Below are positions 1 to 64,000 of a DNA stretch of 64,000 nucleotides, in pieces. The DNA is taken from positions 5,084 through 69,083 of the forward strand of contig CAZGQY010000001.1 in assembly GCA_964528035.1 (NCBI GenBank), read 5' to 3'. The notes under the pieces were generated by a model, which was not told where the DNA came from, did no database searches, and saw only the letters and a program-made list of their open reading frames with translations. Source of the DNA: an uncultured Methylococcaceae bacterium (GTDB lineage Bacteria; Pseudomonadota; Gammaproteobacteria; Methylococcales; UBA1147). A program made the translations under genes and the position numbers. Numbering within the stretch: position 1 is the stretch's first letter; every line of letters begins with the position of its first letter.

Positions 1-66
1 CCCAAGTATAGTTTTCATTTATTTTGACGCGGATCACTTCAGGAATTGATCTAAACGGAGACGGCA

Positions 67-279
67 ATGACCCTATTGAAATTTTCTAAAATTAGTTTAC
101 TTATTGTGCTTTCACTTTCTTTGAATGGGTGTCACCATTGGTTTTCCCGGCATGGAGGACATCACGGAGGACACGGGGGGCATCATGGAGGGCATGGACG
201 GCATTATTCTCCACACAGCATGAATCAAATTGATTTACAAAAGCCGGCAGTGACAGCGGTCAGCGTTGAACGCACATAA
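67..279 (+). CDS. small secreted His/Gly-rich putative lipoprotein (70 aa)
   Basis: ATG at 67 with GGAG at 57-60 (6-nt spacer). The N-terminal hydrophobic signal ends in a lipobox-like LSLNGC. It is followed by HHWFSRHGGHHGGHGGHHGGHGRH (10 His and 9 Gly in 24 residues), encoded by imperfect cat-gga-gg repeats. Confidence 0.5.
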   Translation: MTLLKFSKISLLIVLSLSLNGCHHWFSRHGGHHGGHGGHHGGHGRHYSPHSMNQIDLQKPAVTAVSVERT

Positions 280-714
280 ACCCCATAATCCTGTGCGGCA
301 GAGTAAAATCAACTTCATAACCAACCGAAGTATCACGCCAGACAACCCGATGGGGCCAATTTTCAATATTGCCATCAGCAACAATAAAGGATTAAAAACC
401 GGCACTAAAACGTCTCGGCTGATGTCCAGTCCCAAGAAACGAAAACCTCGAAAAGTCCATTATCAACTAAAGAAAACAGTCCATTTAAAGAAAAAGAGTT
501 ACGATGAAAGCAATTAAACCTCTGTCTGGATAACTAAATATCAAAACTGCCGATTAATTTTAGACTCCCTCCATCAAAATCAATACAATCCCCTATAAAT
601 ATAGTTAACTAAACCCAACCTTTGGGGAAGCTTAGGTTAACAAATTTTTTCCGTCACACTATCGCTCTACAGATTAAATGCTCTTAGATTGCGCAGATAA
701 ATAAGAGAAAGCTA

Positions 715-1473
715 ATGATTAAACAACTCCTACTGAAAAAAGCCAAAATAACCTTTGGCTTTTTGAATACTTACATTAGGAAAAAAGGGCAAAAATATGA
801 CGACTCAAAATGGTGGGATACTTCATTTTATACGGAAGGTGTTTCGGATAGGCAAACAATTTCGTTGAAAAAAAACTTCATTACTGCTAAGTACCACTAC
901 GCATCGATGGAATTGCAGATTCTCAAGCACCTGCGAAACAAAGAAATACATGTCAACCAATCGAATCTAATGGATATAGGCTCTGGTTCAGGCCATTGGA
1001 TTGATTTTTACAAAACACTCGAAGTGGGCAGTATTACTGGAATGGATGTTTCGCGTTCATCATTCAAATATCTGTCGCAGAAATATTCTGGAGATGCCAG
1101 CATAGAAATCCACCAAGGGAAAGCTCTTGAAGTAATCGCCAACCTTGATAATAGTTTTGACATAATAAATGCCGTTGGAGTCATGTTCCACATTATTGAT
1201 GATTCCGAATGGCAGAATACAATATTTTCCATCGCTAATACACTGAAGAGTGGTGGTTTATTTATCATCGGCGGCCATTTTGGCTTCTTAGACGGGCTGA
1301 ATGTACAAATTGACAGCGATGGCTACATTAATAAAAGATTGAGAAGCAAAGGACACTGGGTGCGTACATTAAAGCAGGCTGGATTCACAAACATCAAACT
1401 GTATCGAAATAATAGCTACCTTTGGATTAATGATTCACTTCCTGAAAACAATGTGTTGGTGGCCACTAAATAA
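715..1473 (+). CDS. class I SAM-dependent methyltransferase, substrate unknown
   Basis: 252-aa ORF. Motif I is DIGSGSGHW and post-I is GMDVS. FDIINAVGVMFHI and LKSGGLFIIGG are typical of Rossmann-fold methyltransferases. Confidence 0.75.
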   Translation: MIKQLLLKKAKITFGFLNTYIRKKGQKYDDSKWWDTSFYTEGVSDRQTISLKKNFITAKYHYASMELQILKHLRNKEIHVNQSNLMDIGSGSGHWIDFYKTLEVGSITGMDVSRSSFKYLSQKYSGDASIEIHQGKALEVIANLDNSFDIINAVGVMFHIIDDSEWQNTIFSIANTLKSGGLFIIGGHFGFLDGLNVQIDSDGYINKRLRSKGHWVRTLKQAGFTNIKLYRNNSYLWINDSLPENNVLVATK

Positions 1474-1579
1474 ATTCACGCCCAACAAGGGTAATTCAAG
1501 GGACACAGTCTTAAATTACCATTTCTTGCCATCGACCCCGGTTTCTTTTTCTTTAAATCTCACCCCAGAAGTCTTTCCG

Positions 1580-3592
1580 CTAACTCAACAAACTTTTCAA
1601 CTGGCTTAAATTTTCACGAGCAGTATCCCGTCGAGCCTCCTGATCAACCTCTTCTCTAGCTTTCCAATCTATATCGTCCGCAGAAAATTCATTGAGAAAA
1701 CGACTCGGTGTTGTTGCCAGCAGCTCTCCGTATCGTTTTCTGTGAGTACAGTAATGTAATGTAACCGTTCGTTGCGCACGGGTAATTCCGACATAGGCAA
1801 GCCGGCGTTCTTCTTCTATATTGTCATCATCAATACTCGACCGATGGGGTAATAAATTTTCTTCAAAACCCATAATGTGAACGTGTGGAAACTCAAGACC
1901 CTTGGCCGAATGCAAGGTCATTAACTGCACCCAGTCACCCTCATTTTCCTGCTGGTTCCTATCCAACACATCGAGTATTGCCATTTTTGCTATTCTCTCA
2001 GCAAGTGTCAGTTCGCTGCCCTGTTCACCCCCAACTGTCTGTAACCAGCGGATCAAATCATTAACGTTATTGATTTTTCGCTGCGCTGTTTTGAGTGATT
2101 TATTGGAATCTTTCAACCAGTTTTCGTAATCAATCTCGTCTAGGAACTGCGATACCACCTCAAAGGTATCGCCCATTTCAAGTCGCTTGGAAGTATTCAT
2201 AATTGTTTTACTAAATACATCTAAACGAGCACAAGCTCTTGTTGATAGCAGTGTCTGTAAACCCAACTCGCAGCTCGCGGAAAACAGGCTTAATCCCCGC
2301 TTAGTTGCATAATTACTCAAAGTTTCCAGAGTGGCACTACCAATAGCCCGTCTGGGAGTATTGACGATCCGTAAGAATGCCGGATCGTCATCCTGATTAC
2401 ACAGCAATCTGAGATAAGCAAGAATGTCTTTAACTTCGACTAGATTAAAAAAAGAATCACCACCACTCAGGTGATAGGGGACATTATTCTCACGTAAGGC
2501 TTTTTCAATTAAGCGAGACTGATGGTTGCCTCGATATAAAACCGCATAATCATGAAACTTTGAATCAAATTTGAATTTGTGATGAACTATTTCCGAGGCA
2601 ATCTGTTGGGCTTCATATTCTTCCGACCGATGATTCATCACTCGCAAACATGCGCCAGGGGCATGAGCGCTCCACAAGCGTTTCTCAAAAACATGTGGAT
2701 TGTTCTGAATGAGTGTATTGGCTGCACTCAAAATCCGCCCCGTGGAGCGGTAGTTCTGTTCGAGTTTGATGACTCTAAGGCGTGGATAATCCATCTTCAG
2801 ATTCGACAAATTTTCCGGACGGGCACCTCGCCATGAATAGACAGACTGATCATCATCGCCAACCACTGTAAATTGGCCCAATTTTCCGGACACAAGTTTC
2901 ACAAGCTGATACTGCGTCAAATTCGTGTCCTGGTATTCATCCACAAGCAGATAGCGAATTCTATTCTGCCAACGCTCCAGAATATCGCCTTTCTGCTTAA
3001 ACATAAGCACTGGCTGAAAAATCAGGTCATCAAAATCAACTGCATTGTAAGCTGTTAACTTTCTGTTATATTCTTCATACAAATGTGCTGCAATACTTTG
3101 CACCGGATTGGCAGATTGCATTACAGCCTCTTCAACAGTTATACACTGGTTTTTCCATGTTCTGATGAAATCCGATACGCTGGACAGGAGTTCGGATTCC
3201 TCAGAATTTTCGCATTGATTCAGCAAGTCCTGAATCAATGTAAGTCGATCATGCTCATCGAATATAGAAACCGATGATTTGGACTGCTGCTCCGATTTAA
3301 GGATATCCAGACCCAGGGAATGAAAAGTAGAGACTCTTAGACCTCTGAGTCGACGACTATCCAAAAGCCTGGTGACTCGAGTGTGCATTTCGCGTGCTGC
3401 TTTATTTGTGAAGGTAATGGCTGCAATATTACGGGCAGAAACACCCTGATCGACTAAATACGCAATTTTCTCGGTAATGACCCGAGTCTTTCCACTGCCC
3501 GCACCGGCAAGGACCAATAACGGCCGATTCAGCTCTTGAATAGCAGCCTGTTGTTGTGGGTTAAGTTTCGACACGGCTTGAAAGCAGGACAC
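1580..3592 (-). CDS. rep: ATP-dependent DNA helicase Rep (SF1, UvrD/Rep family)
   Basis: 670-aa ORF. Motifs seen: Walker A AGAGSGKT, LLVDEYQDTN, VGDDDQSVYSWRGA, EQNYRS, LMTLHSAKGLEF, RRLAYVGITRA. It is collinear with E. coli Rep (673 aa) as I recall that sequence. Confidence 0.9.
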   Translation of the reverse strand: MSCFQAVSKLNPQQQAAIQELNRPLLVLAGAGSGKTRVITEKIAYLVDQGVSARNIAAITFTNKAAREMHTRVTRLLDSRRLRGLRVSTFHSLGLDILKSEQQSKSSVSIFDEHDRLTLIQDLLNQCENSEESELLSSVSDFIRTWKNQCITVEEAVMQSANPVQSIAAHLYEEYNRKLTAYNAVDFDDLIFQPVLMFKQKGDILERWQNRIRYLLVDEYQDTNLTQYQLVKLVSGKLGQFTVVGDDDQSVYSWRGARPENLSNLKMDYPRLRVIKLEQNYRSTGRILSAANTLIQNNPHVFEKRLWSAHAPGACLRVMNHRSEEYEAQQIASEIVHHKFKFDSKFHDYAVLYRGNHQSRLIEKALRENNVPYHLSGGDSFFNLVEVKDILAYLRLLCNQDDDPAFLRIVNTPRRAIGSATLETLSNYATKRGLSLFSASCELGLQTLLSTRACARLDVFSKTIMNTSKRLEMGDTFEVVSQFLDEIDYENWLKDSNKSLKTAQRKINNVNDLIRWLQTVGGEQGSELTLAERIAKMAILDVLDRNQQENEGDWVQLMTLHSAKGLEFPHVHIMGFEENLLPHRSSIDDDNIEEERRLAYVGITRAQRTVTLHYCTHRKRYGELLATTPSRFLNEFSADDIDWKAREEVDQEARRDTARENLSQLKSLLS

Positions 3593-3643
3593 TATAGGCG
3601 ATCAGTTATCGACTATAGCCGCCCAAAATACTCGATTACTGAT

Positions 3644-4369
3644 TCAACCAGCAGCAGTCCGACATTTGTTATAGGCATCCATACGGGCAAGATAATTGTC
3701 GACAAATTCCTGGATTACATCATAGTCATATTCACGCATCCCACTAATCAGTAATCGTTTAAAACCTCTGCCGACAATTTTTGAATCGGCACTGATATCA
3801 AAATGCAGGCGAGCAACTCCGCGTTTACCATTAACTTCCAAATCAGTATCTGCCGCCTCAAGCTGCGGATCACTAAAATCCAGATGATCCAGTTCAAACG
3901 ACATGCTTTCATAAATGACCAATGGTCGCTCAGTATTAATCATGACATTGTGCTCAGCCATCAATGGCACAAGGACATGAGGAAAATTAGGGCCGGAAAA
4001 AGCAACATACTCACGCAGAAATGCCTCAATAAGATCACTATTCCGAGTGTTGCTACCGTTTCGGTTCACATGTAAATATGCCTTTTCCGCATCATCGCAA
4101 ATATCCAGTATATTGGCATCACTTTCGGGGAAATTGAGGGGCACATCACGCCCGACCATACCGGCAAAAGTAAAGCTCATTTGCTTATTCAAACCATATT
4201 TTTCAAGAACAATAGAAAACAGGAGGTCACCGGGAACACAAAATCGCTTCGCATCGGTATCGTGCAGCGGATTAAAATCGCCCGCAATATCTTTCGCAAA
4301 AGAACTCGCCTGTTCAGCGCTGATTACAACCTGGGCATCAAGCCCGGTATAAAATTGATGCAAAAACAT
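3644..4369 (-). CDS. conserved hypothetical protein, possible MaoC-like hot-dog fold
   Basis: 241-aa ORF ending 51 nt before the rep start. The N-terminal AGDFNPLHD resembles the GDxNPxHxD hydratase motif of MaoC-like dehydratases. I recognise nothing else in it. Confidence 0.55.
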   Translation of the reverse strand: MFLHQFYTGLDAQVVISAEQASSFAKDIAGDFNPLHDTDAKRFCVPGDLLFSIVLEKYGLNKQMSFTFAGMVGRDVPLNFPESDANILDICDDAEKAYLHVNRNGSNTRNSDLIEAFLREYVAFSGPNFPHVLVPLMAEHNVMINTERPLVIYESMSFELDHLDFSDPQLEAADTDLEVNGKRGVARLHFDISADSKIVGRGFKRLLISGMREYDYDVIQEFVDNYLARMDAYNKCRTAAG

Positions 4370-4459
4370 GAATAAATATTCTGTAATGGTTAGACATAAA
4401 ACAACCTCAGCGAAAGGCGACCCGAAATTAGAAAGCGGCCTGTTGCGGAAACCTGTATG

Positions 4460-4605
4460 TAACTGCTCGCCCCTCTATGGGTGATCTGTTCCGGAAGACG
4501 CCGTAAATACATCCTTGTAGGCTTGGATGCGGCTTCCCTGCCGCATACACTTCCTCCACAGATCACCCATAGAGGGCTGTTTCGATTTGGGGGTAAGTAG
4601 TTACA
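4460..4605. mobile_element. MITE-like structured repeat, copy A (146 bp)
   Basis: A 6-bp terminal inverted repeat, gtaact (4460-4465) / agttac (4600-4605), is flanked by identical 8-bp direct repeats acctgtat (4452-4459 and 4606-4613). There is an internal ~20-bp stem, gcccctctatgggtgatctgt (4470-4490) / acagatcacccatagagggc (4559-4578). Positions 4460-4584 match 21175-21298 with about 8 differences by eye. Confidence 0.6.
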
Positions 4606-4630
4606 CCTGTATTTTATCTGTTTAGTTTAT

Positions 4631-5983
4631 TCAGCAACCCGCGACGGTCATTTGCTCGACCAGCCACGACCCGGTTCTGGTATTACCACGCAGGTCAACA
4701 TCATTGCCAACCGCGACCAAATTTTTGAAGATATCTTTAAGATTCCCTGCAACAGTGATTTCTTCAACTGGATATTGTACTTCTCCATTTTCCACCCAAT
4801 AACCTGCCGCGCCTCGGGAATAGTCTCCGGTCACGATGTTCACCCCCTGCCCCATCAATTCCGTTATCAGTAAGCCGGTTCCCATTTCAGCGAGCAATCC
4901 TGGTTGATCCAGACTCCCAGGATCCACTGTAAGATTGTGAACGCCTCCTGCATTGCCCGTTGTTGGCATTCCCAGCTTACGCCCGGAATAACTACTCAAC
5001 ACATACGATTTAAGAATACCCTGGGAAACAATATCCCGCGTTTTACAGCTCACTCCTTCACTATCGTAACAAGCTCCACCTAGGGATTTTATAAGGTAGG
5101 GTTGCTCGTGAATCCTTACAAACGGTGGAAATACTGATTTATCAATATAATCGAGCAAAAAGGTAGACTTCCTGTATACACTACCGCCACGAATAGCTCC
5201 TATAAAATGTCCAACTAAACTTGAGGCAACTTCGGCTGCGTATATAACCGGACAAGTCCGAGTGGACAAGGATTTTGCCTGCAGGCGCCGCAATGTTCTG
5301 CTTGCCGCTTTTTCACCCACTGTATGAGCCGATTCCAGTTCAGCTTTATCACGCGCAACCGTATACCAGTAATCTCGTTGCATACTGTCGCCTCGTTTCC
5401 CCAGTACACTACAATGCAGACTGTGGCGAGTACCACGCTCGCCTTGAAGAAATCCCAGACTATTACCAAATACGCGCATTCCCTGGTAGGTATCAACATT
5501 TGCACCTTCTGAATTGACAATTTCCTCGTGATATCCACGGGCAATATTCTCGCATTCAACCGCGAGGTCGATAGCCTCATCAACTTTTAGTGCCCAGGGA
5601 TGATCAAGATCCAGCTCTGGAAATTGTGTAGCTAACATGTCGGCATCAGGGAGTCCGGCAAACTCGTCTTCTGTTGAATATCGTGCTATGCGACACGCTG
5701 CGCTTACCGTATCCTTCAAAGCGGAAAGTGAAAAGTCTGTTGTATTCGCCGAACCTTTTTTCTGACCAAAATAAACCGTTACACCAAAACTCTGACCTTT
5801 GTGGTGTTCCACTGTTTCAACATCGCCCAATCGGGCTGTCACCGACAAACCAACATCCACACTCAAACCGGCATCCGCTGAACTGGCTCCCTGTTTGGCC
5901 GATTCTTTCAATAAATCATTAACAATTTCCAAGGAACGGCTCAGCCCGTTGGAATCCAACTCAATTGCAACTTTACTCACCAA
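4631..5983 (-). CDS. pmbA: metalloprotease PmbA (TldE)
   Basis: 450-aa ORF, the same length as E. coli PmbA and collinear with it from memory (GSVYRKSTFLLD, TGDYSRGAAGYWVENGEVQYPVEEITVAGNLKD). It lies next to tldD. Confidence 0.9.
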   Translation of the reverse strand: MVSKVAIELDSNGLSRSLEIVNDLLKESAKQGASSADAGLSVDVGLSVTARLGDVETVEHHKGQSFGVTVYFGQKKGSANTTDFSLSALKDTVSAACRIARYSTEDEFAGLPDADMLATQFPELDLDHPWALKVDEAIDLAVECENIARGYHEEIVNSEGANVDTYQGMRVFGNSLGFLQGERGTRHSLHCSVLGKRGDSMQRDYWYTVARDKAELESAHTVGEKAASRTLRRLQAKSLSTRTCPVIYAAEVASSLVGHFIGAIRGGSVYRKSTFLLDYIDKSVFPPFVRIHEQPYLIKSLGGACYDSEGVSCKTRDIVSQGILKSYVLSSYSGRKLGMPTTGNAGGVHNLTVDPGSLDQPGLLAEMGTGLLITELMGQGVNIVTGDYSRGAAGYWVENGEVQYPVEEITVAGNLKDIFKNLVAVGNDVDLRGNTRTGSWLVEQMTVAGC

Positions 5984-6052
5984 TGATGATGCCTCTTTAA
6001 GATTAACAGAAAATTGTCCAGGAATTGAGAACGTCCAGAATTTCCATTTCGA

Positions 6053-7501
6053 TCAAACACTGGTACCACCCACAGTAAGCCCATCAATCTTCAATGTGGG
6101 CTGACCGACACCGACCGGCACACTTTGCCCGTCTTTTCCGCAGGTTCCAACACCACTATCGAATTCCAGATCATTTCCAACCATAGTGACACGGGTTAAA
6201 ACGTCAGGCCCATTACCAATCAAGGTTGCACCTTTGACTGGCGAGGTAATTTTTCCCTTTTCTATCAGATACGCTTCGCTGGCGGAAAAAACGAATTTTC
6301 CAGATGTAATGTCAACCTGTCCTCCCCCAAAATTTTTGGCGTACAAACCTTTTTCCACAGAACTAATGATTTCTGCAGGTTCGTGAGGCCCCGGCATCAT
6401 ATAGGTATTAGTCATACGCGGCATCGGTAAATGCGCATAGGACTCTCGGCGACCATTACCGGTAGATGTAACTCCCATCAACCGGGCATTGAGCTTATCC
6501 TGCATATATCCCTTTAAAATACCATTCTCTATGAGCACTGTGTTCTCAGTTTCCGTTCCTTCATCATCAACATTCAGAGAACCTCTTCGTTCAGCTAATG
6601 TACCATTATCAACCACTGTACATAAATCTCCCGCCACCCGCTCGCCAACACGGCCGCTGAATGCCGAGGTTTGTTTACGGTTAAAATCGCCTTCCAGGCC
6701 ATGGCCTATGGCTTCATGCAACAATATACCCGGCCAACCCGGCCCAAGAACAACCACCATATTTCCAGCAGGTGCATCAACTGCCTCAAGATTAACCAAA
6801 GCTTGCCGCACTGCTTCGCGACCATATTCCAGTCCCCGCTGCTTATCCAGAAAATAGCCATAATCCAATCGCGCACCGCCACCCGAAGCACCTTGCTCGC
6901 GGCGTCCATCCTGCTCGACAATCACAGACACATTCAAACGTACCAGAGGACGCACGTCACTGACCATTCGACCATCCTGAGAAATCACCATGACCACATC
7001 GTATGCGCCAATAAGGCTGATGATAACTTGCTCAACTCGCTGATCGAGTTTTCGAGTTTCCCTGTCAATGGAATTCAATAAATCGATTTTTTCCTGCTCG
7101 GGGATAGATTGCAAAGGATCCGCAGGCCTATACAAATTATTAACACAAGGTGCAGATTTCAAATTGACTATGACCTCGCCACCACTGCGAGAAATACTGG
7201 CAACATTTTTTGCCGCTGCAAGCAAAGACGGCAGTTCAAGATCATCACTGTAGGCAAAGCCGGTTTTCTCGCCACATATAGCCCGTACACCAACACCTTG
7301 TTCAATACTGTGACTGCCTTCTTTTATTATTCTATCTTCCAACACCCACGATTCGTATCGACTGGACTGGAAATAGATATCCGCAGCATCCACAGATTTA
7401 CTCAACAATTCCGACATCACTCGATCAATGTCGTGGTCAGCAAGTCCAGCCGGGTCTAAGATTGAGTTGCGAGCTACGAGCAGGGAGTCTTGATTATCCA
7501 T
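6053..7501 (-). CDS. tldD: metalloprotease TldD
   Basis: [15 protein letters not shown] metal-binding motif. I chose the start at ATG 7501 (MDNQDS..., 482 aa, matching E. coli TldD at 481 aa). The 47-codon upstream extension in the ORF track would overlap the preceding gene and is hydrophobic with no resemblance to TldD. Confidence 0.9.
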
Positions 7502-7505
7502 CGTA

Positions 7506-8363
7506 TTAACCGCAAACAAGTCGTCTATGTTGCAAAGCAGGAAAACTGCCCCGAACACGCTCAAGTTGATTTTGATCGACATCCGCACAAACAACACCAG
7601 CGCCAGTGGAACGTTTTGCCAATATCGTACCCCAAGGATCAACGATCATACTATGACCAAAAGTTTTTCGTCCGTTCACATGAAATCCACCCTGGTTCGC
7701 AGCAACAACATAGCATAGGTTTTCCACCGCCCGGGCTCGTACCAGTAACTCCCAATGTGCTGCTCCAGTCTCTGCAGTAAATGCAGCAGGAATAGCAATA
7801 ATATCCACACCCTGACCCAGCATCCAGCGAATCAATTCAGGAAACCGTAGATCATAACAGATTGCAATTCCCAATCGCCCAAATGGCGTATCCAGTACTC
7901 GAGGCTTGTTACCTGCTTCTATGGTATCTGATTCTCTATATTGCTCATCTGTTCCTGGAACATCAACATCAAACAGGTGAATTTTATCGTATCGTGCAAC
8001 TTGTTCACCCTGGTCGTTATACACCAGGCAGGTTGCGCGAATCTTATTCTCCGAATGCGCTGCTAACGGAACTGTACCTCCGACAATCCATACTGATTCT
8101 TTTTTCGCAGACTGCATCAAAAAATTTTGTATGACGCCTTCTCCTTCTTGTTCAATATGTTCCAGTTTGTCAAATTCAGTCATGCCCATCAAAGCGAAAT
8201 TTTCCGGCAACACAACCAAACCCGCACCCGCATCTGCTGCTTCCCGGATCAAACGTCCGGCTTCAATTAAATTTGCGTCCACATTCGGGCTTGATGCCAT
8301 CTGGATCGCTGCACATTTATTCATACTTTCAAAACCTATCTGTTTTTTCTCGGCATCGCTCAT
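7506..8363 (-). CDS. carbon-nitrogen hydrolase (nitrilase superfamily) protein
   Basis: 285-aa ORF. The Glu-Lys-Cys triad contexts are VVLPENF, YDKIHLF and [12 protein letters not shown]. It sits between yhdP and tldD. Confidence 0.85.
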
Positions 8364-8629
8364 AATTCACTGAAAACCCGTACTGATCGAATCCGATACT
8401 ACTTAAGCAATTAGCTAAATCCGCCGCACACCGCCAAATAGCAGACACCACTAAGATACTTCAATTATTAACGAAATCCACACAACGAGTTTCAGAGACA
8501 GCGTGTACGCCTTTGTTTGTTCGGGGCCTGAAACCATCCCTGCTACACAAGCCTAAATAACTAACAGCTTGCATTCCCCATTAAAGAGATATACTAAAAT
8601 ATTACAATTTACGACAATCAACAAATACA

Positions 8630-11600
8630 TCATTCCGCAGGGTTGAAATCAGGTAACCAACCATTTCGCAATAGACCACCAGACCCTGGTAACCGGGTAA
8701 TAGCTGGACTGTCCCATTTACCAGTCACCCCGTATTGCCGACTAATTAATCCATCAACTGCATGACCCGGTAGTTGCTGGTTTAACAAAACTGACGCCCC
8801 CATTGCCACAACACCTTTGGGTATTACAGTAACTATGTCGTCAAGCTTCTCATCAACCAGATCAATATCTCCCTCAACGGTAATATTTGCCGGCACGGCG
8901 TTAATATAAAACTGTCTAATTGTCGCACGTCCGTCAAGTAATTGAAAAGAGCTTTTCAACTCATCGAATGCCAGACCAACCCCAAACAAATGCCCGAAAT
9001 CAAGTAGCAATAAGCTTTTCAAGGCATCCAGATTAAATAAGCCAAATAAATGACCGATCCCTGGCTCGACAGTCAATAAACGTCCTTGCCCAAATTCAAT
9101 ATCCGCACTTCCAGATAATGAATCGGCCTGCAACTGGAAGGGTGCACCCTTCCAGTTCAGATTAAATTTAGTTTGTGTCGCTGATTTTTCAATCACGTCT
9201 GCCTTTCCCATATGAGAAAGAAACAGTCCTAAATCATCGATTTTCAAATCTCCACTTACAGACGATGCTATTCGTCGTCCCAGTTGTAACCAGTCTCCAG
9301 ACAAATTTAAACGATGATTCGTATCAGCAACAGTCAGCCGGTTGATTTTTATGCCTTTTGATTGTTTAGAGGTCAGTAATTCCAAGCGTCCAAAATGTAT
9401 TTTTTTCAAAATAAAATCAGCCGCCTTAATCCTTAGAGGTGGAATTGCTTGTGGTTCCCATTGTGTGGTTTTCTCTACTGTGACCCCTTCCTTATCCTTA
9501 AACTGAGGGAGTTTTAAAACATTCAAATCCATTTCTATGCCCGAATTTTTTTCACCACCACCGAAAGTACTGATATATCCATCTATATATTGGTTTTTTG
9601 AAAATCCAAGCCATTTCTTTCCTTGCTTGCGCATACTGAATTCCAGAGCACCAAAATCCTGGTTTGAATATTTCAAATGAGACGTGTTAATCTCTACTCT
9701 GCTCAGTAACCCGGAACTTGTTGCCGATTTTGTAGAAAAGGATTTAAAAAACCTATGCCAGGGATCAAGATCAATCGATTCGGCGTGTGCATAAATTCCC
9801 AGCCCGGTACTGGGGTCGTCCGCTATCGTAGTACCCCCCAATTGAACAACACCGCGTTTCAAGTTTAGATTTTTTTCATCCCCAGAATAGATTAGATGGC
9901 TTTTAAACACTCTATCATATTCTATATTCAGTGGAATATCCCTGTCCTTCTCAAGATGCATTTTCAATCTCAGTGGCCGAATCTGTCGCGCTGATTTGGC
10001 AAGCGGTGCTGGCAATTTGACCTCGATTCCCTTTAAATTCGACATCAAACTTATATCAGCAAAAAGTTTCTCGCTGAGTTTGGGAATGTTCAAATCTATT
10101 CGATAATTAGAACGGCCACCAAAATGCTCCCACAAATCGGAAGCATAGTGTTTTCTCAGTTGACCAACCCCCATTTCCCCGGATATTTTCAGCGCCATAC
10201 CCGATTCGATATCACTTAATTCAAGTGTGACCGGTGCCCCGAATATCCGCGCACTGATTCCCGAACCATTTAACCCGCTATGAGTAAAATTCAAGCGGCC
10301 TTTTATCTGCTCAAAATTTACTGAGAACGTACTTGCTTTGGCTTTTTTCAGATCTATGACACCTTCAACAAGAACTTCACTAACACGGTCTGAAACAGGA
10401 ATTTTCAGCTTCAAATTCAAATTGTTTTCACCGCTCAGAGTAACCACATTTAACAAGGATTCATAGTCGGAACCCAAAGGAGAACGCTTAAGCACCTCCA
10501 ACATCTTGGGTATCGAGCCGTGGGCGGCACCCTTTATATTCATATAATCATCAAAATCAAAATCAGACGTAACTACATTTACTGTATCTATTGCGGCGCC
10601 AAGTATACTGCTACGATTAACATGAATTTCCATACCTGCCTGAAAAAAACGAACGTCACCATTTTCAATGAATGCATGAGGCCAGTCCTGATGATAAATT
10701 AATTCGACGTCACGCGTATTGAACAAAACTTCGAACACACCTTCCGAACCTCTGTATGGAAATGCCTCGACCGGGCCACGCAGTATCATTCCACCTTTGC
10801 TGATCACTCCAGACAAAAATGCCCTATCTAACCAATCGATCGTTGGTTTGGATAACACATTATACGGTAGATAACGATATACCTTTGATCCGTTTCCTTT
10901 ATCAAATTTCACCAGCAAATCAATAACAGGCCCAAGGCTATCTTTAGTCCAGTTTAAAGTCAGTCGAGACCGGGTGGATATATCTGCCGTATTGGCTACG
11001 ATCATTTCACTACTGAGTTCTCGACCCTGAGCACTGGTATTCCAATGTAGAACTCCCTGAAGAGTGTCTAGCAAAATCGGATATCGAAATACTTCAGGCA
11101 GACTAAACTCCGTATTCGTTCCGCCCAATTTCACCCAACCTTTATTTTCATTGCCACAAATTCGGCCAGTTAGATTTTTCACTCCGAGATAATTACGCCA
11201 TGAATTTATTCCCACACCGAGAAATTCTCCACATACCTGGAACTCTCGCAACGCCTCCGACGATTCATCATAGTTCACCCTAAATTTGTGAAGTTCTCCA
11301 CGTGGCGCGAGAGTCTCCAACAGTTGCTGTGTATCCGAGCCAACAATCTGCAAGCCTAAGCCTATGTTGTTTATCTGCTGCAAGTTGACATACGAAGCGA
11401 CCCCGCTGTAACCAGTTCGACCATCTGTACTGTTACGAGTTTGTGCAAAACGAAACCCGTCCACTACTTTTGCATCCTCCAGAAACAATCGATTAAGTGA
11501 AAAATTCCATTGCTTATCGTCTTTTACCCAATTAAAAAAAGTCGACAAATGATTGGGTGAGAAAGACAAATCCGCTTCACCATTAGCAGCTTGAGAGCGA

Positions 11601-12433
11601 AACAAATGAGGTTTATCAATTTCAACTTCACCGGAAAGAGCATTAAGCGCAGATTTCTCCAGGGTACTCCATAAGCGAATATTCCCATGCCCTGAATGAA
11701 TACCATACCCATAGACAGTAAGATCTTCTAAAAGCGCCCCATATTCCAAATCATTGGCTTCGAAATAAATCTGCCCATCGCAACAATCGGGTAGAAACGG
11801 ATTCCCCCGAAAATCCACCCTTATAGAGAGTAAATGACCATACTCATTCGGTAAAGCCAGGTCGATTGCCATTCTGTGGCGATGGTTATGATTCGACACA
11901 CGAACATCCACATGGGAAAGGGTCACTTCTACCCCTGCTTTTGTTAAATCCCGCCAGGTCACTTCACTGTCCAGTAACTGAAATCGGCCATCTTCAACAA
12001 ACCATTGCGGCATTTCACCGCCCGAGTCAAAGCCAACTAATTTCAATTCACCATCGACTTCTCTGCGAATCGATATTTGCGCACCAATGACTGTCAAAGC
12101 CTGAGGTTGGAACTCACCACTAACCAGCAATTTTCTTGTATTCAACCCACCACGCATTTCTGCAAAACGCAACAACACTTCGCCACTATCCTTGTGAAGT
12201 ATCGCTACGTCAGTCATTTCAGCCTGGATTTGAAACCCATTCAACACAGCTCTGATTTTACCGATTTCTACCGGAGCACCAATGGCCTGGCTAATTTGGG
12301 AAACGATTTGCTCCCTGTATTCTTCAATATCAGGCAGAACGATTCGGATTGCCAACATCAAGATTGTCAAACCGACCAGAATGAATAAGAAAACGCCACG
12401 AACGACTTGGCTTAAATGAAAGATCAGATACAC
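8630..12433 (-). CDS. yhdP: YhdP-family (AsmA-like) envelope protein
   Basis: 1267-aa ORF (E. coli YhdP is 1266 aa) with a single N-terminal TM helix. It keeps the position between rng and tldD seen in enterobacteria. Confidence 0.8.
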   Translation of the reverse strand: MYLIFHLSQVVRGVFLFILVGLTILMLAIRIVLPDIEEYREQIVSQISQAIGAPVEIGKIRAVLNGFQIQAEMTDVAILHKDSGEVLLRFAEMRGGLNTRKLLVSGEFQPQALTVIGAQISIRREVDGELKLVGFDSGGEMPQWFVEDGRFQLLDSEVTWRDLTKAGVEVTLSHVDVRVSNHNHRHRMAIDLALPNEYGHLLSIRVDFRGNPFLPDCCDGQIYFEANDLEYGALLEDLTVYGYGIHSGHGNIRLWSTLEKSALNALSGEVEIDKPHLFRSQAANGEADLSFSPNHLSTFFNWVKDDKQWNFSLNRLFLEDAKVVDGFRFAQTRNSTDGRTGYSGVASYVNLQQINNIGLGLQIVGSDTQQLLETLAPRGELHKFRVNYDESSEALREFQVCGEFLGVGINSWRNYLGVKNLTGRICGNENKGWVKLGGTNTEFSLPEVFRYPILLDTLQGVLHWNTSAQGRELSSEMIVANTADISTRSRLTLNWTKDSLGPVIDLLVKFDKGNGSKVYRYLPYNVLSKPTIDWLDRAFLSGVISKGGMILRGPVEAFPYRGSEGVFEVLFNTRDVELIYHQDWPHAFIENGDVRFFQAGMEIHVNRSSILGAAIDTVNVVTSDFDFDDYMNIKGAAHGSIPKMLEVLKRSPLGSDYESLLNVVTLSGENNLNLKLKIPVSDRVSEVLVEGVIDLKKAKASTFSVNFEQIKGRLNFTHSGLNGSGISARIFGAPVTLELSDIESGMALKISGEMGVGQLRKHYASDLWEHFGGRSNYRIDLNIPKLSEKLFADISLMSNLKGIEVKLPAPLAKSARQIRPLRLKMHLEKDRDIPLNIEYDRVFKSHLIYSGDEKNLNLKRGVVQLGGTTIADDPSTGLGIYAHAESIDLDPWHRFFKSFSTKSATSSGLLSRVEINTSHLKYSNQDFGALEFSMRKQGKKWLGFSKNQYIDGYISTFGGGEKNSGIEMDLNVLKLPQFKDKEGVTVEKTTQWEPQAIPPLRIKAADFILKKIHFGRLELLTSKQSKGIKINRLTVADTNHRLNLSGDWLQLGRRIASSVSGDLKIDDLGLFLSHMGKADVIEKSATQTKFNLNWKGAPFQLQADSLSGSADIEFGQGRLLTVEPGIGHLFGLFNLDALKSLLLLDFGHLFGVGLAFDELKSSFQLLDGRATIRQFYINAVPANITVEGDIDLVDEKLDDIVTVIPKGVVAMGASVLLNQQLPGHAVDGLISRQYGVTGKWDSPAITRLPGSGGLLRNGWLPDFNPAE

Positions 12434-12542
12434 ACAAATCTATAGACTGTAAATAACACGGGCACGGAGAAATCGCTGCATTTAACCCAATATTTCCAGA
12501 TTTCCAGATCCGTATTGGTAGCAAAAACAGACAGGAATCGCA

Positions 12543-13997
12543 TCACAATATAACCACATCGTATTGTTCCTGAGTATAGTGAATCTCAGCACGGATTCGA
12601 ATTCGGACAGACAAAAACTTTTCCAATTCTGCAAGCGTAGCGGCTTCTTCGTCAAGCAGCCTTTCAACCACATCATTCGACGCCAGAACCAATAGACTGT
12701 CCATACTATACTGCCTGACCTCACGGATAATTTCTCGAAAGATTTCCAGACATGTAGTTTCCGCTGTCTTAAGAACCCCTCGGCCATCACAGGATGAACA
12801 GCTTTCACACAAAATATTTTCCAGGCTGCCACGTGTCCGCTTGCGCGTCATTTCCACCAATCCCAAGGTAGATACCTCAGAAATACAGGTTTTGGCATGA
12901 TCTTTTTCCAGATTTTTTTCCAGCTCCCGCATGACTTGAATTTTATGATCATCGTCTTGCATATCGATAAAATCGATTATGATGATACCGCCCAGGTTAC
13001 GTAAGCGCAGTTGCCTGACCAAAGTCTGCGCAGCTTCAAGATTTGTTTTAAAAATAGTTTCTTCCAGACTGCGTTTACCCACATAACCACCGGTATTAAC
13101 ATCAATGGTGGTCATCGCCTCGTTTTGGTCAAAAACCAGGTACCCGCCGGATTTAAGGAAAACCTTTCGCGCCAATGCTTTTTGAATATCATCCTCAATT
13201 GAGAACATATCGAATATCGGACGTTCCCCAGAGTAGTGCTCCATCATGGGCGTAACATCTGGCAAAAATTCTTCAGAAAACTTCACCATTTGCTGATAAG
13301 TCTCCTTGGAATCTACGCGGATTTTTTCCACTTTCTTGCGATAAAGATCACGCAAAGCGCGAATACTCAAAGGCAAGTCGCCATGGATTAATGTTTTAGA
13401 GCTTGATCGATGCATACGTTCACAAATCGAATGCCAAAGCTTTACCAGAAACATCATATCCGAACGCAAATACTCTTCATCAACACATTCGGCAGCCGTT
13501 CGAGCAATAAACCCACCACTGCTAAATTCATCCTTGAATTTGTCTATACACGCTTTTAATCTCTCTCTTTCTATTTCATTTTCTATCCTAAGGGACAATC
13601 CAGAAGTATCAGAATAGGGCATATACACCATATAGCGCGACGGTATCGATAATTTAGTTGTCAAACGAGCACCTTTGGAACCCAAAGGATCTTTTATTAC
13701 CTGAACGACCAATTCTTGCCTTTCCCTTAACAAATGATCGATATCCTCCGACCCCTGGTTTTCCCTGTCCCGACAATTCAGGTCTGAAACATGCAAAAAT
13801 GCACCCCATTCAAACCCTATATCAACGAATGCCGCATGCATACCCGGCAGAACCCGACACACCTCACCTTTGTAGATATTACCAACCAAACCTTTCTTTC
13901 TGCTTCGTTCAATTATGACTTCCTGAACAATTCCATTTTCAACGACTGCAACACGTGTCTCTTCAGGTGTTATGTTGACTAATATTTCATCACTCAT
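12543..13997 (-). CDS. rng: ribonuclease G
   Basis: 484-aa ORF collinear with E. coli Rng from memory: an S1 domain (VGNIYKGEVCRVLPGMHAAFVDIG), then DQNEAMTTIDVNTG, LRLRNLGGIIIIDFIDM and GLVEMTRKRTR. Confidence 0.9.
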   Translation of the reverse strand: MSDEILVNITPEETRVAVVENGIVQEVIIERSRKKGLVGNIYKGEVCRVLPGMHAAFVDIGFEWGAFLHVSDLNCRDRENQGSEDIDHLLRERQELVVQVIKDPLGSKGARLTTKLSIPSRYMVYMPYSDTSGLSLRIENEIERERLKACIDKFKDEFSSGGFIARTAAECVDEEYLRSDMMFLVKLWHSICERMHRSSSKTLIHGDLPLSIRALRDLYRKKVEKIRVDSKETYQQMVKFSEEFLPDVTPMMEHYSGERPIFDMFSIEDDIQKALARKVFLKSGGYLVFDQNEAMTTIDVNTGGYVGKRSLEETIFKTNLEAAQTLVRQLRLRNLGGIIIIDFIDMQDDDHKIQVMRELEKNLEKDHAKTCISEVSTLGLVEMTRKRTRGSLENILCESCSSCDGRGVLKTAETTCLEIFREIIREVRQYSMDSLLVLASNDVVERLLDEEAATLAELEKFLSVRIRIRAEIHYTQEQYDVVIL

Positions 13998-14232
13998 ATA
14001 TAAAAGCTTTAATTAATTGATGCCGACGATCCAGGCTGATCGAATTTAACACTGTGTATTCACTCTGGCTTTCTTTACCAAAAAAGGCATTGACTTCTGT
14101 TGTCCATACCTCGGCAATGCTGTTTTTGCAGTAGAATAGCGAACCGTAGTTTAAGCATGCCAGACTAATAAAGACTTGCGCCGCTGACCATAATACGTAG
14201 TGACTGGATGCCATTGAGCCACCAATAGCCAT
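13990..14232 (-). CDS. hypothetical small membrane protein (80 aa), uncertain
   Basis: This ORF fills the maf-rng spacer exactly. Its ATG at 14232 is 9 nt after the maf stop, and its stop overlaps the rng start by 8 nt. It has one hydrophobic segment (YVLWSAAQVFISLACLNYGSLFY). There is no clear SD and no recognisable family. Confidence 0.3.
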   Translation of the reverse strand: MAIGGSMASSHYVLWSAAQVFISLACLNYGSLFYCKNSIAEVWTTEVNAFFGKESQSEYTVLNSISLDRRHQLIKAFIYE

Positions 14233-14241
14233 TTAAGCGAT

Positions 14242-14859
14242 CTACGACAATGTTCCAATAGAGACACCTTCTGCTACCAATAACTCACTTGTTTCATAAA
14301 GAGGCAAACCAACCACGCCACTGAAACTACCCTGAATTTGCTTGACAAACACAGCCGCAAGCCCCTGAATCCCATATGCTCCCGCTTTATCCAAAGGCTC
14401 TTGCGTGGCACAGTAATCCCTGATTTCCTGCTCGCTTATTTCACGAAAGCAAACCTGTGTAACACTGACAGTCTGAGTATGCCGGGCACCACGCAGAGAA
14501 ACCGCACTCATAACCAAATGTTCCTGCCCCGAAAGCCGCGACAACATTTCCATGGCCTTACCCTCGCTTGCGGGTTTCCCCAATACACGATCATGCAAAA
14601 CAACGATTGTATCCGCTCCGAGTACCGGTAAACTGTCCCCTGCTAATTCATAACCACGCAATGACTTTTCAGCAGCCATTCGAGATACATAGTCAGGTGG
14701 CTTCTCATTCTGACGAAGACTCTCATCAATATTAACAGGCAAAGTAACATATCGGACACCAATCTGGCTAAGTAATTCACGACGCCGTGGCGAGGATGAA
14801 GCCAGTACAATCTGCGCCGCGCCTACAGGCTCCGTATTTTCGGGCAACCTCGTGGACAC
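14242..14859 (-). CDS. maf: Maf-like nucleoside triphosphate pyrophosphatase (YhdE type)
   Basis: 205-aa ORF. VLASSSPRRRELL, GADTIV and DKAGAYGIQG are Maf signatures. It lies upstream of rng, as in E. coli. Confidence 0.85.
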   Translation of the reverse strand: MSTRLPENTEPVGAAQIVLASSSPRRRELLSQIGVRYVTLPVNIDESLRQNEKPPDYVSRMAAEKSLRGYELAGDSLPVLGADTIVVLHDRVLGKPASEGKAMEMLSRLSGQEHLVMSAVSLRGARHTQTVSVTQVCFREISEQEIRDYCATQEPLDKAGAYGIQGLAAVFVKQIQGSFSGVVGLPLYETSELLVAEGVSIGTLS

Positions 14860-14861
14860 GC

Positions 14862-15329
14862 TTACTTATGATACGGGTGATTTCGCAGCATACTCCAACC
14901 GCGATAGAGCTGCTCGGCAACGATAATACGTACCATGGGGTGAGGAAAGGTCAGTCTGGACAAGCTCCACGTCTCATTCGCTTTTGCCCGACAATCTTCT
15001 GACAGACCTTCGGGCCCACCGATCAAAAGCGTGATATTCTTGCCCAACGACATCCACCTGGACAATGCTGCCGCCACTTCAATCGTACCCCACTGTGTTC
15101 CATTCATATCCAACGCAACGACATGTGCAGTCCGCGGAACGGCCCCCATTATTTTGTCTCCTTCGATTTTCATCAAACGCTGAACACTATTTCGACTTTT
15201 ACGTTTTTCCGCAGGAATTTCGGTCAAGATCAAATGACATTCACCCACTAAACGCTTTTGATATTCCAAAAACCCCTGCTCTACCCAGGATGGCATTTTA
15301 GTTCCAACCGCAATCATAGTGATATCCAT
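14862..15329 (-). CDS. rlmH: 23S rRNA (pseudouridine1915-N3)-methyltransferase RlmH
   Basis: 155-aa ORF collinear with E. coli RlmH from memory (IAVGTKMPSWVEQGF, LLIGGPEGLSEDC, LTFPHPMVRIIVAEQLYRGWSMLRNHPYH). Confidence 0.9.
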   Translation of the reverse strand: MDITMIAVGTKMPSWVEQGFLEYQKRLVGECHLILTEIPAEKRKSRNSVQRLMKIEGDKIMGAVPRTAHVVALDMNGTQWGTIEVAAALSRWMSLGKNITLLIGGPEGLSEDCRAKANETWSLSRLTFPHPMVRIIVAEQLYRGWSMLRNHPYHK

Positions 15330-15623
15330 ACGTATTTATTCGGTTGACTTACTGTACAGGACACAGATTATAGTTTGTTAGAGACGCACAATTAAGACCC
15401 TGTAAACTCTAATGAAGCCAGGCTGTTGAGAAACCGAAACATTCTACATTTCGCATACTCTGCGGAAACACAGTGATTAGTTATTCTCAATTCTACCCGA
15501 CTGTCCAGCTAATACCGGTGAAATTCGAAATTAAGCAACCCGGTACTTTATTTTTGTTTGACAAATATTTCTATAATTGTTTAATTCTATCCTGTTTATG
15601 CTTCATTTTGCGACATTTGTTTT

Positions 15624-16652
15624 ATGACTACCGACAATATCGATTGCCAACTCGCGGATTGGAAATCATGTGCAAATAATTTTGAAAATGAACTCAAAAA
15701 AGCAATTTTTGGCCTGGATCGATCCATTCACCTGATTACTACTGCGATCTTTTCACGTGGCCATGTCATGCTGGAAGGCGATGTTGGAGTTGGAAAAACC
15801 ACGCTGCTCCGCGCAGTCGCGCGAGGCATCGGCGGCGCATACCAACGCATTGAAGGCACCATCGACTTAATGCCCAACGATTTGATCTACCACACGTATA
15901 TCAATCAACAAGGCAAACCGCAAGTCGACCCTGGGCCAGTGCTAAAACACGGCGAACAGCTCTCCACGTTCTTTTTTAACGAAGTCAATCGTGCCCGGCC
16001 TCAAGTTCACTCACTGTTACTTCGGATCATGGCTGAGCGCAGCCTGACCGCGTTCAATCGTGAATATCATTTTCCGCACTTACAGGTTTTTGCTGACCGA
16101 AACCGGGTAGAAAAAGAAGAAACCTTTGAAATGCCGTCAGCAGCACGAGACCGGTTTTTAATGGAAATCAATATTGAAACTCCTAACGATGCCAACATCC
16201 GAAGATCTTTAATATTCGATACAAAGTTTCACAACACAGCCTCACTGGTCGACCAGGTAGCCCCAGGGAACCTTCCATTCGAAGAACTCAACTCGATCAG
16301 CCATTTAATTCAAACACAGGTCGTTACCAGTGAAACGCTGCAATCTTATGCGCTGGATTTATGGGAAGCCACTCGCAACCCGAAAGAATTCGGCATCAAG
16401 CTGGACAATGTCGATATGGATAATCTGATCATGGCAGGTGCAAGTGCTCGTGGAATGAGTATGTTGTTACGCGCCGCCAGAGTTACCGCCTGGTTAAACG
16501 ACAGAACAGCAGTTGTACCGGAAGACATTCAGGAAATATTTTACGAAACCATCGCTCACCGTATATTCCTGACACCCACCTGGGAAATGCGCCGCCAACA
16601 GTTGATAGAACCACTGATTACAGGCATTTTACAGGCTGTTTCATCGCCTTAA
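15624..16652 (+). CDS. MoxR-like AAA+ ATPase
   Basis: 342-aa ORF. Walker A is GDVGVGKT. The Walker B region is FFFNEVNRARPQVHSLLLRIMAE, which has Asn where MoxR proteins usually have Asp. It is the first gene of a DUF58/VWA operon. Confidence 0.85.
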   Translation: MTTDNIDCQLADWKSCANNFENELKKAIFGLDRSIHLITTAIFSRGHVMLEGDVGVGKTTLLRAVARGIGGAYQRIEGTIDLMPNDLIYHTYINQQGKPQVDPGPVLKHGEQLSTFFFNEVNRARPQVHSLLLRIMAERSLTAFNREYHFPHLQVFADRNRVEKEETFEMPSAARDRFLMEINIETPNDANIRRSLIFDTKFHNTASLVDQVAPGNLPFEELNSISHLIQTQVVTSETLQSYALDLWEATRNPKEFGIKLDNVDMDNLIMAGASARGMSMLLRAARVTAWLNDRTAVVPEDIQEIFYETIAHRIFLTPTWEMRRQQLIEPLITGILQAVSSP

Positions 16653-16702
16653 CCAACGGTTTCTAACAACAACTATAGATAAGAGGGGCTGTAAAACAAA
16701 GT

Positions 16703-17590
16703 ATGTCGACTCAATACAGACCCACCGTCGAAATAAAAGGCGGTTATCAACAACAGGAATTTCACTACCATGTACCCTGGCGAACACGGAGTGCAACCCC
16801 CGGTCGTCACCATAGCACCCAGTTCGGAGGAGGCTATGAGTTTCATGGTCATGCGCCTCTGGTTTCACACCCGGATCCACGTAAAATTGATATTCACGCC
16901 AGTCTGCACGATCCATTTGGCCAATATGTGGTTCGAACCTTCCGGCAACGCAGCTCGATTCCTGTATATGTAATCGCAGACTTGTCTGCTTCCATGGGAA
17001 TTCAAGGCCGACAGAACAAAATGCGTTTATTGACCGAATTTAGCCAATGTACCGCGTATTCCGCCTATCGTAACGGAGATCCTTTTGGCTTTATTCCCTG
17101 CAGTAACTCTATACTGTGGGACTTATTCACACCACTTCGCTGGAACCGAGGAATCACTCAGAGTTTGACAGAGAAATTAAGCCACTATGTTCCTCATGGA
17201 CAATCTGTTGATGGAATCATGGAAACCCGGGATATAATGGGTAAACAACGTTCGTTGGTATTTTTGATCTCGGATTTTCATTTTCCGATTGAATTTTTAA
17301 GAAATTTACTTAAAAATCTAATCCCCCACGACGTTGTTCCGATTGTCATTTGGGATTCTCCTGAAACTGCATTTCCAAATTGGGGCATAGTACGTCTAAT
17401 CGATAGCGAATCAAAACAGGAGCGCTGCTTATTTCTACGTCCAAAACTACGCGAGCGTATTATCCAGGCATATGAAGAACGTCGTGTATTGCTTAAAAAA
17501 ACCTTTACTGAATTTGGCAGAGAAGCCTTATTTTTGACGGCTCCGTTTAACGCTGACCAGTTGACTGCGTATTTTTCCGGAAATGGCTAA
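16703..17590 (+). CDS. DUF58-like protein (VWA-fold partner of MoxR)
   Basis: 295-aa ORF. It has HPDPRKIDIHAS followed by VYVIADLSASMG, a DxSxS MIDAS-like motif, in the order expected for DUF58 proteins encoded after moxR. Confidence 0.7.
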   Translation: MSTQYRPTVEIKGGYQQQEFHYHVPWRTRSATPGRHHSTQFGGGYEFHGHAPLVSHPDPRKIDIHASLHDPFGQYVVRTFRQRSSIPVYVIADLSASMGIQGRQNKMRLLTEFSQCTAYSAYRNGDPFGFIPCSNSILWDLFTPLRWNRGITQSLTEKLSHYVPHGQSVDGIMETRDIMGKQRSLVFLISDFHFPIEFLRNLLKNLIPHDVVPIVIWDSPETAFPNWGIVRLIDSESKQERCLFLRPKLRERIIQAYEERRVLLKKTFTEFGREALFLTAPFNADQLTAYFSGNG

Positions 17591-18542
17591 CACTGTATTG
17601 GATCGAATCTCAATTCCTATTGGCTTTATAGTCTTCTTTTGTACAATTTTTCGGAGCGATACAGCACTGGCCACGAATAAACCAATCACTCCTGAACCTA
17701 TACAACAAATCGAATTACAGGCTGATCGGAATTTCGGCTACGTAATTGGCGACCTGGTACATCACCGCATTTTCGTTTCTATTGAAAATCCTTACCGCCT
17801 GGATTTGGCAATACTCCCCACGCCTGGAGCATTGAACCCTGGGTTAAGCGTACACACTATTCAGATATCTGAAAATCAATTAACAACAGCAACAAAATAC
17901 TTAATTGACCTGAAATATCAACTGTATCGTAGCGTAGAGCGCTCTGAAGAAATAATCATTCCTGGATTTAGAATTCGAGCCACCAAGAAAACCCAGTGGG
18001 CCGAGGCGCAGACGCCACCCTGGAAATTGACAATGATGCCCTTGATCTCTGAACAAAGCGCTGACCAGGACGTTGTAATCCGTCCACCCCGAAAACCTTT
18101 GTTAATTCCTCTGCAAGTGCACTACAGAATATTGATTGGATTAGTCATCGGTGTCTTTATTTTATCCGCGTTAATCGCCAGGATTTTCTATTTACCTGGA
18201 TTTTTAAACAGTACGAAACGCCCTTTCGCTGCCACGTGCGGCAATTTAAAGAGACTGCGCAAGCGACGCACAGATACTGCCGCAATGAGTGATGCAATGC
18301 GTGTTGTACACCAGGCATTCAATCATACTGCGGGGGAAACTGTATTTGCATCTCAACTTGACCAATTTTTCCAGAAAAACCCTGAATTTTGTACGCTGAG
18401 AAAACAAACAGAGCTGTTTTTTCAGCTCTCCAGACAGACATTCTTCCAGCAGGCTAAGACTATTAATAGCGAAAATTACGGCATCCCGTGGCTTCAATCA
18501 CTTTGCCAGCAATACCGAAAAATAGAAAGAACACTGTCGTGA
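17583..18542 (+). CDS. membrane protein of the MoxR/VWA operon (BatD/DUF4381-like position)
   Basis: 319-aa ORF overlapping the upstream stop by 8 nt. It has an N-terminal signal/anchor, a central TM helix (ILIGLVIGVFILSALIARIF) and a basic cytoplasmic tail. The family assignment is not secure. Confidence 0.6.
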   Translation: MANTVLDRISIPIGFIVFFCTIFRSDTALATNKPITPEPIQQIELQADRNFGYVIGDLVHHRIFVSIENPYRLDLAILPTPGALNPGLSVHTIQISENQLTTATKYLIDLKYQLYRSVERSEEIIIPGFRIRATKKTQWAEAQTPPWKLTMMPLISEQSADQDVVIRPPRKPLLIPLQVHYRILIGLVIGVFILSALIARIFYLPGFLNSTKRPFAATCGNLKRLRKRRTDTAAMSDAMRVVHQAFNHTAGETVFASQLDQFFQKNPEFCTLRKQTELFFQLSRQTFFQQAKTINSENYGIPWLQSLCQQYRKIERTLS

Positions 18543-19522
18543 CTGTTTCGTTCTCAAACCCGTGGGTATTGTTTGCGCTGATCATCACCGTAGTACCATT
18601 GCTCTATCGTTTCCAGTCGCCCTGTATTTATTCCTGGAACGCAATGATACCCACGGATTCCATTTCCAGGATTGTCGACATTGTAATACGAGTCGCCGCG
18701 TGTCTAAGCTTTTTCGCGATTATTCTGGGTTTATCCGGACCTTATAAAGGCGGTCACTGGATTAAAAAACCAGGGACTGGCGCGCAAATAGTTTTATTAC
18801 TAGATCGTAGCGCCAGCATGAACCAAAATTTTTCGGGCAAACACATGGGAGGCCGTTCCAGCGAAACCAAAGGTCGATACGCACAAAAGCTCCTGTCAGA
18901 ATTTGTGGAACAGAGAGAAAACGATTTATTTGCAATGGTTTCATTCAGCACCTCGCCGATTTATACCTTGCCCTTAACTCAAGATAAAACTGCTATTCTG
19001 GCTGCACTTCGTGCCGCATCGATGAAAGGTCGCGGAATTACCAATATCGCTTCAGGACTGGCAATGGCTTTGAAGTTTTTTGATCATCAATCACATTCTG
19101 GTTCACGAATCATCCTGTTAGTTTCCGATGGGGCAACCCGAATAGACGAAGACACTCAACACGCTTTGCACCAATGGTTTTACGAAAACCGAGTGACCTT
19201 ATACTGGATTTACATGCGCAGTCCTAACAGCAGCCACTTATCGGAACAACCGAACAACCCCACCGAAACCACATCGCCCGAATTCTTTTTGCATCAGTTT
19301 TTTAGAAACATGGCGATACCCTATCGCTCATATGAAGCGGAAAATCCGCAAGCAGTCAAACAAGCAATTAGTGACATCAGTGCGCTGGAAACTAAACCGA
19401 TCGTTTATCAGGAAAAAGTTGCGAAGACTGACCTGGCAAATTATTGCTACGGCTTCGCCAGCATATTGCTCAGTTTACTGTTGATCTCAAAAGCACTGGA
19501 GACCTCCTTGTGGAAAGAATGA
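18539..19522 (+). CDS. VWA-domain membrane protein (BatA-like)
   Basis: GTG 18539 overlaps the upstream TGA (GTGA). The alternative start is GTG 18488. The N-terminus FSNPWVLFALIITVVPLLY resembles the BatA N-terminal TM region. The MIDAS motif is LLLDRSASM. Confidence 0.75.
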   Translation: MTVSFSNPWVLFALIITVVPLLYRFQSPCIYSWNAMIPTDSISRIVDIVIRVAACLSFFAIILGLSGPYKGGHWIKKPGTGAQIVLLLDRSASMNQNFSGKHMGGRSSETKGRYAQKLLSEFVEQRENDLFAMVSFSTSPIYTLPLTQDKTAILAALRAASMKGRGITNIASGLAMALKFFDHQSHSGSRIILLVSDGATRIDEDTQHALHQWFYENRVTLYWIYMRSPNSSHLSEQPNNPTETTSPEFFLHQFFRNMAIPYRSYEAENPQAVKQAISDISALETKPIVYQEKVAKTDLANYCYGFASILLSLLLISKALETSLWKE

Positions 19523-20091
19523 TCCATTCGAAACGACCCAATTTCAGTCTGCTTCAATCACCGATGCTTGTATACATTTTGCTGTTTTTATTGGTAATCG
19601 CCAGCCTGGCTCAGAGTTTTAAAATCTACCGAATCGAGAATATTAACCAGGCACTATCCTCTCCCCAAAGCATCGAGATAAACGAACACACCCCAGCTCA
19701 GTTGGTATTTGCAAAAGCCTGGTACCTGGAAAACACCGGTCAATTTCAAGAAGCACTGCGCTTGTACAACCGCCTCGACAACAGCGTCGATAAGCCGTTA
19801 TTTGAAAGCGTCAAATACAACATGGGAACGCTATACCTGAAACAAGCAGCTAAACACTGGAATAGTAAAGGTGTATGGGCTTATTCTCAGGTCAACACAT
19901 GGACAGGACTGGCCGAACAGGCCTTTCGTGAAGTATTAAACAAAAATCCAAATAATTGGGACGCACGCTACAACCTTGAATATGCCCTGCGCATCAAACC
20001 ACCGCTTAAAGAAGTCGACAAAGCCGACTGGACAGGCCACAAAAGCAGCGTCCATTCCATCTATCCAGGAATCCCTGGAGGCAGCCCGTGA
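19519..20091 (+). CDS. TPR-like membrane-anchored protein (BatC-like)
   Basis: ATG 19519 overlaps the upstream TGA (ATGA). It has an N-terminal TM helix and then TPR-like helices (AWYLENTGQFQEALRLYNRL, AEQAFREVLNKNPNNWDARYNLEYAL). Confidence 0.6.
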   Translation: MIHSKRPNFSLLQSPMLVYILLFLLVIASLAQSFKIYRIENINQALSSPQSIEINEHTPAQLVFAKAWYLENTGQFQEALRLYNRLDNSVDKPLFESVKYNMGTLYLKQAAKHWNSKGVWAYSQVNTWTGLAEQAFREVLNKNPNNWDARYNLEYALRIKPPLKEVDKADWTGHKSSVHSIYPGIPGGSP

Positions 20092-20987
20092 ACCGCTTCC
20101 GTACCTTTAGCATTGACTTTTGGATAGTTGCATTGGCATTGTTTTCACTGTTAGTTTGTTTTTTTTATCCGACCTGGACACAACAGCAAAACACCTACCG
20201 CTATGTATTTATTCTGGACATCACCCAAAGCATGAACACCCGGGATTACACAATTAGCGGTTTCCCGCCCGACCGCTTATCATTCGCCAAGAAAAGCCTT
20301 CAACAAGCGATCAAGCATCTACCCTGTGGGTCAGAAACCGGTATTGGATTATTTACCACCAAGGACAGTATGATTTTGATCGAACCGGTAGAAATCTGCA
20401 GTCACTATTCTGTTATAGATGAAATGATTTCTCATATCGACTGGCGCATGGCCTGGGCAGCAGACAGCAATATCGAACGCGGTCTTTATTCTGCCATCCT
20501 GACACTAAGAAAATGGCAGGATCATACTAATCTAGTCTTTTTTACCGACGGCGAACAAAGCATCAAAGAATTGCACAGACCACCCCTAAGTAAGCACTTT
20601 GCAGCAGTAAAAGGATTTATCATCGGTGTAGGCGGCACCCATCCAAGCCCAATTCCAAAACTGGATAAGGATAACCAAGTGATCGATTACTGGAAGAATG
20701 AGGAAGTCACAAACGTTGATTTCACTACTGCAACAAACCAGCCGCCGAAACTCGATCCAAAAATGAACTATCTATCAAGTTTGCAGGAATCCGCACTCAT
20801 CACCCTGGCAAACACTACAGGACTTATGTACCGGCGATTGCAATCTGCCCGACAGCTCGGCCAAATTCTGAATGCGAAAAATCTGGCCGTTTCGATGCCT
20901 GTATCTACAGATATTCGGTGGATTTTTGCGTTGATGACCTTGTGGTTTTTGCTTTGGGTTTGGTTTAGGAGGGTTATTGGAGTTTAA
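20088..20987 (+). CDS. VWA-domain membrane protein (BatB-like)
   Basis: GTG 20088 overlaps the upstream TGA and has GGAGG 6 nt upstream. It has N- and C-terminal TM helices and the MIDAS-like motif FILDITQSM. Confidence 0.7.
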   Translation: MNRFRTFSIDFWIVALALFSLLVCFFYPTWTQQQNTYRYVFILDITQSMNTRDYTISGFPPDRLSFAKKSLQQAIKHLPCGSETGIGLFTTKDSMILIEPVEICSHYSVIDEMISHIDWRMAWAADSNIERGLYSAILTLRKWQDHTNLVFFTDGEQSIKELHRPPLSKHFAAVKGFIIGVGGTHPSPIPKLDKDNQVIDYWKNEEVTNVDFTTATNQPPKLDPKMNYLSSLQESALITLANTTGLMYRRLQSARQLGQILNAKNLAVSMPVSTDIRWIFALMTLWFLLWVWFRRVIGV

Positions 20988-21013
20988 AGGTTTAAACAAC
21001 GATCTGGAACACT

Positions 21014-21148
21014 TCAAATTTTAAAAGATTCCGGAGAATCAACGCGTACGATCGTCGTTTTACCAACTAAACGTGGCCCGGAAACAAACAACAATTGCCT
21101 GTTTTCGGTCAGTTCAAATGCGATACGTTGGGTATATTTTCGCTGCAT
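21014..21148 (-). pseudogene. N-terminal remnant (44 codons) of an AAA_14/DUF4143-type ATPase
   Basis: From ATG 21148 it reads MQRKYTQRIAFELTENRQLLFVSGPRLVGKTTIVRVDSPESFKI then stop. This matches the N-terminus and Walker A of a family that is normally ~400 aa. Here it stops 27 nt short of the convergent VWA gene. Confidence 0.4.
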
Positions 21149-21174
21149 AAAATCGCATCTATCGTAAAATGGTC

Positions 21175-21298
21175 GTAACTGCCCGCCCTCTATGGGTAAT
21201 CTGTTCCGGAAGACGCCGTAAATACATCCCTGTAGACTTGGATGCGGCTTCCCTGCCGCATACACTTCCTCCACAGGCCCCCCATAGAGGGCTGTTTC
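21175..21298. repeat. MITE-like structured repeat, copy B (right end missing or diverged)
   Basis: Same orientation as copy A, with about 8 differences over ~125 nt. The outer stem is degraded (acaggcccccc versus acagatcaccc). It lacks the last 21 nt of copy A and has no flanking direct repeat. Confidence 0.6.
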
Positions 21299-21317
21299 TA
21301 TAATATTTAAACCCAAT

Positions 21318-22532
21318 TCAAAACAATTCTATACTCTCGTCCTCAACTTCCTCATCCTCATCAGGTGTATTCAATTCAGCAAAAATACCCACAATATCCT
21401 GATGTCTGGTCGTAATAAATTTAAGACGCGCAAGAATATCTGAAAAGGCAGTGTAGAGGGTGGCACTGGCATCTATTCGATTTTGTGCGTCGTCTATCGC
21501 GGTGTCTATGCAATTAAGCACATAAGCTTCCTGATCTTCTTCTAAACCCATACGCATTAAATCTGCATTGAGATCAGTGACCATATGGCGAAGCAAATCG
21601 GAGCTATCACTTTGATTTGCAATGAGTGTTTTCGCCAAATAATAAAGCCGGGTTCTAACGATGCCAAATGATTTAAACAATTCTTCACTTTGATCACCCA
21701 GTGCCTGTTCCGTCCGGATGGCATTAATCTTTAAATCCACAGCAGAAAGAATAACGGGCAAAAGATCTTTCATGCGTCCGTAACGTTCCATATCGTCCAG
21801 AGGCATATTTTTTACTAATAAGCTTAAATTTTGATAATTGACAATAGTGCGTGGACCAAAATCAACAAACCGTTGACTTCTATCCTGCATTTCAATCATT
21901 TCTTTTTCCAGAGGTGTAATCGCATCTTCTATAGAAAACCAACTCGGTTGATCATCTTCCAGAATCATCAACGCGCAATTAAGCTGATATTGTTGGTTCA
22001 GGTGCAACAAGCCGTTAGCCAGGTCAGTGAAATTGTAATAACCATAACTTTTTTCAATAAACTTCATAGCAAGTCCCAGTTCACTTGAACCTGTCATGGC
22101 GATTATCGCGGTTTTCTGGGCTTGTTCAAACTGGCTGCGTAATTCTTTCTGGTCTTGCTGATACTTTGCCAGGACTCGTATTTTGGCAAGCAACGTATCT
22201 TTTTCAAAGGGTTTCACCAGGTAATCTTCACCACCCACCTCATAACCCTGCATGCGCTCTCTTAACGAAGAATTAGCGGACAAAAATATGACCGATATAT
22301 TTTTTGCCACATCATTACTACGGAGTTTTTCGCACACCTCATAACCATTCATTCCAGGCATCTCTACATCGAGCAAAATAATGTCTGGAAGGTTTTTTAT
22401 AGCAATTTCAAGGCCAGTCTCACCACTTTCGGCAAAACTGACGTTTAAATTATCATCTGTAAGGGACTTTTCGATCACTGTTCGACTGACTTTGTCATCA
22501 TCAATCGCAAGAATATTAATTTTAGAATTCAT
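21318..22532 (-). CDS. orphan response regulator: REC domain plus ~270-aa uncharacterised C-terminal domain
   Basis: 404-aa ORF. REC signatures are ILAIDDD, IILLDVEMPGMNGYEV, VIFLSA and DYLVKPF. The C-terminal two thirds has no motif I recognise and ends in the acidic tail TPDEDEEVEDESIELF. Confidence 0.85.
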   Translation of the reverse strand: MNSKINILAIDDDKVSRTVIEKSLTDDNLNVSFAESGETGLEIAIKNLPDIILLDVEMPGMNGYEVCEKLRSNDVAKNISVIFLSANSSLRERMQGYEVGGEDYLVKPFEKDTLLAKIRVLAKYQQDQKELRSQFEQAQKTAIIAMTGSSELGLAMKFIEKSYGYYNFTDLANGLLHLNQQYQLNCALMILEDDQPSWFSIEDAITPLEKEMIEMQDRSQRFVDFGPRTIVNYQNLSLLVKNMPLDDMERYGRMKDLLPVILSAVDLKINAIRTEQALGDQSEELFKSFGIVRTRLYYLAKTLIANQSDSSDLLRHMVTDLNADLMRMGLEEDQEAYVLNCIDTAIDDAQNRIDASATLYTAFSDILARLKFITTRHQDIVGIFAELNTPDEDEEVEDESIELF

Positions 22533-22799
22533 TTACGCTGAAATTGGCTAATACACTATTAAGTTATAGCCTTTTTTTGGAAAATATCGAGTTGCTTTTG
22601 TGATTACAAGCGACCATTCGACCACCCTATATAATCGACAGAGTCTGGTTAAAGCCAATATTCATTCTTCCAGTAAAACCACCACGAATTGTAGCGACTG
22701 CTTTCGCAATTTAATTTAAATACTCGGGTGACTACAGTTTTAACAAATATTGTTTAGCGCACTCCTGAAAATTTCCGATTTAATTTCAGTTTTAGAAGA

Positions 22800-23810
22800 T
22801 TATTGATAACCATTTGGATTCATCGATTGCCATCGCCAGGCATCCAGACACATTCGATCGAGCCCGATGTCTGCAGTCCAATTCAATTCTTGTCTGGCAA
22901 ACCCCGGATCGGCGTAACAGGTTGCAATGTCTCCCGCACGACGTTCTACAACTTTATAAGCAACTTCCTTGTTTGAAGCTTTCTCAAATGCAGAGATTGC
23001 CTCAAGCACACTATAGCCTCGACCGGTACCGAGATTATAAGTCACAGCGCCCGGATTTGATGCTAGCTTTTCCAAAGCCTTCAAATGACCGATAGCCAGA
23101 TCAACAACATGAATATAATCTCGAACACCAGTGCCATCGGGCGTTGCATAATCATTTCCAAAAACTGACAGTTCGGATAGTTTCCCTATCGCAACCTGAG
23201 AAACAAAAGGCAGGAGATTATTGGGAATACCATTGGGATCTTCTCCAATCAATCCACTTTCATGAGCGCCAGCCGGATTGAAATAGCGTAGAAGCCCAAT
23301 ATTCCATTCTTTATCTGAAACATAAAGATCTTGTAATATCTCTTCTATCATTAGTTTTGTTCGGCCGTAGGGATTCGTTGCCCCAACCGGGAAGTCCTCT
23401 TTTATGGGTACCGTTTGAGGATCGCCATACACGGTAGCGGAAGAACTGAAAACAATATTCTTAATCTGATATTTCTGCATTAATTCGCAAAGAATCAGTG
23501 TTCCCGTGATGTTGTTATGATAATAATGTAAAGGGATCGACACAGACTCACCGACTGCTTTGAGCCCGGCAAAATGAATAATCGCACCGATGGAGTGTTT
23601 TTTGAAAACATCATCAAGGCCTGCTTCATCTAAAAGATCGACCTGGTGGAATGTCAATTTTTTCCCGGTTATATTTTCGACTCTTCGCAGCGATTCCTCA
23701 TGGCTATTCATCAAGTTGTCAACAACAACGACATCGTAGTTAGCATTTAAAAGCTCTACACAGGTATGACTACCAATATAACCCGCCCCTCCGGTCACTA
23801 ATATCTGCAT
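22800..23810 (-). CDS. galE: UDP-glucose 4-epimerase
   Basis: 336-aa ORF with [11 protein letters not shown] (the NAD-binding motif), SSSATVYG and YGRTK (the YxxxK motif). Confidence 0.9.
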
Positions 23811-24137
23811 TGATCTACCCCCTTTCAGCCATGTTAGAAAAATGTCGTTGTCTAGAATTACCGTATTGCCTGATTTTCACAAAAAATAATAAGTGATTTT
23901 TATACTTTCATTTTCTAGCAATTAAGAAACTCTTCGCAAATATAGAGTCTGATGAAGAAAAAAATGAATGACTTTTTTGCAATCATGATTCCCATTGAAT
24001 CTATAGTACATCGCGAAAAATTAGGATTGGCTAAAATTCAAAATAATCTTTTCAGAAATTACGCTACGACCACCGCATATTCTGGTCGATCCTGATCACA
24101 TCATCAACCTGACATACAGAGTTGCCCACCATCCATT

Positions 24138-25736
24138 TCAATTCGATTGTGACTGTTGTATCGGGACCAGATTTTTCAAAGTGATTACATTGCGACGGTT
24201 TTCTTCCAACTCAAAAGTCTGTTCAAGATACTTCATTATCAGATCCACTGGACGCGGTGTATGAATAAGCAGGTCATACGCATTAAGTGAGAGATAGCCC
24301 GATCCACCGTCGATTATCCGTGACGCAACTCTTTCTCCACTCAATTTGTCGAAAAAATCAAGCTGCCTTCCAAACAGGTTCATATTTCCATCCTGATCTA
24401 CTACACGTACTCTGTATGTCGATCCGGCGCTCTGAATCTTAGTTTTAAAAAGAACATTAACAACTTCCCAGTCTTCAATAATTGCTTTTGAATATTGCAA
24501 GACTCGCAAACTAAAGTCTAAAGAGCCGTCCCCATCAACGTCCCCGGTGGATGTTGGTACAACAATGACTTTTTTCTCATGTGATTCAAAGATGGGCTTG
24601 GAAACAAAACATTCATAATCCGAGGAGTTTTCTTTGGATAAATGCATTGAAAATGTAACAGACCCATTATCCGAGCCAAGAACAAAGTCGACTTTTCCAT
24701 CCTTATTAAAATCACCATATAATAAACCGGTATAGGGTTTATGGCCTCCCAGCTTCAGACTTGAGAAATCTTCGGGATTAGAATTCGGTGCAAGATTAGC
24801 ACTAAAAACCCCTTTTTTCGGAATATACCGTAACAATTCCAAAGACCCATTTAGATCTATATCATTGATCAAAACCCCTTCGTCAAAAACTCGTCTGATT
24901 CCATAAGTTTTTGACGCAGAGTTAAATGTTCCGTCGGCTGCATTTAGCATCAGTTTACTTGCAGCATAAAAATCGAGATATCCATCACGATTAATATCAG
25001 CCACTTGAGCACCCTCAACCCTAAATTTTTTTTCAATAAAATTCATGTGTCGAGAAACACTCTTAATATTCTCGAATTTCAACCCCCCAAGATTCTTCAT
25101 AAAGTAGAACGAGGTATTGGGCTTATGTGTGTAACATGTAATCAAAATATCGGTCAGGGAGTCATTGTTATAATCGAAAAAAAGTACCTGTTCAGAATGA
25201 CACTGAAGCCGCTTATCAAAAAAACTTCTATTTAAAGTAAAGCGCTCCTTTTGGGACTCATACTCATATAAATACACGTAGCTATTGTAGATCCCATTTT
25301 TTTCGGTAATCAATAATTCATTTTGCCCATCATTATTAAGGTCAACCAGGTATGGTATCTTTCTGCCATGTATAAATCCCCCCATATCCCTGGCCGGAGA
25401 ATATTTGAAATCGCCACTTTTTGTTTGGATAAGCCCGGCAAACTCAAATATTCCATCGAAATTGAAATCACCAAAGGTTGGATAAAACTCAGTGGGCCAG
25501 GTAAATTCATTGAAGACTTTAAGATTTGAAGTATCGAGCGGATTGCAAAGAGCATTCCCTACCTTATTTTTTTTATGTCCAGAAATATTTGGTAGAAAGT
25601 AATATATCCCCTGCAATGCAAGACCCATCACTAAAATGAGAACTGTCACTGGAATTATTCGTTTTGCCCTAAATAAGTTGATATTCATCTTTTTACTAAT
25701 GGAAATAGAGGAGATTATGTCAAGCCTTGCAATCAT
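24138..25736 (-). CDS. membrane-anchored FG-GAP/VCBS-like seven-blade beta-propeller protein
   Basis: Seven spaced DxNxDGxxD-type repeats: GDFNFDGIFEF, VDLNNDGQNELL, FDYNNDSLTDIL, ADINRDGYLDFY, NDIDLNGSLELL, GDFNKDGKVDFV, GDVDGDGSLDFS. It has an N-terminal TM anchor. ATG 25688 (MNINLF...) is an alternative start. The locus is AT-rich. Confidence 0.75.
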   Translation of the reverse strand: MIARLDIISSISISKKMNINLFRAKRIIPVTVLILVMGLALQGIYYFLPNISGHKKNKVGNALCNPLDTSNLKVFNEFTWPTEFYPTFGDFNFDGIFEFAGLIQTKSGDFKYSPARDMGGFIHGRKIPYLVDLNNDGQNELLITEKNGIYNSYVYLYEYESQKERFTLNRSFFDKRLQCHSEQVLFFDYNNDSLTDILITCYTHKPNTSFYFMKNLGGLKFENIKSVSRHMNFIEKKFRVEGAQVADINRDGYLDFYAASKLMLNAADGTFNSASKTYGIRRVFDEGVLINDIDLNGSLELLRYIPKKGVFSANLAPNSNPEDFSSLKLGGHKPYTGLLYGDFNKDGKVDFVLGSDNGSVTFSMHLSKENSSDYECFVSKPIFESHEKKVIVVPTSTGDVDGDGSLDFSLRVLQYSKAIIEDWEVVNVLFKTKIQSAGSTYRVRVVDQDGNMNLFGRQLDFFDKLSGERVASRIIDGGSGYLSLNAYDLLIHTPRPVDLIMKYLEQTFELEENRRNVITLKNLVPIQQSQSN

Positions 25737-25963
25737 GCATTATTGCCTGATTTGTTTATTATCGCTCCCTTTACAGTTGAGAAATGCACGCCAAAAAGCG
25801 GTGGCTATTTGTTTTTATCGGAAAGTCTTCTATTCATAGGCAGACGTCTGACCCATCATTGCACAATAACTACTCCAGGGCCATTTCCCCTATCTTTAAC
25901 CATTCCCACCCAAATTGAATTTAGTACGACATAACGCAATATTTTCTGTTTTTCTATCAGTAT

Positions 25964-26122
25964 CCCCTTATACCGTACTTGAAAACCAGAACCACCACGG
26001 GTGAGTCTGCGATTGTAGTTTTGCATATCCATTCCATTAAGTTTAAGCATACCCTTTGATAACTACCGTTCAATGGTTTCCACAACTACAGGGTCGTTGT
26101 TGCTCAAATACTGAATGGTCAA
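25964..26122 (-). pseudogene. possible decayed 3' end of a DDE (rve-type) transposase gene
   Basis: One minus-strand frame reads NNDPVVVETIER(stop)LSKGMLKLNGMDMQNYNRRLTRGGSGFQVRYKG. This loosely follows the DNxxxESFxxxLKxE ... YNxxRPHxxLG C-terminal pattern of rve integrases. It has an in-frame stop and an apparent internal deletion. This is a by-eye call only. Confidence 0.25.
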
Positions 26123-26130
26123 TATGATAT

Positions 26131-26160
26131 TTGACCATTATTTCTCGACATTATTATAGA
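26131..26160 (+). promoter_or_regulatory. sigma70-like promoter candidate with overlapping 9-bp inverted repeat
   Basis: TTGACC (26131-26136), an 18-nt spacer, then TATAGA (26155-26160). The inverted repeat aatggtcaa (26114-26122) / ttgaccatt (26131-26139) overlaps the -35 element. The site is ~30 nt upstream of the ORF starting at 26188. Confidence 0.35.
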
Positions 26161-26187
26161 ATCAGCAGCTTTCTGGAGGAATCACAA

Positions 26188-26424
26188 ATGAACCATGAGA
26201 ACCCACCCAACAACTGGCCGTTATGGGTCTGGATACTCCAACTGTTGGTAGCGGGATCTCTCAGCTGGATATTTATTCTTCTCGTTACCTCGGCAAATGA
26301 CGCGGGGGTTTCGAAATCGATTCTGATTGTCGGAATTGGCTCGTTAATGTGGTTGTTCCTGGGGCCGGGTGTGGTTGCTATGGATCGGGGCCGTCGTTGG
26401 ATAGTTGATCGGCGAAGGGAATAG
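26188..26424 (+). CDS. small two-TM membrane protein (78 aa)
   Basis: ATG 26188 with GGAGGA at 26175-26180 (7-nt spacer). It has two hydrophobic helices (WPLWVWILQLLVAGSLSWIFILLV and ILIVGIGSLMWLFLGPGVV) and a basic tail, DRGRRWIVDRRRE. Confidence 0.5.
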   Translation: MNHENPPNNWPLWVWILQLLVAGSLSWIFILLVTSANDAGVSKSILIVGIGSLMWLFLGPGVVAMDRGRRWIVDRRRE

Positions 26425-26475
26425 TGTCTTGCCCTGGGAACGTTGACATTCTCACTCCTCGTTGGAGATTTTGTC

Positions 26476-26655
26476 ATGACGTGGTTTGGCCTGATCCCGA
26501 CCGTAGAAGAACAGCGCGCCCGGTCTCTTGACTACACTTACTATCGGGATTCCGGATATCGAATGGTACCTAAATCGATCACCATAGACAGAAGCACTCC
26601 AATCCACATTAATGAATGGTCATTGCGACGCTTAAAAAAAACCTGGATTTTATAA
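26476..26655 (+). CDS. hypothetical small protein (59 aa)
   Basis: ATG 26476 with GGAG at 26464-26467 (8-nt spacer). No recognisable family. Confidence 0.35.
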   Translation: MTWFGLIPTVEEQRARSLDYTYYRDSGYRMVPKSITIDRSTPIHINEWSLRRLKKTWIL

Positions 26656-26922
26656 AATATGGACAAAACACTTACCGGTTTTCGACAAATTCCCGCTTCG
26701 CAAAAATCTATCAGAAAATTTTACACTTTTTTAAAACAACCTCCTCCATAAGATTATACTCATTTGTTATTACTAGATTAAATAAAATTGGCACTAAGTA
26801 TGCACTAACTAGTGTGAGAGAATTACCCCTTATAGTAGTGTCAGTTAGGACTATTCTCTTATTCCTCCTGCACAGGGAAGTGCACCTCCTCTTTGATTTT
26901 TCAATATTCAGGAAAACCTGAT

Positions 26923-27666
26923 TTACGATGAAATACCTAAATATTTTTCCAGAATATAAGAAACCTTAACCAGCCCGGTTTCCAGATTTCTGAGAATTTC
27001 ATCCATAGAAATTTCACCCTCGGTTTTACCGGCCGCCCAATTAGCCATCACCGCACAACACGCATAGTCGATTTCATCTTCTCTAGCCAGAGCGGCTTCG
27101 GGCATTCCAGTCATCCCGACCATATCACAACCATCGCCTTCCATGCGTCGTATTTCTGCGGCAGTCTCCAAACGGGGTCCCTGTGTACAACCATAAACGC
27201 CTCCATCCACAACAACAACAGAAGCCCTGGCGGCAGCACTCAGTAATTTTGCACGGATTGCCTGACTATAAGGATAGCTAAAATCAATATGAACAACGCC
27301 ATTCCTGTCGCCATTGTAAAAGGTAGATTCTCGTCCAACTGTATAATCGATAAGTTGATCAGGAATTGCTATAGTGGCTGGAGGCAAATCTGCACGAATA
27401 CCACCCACCGCAGCAACGGCAAGAATTTCGGTAACACCTACTTTTTTCAACGCTCGAATATTGGCGCGATAGTTTATCCGATGCGGTGGAATTGAATGAC
27501 CCTCACCATGTCTGGTAAGAAATGCAACATCACAGCCATGATACTGGCCAAAGACCAGATCAGAAGAAGGTAAACCGAATTCCGTCGCAACAGACTCTTT
27601 TTTAGCAACATGGAGCTGATCCAGCTGACCTAAGCCCGACCCACCAATAATTCCAAGCACACCCAT
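26923..27666 (-). CDS. MTA/MTI/purine nucleoside phosphorylase family protein (MtnP/MtiP-like)
   Basis: N-terminal GIIGGSGL, then FLTRHG and ANWAAG-type C-terminal region. ATG 27666 is preferred over the adjacent GTG 27669. As I recall, a nagZ-linked MTI phosphorylase also occurs in Pseudomonas. Confidence 0.8.
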   Translation of the reverse strand: MGVLGIIGGSGLGQLDQLHVAKKESVATEFGLPSSDLVFGQYHGCDVAFLTRHGEGHSIPPHRINYRANIRALKKVGVTEILAVAAVGGIRADLPPATIAIPDQLIDYTVGRESTFYNGDRNGVVHIDFSYPYSQAIRAKLLSAAARASVVVVDGGVYGCTQGPRLETAAEIRRMEGDGCDMVGMTGMPEAALAREDEIDYACCAVMANWAAGKTEGEISMDEILRNLETGLVKVSYILEKYLGISS

Positions 27667-27675
27667 CACACTCTT

Positions 27676-28224
27676 CTATACACCGTTACACGCAAAAATA
27701 CCCGCGGTATTTCGCCAATACCCTTTATAATCCATGCCAAAACCGAACAGATATCGATCCTCGCATTGCAAGCCAACAAATTCTGCTTTAATTGGCTTTT
27801 GTTTCGACAATATTTTTTCTACCAACACGGCGCTATAGACTGATTCTGCCCCCTGATCTTTACAATATTGGCTAATTGCTTTCAGGGTATGTCCTTCGTC
27901 CAGTATATCGTCTACCAGCAAGACAGTTCGCCCCTTCATCGACTCCCTGGGTAAACTGATCCAGTCCAGTTCATGACCCACAGTATCATTGCCATATCGA
28001 GTTGCGTGGATAACATCACAGGTCATAGGAAAATCGCATCGTTCCATCAAATTCGAGACCGTCATAATGCCTCCTGTTAACACACACAATACCAGAGGAT
28101 TCTGATCGGCCAGGGTTACACTAATCTGTATCGACATGGCATCCAATGCCGAATAAACCTGACTTTCTGAATATAATAGAGTGGCGTCCGCTCGAACGCG
28201 GCTTATTTCTTCTAATTCAGGCAT
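27676..28224 (-). CDS. hpt: hypoxanthine-guanine phosphoribosyltransferase
   Basis: The PRPP-binding motif is VLLVDDILDEGHTL. I chose the start at ATG 28224, which overlaps the nagZ TAA by 1 nt (TAATG). The 14-codon upstream extension lies inside nagZ. Confidence 0.85.
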   Translation of the reverse strand: MPELEEISRVRADATLLYSESQVYSALDAMSIQISVTLADQNPLVLCVLTGGIMTVSNLMERCDFPMTCDVIHATRYGNDTVGHELDWISLPRESMKGRTVLLVDDILDEGHTLKAISQYCKDQGAESVYSAVLVEKILSKQKPIKAEFVGLQCEDRYLFGFGMDYKGYWRNTAGIFACNGV

Positions 28225-29255
28225 TATTGTATTAGCGCTTTTATATGTTGGACAGCATCCTGCCATTTCTTACTTCCCACAGGATCTGAGTATTTGGGAA
28301 CCTTGGCACACATTGACTCGAGGCGTTTGTTGCGTTCAGTCGTAGAGTATTCTGCAACGACATCCAAGACGCTTTCTGCAGATCCGGGACTGTTGCATAT
28401 CAATACCATATCACAACCGGCCCCAAGGGCCAGACGAACTCTATCGGTATAGGTTCCAGCGAATTCTGCACCTGCCATACTTAAATCATCACTAAATATA
28501 ACACCCTCAAAGCCAAGCTGATCACGTAACACGGTTTTTAGCCAATACTCCGAAAAGCCTGCCGGCATTTTATCAACACTGGAATACACAACATGAGCCG
28601 GCATTATTGCCTCCAAACCTTGATCAATCATAGCTTTAAACGGCTGAATATCGCAGGCCATGAGTTCTTCATAGTTTCGATCATCGATCGGTAAAGCCAA
28701 ATGAGAATCCAGAGCAACACCCCCATGACCAGGAAAATGCTTACCCACCGCTGACATTCCAGCCTGCTGCATACCCTTGCGGAAACCACTGGCACATTCA
28801 GCAACCCGCTCAGGTAATTTTGCGAACGAACGGTCACCGATAATGGTACTCACTCCAAAATCGACATCAAGCACCGGCGCAAAACTAAAATCGACACCCA
28901 CCGAGCACAGCTCAACCGCCATCAGCCAACCGGCCGATTCAGTCAGCGTCCGTAATTGCGTTGGGTCATTTAAACTGGCCTCTGCAAAACAAGCCGCAGC
29001 GGGCAAACGCGTAAACTCTGATTGAAACCGCTGCACTCTACCACCTTCCTGATCGACAGCAATCAAAAATCTGGCGCCTCGAATATCACGCACTTCACGA
29101 ATCAAAGAAGAAACCTGATCAATGGATTGGTAATTTCGGCTAAACAGAATTATGCCACCGACACCCGGATGAGCAAGCATCAATTTTTCATGACCGGTCA
29201 ATACGTATCCCTCAAGATCCATCATTAATGGTCCTATTGGTAAATCTGTACCCAT
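28224..29255 (-). CDS. nagZ: beta-N-acetylhexosaminidase NagZ (GH3)
   Basis: 343-aa ORF with IAVDQEGGRVQRF, KHFPGHG and IFSDDLSMAGA, which are GH3 NagZ signatures. Confidence 0.9.
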   Translation of the reverse strand: MGTDLPIGPLMMDLEGYVLTGHEKLMLAHPGVGGIILFSRNYQSIDQVSSLIREVRDIRGARFLIAVDQEGGRVQRFQSEFTRLPAAACFAEASLNDPTQLRTLTESAGWLMAVELCSVGVDFSFAPVLDVDFGVSTIIGDRSFAKLPERVAECASGFRKGMQQAGMSAVGKHFPGHGGVALDSHLALPIDDRNYEELMACDIQPFKAMIDQGLEAIMPAHVVYSSVDKMPAGFSEYWLKTVLRDQLGFEGVIFSDDLSMAGAEFAGTYTDRVRLALGAGCDMVLICNSPGSAESVLDVVAEYSTTERNKRLESMCAKVPKYSDPVGSKKWQDAVQHIKALIQ

Positions 29256-29443
29256 ACCACCCCTTTTCGAAAAATATTGAAAAAAAATTGATCTATAATC
29301 TTACTGAAGCGGTACGAAGCTGTCCAAGGGAGCCATGAAAAACTAATCGTTAGTAGAATTTTCATATTGGAGCAGGATTCAAACACCCGCCCATTCTAAT
29401 CGTCGAATATACCGCAACTTTTAATTTAATTCTGGAGACTTCA

Positions 29444-29833
29444 ATGCGCAAACTGGTTCTTATTTTGAGTATGCTTTTTATTGTTGGTATCGTGCAGGCG
29501 GAAGATGATGCAGAAGCCGAACCTGTTGCATATTTACCCCTGGAACCTAATATAATGGTTAATTTACAGGGACGCAGAACCTATCTTCGCGCTGCAGTGC
29601 AAATTATGGTCGACAACGCAGAACATGCGGAAAAAATAAAAATACATCTACCAGCCGTCCGTCATGCATTAATCATGATGGTTAGCGAATACTCATCAGA
29701 CCAATTGAGCTCGATGGAACAAAGAGAAGAATTTCGCAAAAAAGCGCTAGAGGAAGCCAAAACAATTTTGGACAAATACGCCAGCAGCAAGGGCCTGAAT
29801 GATCTGTTTTTTACAGAATTTCTGGTTCAATGA
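29444..29833 (+). CDS. FliL-family protein (orphan, outside any flagellar cluster in this window)
   Basis: 129 aa. It has an N-terminal signal/anchor. The rest is collinear with the FliL C-terminal domain from memory (YLPLEPNIMVNL..RTYLRAAVQIMV..LPAVRHALIMMVS..DLFFTEFLVQ). Confidence 0.6.
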   Translation: MRKLVLILSMLFIVGIVQAEDDAEAEPVAYLPLEPNIMVNLQGRRTYLRAAVQIMVDNAEHAEKIKIHLPAVRHALIMMVSEYSSDQLSSMEQREEFRKKALEEAKTILDKYASSKGLNDLFFTEFLVQ

Positions 29834-29888
29834 CACTGGAAACAACTTTTTCCAGCTCATTTTGGCCTCAGTCGGAGAAACAGTAGAT

Positions 29889-30050
29889 AGGAGCGAGGAT
29901 TCAATAATATACGAATCTTGACTTGTCTTATTGTCCGTCTTCTGCGTTGTAGCAACAGTTGCGTAGCCCGGCTATGCGCCTGTTGCTTCGCCTTCAAGAC
30001 AAACAATAATCCTGCGTCTATCTTTCGCATATTACTAAAACCTCGCTCCT
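29889..30050. repeat. 162-bp imperfect palindrome (long hairpin-forming element)
   Basis: The 10-bp termini are perfect: aggagcgagg (29889-29898) / cctcgctcct (30041-30050). Further complementary blocks are taatat-cgaa, ttattgt..gtctt, gcaacag (29952-29958) / ctgttgc (29980-29986) and gcgtagcc/ggctatgc at the centre. The symmetry axis is at ~29969/29970. Confidence 0.6.
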
Positions 30051-30192
30051 TAGCAACAAAAATGTTACCGCAGCACATACATCAATGGTTTCACTCACCC
30101 TGAACAATCTATAAGTTAGTCCCTCACAATAGAAAAAATATAATGCATCCTCGTATTCGAGGACTCCGGCTGACAAACACTTAAGCGATCAA

Positions 30193-31291
30193 TCACAACC
30201 CGCTTTTTAAGCTGGCTTCGATAAACTGATCCAGATCACCGTCCAGCACAGCCTGGGTATTGCCAGTTTCCACATTTGTGCGTAAATCCTTAATTCGGGA
30301 TTGATCCAGTACATAGGAGCGTATTTGACTACCCCACCCTATGTCCGACTTGGTCTCTTCCAGTTGCTGTTGCTCAGCATTGCGCTTCAAAGTTTCCAAT
30401 TCATAGAGTTTCGCCTTCAGTTGTTTCATCGCCGTCGCACGATTTTTATGCTGCGAACGATCATTTTGGCATTGTACAACCGTGTTGGTAGGAAGATGTG
30501 TAATTCGCACTGCAGATTCCGTACGGTTGACATGTTGCCCCCCTGCTCCACTGGCTCGATAGACATCAATACGCAAATCCGCCGGATTAATATCAATATC
30601 AATGTCGTCATCAACTTCAGGCGAACAGAACACAGCAGCAAATGAAGTATGGCGTCGATTTCCGGAATCAAACGGTGATTTACGCACTAAACGGTGGACA
30701 CCGATTTCAGTCCGTAACCAGCCAAAAGCGTAGTCACCCTCAAACTTTACAGTGGCACTTTTTATACCCGCCACTTCACCGTCTGAAGCTTCTATAAGCT
30801 CGGTTTTAAAGCCTCTGCGCTCGCCCCACCGCAAGTACATACGCAATAACATTTCCGCCCAATCCTGTGCCTCGGTACCGCCGGATCCTGATTGGATATC
30901 CAAAAACGCGTTACTGGCATCCATTTCTCCGGAGAACATTCGCCGAAACTCCAACACAGCAACACGTGATTCACAAACCGCCAAATCCTGTACAATGGTA
31001 TCCACGGTCTGGCTATCATCTTCTTCACGCGCCATCTCCAGCAATTCCTGGGCATCGATCACAGCCTGATCCAGTTCTAATATGGTATTTACCACCAATT
31101 CCAGTTGTCCACGCTCCCTGCCCAAAGATTGTGCTTGTTCAGGATTATTCCAGATTCCGGGATCTTCAAGCTCTCTCAGAACTTCCGTTAGACGTTCCTT
31201 TTTCAGATCAAAGTCAAAGATACCCCCTTAACGCATCACAACGATTTTTCAGGTTGGTAATAGAGTTGTATATGGGATTAAGTTCTTGCAT
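30193..31291 (-). CDS. prfB: peptide chain release factor 2, with programmed +1 frameshift
   Basis: Frame 0 runs from ATG 31291 ([25 protein letters not shown]) to the in-frame TGA at 31216-31214. The mRNA reads AGGGGG TAT CTT TGA C, the classical RF2 shift site with an upstream SD-like element. The +1 frame from GAC 31215 continues [36 protein letters not shown]... to the stop at 30193 (25 + 340 codons). The SPF and GGQ motifs are present. Confidence 0.95.
31211..31230 (-). promoter_or_regulatory. RF2 autoregulatory +1 frameshift site
   Basis: The minus-strand sequence is taAGGGGGtatCTTTGAC. The CTT codon is at 31219-31217 and the TGA at 31216-31214. Confidence 0.9.
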
Positions 31292-31508
31292 TATTCGCTA
31301 TAAAATATCAACCCAGACAAGAGAGTCTGGCAGTAGAAACCATGACGGGTGAGCAAGCATAGCATAAAATGCCGAAAACCCGACGCCAAATATTACTCAA
31401 TTTCGACTGTCCGCAAATGCTTCGCAGTTTCTTGAAAAGCCTTCCATGACTCACACATGACCGCAACTCATTAATGGAATTCCACCCGATTTATTCAAAT
31501 ACCTGATT

Positions 31509-32906
31509 ATGGAATACTTACCGATATTTCTCAGACTATCCGGCCGCAACTGTCTTGTTGTGGGAGGTGGAGAGGTTGCCGCCAGAAAAGTCTCTTTGCT
31601 ACTCAAAGCAGGCGCTCGCGTTACCGTATTGGCGCCGGAGCTTGGATCATCATTAACTCAATTTTTACTGGATAATAAAATCACTCATTTGCAAAAATTG
31701 TTTTCCTTCGAAGATGTTCGCGGCTACTGCGTGGTGGTCTCTGCAACCAACAGTAGCCAGATAAATTCAGATGTTGCTGAGGCTGCAAATCACCATGATA
31801 TTGCCGTCAACGTGGTCGACAAACCCGAATCCTGCAGTTTTATTTTTCCTTCAATTATCGATCGTTCTCCAGTAATCGCAGCCATCTCTACAGGTGGCGC
31901 CTCGCCGGTGTTAGCTCGAATGTTGAGAGAACGCCTGGAAAGCCTGATACCCTCCGCCTATGGAAAACTGGCCACCCTGGTTCGTGAGTACAGGCAAAAG
32001 GTAAAGGATACAGTCAATAATCCGGATCGGCGACGCGAATTCTGGGAATCAACGCTTCAGGGACATATTGCCGAATTGGTATATTCCGGGCAAGAACCAC
32101 AAGCACGTGATGAGTTGGATAAACAATTGCAAAATTATGCCGGGCCACAGACACGTTCGGGCGCAGTTTATCTGGTCGGCGCCGGCCCAGGAGACCCCGA
32201 TTTGCTTACATTTCGAGCCCTTAGACTCATGCAGCAGGCTGATGTTGTAGTCTACGATCGCCTGGTCTCTCCTGCGGTTCTCGATTTGGTACGCCGTGAT
32301 GCCGAAAAAATATATGCAGGAAAAAAACGCAGTCAACACACAATCCCCCAGGAAAAAATCAACGATCTGTTAGCCCGTCACGCGAAACAAGGCAAGCAGG
32401 TCGTACGTTTAAAAGGAGGCGACCCGTTTATCTTTGGTCGCGGCGGTGAAGAGATTGAAACTCTAATGCAACAAGGCATCGCTTTTCAGGTAATCCCCGG
32501 CATTACAGCAGCTTCAGGTTGTGCATCCTATGCCGGTATCCCTTTAACGCACCGGGACTACGCACAATCGTGCGCCTTCGTAACCGGCCACCTAAAAAAT
32601 GGCGACATAGATCTAAACTGGGCGCAACTGGTCGTCGAAAATCAAACACTGGTCATCTATATGGGCCTGCTGGGCCTGAGAAAACTGTGTCAGGCACTGA
32701 TTGACCACGGCGCAAATCCGACATTACCTGCTGCATTGGTTGAACGGGGCACTACCGCCACACAGCGGGTTTTTTGCTCAACTCTGGAAACACTGGCGGA
32801 CAAAATTGAAACTGCCAATGTGAAAGCACCGACATTAATCATCGTCGGCGAAGTGGTTAATTTACACTCCAAACTGGCATGGTTCAAGGGAGAAAATAGA
32901 CAGTAA
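31509..32906 (+). CDS. cysG: siroheme synthase (uroporphyrinogen-III methyltransferase / precorrin-2 dehydrogenase / ferrochelatase)
   Basis: 465-aa ORF collinear with E. coli CysG from memory (LPIFLRLSGRNCLVVGGGEVAARK, VYLVGAGPGDPDLLT, RLKGGDPFIFGRGGEE, PGITAASGCASYAGIPLTHRDYAQS). Confidence 0.9.
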   Translation: MEYLPIFLRLSGRNCLVVGGGEVAARKVSLLLKAGARVTVLAPELGSSLTQFLLDNKITHLQKLFSFEDVRGYCVVVSATNSSQINSDVAEAANHHDIAVNVVDKPESCSFIFPSIIDRSPVIAAISTGGASPVLARMLRERLESLIPSAYGKLATLVREYRQKVKDTVNNPDRRREFWESTLQGHIAELVYSGQEPQARDELDKQLQNYAGPQTRSGAVYLVGAGPGDPDLLTFRALRLMQQADVVVYDRLVSPAVLDLVRRDAEKIYAGKKRSQHTIPQEKINDLLARHAKQGKQVVRLKGGDPFIFGRGGEEIETLMQQGIAFQVIPGITAASGCASYAGIPLTHRDYAQSCAFVTGHLKNGDIDLNWAQLVVENQTLVIYMGLLGLRKLCQALIDHGANPTLPAALVERGTTATQRVFCSTLETLADKIETANVKAPTLIIVGEVVNLHSKLAWFKGENRQ

Positions 32907-32998
32907 CTGCCGGTGTTGGAAGTTGCTATAGAGCACTCTCTGTAAAACGCCCGGTATGATTTTCTCAGGATCGACCACTCAGCCTGCAAAAAATAGCC

Positions 32999-34141
32999 TT
33001 ATAACTTTTCGATTATATCTTCATACTCTCTAGCCACATTTTCCAGAAAATAAGGCTCAAGCACTGCAGAATAATCTGATTTTGGATAGCTCTTATGGCA
33101 TAGTGTGCGCTGCAACGATAGCGACAGACTCGCTATATTCCCTGAAGAAAAAACATCCACACACTTTAAAGATCCTAACTTTTCGCTCATTGAACCTGAG
33201 CAATCTGACAAAATAATTTTTGGTACCTTCATTGCCATGGCTTCTAATAAAACCAATGGCTGCCCTTCCCAAAGAGAACTCAAAATAAAAACATCAGCCG
33301 CATCAAAGTAAGGATAGGGATTTGAGAGCCTTCCGGTGAAAAATACACTTTTTTCCAATCCCAGCGAAGAAACCATGCCCTTAAGTTTCGGAGCAAGTTC
33401 TCCGTCACCAACAATAACGAGCTTGGCTACACGGCTTGAGTCGGTACTGGCAAAGGCATTTATCAATAACTGAAGACCCTTTGCTTTCGTTAATCGCCCC
33501 ACGAAGAGAAGATTTACCCTGGGGTCTTCACTGATTATCTTCTCAACGTCGGATACCCCGGCCTTAGCCAAAACACTTTTGATTTCTACTGGATTTGGGA
33601 TTACTGTCATAGCAGCGCTATTCAACCGATTTCCGAGTCTGCCGGACAGGTCTCTGTGCACATCATCCGAAACAGAGACAATAGAGTCTGCTTTCGGGTA
33701 TAGAAAACGCATCAACCAAGTGATCAACTTTGATGGCCGATTGGCCTGTGTTGACGCCTCTACGATAATGACAGGAACATGGGCACGAGTTATAGTTTTT
33801 ACCAACAATAACAATAAGTTTGTTCCAGTCAGTGTTGATATAAAGACACTATCAGGACTTTTTTTGATGACCCAGGCTAATGAAAAAGCAGCAAGCAATA
33901 CGCCAGGAAACAAATGTTTTATACTGGAAAAACATAAGGGCTTAAAGCTTAGCCCCTTACTCATTTGAATCCTCAGATCCCCACGATTCAGAAGTGAGTG
34001 AAGTACCACAGAGTAGCCTCGCCTGCTTAAACATTCAGCGATTTGCAGAAAGGCTTTCTCTCCGCCTCCAGTATCCAGACTCGGAAGAAGAAAATGAAGC
34101 TTTCTTGCATCACATTCTTTTTGGCTACACCTATTCATCAA
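32999..34141 (-). CDS. GT4-family glycosyltransferase
   Basis: 380-aa ORF. The N-terminal region is LPSLDTGGGEKAF. The C-terminal EX7E region is SSLWEGQPLVLLEAMA. Confidence 0.75.
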   Translation of the reverse strand: MMNRCSQKECDARKLHFLLPSLDTGGGEKAFLQIAECLSRRGYSVVLHSLLNRGDLRIQMSKGLSFKPLCFSSIKHLFPGVLLAAFSLAWVIKKSPDSVFISTLTGTNLLLLLVKTITRAHVPVIIVEASTQANRPSKLITWLMRFLYPKADSIVSVSDDVHRDLSGRLGNRLNSAAMTVIPNPVEIKSVLAKAGVSDVEKIISEDPRVNLLFVGRLTKAKGLQLLINAFASTDSSRVAKLVIVGDGELAPKLKGMVSSLGLEKSVFFTGRLSNPYPYFDAADVFILSSLWEGQPLVLLEAMAMKVPKIILSDCSGSMSEKLGSLKCVDVFSSGNIASLSLSLQRTLCHKSYPKSDYSAVLEPYFLENVAREYEDIIEKL

Positions 34142-34437
34142 TAAAGTTGCTCATTCCTTTTCACTGTCAATATAGCAACGAAAGTAATTTTCTAATTCAT
34201 CTTCCTGACCCTATCAAACAATAACAGTGCGCGTCGACTTTTACCCATACCTTGTCATCTTAAACCCGACAATCAAAGATACGATTCAAACTTTATTACA
34301 TTATAGGGAGTATTGATACTGCACCTCATTGTCCCGCATGAATCTTATGGGATGCAGAAAATCTCTGCCAACAAAATCCTACCAACCGAAGCCACCTCTT
34401 CATATATCGAATCTGACAAATATAATTTCATCACTGC

Positions 34438-34464
34438 TGTAACCTTTTTGACTGACGAAACGTA
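34438..34464 (+). promoter_or_regulatory. ECF-sigma-type promoter candidate upstream of the spondin_N-like gene
   Basis: TGTAAC (34438-34443), a 17-nt spacer, then CGTA (34461-34464), 36 nt before ATG 34500. It resembles the AAC / CGT architecture of ECF promoters (for example TGAAAC-N16-CGTA for B. subtilis sigma-W). Confidence 0.3.
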
Positions 34465-34499
34465 TCTGTATCGCATTTTGTCAAAAAGAGGAGAAAACA

Positions 34500-35180
34500 A
34501 TGCAGTTTAGAAATATTTTGTTTATTGTACTGGCGTTATTCACAATGCAGGCTCAAGCCTCAGGTTCCGTCAAATACAAAGTCACAGTTACAAATATTAC
34601 CAAAGGACAAACATTTACACCCCAGCTGGTCACCACACATCGGCGATCAGTCAAATTATTTACTCTAGGTGAAGCAGCAGGAGAAGCCTTTGAGATCCTT
34701 GCCGAAGCTGGCAATACTGGCCCACTCAGCGATGAACTGAATGCGCTCACTTATAAAGTCGGCTCAGTAGACACCATTCCTGGTTTACTCGGTCCGGGTC
34801 AGTCTTCATCGATAACCATCGAAACTCGCCGCCACTACAGGCATCTGAGTTTTGCCGCGATGCTTATTCCTACCAATGATACGGTTGCCGCACTGAATGG
34901 TGTACGTTTGCCTCGTCGAGGGACTCGAGTATATACCGTCATCGCTCACGATGCAGGAACTGAATTTAATGACCAAAATTGTTTAAATATTCCCGGACCT
35001 CGCTGCAAAGGTGCTGATCACTCTCCCGGACCCAACGATAGTGACGAAGGGTTTGTATATGTCAGCAATGGATTCCACGACATTGGCACCGAGGATGCCG
35101 AAGGCAATGAAATTCTTGGCCCCGATGTTTATGACTGGCGGAACCCGGTTGCAAGAGTAGTAATAACAAGAGTACGATAG
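34500..35180 (+). CDS. secreted spondin_N-like domain protein
   Basis: ATG 34500 with AGAGGAG upstream and a signal peptide (ALFTMQAQA/SG). The mature part follows the spondin N-terminal domain pattern as I recall it (YKVTVTNITKGQTFTPQL, AEAGNTGPL, FAAMLIPTNDTVAAL, HDAGTEFNDQNC). Confidence 0.65.
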   Translation: MQFRNILFIVLALFTMQAQASGSVKYKVTVTNITKGQTFTPQLVTTHRRSVKLFTLGEAAGEAFEILAEAGNTGPLSDELNALTYKVGSVDTIPGLLGPGQSSSITIETRRHYRHLSFAAMLIPTNDTVAALNGVRLPRRGTRVYTVIAHDAGTEFNDQNCLNIPGPRCKGADHSPGPNDSDEGFVYVSNGFHDIGTEDAEGNEILGPDVYDWRNPVARVVITRVR

Positions 35181-35197
35181 CTCGTTTTTAGCATTAT

Positions 35198-35230
35198 CTG
35201 CGGGTTATGAGTCCATAACCCGCAGTTTTA
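35198..35230 (+). terminator. rho-independent terminator after the spondin_N-like gene
   Basis: A perfect 12-bp stem, ctgcgggttatg / cataacccgcag, with the 4-nt loop agtc, followed by TTTTA. It lies 18 nt after the stop codon. Confidence 0.75.
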
Positions 35231-35411
35231 ACGAGGGCTGCCACCAATTAGCTATCGAAACTTCGGACAAGCATTCAAGACTGTCCAATTTTTTTTAGCC
35301 TTTTAACTGCTGCATACATCCTGACCAGAAATTGTAAAACAGTTTTGAGTATGAAACTTTTCCGCCAGCCCTGGGGAAAATAAAGTTATTGACGAACAAC
35401 GCTGGACTCAG

Positions 35412-35912
35412 TTGATGGGCAAAGCTCAACTGGGAGATGAACAGGCATACAGAATTTTACTGGTAGAACTGGGAGAAGTGATCTCAGCTTACCTTCATGC
35501 CAGATTTGGTCGCCTGGATTTTGTAGAAGATTGCGTACAGGAATGCCTCATAGCAATCCACTGTGCCCGCCATACGTACGATACTGGTCGCCCCTTTCGA
35601 CCATGGTTGTTTGCACTTGTGCGAAACAAAGCTATCGATATGTTGCGCAAACAACAAAATTATCGGTCTTTAATTGGAAAAAGCCAGATAAATCACAAAC
35701 TGAACGACTCATTCGATACTATAGTTAACAGGGGAAGCGTATTCGCTGCATTGAAACCGGAACACAGGGAAGTACTGACCTTAACGAAAATAATAGGCTT
35801 AAGTACCGCAGAGGCCGCTAAAAAACTTAACGTCTCTGAAAGCACAATAAAAGTCAGGGTACATAGAGCCATTAAAGCAAGTCGAAAAATTCTAGAGGCT
35901 GAATGTCGATGA
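35412..35912 (+). CDS. ECF-type RNA polymerase sigma factor
   Basis: 166-aa ORF. Region 2 is FVEDCVQECLIAIHCARHTYDTGRPFRPWLFALVRNKAIDMLRK. The region 4 HTH is LTLTKIIGLSTAEAAKKLNVSESTIKVRVHRA. The start is uncertain (TTG 35412 or ATG 35415). Confidence 0.85.
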   Translation: MMGKAQLGDEQAYRILLVELGEVISAYLHARFGRLDFVEDCVQECLIAIHCARHTYDTGRPFRPWLFALVRNKAIDMLRKQQNYRSLIGKSQINHKLNDSFDTIVNRGSVFAALKPEHREVLTLTKIIGLSTAEAAKKLNVSESTIKVRVHRAIKASRKILEAECR

Positions 35913-36577
35913 CTGACAGAGACAGACTGGCACTTATTCAATCACTGAGCAAAAATTTAAACCCAATAAAGAAACCCGGTAATATTCTTATAGCTTCGGG
36001 AATCTGGTTACTGGTCAGTTGGTTGTACGTTATATTCGCAGCCATCCAGATCGGCCCGATACGCGTCGGCGCTTTACAGGCTTTAACTCAGTCCTCGCAC
36101 TTTGCACTGGAATCCACTACCGGACTAATGGTCAGTGGTTTATTTTGTCTACTTGCCTTTCGTGAATCAATACCCGGTCGTGATAACGACCAGATCATGT
36201 GGCTCGCCATCTTAGTCGCTGCAGTCTGGGTGGGTATCCACATAATTGGCATCATCACTCCCGCGTTGGAACCTTCAATGGAGGGCAAACGCGCCCATTG
36301 TGTGATGGAAGCGTTTTTTTACAGTATCCCTCCATTGTTATTAGGTTATTCCTGGATTTTTCGACGTTATCCACTTAATACTATTCGCACTGGCGTATAT
36401 TTGGGTATCAGCGCCGGTGCAATTCCCGCATTACTGATGCAATTCGCATGCATGTACAAGCCAATGCATATCCTAAGTCACCACATCGCACCCATTATGG
36501 TAATCACACTGATTGGTGCTTTGACAGGAGTTTTGTTTAGCAAGAAAACACCTTCGCCATCCACTTTGAGCGAATAA
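35903..36577 (+). CDS. NrsF-like (DUF1109) polytopic anti-sigma factor
   Basis: Its start overlaps the sigma gene stop (ATG 35903, or ATG 35909 as an ATGA overlap). It has about six TM helices. The N-terminal MTDRDRLALIQSL..NLNPIK and the conserved Cys contexts (AHCVMEAFFYSIPP, MQFACMY) fit the DUF1109 pattern as I recall it. Confidence 0.6.
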   Translation: MSMTDRDRLALIQSLSKNLNPIKKPGNILIASGIWLLVSWLYVIFAAIQIGPIRVGALQALTQSSHFALESTTGLMVSGLFCLLAFRESIPGRDNDQIMWLAILVAAVWVGIHIIGIITPALEPSMEGKRAHCVMEAFFYSIPPLLLGYSWIFRRYPLNTIRTGVYLGISAGAIPALLMQFACMYKPMHILSHHIAPIMVITLIGALTGVLFSKKTPSPSTLSE

Positions 36578-36612
36578 AACAATTTAAAAAGTCCGGCTAC
36601 AGAAAATTCAAC

Positions 36613-37332
36613 ATGCTTTCCGAATTTAAACAAACCTGCAAAGTCATTTTGCATAGATTCCCGTTCCTTAGAACAGTGTTAGGACCACTATACGGGAACA
36701 GGAAAACCAATACAGTCAGTAAAAACATCCGGGGATCAAATAATTCAGTCAGCTACTCAAATTCCAACATGGAATCTGTTGTTTTTGACATTATAGGCAA
36801 TGGCAACCAAATTGTTATTGGAGAAGCGTGCACCTTGAATTCTATTACTTTTTTTATTCGAGGTGACAACCATAGAATTCAGATCGGGAAAAACTGCCGA
36901 TTCAGTAATGGCGGTAATTTGTGGATGGAAGACACCGGTGGTCAACTTGAGATCGGTGACCAATGCAGTTTTGTCAGCGTTCTTCTGGCCGTTACGGAAC
37001 CAGATAGTAAAATTATCATTGGCAACGATTGTATGTTTGCCTCAGATATTGATGTACGTACCGGAGATTCACATGCAATAATCGATTTGGAGACTAATGA
37101 AAGAATAAATCCTGCGAAAAATGTGACTATAGGCAATCAGGTTTGGGTTGCCGCCCATTGTATTATTCTAAAAGGTGTGAATATCCCAGATAACTCAGTC
37201 ATTGCCTCAGGTTCCGTAGTTACCAGATACTTCAGCAAAACCTCTACCATAATCGGTGGAAATCCAGCAAAAGTAATCAAACAAGGAATCCGATGGTCAA
37301 GAAACCGACACACACCACCCGGAGGCTCATAG
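36613..37332 (+). CDS. hexapeptide-repeat (left-handed beta-helix) acyltransferase
   Basis: 239-aa ORF with imperfect hexapeptide repeats (IGNDCMFASDIDVRTGDSH, IGNQVWVAAHCIILKGVNIPDNSVIASGSVV, IIGGNPAKVIK). Confidence 0.7.
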   Translation: MLSEFKQTCKVILHRFPFLRTVLGPLYGNRKTNTVSKNIRGSNNSVSYSNSNMESVVFDIIGNGNQIVIGEACTLNSITFFIRGDNHRIQIGKNCRFSNGGNLWMEDTGGQLEIGDQCSFVSVLLAVTEPDSKIIIGNDCMFASDIDVRTGDSHAIIDLETNERINPAKNVTIGNQVWVAAHCIILKGVNIPDNSVIASGSVVTRYFSKTSTIIGGNPAKVIKQGIRWSRNRHTPPGGS

Positions 37333-37434
37333 AAGACTCTCGGAGAATATTTTTGCCTAACACGGATAAAAAAACCTGAAAATAATCTAAGCTGAAAGGA
37401 CTGGTTTTCATGAAACCTCTTATCTTTTACTTTC

Positions 37435-38412
37435 ATGCTGCATACTCTATATCAATCCAAGCTTCTAACCCGCACCTTTTTACTTTACAGCCTTTGTTTG
37501 CTGCAAGCCTGCGATTACTCGCCAAAAGCAAAAAAAACCTGGCCTCTTGCATCCGAGGGAATATTTTCCGCTGCGTTTGCAGGTCGACACGCGCTGTTCG
37601 GTTCAGTCAATGGCATAGCTTATCTTTGGGTACTGGGAAAAAAAGCACCCAAATATTCATGGCAGCATGGCAAAGACAACCCTGAAGGTATGGTAGCAGT
37701 AGCGATATCCGATAATGAAAAATACGCCCTGACAGCTCAACGTAACTCCCTTGCCTGGTGGCGAATAAAAGATGGCAAATTACTTAAATCATGGGGTTTC
37801 GATTTTATAAAATCACTTAGCCTGTCGAAAGACGGTCAATTTGCTCTCATTGGCCTGGCTGACCAGGCCGTCTACTTCACCCTGAAATATGGTAAAACAA
37901 TATATGCCTTCAAGCACGACAGCGGTATCAGCGCCACCGCCCTTTCCAATGACCTGCGATATGCGTTGACTGGCGCAGACAATGCCAGCGTTATTCTCTG
38001 GAATTTAAAAAACGGTAAAAAAGTGCATACATGGCAACACACAACAAAAATTTCCTCATTGGCTCTGGATCCAAAAAACAGGTATGCGATGACCAATGAA
38101 GCTTTGGGTAAAACCCAAATTTGGTCAATAAAAAGTGGAAAGCTAAAAAGAACACTGGGGCCAAAGCTGATGACCGTATCCTCTGCCACATTCTCACCGA
38201 ATGGAAAATATCTCGCCACAGGCCGAACATCTCAGCGCATAGATTTATGGAAAATCAAAACCGGAAAAAATATAAAGCACTGGACACCAAAAAAATCAGA
38301 AACGTGGCGACCTTCTGCCTCAACAATACTCGCACTTGAATTTCTACCCACAGGAAAGAAACTGTTAAGTGCCTCTTCAAATGGCTACGCGCAATTGTGG
38401 AAAACCAGATAA
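37435..38412 (+). CDS. WD40-repeat lipoprotein
   Basis: The signal peptide has the lipobox LLQAC. Repeated WD-like units are present (WWRIKDGKLLKSW, LWNLKNGKKVHTW, IWSIKSGKLKRTL, LWKIKTGKNIKHW, AQLWKT). Confidence 0.7.
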   Translation: MLHTLYQSKLLTRTFLLYSLCLLQACDYSPKAKKTWPLASEGIFSAAFAGRHALFGSVNGIAYLWVLGKKAPKYSWQHGKDNPEGMVAVAISDNEKYALTAQRNSLAWWRIKDGKLLKSWGFDFIKSLSLSKDGQFALIGLADQAVYFTLKYGKTIYAFKHDSGISATALSNDLRYALTGADNASVILWNLKNGKKVHTWQHTTKISSLALDPKNRYAMTNEALGKTQIWSIKSGKLKRTLGPKLMTVSSATFSPNGKYLATGRTSQRIDLWKIKTGKNIKHWTPKKSETWRPSASTILALEFLPTGKKLLSASSNGYAQLWKTR

Positions 38413-38611
38413 ACTGATGACTCGTCCACGAATCAGCCTGAACAAAAGGATACAACTCTATTTTAATCCAATCCAAAAAAAAGTATATCGAGCAACTCTT
38501 TATAAATAGATAGATCTATTCGCACAATCGTTAGCGAACGGGTACTCTACAGCTCACCCGGTTATAATTTCCCCTCTAAATCTAATAACACCCCGGAAAC
38601 CGATAACAATT

Positions 38612-39325
38612 ATGAACCAAACTCCCAAATCTATCGACACAGCGGATCGCCTGATCATGGCACTTGATCTACCCACTATAGCCGACGCTAAAGAATTGGT
38701 CACAGAACTTGGAGACAGTGTTCAGTTTTACAAAATCGGGTTGGAATTGTTTATGGCAGGAGGGTATTTCGAACTCATCCATTGGTTACGGCAAAAAAAT
38801 AAAAAGGTATTTGCTGATCTTAAATTTTTTGATGTGCCAGCTACTGTAGGACGCGCAGTGCGCGCATTGAGCGATAAAGATATACAGTTCGCAACAATTC
38901 ATGGCAACGACTCGATTATGGCCAGTGCTGCAAAAGAAAAAGGTAGCCTGAAAATTCTCGCAGTAACCGTACTCACCAGTTTGGATCGGGGCGATCTCAA
39001 TGACCTTGGATTCGTCTGCGACGTGCAAAAACTGGTTTTATCAAGAGCCAGACGCGCGCTTGCTCTCGGTTGCGATGGAGTGGTTTCATCAGGATTGGAA
39101 ATACCGCTGCTTAGAGCAGAAATCGATCAACAATTATTAGTCGTTTCTCCCGGTATCCGCCCCGTTGACAACCGCCCGGACGATGATCAAAAACGGGTAG
39201 TCACAGTAGAAGAGGCATTCCGCAATGGCGCTGATTATATCGTTGTCGGCCGACCCATTCGTGATGCAGAAAAACCTCGGGATGCCGCGTTGAATATACA
39301 AAACCAGATTGCGGCTCTATTTTAG
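38612..39325 (+). CDS. pyrF: orotidine 5'-phosphate decarboxylase
   Basis: 237-aa ORF with LIMALDL, FYKIGLELF, VFADLKFFDVPATV and IVVGRPI motifs. Confidence 0.9.
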   Translation: MNQTPKSIDTADRLIMALDLPTIADAKELVTELGDSVQFYKIGLELFMAGGYFELIHWLRQKNKKVFADLKFFDVPATVGRAVRALSDKDIQFATIHGNDSIMASAAKEKGSLKILAVTVLTSLDRGDLNDLGFVCDVQKLVLSRARRALALGCDGVVSSGLEIPLLRAEIDQQLLVVSPGIRPVDNRPDDDQKRVVTVEEAFRNGADYIVVGRPIRDAEKPRDAALNIQNQIAALF

Positions 39326-39383
39326 GCCACTTCATTATTCTCGGACAGCCTCCTAGACGTCCCAATTTGAGTTAATTTCCTGT

Positions 39384-42032
39384 TTAAGATTCATCGAGCC
39401 CGCTCGCAGCACTACTAATACCATTTCCCTGATCTCTTACGAAATTATTTCTCAACCGATTAAATGCTGAATGCAAAGTTTTATCCATCACCACTTCGTT
39501 TTCAATAGAAACAATAACACGGGTCAATTCTGGAATTTTTGTTTTCGTTGATATCAAATAGATAGGTTGCACATACAAGATCGAATTCCCCATTGGTAAA
39601 ATAATCATACGACCCCGTACCACCTTGGAACCATGTTGATCCCATAAAGTGAATTGTGCGGATATTTCAGGGCTTTGGTCTATTAGCGCATCAACTTGAG
39701 CCGGGCCATTTACCTGTATATCTTTGTTAAAATTGTAAATACTAATGTGAGGCGAATAAACAGATGAACAAGTCTTTTTATCCAGAATTCCGGCAATGCC
39801 AATCATACTGAGATTATCTCTATTAATGGGTGTCATCGGATTAATCATTACAAACTCTTCTTTGTCATTACAATTACCAAAATCCATCGTAATGTAATAG
39901 GGAAGTACAGGTTTATCTTCTACATTCGCAAATTGCCAGGTTTCAGCTTGTTCATAGAATAACTCCGGACTTTTCTGATGATATTTGGCAAACACTTTCA
40001 TTTGCAATTCGAATATGTCTCTGGGATAACGCAAATGCGCTTGCAATGCGGCGGGCATTTTGCTCAGATTTCTGAATACTCCCGGATAAGCACTATCATA
40101 AGCTTGAATGATTGCATCTGAAGGATCTGAAATATAAAATCGAGTCGTACCATCATAAGCATCGACAGTTATTTTTACCGAATTCCGAATATAATTGAAT
40201 TCATGTTCTCCGTTCAAAAACTCGTCTTCTGCTGGTTTTGCGATCGGATATTTGTTTGACAAGGTATAGGCATCCTGTATCCAGAAAAACCGATCCCCGG
40301 TAACAACTAAATAGGGATCTTTATCCAAATGTAAATAGGGTGCCAGTTTATTGATGCGCTTAACAATGTTTCGGCGCATACGCATCTTGCTGTTTCTGGA
40401 AACATTCGGAGATAAAAATATATTAGTTTCCTGGAAATAATTAGAAAACAGCATTTTTCGAAAAAATGAACGGATCGGTATACCACCTTTCCCCTCATAT
40501 TTTCCAGAATTCTCAGCAAAAGAAGAGTCTGCCCCTGAAAGACCAACAACATTCAGCTTATTAGGAACGATGGCATAGTGATAATCTTCCATGCCATAGT
40601 AAATATCCGGTTTTTTAATCTTAAAACCCACGTCAGAATGTAAGTTCAAATCTCGTAAATACCAAATTATTGGCTTTGCAGCATCCTGAGCCGCCGGGGT
40701 TATAACAGCACCATAGCCATGGGTGTATCGCAAGTGTCGGTTCTCCCAGTTCTGCGCTTCCTTAGGCAGTTTTGAGATATTAATTTCTCGTGCTGCTAAA
40801 TTCACCTGTTGCTGATGCCCATGCAAAAAATAGCGATCTTCGTCAACACCCGGAAAACTATAGTACGCTCGAAGACCTTGCAATTGCCTGTAACCATCGG
40901 ACAAATGTTCTCGATCCCAAACGGGTATATTTTCCAAATGTTGTTGATGGGCCCAATTTTCAATATCCTGGCTGGCTTGAAGTTTTGCGTCAAAAGCTAT
41001 GGTATCGGTGTGTTTGAGATCATAGGCTGCCAGTGTTGCATCAATATTGTGCTGCATAAAAATCTTTTCAGTTTTTACCGGATTGGGCGCAACAATAAAT
41101 GCATTAAGCATGTCGGGTATAAATTGAATGTTTTGTAGTCCCAGAAACAGCAAAAATGCGCCAAACGATACACCAATTGGCATCAAACTTCGGTGTTTTT
41201 CTGAAAATATGTACACAATACTGGCAACTGCAGCAGTGACAAAGCTAATGATACTTAACCATATGAGTGGTAACAGATATCGAATTTCAACAAAACCCGG
41301 GCCAAAAAAAACAGGTTCATGGCGATCTACATACAATAGAGAAAAGCGATCCAGCATAAACCCCCACACCACATACATAACGACAAACAATACTAATATA
41401 GTCAGATGGACCTTAGCTCCCAGCGGGAGTTCTTTGTTCTGAGTGGGTGCAAATTTGCGCTCAATCCAATATAGACAAGCCACTAGAATAAGCAATAATA
41501 CAGCGGTTACCAGAAGCTCTTTCTGGATCAGCAAATAGACCGGGTAGGAAAACATATAAAAGCTGGTATCGTTACCATAAACCGATTCCGTGACACCAGA
41601 GGGAGAGCCAAAGAAATAAAGAATGGCTGATTCCCATTGAAAATAGAATGGCAAAGCGATGGCGACTGCCAGTATAAATGATAACGGGGTATAAATTTTG
41701 AATGAGCCACTCTTGAAGTTATTCGCAAAATTTTGCAACTTCTGGCGTTTATTATCATCGGCCAAAACTTCATCTTTAGGATTTAATCCCAAGTATCTTG
41801 AGGCTACCCAAAAGTGGAAAAAAAAGATGCAGAAAAATAACAGCGTGACGCCGCCGGACAGAAAAAAGCGATACAGTAATCTAAGCCAGTAATAACCCTC
41901 AAATTCAAGTGAACGGAACCACCATAAATCCACAAAAAGATCGAGGAATATAAAATAAAAAGCGACATAGGCAATAACAATTATCAATAGTGCCGCACCA
42001 ATATAAGCGGCTAAAGTTTTCCAGTTCCGCAT
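39384..42032 (-). CDS. UPF0182 (COG1615) family large polytopic membrane protein
   Basis: I chose the start at ATG 42032 (AGAGGA 4 nt upstream), giving 882 aa. It is collinear with actinobacterial UPF0182 proteins from memory (DLWWFRSLEF, RHLRYTHGYGAVITPA, YIRNSVKITVDAYDGTTRFY, HLRYPRDIFELQMKVFAKYH). It has about 7 N-terminal TM helices. Confidence 0.85.
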   Translation of the reverse strand: MRNWKTLAAYIGAALLIIVIAYVAFYFIFLDLFVDLWWFRSLEFEGYYWLRLLYRFFLSGGVTLLFFCIFFFHFWVASRYLGLNPKDEVLADDNKRQKLQNFANNFKSGSFKIYTPLSFILAVAIALPFYFQWESAILYFFGSPSGVTESVYGNDTSFYMFSYPVYLLIQKELLVTAVLLLILVACLYWIERKFAPTQNKELPLGAKVHLTILVLFVVMYVVWGFMLDRFSLLYVDRHEPVFFGPGFVEIRYLLPLIWLSIISFVTAAVASIVYIFSEKHRSLMPIGVSFGAFLLFLGLQNIQFIPDMLNAFIVAPNPVKTEKIFMQHNIDATLAAYDLKHTDTIAFDAKLQASQDIENWAHQQHLENIPVWDREHLSDGYRQLQGLRAYYSFPGVDEDRYFLHGHQQQVNLAAREINISKLPKEAQNWENRHLRYTHGYGAVITPAAQDAAKPIIWYLRDLNLHSDVGFKIKKPDIYYGMEDYHYAIVPNKLNVVGLSGADSSFAENSGKYEGKGGIPIRSFFRKMLFSNYFQETNIFLSPNVSRNSKMRMRRNIVKRINKLAPYLHLDKDPYLVVTGDRFFWIQDAYTLSNKYPIAKPAEDEFLNGEHEFNYIRNSVKITVDAYDGTTRFYISDPSDAIIQAYDSAYPGVFRNLSKMPAALQAHLRYPRDIFELQMKVFAKYHQKSPELFYEQAETWQFANVEDKPVLPYYITMDFGNCNDKEEFVMINPMTPINRDNLSMIGIAGILDKKTCSSVYSPHISIYNFNKDIQVNGPAQVDALIDQSPEISAQFTLWDQHGSKVVRGRMIILPMGNSILYVQPIYLISTKTKIPELTRVIVSIENEVVMDKTLHSAFNRLRNNFVRDQGNGISSAASGLDES

Positions 42033-42545
42033 AATTTCCTCTTTAAAATTAATTTTTAGCTCTTGAAAATCATATGGCTGACTAAATCTGCCATCTAAAC
42101 GCTTATTATTCAAAAATTCATCATGACATGTGTCTAAATGATTTTTTTCGAAATCATTCTATCATTCAAAGCATACGAGACGATCTTATTCATATTGACA
42201 TCAATACGCAATATTGAAATGCACGACCTCGGTTATTCTCTACCTCCTGGTGAGGCATTAACCGGTACAGTTTAAATGCGATGGAATTTTTGGTGAAATT
42301 TGCCACATGAAGCTACGTCAGACAAATTTGCCGATAATTTGTCAACGACGTTCAGCGATATTTTATCTTATGCCTTACTCTCGCTCATTTACGATAAGTA
42401 TTAACCTAAGTGTTGCAAGCGACGACACGACTCCGGGATAAAGAGAAACAGCATCCAAACTGATGACTGTAGGATACCGGAGGTAACAGGGACAATGCGA
42501 ATTTCACATAATAGCTTCCCATAAATCCAGTAATTTAGAACAACC

Positions 42546-42779
42546 CTATTTCTTACAAATAAAAAAACACTGCGTTCCATCGGCCTCAGAATATTCAAGA
42601 ATCCGGTTTCCCGTTTGCTCAGAAAATACACCGATATCCAGATGTGCAGCAGGGTCGGTTGCCAAGACTCGAACCACTTCTCCACTCTGCATACTCACCA
42701 ATGTTTTTTTCAATCGCAGAAGTGGCAGGGGGCAAATTAATCCACTCGCGTCCACATCATAATCAAACTCTATCGCCAT
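42546..42779 (-). CDS. TusA/SirA-like sulfur carrier protein
   Basis: The 77-aa form from ATG 42779 (MAIEFDYDVDASGLICPLPLLRLKKTL...) contains the CPxP active-site motif and has the typical TusA length. The longer ORF from 42893 would add a hydrophobic N-terminal extension. Confidence 0.7.
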   Translation of the reverse strand: MAIEFDYDVDASGLICPLPLLRLKKTLVSMQSGEVVRVLATDPAAHLDIGVFSEQTGNRILEYSEADGTQCFFICKK

Positions 42780-43025
42780 AACCAAATACTTTAAACCCAA
42801 AACAAAACCGAATAAAAAACCGATATAAAAACCGGCTATCGACGAATCATTATACACGGACAAAAGACTTCCGCCGCGTGTCGATGACGCCATTCCGATT
42901 TGTATTAATTAAGCTTTTTTTAGAGAGATTAGCTACTGCATCGGGGACGATACAGCAAAGCTTATTACAAGGAATTTCCTCACATTTCGAACAATCCATA
43001 GCCTTGTTCGGTGAAAAGATACCTC

Positions 43026-43541
43026 CTATTTAATGATAACCAATGTGTTTGGATCGACACGATCAAATAGATCGACTATATCCCTATTCTTCATCCGTAT
43101 ACAGCCGTGAGAGTCCGGATACCCGGCTACACCATAATCAGGGCTGCCATGAATATAAATATATCGCCAGGAAGTATCGACCGTCCCAAAGCGGTTTTTC
43201 CCCGGTTCCAGCCCACTAAGCCACATAATACGCGACAGTATCCAATCGCGTCCCGGATATTGTTGATCCAAATGAGAATTAAACACCTCTCCCGTTTGCC
43301 GACGGCCAACAAATACCGCCCCTGTTGGTGCTCCAGCTCCAATCTTTACTCTGATACGGTGATAACCCCTGGGTGTACATTCACTGCCGAATTGTTCACC
43401 AGAACCATTTTTTGCTGTGGATACAGGATACGATTTCTGAATTCGTTCATTGTGAAATAAATCCAAGGTTTGGGAGGATAAATTCACTTTCAAAACACAT
43501 TTCTGATCAAATATGTGTCGACCAACGACTGAGACCATCAT
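43026..43541 (-). CDS. YkuD-domain L,D-transpeptidase-like protein without obvious signal peptide
   Basis: The active-site context is HGSPDYGVAGYPDSHGCIRMKNRDIVDLF. ATG 43541 overlaps the rlmD TGA (ATGA). Confidence 0.8.
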   Translation of the reverse strand: MMVSVVGRHIFDQKCVLKVNLSSQTLDLFHNERIQKSYPVSTAKNGSGEQFGSECTPRGYHRIRVKIGAGAPTGAVFVGRRQTGEVFNSHLDQQYPGRDWILSRIMWLSGLEPGKNRFGTVDTSWRYIYIHGSPDYGVAGYPDSHGCIRMKNRDIVDLFDRVDPNTLVIIK

Positions 43542-44866
43542 CGTTCAAATAATGCAATTGATTCGACATGAGAAGTCTGGGGAAACATATCCATGACACC
43601 CACTCCGGACATATCGTAACCCAGCTCATTGACCAATATGCCTGCATCCCGAGCCAAAGTCGAAGGATTACAGGAGACATACACGATCCTTTGAACACCA
43701 GAGGCAAATAGATATTTTAGGACATTTTGTGCGCCAGCACGCGATGGATCGAGAAGTGCGAGTGAATATTTCTGCTTAGCCCAACTTTCATTGACAAAAT
43801 CTGTTTCCAAATTAGCTGTATGAAATGCAATATTAGCTAGACCGTTGGCCGCCGCATTTGATTCGGCTTGAGCAACCAATCTTTTATCACCCTCAACACC
43901 CACCACCTGATCTGCACATCGAGCCAGGGCTAAAGTAAAATTGCCTATGCCACAAAAAAGATCAATAACCCGGTCATCCTGTGTCGGCCTGAGTAGTTGC
44001 AATGCTCGCTCAACCATCTTCCGATTCAACTCAACATTCACCTGAGTAAATTGCAAGGGCTCATATTGACAGACAATGTCATGAGCAGGCAGCGAATAAC
44101 TCAATAATTTGGCAACCCCGTTAATGGGCTCAACAGTATCGGGGCCACCCGACTGCAGGTACACATCAAATCCATGACATTCCCCAAAATCGGCAAACTT
44201 TTGCCGATCTTCGTCAGTCGCAGGATCCAAGGTACGAAAAACCACAGCACAAGCGAATTCCCCCACTGCAACTTCTATCTGGGGAATCCTGCTTCGAATA
44301 CTGAGTAAAGAAATCAATTCAGAAAAATCGTTGAGTTTCTCACCAATTTTGGGATGAAGCGTGGCACAGGATCTCATATCCGCAAGAAACGAATTGCCCT
44401 TCTCTCTATATCCGACCAGAACCCTGTTTTTCTTGGCTACATATTTCACTCCTAGCCGAGCTTTATGCCGATACCCCCAAAGCGGACCTTTCAGTGGTGA
44501 CCAGGGCGCCACACGATCCAGCTTGCCAATACGACTCAATTGTTCCTGTAACAATTGTTGCTTTATGTGGATTTGTTGATCAGCTACCAGATGTTGAATA
44601 CTACAACCGCCACAGACACCGAAATACTCACATTTGGGCTCAGTACGTAATTCTGATGCTTTGATGACGCGATAAACTTTTGCTTCAGCAAAATCACGTC
44701 GAATTGATGTGTATTTGAACTCGACAGTTTCACCGGGCAATGCTCCATCAATGAATGTCGCCATCCCGTCCACCCGGGCGACACCTTTACCATCATGGGA
44801 AAAAGAATCAACTTGGACGGTAAATATTTCTTCAGGTATTTTTCTTTTTCGCCGTCTGCCTGCCAT
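43538..44866 (-). CDS. rlmD: 23S rRNA (uracil1939-C5)-methyltransferase RlmD (RumA)
   Basis: 442-aa ORF. It has an N-terminal TRAM domain, the Fe-S cysteine cluster CEYFGVCGGCSIQH, the SAM motif DLFCGIGNF and the catalytic region YVSCNPSTLARD. Confidence 0.85.
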   Translation of the reverse strand: MAGRRRKRKIPEEIFTVQVDSFSHDGKGVARVDGMATFIDGALPGETVEFKYTSIRRDFAEAKVYRVIKASELRTEPKCEYFGVCGGCSIQHLVADQQIHIKQQLLQEQLSRIGKLDRVAPWSPLKGPLWGYRHKARLGVKYVAKKNRVLVGYREKGNSFLADMRSCATLHPKIGEKLNDFSELISLLSIRSRIPQIEVAVGEFACAVVFRTLDPATDEDRQKFADFGECHGFDVYLQSGGPDTVEPINGVAKLLSYSLPAHDIVCQYEPLQFTQVNVELNRKMVERALQLLRPTQDDRVIDLFCGIGNFTLALARCADQVVGVEGDKRLVAQAESNAAANGLANIAFHTANLETDFVNESWAKQKYSLALLDPSRAGAQNVLKYLFASGVQRIVYVSCNPSTLARDAGILVNELGYDMSGVGVMDMFPQTSHVESIALFER

Positions 44867-45116
44867 CGAATGCTCATTCTTAACTAGAGAGTTTGCGTAT
44901 TTATTGAGTGTGTTTGAGCTAAAGGGCCAAACCGTTAAAACTCAGGGTATAAAAACCCTGGTAGCCCACCGTGGTGGTATTGACAGGTATATCACCAATA
45001 AAGCGGTCTACTGCGTAGTTACACTTGCTTGACACGTAACCGACCACTTCCTATATAAGCTATCCTCCAATACAATCTGAACAGAGCACCAGATTTCGTG
45101 ACCGCGAAAGCCAAAC

Positions 45117-45146
45117 AAAAAACTGACTGCAATTATTGCCAGTCAG
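45117..45146 (-). terminator. rho-independent terminator after cysM
   Basis: On the minus strand: a 7-bp stem CTGACTG / CAGTCAG with a 10-nt loop, followed by TTTTTT. The stem includes the cysM stop codon. Confidence 0.6.
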
Positions 45147-46033
45147 GCTGGAAATACATCTGTCGACAAATAACGGTCACCTCGGTCACAAATGATTGTC
45201 ACGATAACCGAGTCAGTAATCTCCCGCGACAGCCTCAAAGCAGCTGCAACTGCACCACCCGAAGAAATTCCAGAAAATACCCCTTCTTTCGAGGACATTA
45301 AGCGTGTCGTTTCTTCTGCTTCTTCCTGACTCACATCGATAATTCTATCAACCCGATCTGCATTATAAATCTTCGGTAAATAAGCCTCAGGCCAACGTCG
45401 AATTCCAGGAATCTTTGCATCCGCCAGGGGTTGTACGCCAATAATTTGTATTTCTGGATTTTTCTCTTTTAAAAACTGAGAAGTACCCATAATTGTCCCG
45501 GTTGTACCCATAGAGCTCACAAAATGAGTGACTTGTCCGTCAGTATCTCTCCAAATTTCCGGGCCAGTACCCTCATAGTGTGCACGGGGATTATCAGGAT
45601 TTGAGAACTGATCCAGTATTTTACCTATACCATCGGTTTCCATCTGCCTGGATTTATCAATCGCGGCCTCCATACTACCTTCTGCAGGAGTAAGAATTAT
45701 CTCAGCACCAAATGCCTTCATGACTGCTCGACGTTCAACACTCATATTATCAGGCATAATCAATATCATTCGATAACCTTTGATCGCAGCCGCCATTGCC
45801 AATGCAATTCCAGTATTACCACTGGTCGCTTCTATCAAACAATCCCCCGGTTTAATTTCTCCCCGCAATTCAGCATGCCTGATCATACTAATCGCTGGTC
45901 TGTCTTTTACAGATCCAGCTGGATTATTACCTTCTAATTTAACCAGGAAGGTATTGCGAGTATTACCCGGCAATCGTTGCAGCTTTACCAAAGGCGTGTT
46001 ACCCACAAAAGATTCAAGGGATAAGACACGCAT
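45143..46033 (-). CDS. cysM: cysteine synthase B (O-acetylserine sulfhydrylase)
   Basis: 296-aa ORF with the PLP-lysine context NPAGSVKDRPA, plus EATSGNTGIALA and GTTGTIMG. Its start ATG overlaps the upstream TAA by 1 nt (TAATG at 46031-46035). Confidence 0.85.
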   Translation of the reverse strand: MRVLSLESFVGNTPLVKLQRLPGNTRNTFLVKLEGNNPAGSVKDRPAISMIRHAELRGEIKPGDCLIEATSGNTGIALAMAAAIKGYRMILIMPDNMSVERRAVMKAFGAEIILTPAEGSMEAAIDKSRQMETDGIGKILDQFSNPDNPRAHYEGTGPEIWRDTDGQVTHFVSSMGTTGTIMGTSQFLKEKNPEIQIIGVQPLADAKIPGIRRWPEAYLPKIYNADRVDRIIDVSQEEAEETTRLMSSKEGVFSGISSGGAVAAALRLSREITDSVIVTIICDRGDRYLSTDVFPA

Positions 46034-49000
46034 TAGATCGCTCTGGTCGTATGATTCTGTGATACAAATTTATCGTAAAAATCCACTGATGGTACCGGTT
46101 TACTAATGAAATAGCCCTGCACAATATCACAATCATGAAGACGAAGAAATTCATATTGAGCCTGATTTTCCACCCCTTCCGCAACCACACTCAATTTTAG
46201 TTTATGTGCCAACTGGATCATGCCATCAATGACGGCGGACCCTGGCTTATCTTCGGGAACGTCACGAACAAAACTTCTATCGATCTTCAACACTTGAACC
46301 GGTAATCGTTTTAAATAACTGAAAGACGAATAGCCCACACCAAAATCGTCAATCGCAACCGTTACACCCATCGCTGATAACTGATTGAGCCTGGCAACCG
46401 TTTCCTCACCATGTTCCAGAACCAGATTCTCAATAATTTCCAATTCCAGATACTGTGGCTCCAAACCGGTAATTTCCAAACAAGCCTTGACGTCATCCAC
46501 AAACGTCGCTCCCATAAACTCCCGAGCAGATACATTCACAGCGACATGCCCCATAAAACCATTTTCATCCTGCCAAATCTTAAACTGCTGACAGGCCATG
46601 CGCATCGTCCAGTGTCCAATCTGGCTGATCAAACCGGCTTCTTCTGCAATAGGTATAAAACAATTAGGCAATAAAAATCCCCTCTTGGGATGCTGCCAGC
46701 GCACCAAAGCTTCGGCACCCACTACCTCACTGCGGCGAACATCGATTTTTGGCTGGAAATAAAGTATCAGTTCATTATTTTGAATAACCCGGCGTAAATC
46801 AGATTCCAGATCAATACGCTCAGAGATACTGGTACTCATTTCCACGGTATAAAACTGATAATTGTTACGCCCCAGGGCTTTTGCCCGGTACATCGCCGTA
46901 TCCGCATTTTTTAACAGGGCTTCGCGATCTTCCCCATCATCAGGAAAAACCGATATTCCAATGCTCGCTCCAACATAAATCTCTTTACCTGCGATATGAA
47001 AGGGTGTCGACAGTGCCAATAAAATATTCTGAGCTGCAATGTCCGCCCCTTTTGGTCCGTGAACCGAGCTCAGCACTACAACAAACTCATCGCCCCCCAT
47101 CCGAGCAAGGGTATCTTCACTTCGTACACAACCGCTGACCCGCTCGGCCAAAAACTTCAATAATTCGTCTCCAGCGGCGTGTCCCAAATTGTCATTTACA
47201 TCCTTAAAATGATCAATATCGATAAACATAATCGCCAATTGATTATTATTTCTGCGAGCATAGGCAATATCCTGTAATAAACGATCCGAAAACGCGATTC
47301 GATTAGGTAATCCGGTCAACCCGTCATTATAGGCCAGTTGTTTAACTCTCTCTTCAGTCTCTCGAGCATCTAGAACACGCTTCACACGTTGACGAAGAAC
47401 AGCCAGATTAATAGGTTTTGGAATAAAATCTGCCGCACCGGAACTAAATGCACGATCAACAGATTCATCATTTTCCAGTGCTGTAATAATAAGGATCGGT
47501 GTAAGGCGTCCATTCGGTAACCGCTTGATCTCCTGACTCGCTTCAAAACCATCCTTCACCGGCATTACAGCATCCATTATGATCAAATTGGGACTGAATT
47601 GAATGAATTTATCTATTGCCTGCTGACCGTTAGTTGCTTGCTCTATAGTTAAACCATCCGCCTGCAAAGCACTGGCAATGGTCAATCGGGTACTACGATC
47701 ATCGTCGACAACAAGTACCAACTCATACTTGCCACTTTCAATTTGACTTCTGCTTGATTTCAGTGATGTTGATTTTTCGTTCAGGCACCTTTCAACCTGA
47801 ATATACTCTTCGCGTAAATCAACAATGCGTTGGCTAATCTGCGAATCTGAAATATCTTCTTCCTGGGATAATTCTTCAATTTCACGACATATAGAGGCAA
47901 ACATATTGGCACCTAGATTTCGTGAACTACCCTTCAGACTATGTGCAGTTGCATGCAGTTGACTCCAATCCTGCTTATTTAAGGCATTATCAATCTGATC
48001 AATATAATTTGGTGTATCCGCAAAAAATGCATCAATAATTTCACCTACTTTATTACCGATAGCATTTTCGAGATTCTGGAAACTTTCTGTGTCAATTCTG
48101 GAGGTTTTCTGAGAATTGGAAACCCGGAACTGCCCTGGATTACCGACCGGCAGGTCTTTTAATTTCTTTCTAAGAATTGCCAAATTTAAGGGTTTAATCA
48201 GGTAATCGTTCATACCCACATCAAGGCAACGCCGAATATCATTCGGGTTATCAACTGCAGTCATTGCAAAAATCGGGATTTTACTCATATCACCATTCAA
48301 TGAACGAATTTTTCTTGTTGCCTCGTAGCCATCCATTACGGGCATATTACAGTCCATCAAAATAAGGTCGTAATTTTTATCGGCTATCAGGAAAAGGGCT
48401 TCCTGACCATTCGCTGCTACGTCTGCCTGAAACCCGGATTCCTTAAGCATCGCCTTGGCAACCAGTTGATTGGTACGATTATCATCTACAATTAATATAT
48501 AAGCCCCCAAATTATCGGATACCAGTGGCTTTTTGACGCGTTTATCAACCCCCTTTTCGGTTTCCCACAGTCCTTCTGTAAATTGAGCAATGCGCGCATT
48601 CAAGGCAGACAAGCGCACAGGTTTAGTCAATGTCGCATCATAGTCCTGGCAATCACCCTCTAGAAAACCGGAATTACTCAAAATGACCATGATCGTTTTC
48701 GAATTTTTGCCCCAACTACAAATGTCCTGTCTAAAACGATTAACTCCCGAAACACATACAGATAAGTCGAATATACAGATTCTTTCTTGCTGGCTTTCCG
48801 GCCATTTCTTCAGCTGATTCATGATTTCCGTTTCACTACCTCCAGCAATACAACTGCAACCAAATGATCGCAAATTGGCGACAAGGTAATTGCGGTTAGT
48901 CTGGTTAGTATCTGCAACAATGACCTGAACTCCAGAAAAACATGGATTGACCTGATATTTTTTGGTGATACTAATGGGAATTGCGAATGAAAACACACTC

Positions 49001-50475
49001 CCTTCGCCCTCAACACTTTCGACAAGCAATTCTCCCCCCAACAATTGGATTAACTGCTTACATATAGTCAATCCAAGTCCTGTACCACCAAACTTTCTTG
49101 TAGTTCCCCCGTCAGCCTGTCGAAAAGATTCGAATATTTTATTCTGTGCTTCTTTGGGAATACCTATCCCAGTATCGCGGACTAAAAAATTAAACCATGA
49201 ATTATCACCATCATCCGTGTATACAGAACTGGATAACACGACTTCACCCTGATCAGTAAACTTAACCGCATTACTCAACAGATTATTCAATATTTGGCGC
49301 AATCGTGTAATATCGCCCGCAACGATTACAGGAAGGTCACTCGGAATATCCAAACAAATTTCTATATTTTTTGCCTGGGCTTTCTCTGAGAACAGTGCAG
49401 CAACATCCTCCAGGCATTCACGCAAATTAAACTTGACCACTTCCAATTCAAGCTTACCCGCTTCAATTTTGCTGAAATCAAGAATATCGTTAATCAGGGC
49501 CAGCAACGCATCCCCAGAATTAATTGCCACATTCAAATATTCTGACTGTCGATCAGGTACACCAATTTCATTGAGTAAATTCAACATTCCCAACACACCA
49601 TTTAAAGGTGTTCTGATCTCATGGCTAACCACAGCAGCAAATTCTGTCTTTGCTCGTGCCGTTTCCAAAGCCTGGTCACGTGCATCCTTCAATTCTGATT
49701 CGCGTTCTTCCAATACAGACATCATCGAATTAAATGCCTGCTCCATATCCACGATATCTTTTGGTCCTTCCAGCTTTGCCCGAATCTGGGTCTCACCATT
49801 TTCAGCCCGCTGCATGATTCCCGACAAATTTTCCAATGGCGTCGTCAGTTTTCTGGTAATAAACCTGAGAACAATTAATAGTACCGACGCCAATGAAACC
49901 GCTATCAAAGCATTAACAAACAATATTTTCTGAGTCATCTCCTGTAAACTTGCTTTGCTTACCGCAACCAATACATAGCCTAAAGTCTGAACGCTGGCTC
50001 GTGTTTCATCATAAGGAGATTCTACATTTTCTTCAGAGGATGAAGAACTAACTTTCGCAGCGAAATACCAGTAGTCCGACAAATCTTTAACCAGTTGTGC
50101 GTTAAAAGTTAGTCCATGTGTCCAATTTCCCAGATCAGCAGCAGACTCAGCCCCTTGAGCCAATAAAAGTTTATAGTCCGGATAAAAGATTGACACATGC
50201 TTAACGTCCGGAAAATCCAACATGGTATTGGCTGGAAGCTGAGCATTCTCTGCAGCCCCATATAACAATGCCAATCTACTTTGCGCAGCAAAACTGTCGG
50301 TCAAATGAATCCCCTGATTCACGAAACGATCTACTGCAGCCTGGGTTACTACAAAGGAAATGAGCGACGAAGAAATAAGGGAAAGAATCAAAATCCCAAA
50401 TATGAACGTTGTGGACAGTTGCCGATTAAAACTTATATTACGATGATAGAGCCAGGACATACCCTCAGAACCCAC
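46033..50475 (-). CDS. hybrid sensor: TM-periplasmic-TM-HAMP-HisKA-HATPase-REC(divergent)-REC-Hpt-REC-GGDEF-EAL (1480 aa)
   Basis: Motifs read in order: HisKA SHEIRTPLNG (His about residue 285); HATPase DTGIGIP and GGTGLGL; a divergent receiver (IVADTN, IFDLS, LTKP); REC (ILIVDDN, LILMDCNMPVMDG, LIKP); Hpt HSLKGSS; REC (VLVVDDD, LIIMDAVMPVKDG, IPKP); GGDEF with RSED five residues upstream; EAL (GAEALVRW), DDFGVG, EGVE. The start is GTG 50475 or ATG 50460. Confidence 0.9.
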   Translation of the reverse strand: MGSEGMSWLYHRNISFNRQLSTTFIFGILILSLISSSLISFVVTQAAVDRFVNQGIHLTDSFAAQSRLALLYGAAENAQLPANTMLDFPDVKHVSIFYPDYKLLLAQGAESAADLGNWTHGLTFNAQLVKDLSDYWYFAAKVSSSSSEENVESPYDETRASVQTLGYVLVAVSKASLQEMTQKILFVNALIAVSLASVLLIVLRFITRKLTTPLENLSGIMQRAENGETQIRAKLEGPKDIVDMEQAFNSMMSVLEERESELKDARDQALETARAKTEFAAVVSHEIRTPLNGVLGMLNLLNEIGVPDRQSEYLNVAINSGDALLALINDILDFSKIEAGKLELEVVKFNLRECLEDVAALFSEKAQAKNIEICLDIPSDLPVIVAGDITRLRQILNNLLSNAVKFTDQGEVVLSSSVYTDDGDNSWFNFLVRDTGIGIPKEAQNKIFESFRQADGGTTRKFGGTGLGLTICKQLIQLLGGELLVESVEGEGSVFSFAIPISITKKYQVNPCFSGVQVIVADTNQTNRNYLVANLRSFGCSCIAGGSETEIMNQLKKWPESQQERICIFDLSVCVSGVNRFRQDICSWGKNSKTIMVILSNSGFLEGDCQDYDATLTKPVRLSALNARIAQFTEGLWETEKGVDKRVKKPLVSDNLGAYILIVDDNRTNQLVAKAMLKESGFQADVAANGQEALFLIADKNYDLILMDCNMPVMDGYEATRKIRSLNGDMSKIPIFAMTAVDNPNDIRRCLDVGMNDYLIKPLNLAILRKKLKDLPVGNPGQFRVSNSQKTSRIDTESFQNLENAIGNKVGEIIDAFFADTPNYIDQIDNALNKQDWSQLHATAHSLKGSSRNLGANMFASICREIEELSQEEDISDSQISQRIVDLREEYIQVERCLNEKSTSLKSSRSQIESGKYELVLVVDDDRSTRLTIASALQADGLTIEQATNGQQAIDKFIQFSPNLIIMDAVMPVKDGFEASQEIKRLPNGRLTPILIITALENDESVDRAFSSGAADFIPKPINLAVLRQRVKRVLDARETEERVKQLAYNDGLTGLPNRIAFSDRLLQDIAYARRNNNQLAIMFIDIDHFKDVNDNLGHAAGDELLKFLAERVSGCVRSEDTLARMGGDEFVVVLSSVHGPKGADIAAQNILLALSTPFHIAGKEIYVGASIGISVFPDDGEDREALLKNADTAMYRAKALGRNNYQFYTVEMSTSISERIDLESDLRRVIQNNELILYFQPKIDVRRSEVVGAEALVRWQHPKRGFLLPNCFIPIAEEAGLISQIGHWTMRMACQQFKIWQDENGFMGHVAVNVSAREFMGATFVDDVKACLEITGLEPQYLELEIIENLVLEHGEETVARLNQLSAMGVTVAIDDFGVGYSSFSYLKRLPVQVLKIDRSFVRDVPEDKPGSAVIDGMIQLAHKLKLSVVAEGVENQAQYEFLRLHDCDIVQGYFISKPVPSVDFYDKFVSQNHTTRAI

Positions 50476-51413
50476 TATTGCATTGGAAAAACCAAATCAA
50501 ATGACTTTCCTTCCCTTGCCAATAAGTCTATCCCCAGATGTTTTGCAGTTCTCATATTGACCGCTGTCTTCAGTGTGCGCAATACCTCAACACCAGACCG
50601 AATCGACCGGGATTCAATCGATTGAGCCAGTTTACCCAACTCCTGTCCCATTTTAAAGTTATCCGGGTACATAGAGAACAGAGCACCCCGTTTGGCGTGG
50701 ACCAATTTACTTGAAAATACGATCAATCGTCGGCGCCACGCTTCTTCCAGAAGAGAAGGCAGTATGGAATCTGAATCCATCGTAGTTCTATCCTGCATTA
50801 ACCAAATGGCATTGGTAGTACTGTCTATGGTAGCACTTAATTCACGATACACTAATGCTGCTGCCCTTAAATCACGGGCTTCTCTGGCATCAAGTTTTAT
50901 ACCTAAGTTCATCGCCCACCGCTTCGCTTGTTCAATAAGTTTTTGATTATTATCGGGGTTATAGACAACGGATACTGTCTTAATGGAGGGTGCGAATAGT
51001 TTCAATTTCTTAAACAGAATGTTCGGATCGGGTACTAATGAAATACCCACTGTAGACAACGTTTGTTGTTCTATCCTGGTAGATAGAACAGCACCGACAA
51101 CAACAGGAATATCCAGGCCGGTTTGGCGAATGGCTTTAACTCCACGCAAGCCCAAAGCAAGTACCACCTGATTTCCATGGTTTTCTATTTCAGATTGAAG
51201 ACGAATACTGTCGAATGATTTACTGAGTGAATATTTATCGATTGGCCGACCAATCTCTGATTCGATACCGCCTATTATAGTCTCAAAAATCTTTTTATAA
51301 GGCTCGCGCAATTCCGGGTAAACAACCCCCAAAGGAGCGCCATTGGCAAAACCCCAAACACTCGAAGCCATAAGACTAAATGCTAAAAACGCGACTCGGC
51401 ACAAAGTATTCAA
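50475..51413 (-). CDS. orphan periplasmic substrate-binding protein (ABC_sub_bind / COG2984-like)
   Basis: 312 aa with a signal peptide (AFSLMASSVWGFA). Its layout matches the PF04392-type family as I recall it (PVVVGAVL, IKTVSVVYNP, AVNMRTAKHLGIDL). There is no ABC permease or ATPase gene nearby. Confidence 0.7.
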   Translation of the reverse strand: MNTLCRVAFLAFSLMASSVWGFANGAPLGVVYPELREPYKKIFETIIGGIESEIGRPIDKYSLSKSFDSIRLQSEIENHGNQVVLALGLRGVKAIRQTGLDIPVVVGAVLSTRIEQQTLSTVGISLVPDPNILFKKLKLFAPSIKTVSVVYNPDNNQKLIEQAKRWAMNLGIKLDAREARDLRAAALVYRELSATIDSTTNAIWLMQDRTTMDSDSILPSLLEEAWRRRLIVFSSKLVHAKRGALFSMYPDNFKMGQELGKLAQSIESRSIRSGVEVLRTLKTAVNMRTAKHLGIDLLAREGKSFDLVFPMQ

Positions 51414-51469
51414 ACCGCAGTCCAGTTTATTAAATTCATCCTAAATTTCAAAGCAATAATCCGTATAAA

Positions 51470-53605
51470 TTATTTTAAATGGTAACGAAGTTCGAAATAA
51501 AAAAAGCGTCCGGCCTGTGGAAAATCGCCGGGTACCAGACTGGTATTTGCATTATCAAATGGTGGGCTCGGTTCACGTATATCCACGTCAAATAAATTCG
51601 AGACCGATGCACTGACACCCAAATTATCGAAAATATCCTCACCACGCAGCGTCATGTCTACCGTAAAATAATCCGCTACCTGGTTACGCCTGTCCATGGC
51701 CGAACGCTTGCGATCACCGACCCAGTTAGTCTGCACATCCCAATTCCAGTCGGGAAAAAACTCCCAGTCTGCACGAGCATAAACCTGATGAGTCGGTGCA
51801 AAACCGACATTAGTATTAGTCGTTTCGTCCTCTGAAACCTGAAACGCGTAATTAGCCGTAAAACGAAACGAATCTAATATGGCCCACTGTCCTTCCAACT
51901 CGAGTCCGTATCCCGTTTGGTTACCGGCATTCTGAAATGTCCGAGTTGGCGTTCCCGGCCCTGAATCCACCATTGGGCGGATAATATCTTCATACCAGTA
52001 ACGATACAGATTCAACTTAGCTCTCATGTTTTCTTTTGGCTGGTAGTCAAATGCGAGCTCCAGAGTATTGATTGTTTCCGGAGTGAGGTCTGGATTTCCC
52101 AGCAAAGTCGGAGTTTCGTCGTTTGCAAACTGCTCACCGAATGACGGAGCTCGAAACGCTCGGCCATACAATAATTTAGTCGTCAAACTATAGTTCGTCT
52201 GCCAAACCAGAGCGGCCCTGGGATTAACTGTACTGCCGAAATCGGAGTAATGATCGTATCGAACACCCCAGGTTAAGGTCCAATCCTTGGCTAAGTCCCA
52301 CTCATGCTGAAAAAAACCAAATACGATACTGCGACTATGCGGATCAATGAAGGGTCTGCCTCTCGCACCAGGTTGAAGAGGTATTGGAAAAGGATTTCCA
52401 CTCTGAAAAAAATTCTTCTCATCATCTACTTTATACATGTCTTCAAACCGGTAACCAACACCCACTTTCACCAGGTGGTCTTTAAAACCGTCATAGGTTC
52501 CCGAAGCATTTATCCGATAATGCCGCTCGTATATTGTCGGGCTACCTAACACGCCGTTAGGAAAAGAATTTATAGCGATTACCCGCGATTGGGAATCCAG
52601 TTGTGGAAAAGCAGAGTTTGCAGGTGCCAATTGAAAATCAGATTGATTCACCACATCAAAAAAGCTAAGTTGAGACGATAGATTCCAATGGTCAAACCAA
52701 TCTGTGTTTTCATAGCTTAGATCGGCATTAAAGCGGGAACTTCTATTGCTGCCATTAGGGTCTAGCGCCTGAATAAACCCTGCACCGGTTCCCACATTAT
52801 CCCGACCTTGCCACCAAAGACGCAGACGCCAGTCTTCAAGAGATAGATCCAGACTGGTATCGATATATTGACGGCCGACGCTAACTGACCCGGGTGCCAA
52901 CGAAGCAGTCGTTCCAAATTGGCTATCGAAAAAGTTCTGTGCATCAATATCTATTTTTCGTTTGTGCCCTTGTGTCGAGCCCGCCTGAAATGAAAAAGCC
53001 GCTTCCACACCATTGAAGTTCCCGCTGTACTGGAGCCAACCTTCACGGGTATCAAATTCACCCCCTCGAAAGCCTATATCCAACCCATCAATGTCTTCAT
53101 GTGTTTTAGTAATAACATTGATCACGCCGGCAAATGCATCGGCGCCATAAACGGCAGACCCAGGCCCACGAATCACTTCAACCCGAGAAATATTCTGCAC
53201 GGGCATGCCTCCCCATACCTGCCCCCGATGCCCGGTAAATACATTAGTAATCGGTATCCCATTGACTAAAACCAGCACCTGCGCATTAATATCTGAATGC
53301 ACGCCACGAATTGAAAATACTGGATTAAAATTCGTTGTCGAAACAGAAACATGTAGCCCAGGCACACTTTCAAGCACCTGATTTAAATCAGTCGCCCCCA
53401 TCTTCTGAATTTCACTGGCAGTGACCACTGAAGTCACTGCGGGTGCCAACTTAAGTAGTTGCTGACTTCCAGTCGCGATACTTACATATTGCTCTCCGCC
53501 ATAGGCATCATCCAGATCCAGTTCGTCCTCATCCATCGACCAAACCAAACTCGAAAAACATAGCAACAAAAACAATAGTGACTGAGTGACTAATTGCGTG
53601 ATCAT
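51470..53605 (-). CDS. TonB-dependent outer-membrane receptor
   Basis: 711 aa. It has a signal peptide, a plug domain (TSVVTASEIQKMGATDLNQVLESVPGLHV, VEVIRGPGSAVYGADAFAGVINVITK) and a long beta-barrel region rich in alternating aromatic residues. Confidence 0.85.
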   Translation of the reverse strand: MITQLVTQSLLFLLLCFSSLVWSMDEDELDLDDAYGGEQYVSIATGSQQLLKLAPAVTSVVTASEIQKMGATDLNQVLESVPGLHVSVSTTNFNPVFSIRGVHSDINAQVLVLVNGIPITNVFTGHRGQVWGGMPVQNISRVEVIRGPGSAVYGADAFAGVINVITKTHEDIDGLDIGFRGGEFDTREGWLQYSGNFNGVEAAFSFQAGSTQGHKRKIDIDAQNFFDSQFGTTASLAPGSVSVGRQYIDTSLDLSLEDWRLRLWWQGRDNVGTGAGFIQALDPNGSNRSSRFNADLSYENTDWFDHWNLSSQLSFFDVVNQSDFQLAPANSAFPQLDSQSRVIAINSFPNGVLGSPTIYERHYRINASGTYDGFKDHLVKVGVGYRFEDMYKVDDEKNFFQSGNPFPIPLQPGARGRPFIDPHSRSIVFGFFQHEWDLAKDWTLTWGVRYDHYSDFGSTVNPRAALVWQTNYSLTTKLLYGRAFRAPSFGEQFANDETPTLLGNPDLTPETINTLELAFDYQPKENMRAKLNLYRYWYEDIIRPMVDSGPGTPTRTFQNAGNQTGYGLELEGQWAILDSFRFTANYAFQVSEDETTNTNVGFAPTHQVYARADWEFFPDWNWDVQTNWVGDRKRSAMDRRNQVADYFTVDMTLRGEDIFDNLGVSASVSNLFDVDIREPSPPFDNANTSLVPGDFPQAGRFFYFELRYHLK

Positions 53606-53723
53606 GTCATTACCATTATTCGATTATTAATCTAAGTGTTTGTGATTCGACATCTACTCTTTAATGCATTTCGAACAAACTGTATAAATTGATAAGTATT
53701 TTCGCTAATAAAATCCGTACACG

Positions 53724-53748
53724 AAAAAAAGAGAATGATTTCCATCTC
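53724..53748 (-). terminator. candidate rho-independent terminator after the citrate-synthase-like gene pair
   Basis: On the minus strand: GAGATG-gaaat-CATTCTC (6 bp with one bulge) followed by TTTTTTT. It begins 17 nt after the stop at 53765. Confidence 0.45.
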
Positions 53749-53764
53749 AACAAGTTTGTGGCCG

Positions 53765-54568
53765 CTAATCCCAAGTTCTTTTCTCTGTTCCCAGGTAATC
53801 TATTTGCTCGCAACGCAAAGGAAAAAGACTCGCTTCAGAATGCTCCGATGCATCGATAAAACAAGGTGGAAATCCAGCAAGGAAAAGGGGAACCATGAAC
53901 ATATTAAATTGGTTCGCAGAAAACCCAATATCAGCACACAATGCAGCCACCAACGCCCCGTAATTCATTCGTATCAGTTTTCCCGAATCTCTTAATACTT
54001 GTTCTATTTCAAATGCTAAATCAAAATAAGTACCCTTCGTAAAATCTAATTTTTCCATTAAAGAAAGCATAGATTCAACACGTTCATCCATGCTAGCCTT
54101 GGGTCGACCATAGCCGAAAATGATTCTTTTTTTTGCTATTTCTGCTGCGACGATATCAACCAAATGATCGCCCCGAACAATCATTTCCTGAGCTTTAATA
54201 AAAAACTTCAGCGCTTCTGTTAACGCCAACCCTCCAAAAATCTCGGTATCAGATACTGCTATCGCTGCACCTACGCCCAGAGCCCCGGTACTTCTTACCG
54301 TACCCGCCAAAGCCGCAACCCGATTATTCCAGATACGAGGATCAGGGTAGCTTGTATGCACCCATATAGCGTTAAGAATTTTTAATTCGGTTTGAGTAAA
54401 TGTTCTGCCGGTTATCCCATAAAGATACACTTCCATCCAGCTCATCTCCCCAAGATCTCTGTGCAGTTCTTTATCTCGTAATATCACCCGCTCTTGATAA
54501 ACAAACCCGCCCATTCGAGTCCGCCATTTTCCCTCGCTTTGCAATAATCCAGTATTCCCTTTCAGCAC
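53765..54568 (-). CDS. citrate synthase / citryl-CoA lyase-fold protein, paralog B (~267 aa)
   Basis: I chose the start at GTG 54568 (GGGGAG 7 nt upstream). TTG 54583 is the alternative, and the 321-aa track ORF would overlap paralog A by 143 nt. By eye it aligns to the citrate synthase C-terminal half: EIFGGLALTEA at the HGGA position and IIFGYGRPKASMDERV at the GFGHRVY..DPR position. Confidence 0.6.
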   Translation of the reverse strand: MLKGNTGLLQSEGKWRTRMGGFVYQERVILRDKELHRDLGEMSWMEVYLYGITGRTFTQTELKILNAIWVHTSYPDPRIWNNRVAALAGTVRSTGALGVGAAIAVSDTEIFGGLALTEALKFFIKAQEMIVRGDHLVDIVAAEIAKKRIIFGYGRPKASMDERVESMLSLMEKLDFTKGTYFDLAFEIEQVLRDSGKLIRMNYGALVAALCADIGFSANQFNMFMVPLFLAGFPPCFIDASEHSEASLFPLRCEQIDYLGTEKRTWD

Positions 54569-54587
54569 TAAATCACTCCCCAATCTT

Positions 54588-55382
54588 TTATTTTTTAACA
54601 GATTCTGAAACGATTTCCAATGAATCCATAAAAAAAGGATATTGACGCCATCCAGCCTTCTGTTCCAATGCATGTACCGCCGCGCCAGGAAGACGAAGCA
54701 GTAGATACAGCATTTCCGATTGATCAACACTCAGGTCCAAATCGATAAACGCTGCTGCAACTACACCAGACATTGCCAACGGACATTCTGCAAGTGATTC
54801 CACAGCCAAACGGTTTTCTTTCAGCCAGGCAAGCATCCCAGTCGAGTATATTTCTGTTAGATAATCGAGAGTTTGCAATACCGGACCGGCACAGCTAACC
54901 CCATGTGGATCAAATCCTGGCGGATGTTCGAACGGCGGCCAAATACTCGCACCCTGCTGCTCGACTGGTAAATTTAATTGTTTTTGCCATAAATCAACAT
55001 TTGTCCCACAGTTTTTCCATAATTGCATCGCTTCCACAATGTCTCGCCCCCCGCCAAACTCCCCTGCCCCTATAGCTAATGCTGCGATCAAACTCGCTGC
55101 ATTTGCCGAACCGCTGACACTTCCATTCATGGCCGCGCGAACACTATGATCACGTGGCCCTGGATTAGCCAATGCCAGGGCAACAGCTTCCAGTAGCGTC
55201 TTCTGGACATCATTAGGCCGTTCGCCGACGAATAAAAGATACAGATACTCTATCCAACTTGCTTTACGCAGCAACTCACCATACACATCATAGCCGCTAC
55301 AAAAACATGTCGATGCTGCGAACGGATTATTCTTCTCGGATATTTCTTTCCAGATTTTGCTCGATATTTTTTCTTTGCTCAC
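54588..55382 (-). CDS. citrate synthase / citryl-CoA lyase-fold protein, paralog A (264 aa)
   Basis: GTG 55382 with GAGGA 6 nt upstream. It overlaps the ThDP enzyme gene by 56 nt. RDHSVRAAMNGSVSG, GAGEFGGGRDIVEAM and RLPGAAVHALEQ align by eye with the DHE..ST, HGGA and R..GW.AH..E regions of citrate synthases. Confidence 0.6.
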   Translation of the reverse strand: MSKEKISSKIWKEISEKNNPFAASTCFCSGYDVYGELLRKASWIEYLYLLFVGERPNDVQKTLLEAVALALANPGPRDHSVRAAMNGSVSGSANAASLIAALAIGAGEFGGGRDIVEAMQLWKNCGTNVDLWQKQLNLPVEQQGASIWPPFEHPPGFDPHGVSCAGPVLQTLDYLTEIYSTGMLAWLKENRLAVESLAECPLAMSGVVAAAFIDLDLSVDQSEMLYLLLRLPGAAVHALEQKAGWRQYPFFMDSLEIVSESVKK

Positions 55383-57297
55383 TCAATTTCCTCGAAGAAT
55401 TTAATAACTCCACTCGCAATCCCATTGGCGGAACTTCTTCGGGATCGATATAGACATCAAGTAAAATCGGGCTTCTTTTTTCACATAATGAATGAATATC
55501 CAGTTTCGCCAGATCACTCGGCGAATGAATCGTATAAGCTTCGATACCCATCGATTGGGCAAACAGATTAAAATCCACTTTCGGTAGTTGAAAGGCGATT
55601 TCGGCTGCGTTTGCTAATTTTTGACCATGCTTAACCATACCCAATGCGGAGTCATTAAGAATGACATAAATAATTGATAAGCCCTCCATCTGAGCAACCG
55701 TGATCTCCTGACCGCTCATAAGCATACTGCCATCACCAGTAATACATACAACAGGACATTCAGGATTTGCAAAAGCGGTACCTACGGCTGCGCCAATCGC
55801 CCAACCCATTGACGCAAATTCTATCCCGGCTCTATAGTTTGCCGTATCAACCCATGGCTGCCCGTCCCTGCGGCGACCCGGATCGAGAAAATCGGAACGT
55901 ACCCAGGAACGTCGGTTCCCGATTCTGCGTTCTGCCGGATGAAGATAATGAGTCGCCCAGGCAAAGCTATTGCCGATATCCGCTAAATACCTTGTACCTG
56001 GTGGAAATATTTGCCCCAAATCATTCATCAACCTCTGTGGTTTTATTGGAGAACTGTCGTCGATAAATTTTTGCGGTTCACTAAGTTTACAATGAGGCAT
56101 CAATGGCTGCGTATCGACGTTCGTGACGCCATCTTTTATGATTGATTGCTGAAGACTGGCACGCGTTTTTACATCGGGTAATTCCAATGATGAAACATGC
56201 TCAATCAAATATTGACAAACTACTCCAATTGACCCGATAACCTGTAATTTTGCCATCGGTGACCGTAAAAAATGCGCTGCAACAGGGTCGATATGAATCA
56301 ACCGATCATTGAGTAACGATTGCTCATCCCAGCCACCACTCGCCAACTCACATAGATTACTACCAAAGGCAATTACCAGGTCAACCTCTGGATTTCTCAA
56401 CGTTTCGACTGCGCTAACATGCCCGGCAAATCCGAACACGCCTCGGTTAAGTGGGTGGTACGAACTAATCAAACCTTTGCCATCAATAGAGGTAACAACT
56501 TCCACGCCCAGTAATACTGCCAGATCCAGCACGGCAGCAGCGTCACGATTGGCACCTATTCCAAGAACGAATACTATTTTCCGAGAATTTTTTATTTCAA
56601 TTAACAGGCGACTCAGAATATCCGGATTAACCTGAATCTCACGATTACCGAAAAGATTGATATCCAGGTTATAGTTATGGCATTCAGCAGGCGCATCCAG
56701 CACATCAATTGGCACTGAAAGATGTACCGGACCACAAGGAGCCTGGTGCGCAGCCATAATAGCTGCTACCAGTTTGTTTTCAAGTTGCGCAGAGTGGGAA
56801 ACCAGCGAATTGTAACGCGTACAATGCTGAAACATACCCAATGTATTTAAGCTGGTACAAGAAGATTCCTGGGATGCCCCTTTACCAAAGGTACAAAGCG
56901 CAGTCTGCGCAGTGAGCACAAGGAGTGGGATTTCATTTTCGTAGGCAGATGCTACACCAGTAATCAGATTGGTCGCGCCAGGACCCGTCGTACCACAACA
57001 GACTCCCATGACCCCACTTTCCCTGGTATAACCATCCGCCATAAAAGCCGCACCGGTTTCATGCCTTGAAACGATGGCTCGTAATCCTCCTCTGGATTCA
57101 CTCCTGTGCAAAGCATTGTAGAGCGGCTCTATAGCCCCACCAGGAATTCCAAAGATAAATTTAACCCCGATTTTCTCGAGATAATAAACTATTAAATCAC
57201 TGTTTTTCGATACAAGCGACTCTGAATCAACACCATTCTGGTAAGATTCAGTTTGATCCACTTGCTTGGTAATTGAAGCTGATTTCATAATTGACAA
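55327..57297 (-). CDS. acetolactate-synthase-like thiamine-diphosphate-dependent enzyme
   Basis: The N-terminal pyrimidine-binding domain has FIFGIPGGAIEPLYNAL and GPGATNLITGVA. The ThDP motif is GDGSMLMSGQE...ILNDSALG. An Arg-rich insertion, ERRIGNRRSWVRSDFLDPGRRRDGQPW, precedes it. The start is TTG 57297 or, more likely, ATG 57288. Confidence 0.85.
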   Translation of the reverse strand: MSIMKSASITKQVDQTESYQNGVDSESLVSKNSDLIVYYLEKIGVKFIFGIPGGAIEPLYNALHRSESRGGLRAIVSRHETGAAFMADGYTRESGVMGVCCGTTGPGATNLITGVASAYENEIPLLVLTAQTALCTFGKGASQESSCTSLNTLGMFQHCTRYNSLVSHSAQLENKLVAAIMAAHQAPCGPVHLSVPIDVLDAPAECHNYNLDINLFGNREIQVNPDILSRLLIEIKNSRKIVFVLGIGANRDAAAVLDLAVLLGVEVVTSIDGKGLISSYHPLNRGVFGFAGHVSAVETLRNPEVDLVIAFGSNLCELASGGWDEQSLLNDRLIHIDPVAAHFLRSPMAKLQVIGSIGVVCQYLIEHVSSLELPDVKTRASLQQSIIKDGVTNVDTQPLMPHCKLSEPQKFIDDSSPIKPQRLMNDLGQIFPPGTRYLADIGNSFAWATHYLHPAERRIGNRRSWVRSDFLDPGRRRDGQPWVDTANYRAGIEFASMGWAIGAAVGTAFANPECPVVCITGDGSMLMSGQEITVAQMEGLSIIYVILNDSALGMVKHGQKLANAAEIAFQLPKVDFNLFAQSMGIEAYTIHSPSDLAKLDIHSLCEKRSPILLDVYIDPEEVPPMGLRVELLNSSRKLSEQRKNIEQNLERNIREE

Positions 57298-57626
57298 CCC
57301 TTTGTATTAACGACTCCCTTAGCCCCAGTGCACTATTCCAACTTTCTTATTACACCTACACATTGAAGTATAGAAGCATTTAAAGGAATCGTCTGTAAGC
57401 TATCGGTATCCATACTAAAATTGCCAACCAAGCTGGGCCACTGTACAGCATATCACGCACAAAAAACATATCTTTCGAGAAAGAAATAATGCCCTAAATC
57501 GCTGTTTATCATGGAGTCAATAATTAAATAGCAGTCTTTTTTTATGATTATCTATTATATCGATATTTTTATCGGGTAATGACTGTATTGAAAAAAAGCC
57601 AATGCTTAAATTCACCAGCCGTATCT

Positions 57627-60600
57627 CTAAGCTACCCACTCCCTGGCATTTTGAAAAAACCGACTCCATGGTCCATTAATACTCAGTCCGGCTGTTCTCC
57701 ATGTATTTTGCACCGCTCTAAAACAGCGCTCCGGATGCGGCATCATAATAGTGAAGCGCCCATCTGTACTGGTAAAACCCGTCACACCCGAGACTGAACC
57801 ATTAGGATTCCCGGGGTATTTTTCCGTATGGTTGCCATAGTTATCAATATACCGTAAACAATCTATTGATTCCGTTAATCCCCGTTTTTGGGTAAACACT
57901 GCACGGCCTTCACCATGAGCAACCACAACAGGAAACCGCGAACCCTGCATACCCGAAAAAAATACCGATGGAGTATCCTGTACTTCGACCATCACAATTC
58001 GTGCTTCAAATTGCTCGGAAATATTTCGCGTAAATTCAGGCCACAAATCTCCACCAGGAATCATATCACTGAGACTCGCCAACATCTGGCACCCATTACA
58101 AACCCCCAACCCGAAACTATCGGAGCGTTCGAAAAAGGCAGCAAACTCGTCCCTTAACCGATTGTTGAACTGTATAGCGTTTGACCAACCACGACCTGCA
58201 CCCAAAACATCACCGTAAGAAAACCCCCCGCAAGCAACAATTCCAATAAAATCTTGTAGTGAAAAGTCCCCATTGTTTAAATCGTTCATATGCACATCAA
58301 CGCAAGTAAAACCAACCTGATCAAATGCAGCCGCCATCTCCAAGTGACCATTGACACCTTGTTCGCGTAATATCGCGAGTCGAGGGCGCGATGTATTCAC
58401 AAAAACTGTATTAAAATTGTCGTTAACGTTAAACGATAATTCAGAATGAAGTCCCGGATCATGATTATCAAGGATTGCATCAAATTCCTGTTGTGCTGCG
58501 TCAGGATTGTCGCGGATGGATTGAATCTTAAAGCTGGTTGAAGACCATTGCTGTTGAAATCCTGCTCGTGTCCCCTGGAGAATCGTTTGCCCCTGGTATC
58601 GAAATGAAATTGACTGGTCAGCACAGGGCTGCCCCAAGACATGACTGTACTGACTCAATCCGGCAGATTCCAATACGCTTAAAACCTGGGCACGATCCTT
58701 TGTTCTGATCTGAATAACCGCGCCTAACTCCTCATTGAACAGAACCCCGGAAAAGTCGTCGCCCAGTTCATCCAAATCTATCTTCAATCCCACTCGACCC
58801 GCAAAAGCCATTTCACATAAGCTAATGAATAATCCACCATCGGACCGATCATGATAGGCGAGTAAATACCCCTCTCTGTTCAATTGCTGGATACTCTCAA
58901 AAAAACCGATGAACAGCTGAGTGTTATTCAGGTCAGGGCACTGGTCACCCAATTGTTTATATACCTGAGCAAGAACAGATCCACCCAGGCGACATTTTCC
59001 CTGACCCAAATCGATCAATACCAAATCAGTATCGCCACCATTACGCTGCAACTCCGGAGTCAGTGTTTTTCGAACATCCAATACCTGCGCGAATGCAGAA
59101 ATAACAACCGATAGCGGCGCGATCATAGTCATGTCACCTTTTTGCCCGCGCCACACTGTTTTCATGGACAATGAGTCTTTGCCAACCGGAATCGCAATAC
59201 CCAACGCAGGACAAAGATCCATACCAATCGCTTCAACAGCTTCGAATAGCGTCACATCCTGATTTTCACTTCCGGCTGCTGCCATCCAATTGGCGGATAA
59301 CCTGATATCTGTCAATGAACCAACCCGAGCAGCAGCAATATTCGTCAGTGCTTCGCCAACCGCCATTCGAGCGGAACTCGGCCCACTCATGATAGCTATC
59401 GGTGACCTTTCGCCCATGGCCATCGCCTCTCCAGTAAAGCCCACAAAACCGGTGGTGGTCACTGCTACATCAGAAACCGCTACTTGCCATGGGCCCACCA
59501 TTTGGTCACGTGATACTAATCCGGTAATCGACCGATCACCAATAGTAATTAAAAACTTTTTATCTGCGACGACTGGATGATTCAATACCCGGCGCGCCAT
59601 TTCATCAATAGAATCTGTCGGTATTTTCAGGGGCGGAAAACGGACATTCACTGTCTTTGCCTGGCGTTGCAATCTGGGGAGTTTGCCAAACAACAGAGAC
59701 ATTGGAATATCTATCGGTTTGTTGTCGCGCCTGGTGTCTGTTACTTCCAGATGCTGCTGGTCACTTGCAAAACCAATGATGGCAAACGGGCAATTTTCTC
59801 GTTTACACAAATCTTTGAAAAACTCTAACCTACGCGTGGATAACGCCAACACATAACGTTCTTGCGCTTCGTTGCACCAAACCTGTAGCGGTGACATTGA
59901 ACGATCGGCACTGGGAATATTTCCAATTTCTATCAATCCTCCACGTTGACTATCATGCAATATTTCAGGGACAGCGTTTGACAATCCACCCGCGCCCACA
60001 TCGTGAATCGAAATAATCGGATTTTCCTGCATGGCGCAGCAGGTATTAATAACTTCCTGACAACGTCGTTGCATTTCCGGGTTATCGCGCTGTACCGATG
60101 CAAAATCCAAAGTCTCGGAACTTTCACCTGACGCCTGTGAGGAAGCCGCACCACCACCAAGACCAATCAACATAGCCGGACCACCAAGAACAATAATGGG
60201 TGTTCCATTCGGAATAGAGCCTTTTTTAACATTTTCAGCTCGAATATTACCCATGCCACCGGCTATCATGATTGGCTTGTGATAACCGAGAAGCTGACAA
60301 TCTCCACTTTCGTGAATCCGTTGTTCAAACGTACGAAAATAACCCGTCAGGTTCGGACGTCCAAATTCATTATTAAATGCAGCGCCGCCAATAGGAGCCT
60401 CCAGCATAATCTCCAGCGCCGAAACAATTCTCTCTGGTTTTCCGTGGCGTTCCTCCCAGGGTTGGGTAAAACCGGGAATATTCAAACTCGATACAGAAAA
60501 CCCGGTCAAACCTGCTTTTGTTTGCGAACCACGACCGGTTGCACCTTCGTCGCGAATCTCCCCGCCCGAACCCGTCGCAGCACCCGCAAAAGGCGAAATT

Positions 60601-61511
60601 GCCGTTGGGTGGTTATGCGTTTCAACTTTCATGAGCATGTGAACAGGCTCAAGCTGATAGATGTATTCTCCCGTGACAGGATTACGCTGAAACCTTTGCG
60701 CAACAGGACCTTCTGTAACCGCTGCGTTATCATCGTAAGCCGTCAGTATCCCCTTAGAATTACACTGCGTTGTATTTCGAATCATGGAGAACAAAGAGCG
60801 CGGCTGCAATTCGCCATCTATTTCCCAATCAGCGTTGAAAATTTTATGCCGACAATGCTCTGAATTTGCCTGCGCGAACATCATCAATTCAATGTCAGTG
60901 GGATTCCTTCCAAGTGCTTGATAGTTGCTCACAAGGTATTTCAACTCCGCTTCCGACAGCGCAAGACCGATCTCATCATTGACAGTCTGTAGGGCCGCCA
61001 AGGCGTTACTGCCCAATTCAACCCAACTTAATGGTTTCTGGGGTAAATGCTCAAACAGTTGATTACTTGTACCTTCGGGTAAAATCACTTGTGTCATTCG
61101 ATCACACAGACACTCAGATAAACTATTGCACACAACCTCTGGCAACTCCGTTCCCGTTACAGTCCCTAACAGGTATTCGATTCCACGTTCTATCCGCTGA
61201 ATTTTACTCAAGCCACATCGATGTAATATCTCTGTCGCTTTACTCGACCAGGGTGAAACCGTACCCAGACGTGGAACAACACAAATAGTATGAGTTGAAT
61301 TCTGTAGCTCCACCCCAGATGCAAAACGATCTTCAAGAATATTTTTAAGTTTGAAAGATTCAGCATCACTCAACGCTGTTTCCACTTTAACGTAGTAAAT
61401 ATAGCGGCTTGAAATGTCTGATATTTCTTTAGTAACTGTTTGAATTTCTGTGCGAAGTTTTTGTCGACGAAACTCAGAATGTGCTGTAGAACCGGAAAGT
61501 TTTAAGATCAT
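57627..61511 (-). CDS. purL: phosphoribosylformylglycinamidine synthase (single-chain large PurL)
   Basis: 1294-aa ORF (E. coli PurL is 1295 aa). It ends in a glutamine amidotransferase domain with the GVCNGCQ nucleophile context and a MPHPER motif. Confidence 0.95.
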   Translation of the reverse strand: MILKLSGSTAHSEFRRQKLRTEIQTVTKEISDISSRYIYYVKVETALSDAESFKLKNILEDRFASGVELQNSTHTICVVPRLGTVSPWSSKATEILHRCGLSKIQRIERGIEYLLGTVTGTELPEVVCNSLSECLCDRMTQVILPEGTSNQLFEHLPQKPLSWVELGSNALAALQTVNDEIGLALSEAELKYLVSNYQALGRNPTDIELMMFAQANSEHCRHKIFNADWEIDGELQPRSLFSMIRNTTQCNSKGILTAYDDNAAVTEGPVAQRFQRNPVTGEYIYQLEPVHMLMKVETHNHPTAISPFAGAATGSGGEIRDEGATGRGSQTKAGLTGFSVSSLNIPGFTQPWEERHGKPERIVSALEIMLEAPIGGAAFNNEFGRPNLTGYFRTFEQRIHESGDCQLLGYHKPIMIAGGMGNIRAENVKKGSIPNGTPIIVLGGPAMLIGLGGGAASSQASGESSETLDFASVQRDNPEMQRRCQEVINTCCAMQENPIISIHDVGAGGLSNAVPEILHDSQRGGLIEIGNIPSADRSMSPLQVWCNEAQERYVLALSTRRLEFFKDLCKRENCPFAIIGFASDQQHLEVTDTRRDNKPIDIPMSLLFGKLPRLQRQAKTVNVRFPPLKIPTDSIDEMARRVLNHPVVADKKFLITIGDRSITGLVSRDQMVGPWQVAVSDVAVTTTGFVGFTGEAMAMGERSPIAIMSGPSSARMAVGEALTNIAAARVGSLTDIRLSANWMAAAGSENQDVTLFEAVEAIGMDLCPALGIAIPVGKDSLSMKTVWRGQKGDMTMIAPLSVVISAFAQVLDVRKTLTPELQRNGGDTDLVLIDLGQGKCRLGGSVLAQVYKQLGDQCPDLNNTQLFIGFFESIQQLNREGYLLAYHDRSDGGLFISLCEMAFAGRVGLKIDLDELGDDFSGVLFNEELGAVIQIRTKDRAQVLSVLESAGLSQYSHVLGQPCADQSISFRYQGQTILQGTRAGFQQQWSSTSFKIQSIRDNPDAAQQEFDAILDNHDPGLHSELSFNVNDNFNTVFVNTSRPRLAILREQGVNGHLEMAAAFDQVGFTCVDVHMNDLNNGDFSLQDFIGIVACGGFSYGDVLGAGRGWSNAIQFNNRLRDEFAAFFERSDSFGLGVCNGCQMLASLSDMIPGGDLWPEFTRNISEQFEARIVMVEVQDTPSVFFSGMQGSRFPVVVAHGEGRAVFTQKRGLTESIDCLRYIDNYGNHTEKYPGNPNGSVSGVTGFTSTDGRFTIMMPHPERCFRAVQNTWRTAGLSINGPWSRFFQNAREWVA

Positions 61512-61574
61512 GTAATCAAATTAGTATTGGGTTCGAAGCATTTATACTTACTTATATGTCAGAAGGGTATTGCT

Positions 61575-61642
61575 AAATAATATTCAACGCTGCTGAAAAA
61601 TAATACTGAAGACCGTTGAACAATAACACTCAAGGCTGTTGG
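61575..61642. repeat. three tandem ~22-23-bp imperfect direct repeats in the purL upstream region
   Basis: The repeats are aaATAATATTCAACGCTGCTG (61575-61595), aaaaATAATACTGAAGACCGTTG (61596-61618) and aacAATAACACTCAAGGCTGTTGg (61619-61642). They lie 64-131 nt upstream of the purL ATG (61511, minus strand). Confidence 0.5.
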
Positions 61643-61792
61643 AGAAATAGAGATCAAAGTGGCACACGAACCTGATTGAAGTAGATTTTTCGTTCGTTCA
61701 CAGTGAACAAGTGACCACTTAAGAATATTATTGAAATAGTTAACCCACCGATAGTTAAAATAACGCCTCTATTGTCAGACAAATTCCCTGGC

Positions 61793-62512
61793 TCACTTGT
61801 TTAGTCCCAATTCATTGAGCTTTTCCTGTAATATTTGCAACAGCCGCAATCCATCGCCACTATTTTGCACCTCTCCATTATCGTCTAACACCCTAATTTC
61901 CGTACTTCCGCCACGGTCACTTAATTTCACTCGTAAATCACTTTCTGAGATCGCATTCTCATCACTCCAAAAAGCCAGACTGGAAAATAATCCTCCTGCG
62001 GAATCTTTCTTTTTCTTATCCTCGTAAATGACGTAGTACATACCCTCAGTTCGATTCAGATCATCCACTTCGATCTCGAGGCGACTCAATGCCCTGCCAA
62101 CCATTCTCCAGGCAATGGCGTAGTCTTCCTCTACTTTGATGTAGGTACCCTCAGTAGAATTTTCAACCAATGAGGTTTTTTCCACGACTTCAGGCTGCCT
62201 GGTGCTTGTCTGAGGCTGGCGTACAGACTGCAGCTCCCTGGCTGATACCGAACCACCGCGGGAGCGTATCGTGTTATCCTCGATTGACGAAGTACTTAAT
62301 TCCGGTGGCACTTCCAGAGGTGGAAGTTCGGTGCTGTATTTATATTCTTTTTTGCGATCCGGAAGAACACTATCGAACGAACTGCAACTAACAATACTAC
62401 CAACCAACGCTACAAACATTGATCGTAATAAATACTGTGTAAAAACTTTCAACTTTTTACCCTGAAAGGCATCCAGAGCACCATTTTTTTTGTTAAAGTC
62501 ACATAAAATCAT
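61793..62512 (-). CDS. bamC: BamC (NlpB)-like outer-membrane assembly lipoprotein, short form
   Basis: It lies immediately downstream of dapA, as in E. coli. The lipobox is LVGSIVSC. The C-terminal region aligns by eye with one BamC helix-grip domain (DYAIAWRMVGRALSRLEIEVDDLNRTEGMYYVIY). The start is uncertain: TTG near 62449 would give a 23-residue signal peptide. Confidence 0.65.
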   Translation of the reverse strand: MILCDFNKKNGALDAFQGKKLKVFTQYLLRSMFVALVGSIVSCSSFDSVLPDRKKEYKYSTELPPLEVPPELSTSSIEDNTIRSRGGSVSARELQSVRQPQTSTRQPEVVEKTSLVENSTEGTYIKVEEDYAIAWRMVGRALSRLEIEVDDLNRTEGMYYVIYEDKKKKDSAGGLFSSLAFWSDENAISESDLRVKLSDRGGSTEIRVLDDNGEVQNSGDGLRLLQILQEKLNELGLNK

Positions 62513-62571
62513 CTGCCGCCTGCTATCCGCCTCTAAAACTGTTCACGAAACTACGAGTAACCCACATACTC

Positions 62572-63468
62572 TTACCGGACTGCTTCCTTAGACATACTGA
62601 CATTCGCCTGGCGCATTGCTCCGCGTATAGATTCATGATATTCCCCCGATAGCCAGGTCAATGGCAATCGTATCCCACGGTTAATCAAACCCATCTCGGC
62701 TACGGCCCATTTCACCGGAATTGGATTGGATTCCAAAAATAACTTATCATGCAGTGCCGCTAATCTGGTATCTATGTTTTCTGCAGTTAGCGCGTCTCCG
62801 GATATTGCAGCGGCACACATATCATGCATCAGCCTTGGTGCAACATTACTTGTTACCGAGATCACACCTTTTCCTCCCTGCAAGCAGAATTTGCAAGCGA
62901 TCGCATCATCGCCCGAATATAACGGAAACTCGTCCCCACAAAGTTCTTGTATTTGTCTGGCCCTGGCCAGATCTCCAGTTGCCTCCTTGATTCCCACTAT
63001 ATTCTCCATTTTCGCCAATCGAACCACTGTCTCTGGCAGCATGTCACACGCAGTTCGTCCCGGAACATTGTAAAGAATCTGTGGGATTTTTACTGCTTCC
63101 GCAATCGCTTTGTAATGCAGATACAATCCCTCCTGCGTTGGCTTATTATAATATGGAGTCACTAACAAACAGGCATCCGCACCTGCATCTTTTGCCTGAC
63201 GCGTCAGGGTTATCGCTTCAGTCGTGGAATTTGCACCCGTACCTGCAATAACCGGGACTCTGCCATTTACCCGATCAACGACCTGACGAATAACCGCACA
63301 ATGCTCGGATTCATCAAGAGTCGCGGATTCACCTGTCGTACCCACCGGAACAATTGCGTCGGTACCTTGATCGATATGGAACTCGATTAATTCCATCAAA
63401 CTTTCCTGGTCAAGATCGCCATTTTCGTACATAGGCGTCACCAGTGCCACGATACTACCTTGAATCAT
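62572..63468 (-). CDS. dapA: 4-hydroxy-tetrahydrodipicolinate synthase
   Basis: 298-aa ORF with GSIVALVTPM, GTTGESATL, YNVPGRT and GIKEATG (the Schiff-base Lys context). Confidence 0.9.
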   Translation of the reverse strand: MIQGSIVALVTPMYENGDLDQESLMELIEFHIDQGTDAIVPVGTTGESATLDESEHCAVIRQVVDRVNGRVPVIAGTGANSTTEAITLTRQAKDAGADACLLVTPYYNKPTQEGLYLHYKAIAEAVKIPQILYNVPGRTACDMLPETVVRLAKMENIVGIKEATGDLARARQIQELCGDEFPLYSGDDAIACKFCLQGGKGVISVTSNVAPRLMHDMCAAAISGDALTAENIDTRLAALHDKLFLESNPIPVKWAVAEMGLINRGIRLPLTWLSGEYHESIRGAMRQANVSMSKEAVR

Positions 63469-63740
63469 TCATGTCGCCTCGCGCGAAATAAAATTGGAAA
63501 TATTAACGTGTACTCTGTCAGTGTGACAAGCACCCGTCTCATTTTCGTAACAACTAAACGTGTTTTCGACGAAAAGCAATCGATATAAGGAGTTGGTTAT
63601 GCATCTGCATTGGCAGTAAATTTTACTTGGTTAAACTCAAGAATCAAAATAAGACAGGATCGAAACAAAGTGATCGAGCTATTCTCCGGAACCCTGTTGA
63701 GATAGAATCTCGAGGTTTAGAGAGAATCGACCGGACAACC

Positions 63741-64000
63741 ATGGATCTGCAAGCATTAATCAATAAGAAACAATCGTTAATTATGGGCATACTCAACCTT
63801 ACCCCCGATAGTTTTTCAGACGGTGGTAGCCATACCAACCGAGGGAGCGCGGTTCAGTTTGCACTACAAATGGTTCGGGACGGAGCAGACATTATAGATG
63901 TTGGGGGCGAATCCACAAAACCGTATTCCGAACGCGTCGCTGCAGAGGAACAAATTCGAAGAGTAAAAAGCGTTATCGAATCTCTTCGGCAAACGTTACC
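63741..64000 (+). CDS. folP: dihydropteroate synthase, 5' partial (runs off the window)
   Basis: From ATG 63741 it reads MDLQALINKKQSLIMGILNLTPDSFSDGGSH...GADIIDVGGESTKP, the pterin-binding domain signature. There is no stop before the window end, so it is absent from the ORF track. Confidence 0.85.
   Translation, partial: MDLQALINKKQSLIMGILNLTPDSFSDGGSHTNRGSAVQFALQMVRDGADIIDVGGESTKPYSERVAAEEQIRRVKSVIESLRQTL

Follow-up and report, generated by a model that had tools for sequence, protein, structure and literature searches.

ThDP-dependent enzymes of the BbmA, CsmA and ScyA type form alpha-hydroxy-beta-keto acids by joining two 2-oxoacids, which are often aromatic; in the case of ScyA, the 2-oxoacids joined are aromatic. 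Structural hubs and regulatory subunits are exemplified by the ACT small subunit of AHAS, and by the citryl-CoA lyase (CCL) module that forms the oligomerisation core of ATP-citrate lyase. We know of no BbmA-, CsmA- or ScyA-type enzyme with citrate-synthase (CS)-fold partners, or with a linked TonB-dependent receptor (TBDR) or sensor.

We analysed a window of 64,000 nucleotides from an uncultured Methylococcaceae bacterium, and identified a six-gene module that consists of a ThDP enzyme (G1), two proteins of predicted CS fold (G2, or CSa, and G3, or CSb), a TBDR, a PF04392 periplasmic solute-binding protein (PBP) and a hybrid sensor kinase (HK) with GGDEF-EAL output (Table 1). The initial annotation could not assign the enzyme trio to a described pathway. 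Literature and curated-family searches bear this out: no curated threshold was passed, and neither a published description of the six-gene unit nor a matching described pathway was found.

Gene layout and distribution of the module

All three minus-strand genes called earlier for the trio were found, together with the GTG starts and SD sites claimed for G2 (GTG 55382, GAGGA, 6 nt spacing) and G3 (GTG 54568, GGGGAG, 7 nt spacing), which match the N-termini of homologs. In public gene calls, G1, G2 and G3 are 653, 264 and 267 aa long; for G1, the ATG start at 57288 (653 aa) is more likely than the TTG at 57297 (656 aa). The claimed 56-nt overlap of G1 and G2 was correct, and the G2-G3 gap measured 19 nt. 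A terminator scan placed a terminator-like hairpin of purL at 57620-57597.

Table 1. Features of the module and its flanking regions in the window.
Feature	Position	Strand	Evidence
Non-coding stretch separating purL from G1, presumed promoter region	57298..57626	-	
G1, ThDP-dependent, acetolactate-synthase-like putative carboligase	55327..57297	-	Pfam TPP_enzyme_N/M/C
G2 (CSa), predicted citryl-CoA-lyase-fold protein without catalytic His/His/Asp	54588..55382	-	Homolog, profile and structure-model comparisons
G3 (CSb), second, very divergent predicted citryl-CoA-lyase-fold protein without catalytic His/His/Asp	53765..54568	-	
G3-TBDR spacer, 159 nt, containing the candidate terminator of the initial annotation	53606..53764	-	
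TonB-dependent outer-membrane receptor (TBDR), 711 aa	51470..53605	-	Pfam Plug and TonB_dep_Rec_b-barrel
Periplasmic solute-binding protein (PBP), PF04392 (ABC_sub_bind)	50475..51413	-	Pfam 1.2e-15
Hybrid sensor kinase (HK)	46033..50475	-	Pfam, NCBIfam

The trio had been described as a self-contained unit apart from "the TBDR operon", with its own terminator (53724-53748). This did not hold: the candidate terminator, a 4-bp stem followed by T7, folds as shuffled sequence does (MFE -7.9, mean after shuffling -8.1, z 0.09) and is absent from the output of the consensus scan, and the trio is the enzymatic half of the six-gene module. The CSb-TBDR spacer is 60 nt or shorter in 44 of 65 other loci.

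Co-occurrence of the trio, which had been put forward as a test, extends to hundreds of bacterial species, with a CSa relative in at least 456 species. Carriers in culture include Shewanella salipaludis, Porticoccus litoralis DSM 25064, Nitrosococcus halophilus Nc4, Methylogaea oryzae and Catenovulum sediminis. The order ThDP-CSa-CSb-TBDR-PBP-HK (46033-57297 in the window) was seen in 34 of the 47 assessable loci, and the PBP/HK pair is inverted in five more of these; the TBDR follows the trio in 43/47, and PBP and HK adjoin one another in 42/47. Clustering of all ORFs from 82 loci identified these six families as the only ones shared across lineages, and recovered no conserved inner-membrane importer, transcription factor or exporter in the module. 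PBP homologs with as little as 31% identity were located in the same six-gene module.

Gene order in Shewanella salipaludis is as in the window. In Catenovulum, the PBP and a short HK lie on the opposite strand to two CS-like genes, the TBDR and the ThDP gene. In another locus (L090), with a CS identity to the window of only 26%, a separate REC-GGDEF-EAL protein, the ThDP enzyme and a CSa-CSb fusion are encoded opposite a TBDR, an SDR, a short HK and a PBP. The trio occurs without nearby TBDR, PBP or HK genes in Planctomycetota L052, in L089 and, to the contig limit, in Piscinibacter L085, and the Sideroxydans locus has the TBDR alone of the sensory half, indicating that the enzyme can work without the sensor. 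Sporadic members of the cluster include a small-molecule-type O-methyltransferase (6 loci), an SDR (6 loci), and a polyketide-cyclase/SRPBCC domain fused to CSb in a planctomycete.

The ThDP enzyme and its citrate-synthase-fold partners

G1 is acetolactate-synthase-like, as had been claimed, and carries the three canonical domains TPP_enzyme_N/M/C (Pfam), the catalytic HE motif and the GDG...ND ThDP motif. It falls under every NCBIfam cut-off, the top match being the AHAS large subunit (282 bits where 538 are required), while ScyA and ScyA-related models, including one named "scytonemin biosynthesis protein ScyA", score about 211-223 bits against cut-offs of 1000-1020. The nearest solved structures were BbmA (E 7e-78) and CsmA (E 9e-71), then AHAS (1e-55) and glyoxylate carboligase (1e-41), followed by C-C lyases (about 1e-27 to 1e-28) and the CoA-ester enzymes HACL/OXC (about 1e-28). 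By these comparisons, G1 is closest to 2-oxoacid carboligases (BbmA/CsmA, AHAS, ScyA-like) and not to CoA-ester lyases, and the far weaker scores of C-C lyases suggest that it works in the biosynthetic direction, as do the O-methyltransferase and SDR genes within the cluster and the SRPBCC fusion of CSb. Of the earlier idea of an acyl-CoA / 2-oxoacid carboligation or lyase module, the acyl-CoA element finds no support in G1, whose nearest relatives are carboligases (E 1e-78 to 1e-55).

The Arg-rich insertion reported for G1 is present, but the loop HYLHPxDRRIxGxR is partly common to the family, with some orthologs lacking it entirely, and only about 24 extra residues are restricted to the window and a few lineages. 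The charged C-terminal tail is likewise present, and is unique to the window, being translated from the 5' end of G2 in a different reading frame, where the two genes overlap.

For the two small proteins, the best PDB match of both family profiles was the Hydrogenobacter citryl-CoA lyase 6hxp (E 2e-8 and 5e-9). The AlphaFold models, which are moderately confident (pLDDT 66-69, pTM 0.70) and have low pLDDT exactly on the most conserved motifs, matched only CCL, ATP-citrate-lyase and citrate-synthase structures in Foldseek (TM about 0.55). Profiles and models therefore agree with the fold first proposed by eye, and both proteins are predicted to adopt the citryl-CoA-lyase/citrate-synthase fold. 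The resemblance noted between G2 and G3 holds at the profile level only (22% identity, hhalign probability 88%), identifying them, on sequence grounds, as very distant paralogs.

The claimed loss of the canonical catalytic residues is true of the window and of both families, as His/His/Asp is missing, in the alignment columns that correspond to 6hxp, from all 120 CSa and all 120 CSb homologs. Each paralog additionally lacks one of the two oxaloacetate-binding Arg: an R401-like Arg is retained by CSa in 120/120 homologs, within the LRLPGAAVHALEQ motif, and an R329-like Arg by CSb in 120/120, within GYGRPxxxxDER. The strongest conservation is found at the former active-site motifs (NPGPRDHS, EHPPGF, LRLPGAAVHALEQ, SYPDPRIWNNR and GYGRP..DER), in which His, Glu, Cys and many Arg residues never vary, CSb having eight invariant Arg. 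Invariant residues placed in the putative pocket are H153, R230 and H237 in CSa, and R155, R163 and H36 in CSb. A ligand pocket is probably kept in both proteins, and this putative pocket could possibly bind CoA.

We infer that G1, CSa and CSb likely form a heteromer. Natural fusions point to a complex of the three proteins, with three CSa-CSb fusions in divergent lineages and one ThDP-CSa fusion, in keeping with the heteromeric CS-fold protein imagined earlier, and the starts and stops of neighbouring module genes overlap or nearly touch in most loci. The fixed stoichiometry with G1 implied by fusion and translational coupling would also suit CSa and CSb as non-catalytic pseudoenzymes that regulate the carboligase as a subunit or serve as its structural hub. 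Such a role, which is compatible with the signalling, uptake and metallophore readings below, is a possibility that we take seriously, while doubting it somewhat. In its favour, the three catalytic residues are missing from all 240 homologs, one oxaloacetate-binding Arg is lost in each paralog, and G1 has no ACT-type small subunit alongside it, a housekeeping ilvB-ilvN pair being located elsewhere in the Sideroxydans locus (L084). However, with conservation peaking at active-site remnants, a working ligand pocket or a new catalytic role is a better fit than a scaffold pure and simple, and the fusion of CSb, in one lineage, to an SRPBCC domain of the ligand-binding/cyclase kind points the same way.

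Public annotations name the trio "citryl-CoA lyase", "citrate synthase" and "acetolactate synthase"-like, as would fit a housekeeping acetolactate synthase isozyme beside ordinary citryl-CoA lyase or citrate synthase genes. This reading is contradicted on several counts, and we consider it extremely improbable. The catalytic residues are absent from CSa and CSb; none of the trio passes the curated thresholds (Pfam, NCBIfam) as a specific family, all being missed by wide margins and CSa and CSb lying far below; Sideroxydans L084 has a separate ilvB-ilvN-ilvC set beside the module, to whose bona fide ilvB G1 is only 26% identical; and the trio is tightly linked to the TBDR and sensor, not to central-metabolism genes.

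The sensory half and a possible signalling circuit

The TBDR consists of a plug and barrel with no N-terminal signalling extension, and falls under all NCBIfam substrate-specific cut-offs. The PBP, whose N-terminus resembles a signal peptide by eye, matches solved PF04392 structures (E 1e-8) and, weakly, TrpX, which binds tryptophan (44 bits, with the cut-off at 390). HK contains, in order, TM, a ~140-aa periplasmic domain, TM, HAMP, HisKA, HATPase, REC, Hpt, REC, GGDEF and EAL, and its translation shows GGDEF, EAL and an RxxD site by eye. Its start overlaps the PBP stop codon, indicating translational coupling. Since the PBP has no accompanying ABC permease or ATPase in the module, and is coupled to a kinase part of which lies in the periplasm, its ligand appears to be sensed there. 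Ligands in solved PF04392 structures are L-Trp, L-Tyr and L-Phe (PMC10443332). Together with the ScyA-type model match of G1, they hint, through distant family resemblance, at an aromatic ligand and substrate.

We tentatively prefer a reading in which 46033-57297 (minus strand) is a single functional module, with a heterotrimeric carboligase producing a secreted, probably aromatic-2-oxoacid-derived molecule that the TBDR re-imports, and that PBP and HK sense to set c-di-GMP. Gene content, predicted fold, loss of the catalytic residues, fusions, co-conservation and the family affinities of the parts come straight from the sequence comparisons; we infer that the three proteins assemble, what they catalyse, that the product is secreted, what the ligand is, and that this ligand is what the enzyme makes. 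In the enzymatic half, G1, CSa and CSb would assemble in the cytoplasm, and G1 would decarboxylate a 2-oxoacid, for which an aromatic amino acid is the most plausible source, and yield an acyloin-type product by coupling it with another carbonyl compound. CSa and CSb would form a pseudo-symmetric heterodimer that has lost citrate-synthase chemistry, and whose pocket, for a carboxylate or possibly CoA, may present substrate to G1 or process its product; an SDR, O-methyltransferase or fused SRPBCC domain may tailor the product in some lineages. In the sensory half, the product, having left the cell, would be pumped back into the periplasm by its dedicated TBDR and bound there by the PF04392 PBP, which would relay the signal to HK, whose internal phosphorelay would set its own GGDEF/EAL output and hence the c-di-GMP level. 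The c-di-GMP level controls the transition from a motile to an attached life and back.

Secretion is assumed here, as the module has no conserved exporter, and co-localisation would be equally compatible with import of a compound on which the enzymes then act. A role in uptake, sensing and assimilation, in which the TBDR imports a scarce environmental molecule, PBP and HK sense it and adjust c-di-GMP, and the ThDP/CS-fold complex cleaves or converts it after passage through an unlinked inner-membrane carrier, would follow the logic of nutrient-utilisation loci, where a TBDR is found with a periplasmic sensor. The complex might, for instance, cleave a C-C bond with ThDP and pass the acyl-ThDP intermediate to CoA on the CS-fold subunits; the CS/CCL fold binds CoA esters, and the eight invariant Arg of CSb would suit a polyanionic ligand, e.g. 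CoA. We nevertheless consider this role unlikely. Neither an inner-membrane importer nor further catabolic enzymes are conserved, G1 is far nearer to carboligases (1e-78) than to ThDP lyases (about 1e-28), additions of the O-methyltransferase and SRPBCC-cyclase kind typify biosynthetic rather than catabolic loci, and the output is c-di-GMP rather than transcriptional induction of enzymes.

Acyloin and alpha-hydroxy-acid groups, such as the product might carry, can chelate metals by general chemistry. The trio might thus make a small alpha-hydroxy-carbonyl/carboxylate chelator, whose metal complex is taken up by the TBDR and releases metal in the periplasm, with PBP and HK monitoring the loaded chelator. 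A dedicated TBDR beside a small biosynthetic operon is a siderophore/metallophore hallmark, and the best subfamily matches of the TBDR, all sub-cut-off, are of heme/siderophore type. This metallophore role is distinctly unlikely, given that the window has no Fur box, that Fur-like sites upstream of ThDP/TBDR genes are not enriched over shuffled sequence (about 70 loci), and that the region upstream of G1 has no Rfam match and no metal-responsive riboswitch or RNA element. Neither NRPS, NIS synthetase, inner-membrane permease nor reductase is conserved, and the known ligands of the PF04392 family are aromatic amino acids rather than metal chelates.

Comparison with known systems

BbmA and CsmA (PDB 8x3x, 8x3z) are the closest solved structures to G1, which lies far under the ScyA cut-offs. 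As in AHAS (IlvB + IlvN/IlvH), a ThDP/ALS-like catalytic subunit gene lies directly upstream of small, translationally coupled partners. However, the partners have a predicted citrate-synthase fold and not an ACT fold, and G1 scores about half of the equivalog cut-offs and has the inserted HYLHPxDRRIxGxR loop.

CSa and CSb resemble the Hydrogenobacter thermophilus citryl-CoA lyase (6hxp) and the CCL/CSH core of ATP-citrate lyase in size (~260-270 aa) and predicted fold, and keep recognisable GYG loop, xGGA and (G/L)R(V/L)PG remnants. In contrast to 6hxp, neither family keeps the His of AHGGA, the His of GYGHR or the Asp of NVDG, other residues having taken their places. The citryl-CoA lyase homo-oligomer has its counterpart here in two diverged paralogs, each with a different substrate-binding Arg, and their partner is a ThDP enzyme rather than citryl-CoA synthetase.

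The sensory half recalls LuxP-LuxQ (AI-2) and TorT-TorS, in which a PBP gene without an ABC transporter is coupled to that of a hybrid kinase in the membrane, one that combines a periplasmic domain with a HisKA-REC-Hpt relay. It differs in that the binding protein belongs to PF04392, the kinase falls under the LuxQ and TorS cut-offs, the output is in-cis REC-GGDEF-EAL without a separate transcription factor, and a TBDR is integral to the module. Compared with TonB-receptor-coupled loci, namely the pyoverdine and ferric-citrate systems and Bacteroidetes SusC/D with hybrid two-component sensors, this TBDR lacks an N-terminal signalling domain, the module has no sigma/anti-sigma pair, Fur box, SusD or glycoside hydrolases, and its output is c-di-GMP. 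As in these TonB-coupled loci, TonB-dependent import across the outer membrane would feed a sensor, and the receptor gene adjoins genes that would make or use the ligand.

Organisation and distribution of the six-gene module

On the minus strand of the window, between purL and a gene for a TonB-dependent receptor (TBDR), we identified three closely spaced ORFs encoding a ThDP-dependent, acetolactate-synthase-like enzyme (G1) and two proteins predicted to adopt the citrate-synthase fold, CSa (G2) and CSb (G3), together termed the trio. The ORFs, the GTG starts of G2 and G3 and their Shine-Dalgarno spacing were re-derived exactly as the initial annotation had placed them, and both starts are backed by the N-termini of homologs. 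The longest G3 ORF extends further upstream, so that automatic longest-ORF calling would mis-size this protein as 321 aa. Across 80 genomic loci the ThDP-CSa and CSa-CSb junctions mostly overlap or nearly abut, with median gaps of 0 nt and 3 nt, respectively, as measured with longest-ORF starts. In a number of uncultured Gammaproteobacteria, mobile genes separate the ThDP gene from CSa, splitting genes that otherwise overlap; they encode a REP-associated tyrosine transposase or a GIY-YIG protein, and a role for them as additional pathway genes was considered and rejected.

Coordinates of the module, its flanks and features of homologous loci (L numbers denote loci in other genomes)
Feature	Position	Strand	Remarks
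G1, ThDP enzyme	55327-57297	-	656 aa from TTG start; 653 aa from ATG 57288 (public gene callers)
G1 C-terminal tail	55327-55382	-	final ~19 codons
G2, CSa	54588-55382	-	264 aa; GTG start at 55382, six bases past GAGGA, 56 nt within G1
G3, CSb	53765-54568	-	267 aa; GTG start at 54568, seven bases past GGGGAG, 19 nt beyond G2 stop
G3, longest ORF	53765-54730	-	54 codons more upstream, overlapping G2 3' end
TBDR	51470-53605	-
PF04392 binding protein (PBP)	50475-51413	-
Hybrid kinase (HK)	46033-50475	-	1480 aa
PALP-family gene	45143-46033	-	start coincides with the end of the kinase ORF
Region upstream of G1	57298-57596		AT-rich
Terminator-like hairpin	57597-57620	-	T-run; directly 3' of purL
purL	57627-61511
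REP-associated tyrosine transposase, between ThDP gene and CSa	L005 9168-9704		also L007, L030, L037; four loci
GIY-YIG endonuclease-like ORF, between ThDP gene and CSa	L011 9256-9549		also L022; two loci
CSb-Polyketide_cyc2/SRPBCC fusion	L052 10816-12102	+	Planctomycetota MAG
DNA_alkylation/HEAT-like gene	L052 7158-8168	-	directly upstream of ThDP gene
DNA_alkylation/HEAT-like gene	L085 5034-6134	+	directly upstream of ThDP gene
ThiD/PdxK-type kinase gene and ThiS-rhodanese-ThiF fusion gene	L001 4569-7778		Nitrosococcus halophilus, directly upstream of module

We scanned one genome per species and found a CSa relative in at least 456 species; the 80 best loci were taken, 47 of which had enough flanking sequence to be assessed. 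The order ThDP, CSa, CSb, TBDR, PBP and HK, on a single strand, was found in 34 of these 47, an inverted PBP with a shorter kinase in five more, and the TBDR gene came next after the trio in 43. The three-gene cassette therefore recurs across lineages, as the initial annotation had proposed to check, and is too small as a unit, since the six-gene order is co-conserved in 34/47 assessable loci. All-against-all clustering of the ORFs left only the six module families common across lineages, the rest representing lineage-specific synteny.

The gene order at 46033-57297 is exactly that of Nitrosococcus halophilus and Methylogaea oryzae, where the genes downstream of the trio encode a TonB-dependent receptor, a PF04392 protein and a hybrid kinase of ~1500 aa with GGDEF and EAL domains, and Shewanella salipaludis has the same order as the window. 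The window is from an uncultured gammaproteobacterium, and the closest relative of its module is found in a Methylococcaceae MAG (L066; 52-72% protein identity), where purL (61%) occupies the same neighbouring position. In Catenovulum sediminis, the PBP and a short kinase face ThDP-TBDR-CS-CS; locus L090 encodes a separate REC-GGDEF-EAL protein, the ThDP enzyme and a CSa-CSb fusion, with TBDR, SDR, short kinase and PBP on the other strand, and identity between its CS halves and those of the window is only 26%. The linkage of the module parts survives both rearrangement and divergence. Some betaproteobacterial loci lack the sensor pair: Sideroxydans has the trio and a convergent TBDR, and Piscinibacter (L085) has ThDP-SDR-CSa-CSb. 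The trio occurs alone in a planctomycete (L052) and in L089.

Carriers include Nitrosococcus, Nitrosoglobus, Methylococcales, Cycloclasticus, Porticoccaceae/SAR92, Beggiatoa-like sulfur oxidisers and some Shewanella, and those in culture comprise Shewanella salipaludis, Porticoccus litoralis, Nitrosococcus halophilus, N. oceani, Methylogaea oryzae and Catenovulum sediminis. An SDR gene lies inside the cluster in six loci, and a small-molecule-type O-methyltransferase (Methyltransf_2 plus dimerisation domain) likewise in six. A DNA_alkylation/HEAT-like neighbour in two unrelated lineages, Planctomycetota and Piscinibacter, could reflect chance or an accessory component. The thiamine-type genes upstream of the Nitrosococcus halophilus module are probably coincidental to the ThDP enzyme, since no other lineage showed such an arrangement.

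The ThDP enzyme and the paralogs CSa and CSb

G1 contains all three ThDP-enzyme domains (Pfam N, M and C), and its translation shows RHETGAAFMADGY and GDGSMLMSGQE...LND, with the catalytic Glu and the GDG..N(N/D) ThDP motif in place. Many acetolactate-synthase-type NCBIfam models match G1, which falls below the cut-off in all 25 models listed, at about half the cut-off or less (best model TIGR00118, 281.9 bits versus 538; ScyA and ScyA-related models, 211-223 bits versus 1000-1020). The nearest solved structures are BbmA (E 7e-78) and CsmA (E 9e-71), which we take to be natural-product carboligases, followed by acetohydroxyacid synthase (AHAS, ~1e-55) and then glyoxylate carboligase (~1e-41). 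Matches to 2-hydroxyacyl-CoA lyase (HACL) and benzaldehyde lyase structures are far weaker (~1e-27 to 1e-28), and the 2-hydroxyacyl-CoA lyase/oxalyl-CoA decarboxylase clade is not the closest to G1, HACL at ~1e-28 being some 50 orders of magnitude weaker than the carboligases. Judged by these sequence relationships, G1 is a carboligase-like enzyme. It is not the housekeeping AHAS, since a separate ilvB-ilvN-ilvC set adjoins the module in Sideroxydans locus L084 and the ilvB there is just 26% identical to G1. G1 has neither an ACT-domain small subunit nor a branched-chain amino-acid context, its partners being the CS-fold proteins.

Two features of G1 highlighted in the initial annotation, an Arg-rich insertion and a charged C-terminal tail, were rejected as functional hallmarks, the long insertion and the tail being lineage- or window-specific. 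The insertion partly reflects a motif of the family (HYLHPxDRRIxGxR); only a few lineages have the long form of the insertion, and the loop is absent from some orthologs. The tail, KLSEQRKNIEQNLERNIREE, is an out-of-frame reading of the first G2 codons, peculiar to the window, and G1 orthologs terminate ~20 residues earlier; it thus looks like lineage-specific read-through and not a functional extension.

CSb scores 25.0 bits on the Pfam citrate synthase family (PF00285, threshold 27), and CSa has no Pfam match, PF00285 included. With the best NCBIfam citryl-CoA lyase (CCL) models (PRK06224), CSa reaches 36 bits and CSb 54 bits against cut-offs of 193-409. Family profiles built from 20 homologs each (alignments A1 and A2) both have the Hydrogenobacter CCL (PDB entry 6hxp; E 2e-8 and 5e-9) as their best solved relative, followed by the CCL modules of ATP-citrate lyase (ACL) and, weakly, by citrate synthases. 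AlphaFold models were of moderate confidence (pLDDT 66.5 and 69.3, pTM 0.70), and Foldseek searches of the PDB with these models yielded only CCL, ATP-citrate lyase, citrate synthase and methylcitrate synthase structures, with 6hxp and the ACL CCL modules at the top for both (TM about 0.53-0.57). Profile matches and Foldseek agree with the fold originally suggested for both proteins, and we regard a citrate-synthase-type all-alpha fold as a sound prediction for CSa and CSb. The resemblance between the two, recorded at the same time, holds in that they are paralogs, at great distance only (22% identity over 213 columns; hhalign probability 88%). Both families are strongly conserved internally, with mean column identities of 66% (CSa) and 54% (CSb), and in both the conservation peaks on remnants of former active-site motifs.

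In an alignment of 120 CSa and 120 CSb homologs with 6hxp, the canonical catalytic His/His/Asp occur in none of either set (0/120 and 0/120). The missing histidines that had been read from the two window proteins are thus missing from all 240 homologs, along with the Asp. No single subunit holds both of the oxaloacetate/citrate-binding arginines, which the two paralogs have kept in complementary fashion.

Fate of active-site residues of citryl-CoA lyase 6hxp in CSa and CSb homologs
Residue in 6hxp	CSa	CSb
His of AHGGA	L/Y/N/F	Y/F or G by register, His in neither register
His of GYGHR	M/I/L	deleted (GYG-RP)
Asp of NVDG	S/T	A/G
Arg of DPR, R329-like	lost	invariant, 120/120
Arg of GRVPG, R401-like	invariant, 120/120	lost

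An exhaustive CSa profile search over 1.84 billion representatives identified 436 CSa relatives. Fusions of CSa to CSb that keep the gene order occur in three divergent lineages (P0312, P0326 and P0349; 516-574 aa). A ThDP-CSa fusion of 885 aa with a ~30-residue linker (P0248) is known from a single contig only, where, at L089, a CSb gene follows with its start overlapping the stop of the fusion. Such fusions, together with the tight junctions of the three genes, speak for a complex of the encoded proteins. The planctomycete L052 encodes a CSb with a Polyketide_cyc2/SRPBCC domain (Pfam E 1.2e-14) fused at its C-terminal end, and has neither a TonB receptor nor a binding protein or kinase within 9 kb.

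Ordinary AHAS or CCL/citrate synthase metabolism is effectively excluded by the model thresholds, the catalytic residues and the gene context. CSa and CSb, which have lost the catalytic triad and retain one invariant arginine each, may serve as a pure scaffold or regulator, that is, as non-catalytic partners of the ThDP enzyme and not as a source of new chemistry.

Sensory genes, module boundaries and regulation

The PBP gene stop overlaps the HK start, and the module contains no permease or ATPase. Structurally documented ligands of the PF04392 family are aromatic amino acids only, namely Trp, Tyr and Phe (PMC10443332). The window PBP is distant from the solved PF04392 structures (E about 1e-8). 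HK comprises HAMP, HisKA, HATPase, REC, Hpt, REC, GGDEF and EAL domains, a full phosphorelay with its own output within one polypeptide; GGDEF and EAL are intact by eye, with an RxxD (RSED) site five residues ahead of GGDEF. Its NCBIfam scores are 352 for LuxQ (cut-off 1200) and 417 for TorS (cut-off 676). A kinase of ~500 aa replaces the long HK in L026, L039, L043, L048, L071, L090 and L092, and in L090 the separate REC-GGDEF-EAL protein accompanies it.

Housekeeping genes flank the module on both sides, with purL, a bamC-like gene and dapA on one and genes for a PALP-family (cysteine-synthase-like) enzyme, an rlmD-like methyltransferase and a YkuD L,D-transpeptidase, outside the conserved module, on the other. 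The terminator first placed between G3 and the TBDR gene did not stand up: it has a 4-bp stem followed by T7, and a folding energy equal to that of shuffled sequence. A self-standing three-gene operon with its own terminator was rejected, this hairpin being no better than shuffled sequence and the downstream genes co-conserved. The terminator-like hairpin right after purL suggests that the module has its own promoter, within the AT-rich 57298-57596. Counts from promoter and terminator consensus scans equalled the shuffle expectation, and these scans were therefore uninformative. No riboswitch or known RNA was found upstream of or within 45500-58000 (no Rfam match at E<=1).

An incomplete GATAATCAT repeat in the region upstream of G1 falls short of a Fur box. 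Iron regulation was rejected, as a Fur box is absent from the window and Fur-like sites are not enriched over shuffled sequence in ~70 orthologous upstream regions. The module shares with siderophore and metallophore loci a dedicated TonB-dependent receptor beside biosynthetic genes (43/47 loci). Clustering of the ORFs of these loci, however, identified no conserved siderophore-type NRPS, NIS or opine-type synthetase and no conserved inner-membrane importer; these absences, together with that of Fur sites, make a metallophore system improbable.

Interpretation and comparison with known systems

The most economical reading of the module, which we favour tentatively, is a circuit of production, re-import and sensing. 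A heterotrimeric ThDP carboligase would make a small molecule, with an aromatic 2-oxoacid as the probable precursor and with reduction or O-methylation in some cases; within the carboligase CSa and CSb would form a pseudo-dimer from which citrate-synthase catalysis has gone and in which a conserved pocket is kept. The product would be secreted, the dedicated TonB receptor would concentrate it in the periplasm, and the transporter-less binding protein, whose ligand would be this same product, would report it to the kinase, with the GGDEF/EAL pair of the kinase as the only output. The analysis shows which genes are present, the fold, the residues lost, the fusions, the co-conservation and the family ties of the parts; the reaction, the secretion, what the ligand is and its equation with the product are inferred from these.

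A receptor and a sensor would also serve a system that takes up, senses and assimilates an external compound; however, neither an importer nor further catabolic enzymes are conserved, G1 has carboligase affinity and the accessory enzymes are of biosynthetic type, and we consider this unlikely. Somewhat less probable than the circuit of production, re-import and sensing, yet a real possibility, is an unrecognised form of chemical communication, in which the ThDP carboligase and a heterodimer of catalytically rewired CS-fold proteins would, as a new heterotrimeric enzyme, yield a diffusible acyloin-type molecule, taken up through TonB and conveyed by PBP and kinase to c-di-GMP. Perception would then need energy-dependent TonB import, the binding protein and kinase would turn the molecule directly into a c-di-GMP change, and the circuit would be common to ammonia oxidisers, methanotrophs, sulfur oxidisers and marine hydrocarbon degraders.

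The hypothesis is directly testable, since several carriers are cultured. Should the trio prove to be a functioning complex, it would combine two enzyme folds that are among the most thoroughly studied, in an architecture for which we found no description, and the citrate-synthase fold would be either a pseudoenzyme partner or the bearer of new chemistry. The module is present in at least several hundred species, including environmentally important groups, and to our knowledge very little is known of small-molecule signalling and c-di-GMP inputs in these carriers. The proposed circuit, if true, would provide a specific candidate input for an orphan hybrid GGDEF-EAL kinase, and a signal or cue sensed only after active import across the outer membrane, an unusual mode of perception.

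A full-text search, whose incomplete coverage makes it no proof of absence, found no published description of the trio or of the six-gene module, and returned instead work on CitE-type citrate lyase from Caulobacter, along with papers on other subjects. CSa and CSb share the fold of CCL and citrate synthase (PF00285, PRK06224) but not the family thresholds, catalytic residues or arginine pair, and G1 shares three domains and the ThDP motif with the AHAS large subunit but not its cut-off score or ACT partner. BbmA and CsmA are the closest solved structures to G1, whose scores on ScyA models are well below cut-off. As in LuxPQ and TorTS, a free binding-protein gene stands beside a membrane hybrid kinase without an ABC transporter; the window PBP, however, belongs to PF04392 and HK is below both kinase cut-offs, hence neither is a member of the LuxP/LuxQ or TorT/TorS families. 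Known counterparts of the module parts are the CCL module of ATP-citrate lyase, AHAS and its small subunit, carboligases of the ScyA type, LuxPQ/TorTS and TonB-linked siderophore signalling. Membership fails on a defining feature for CCL, AHAS, LuxPQ/TorTS and the siderophore loci, and the evidence on the ScyA-type carboligases points both ways; we rate the whole as a locus for a small molecule that has its own receptor and sensor.
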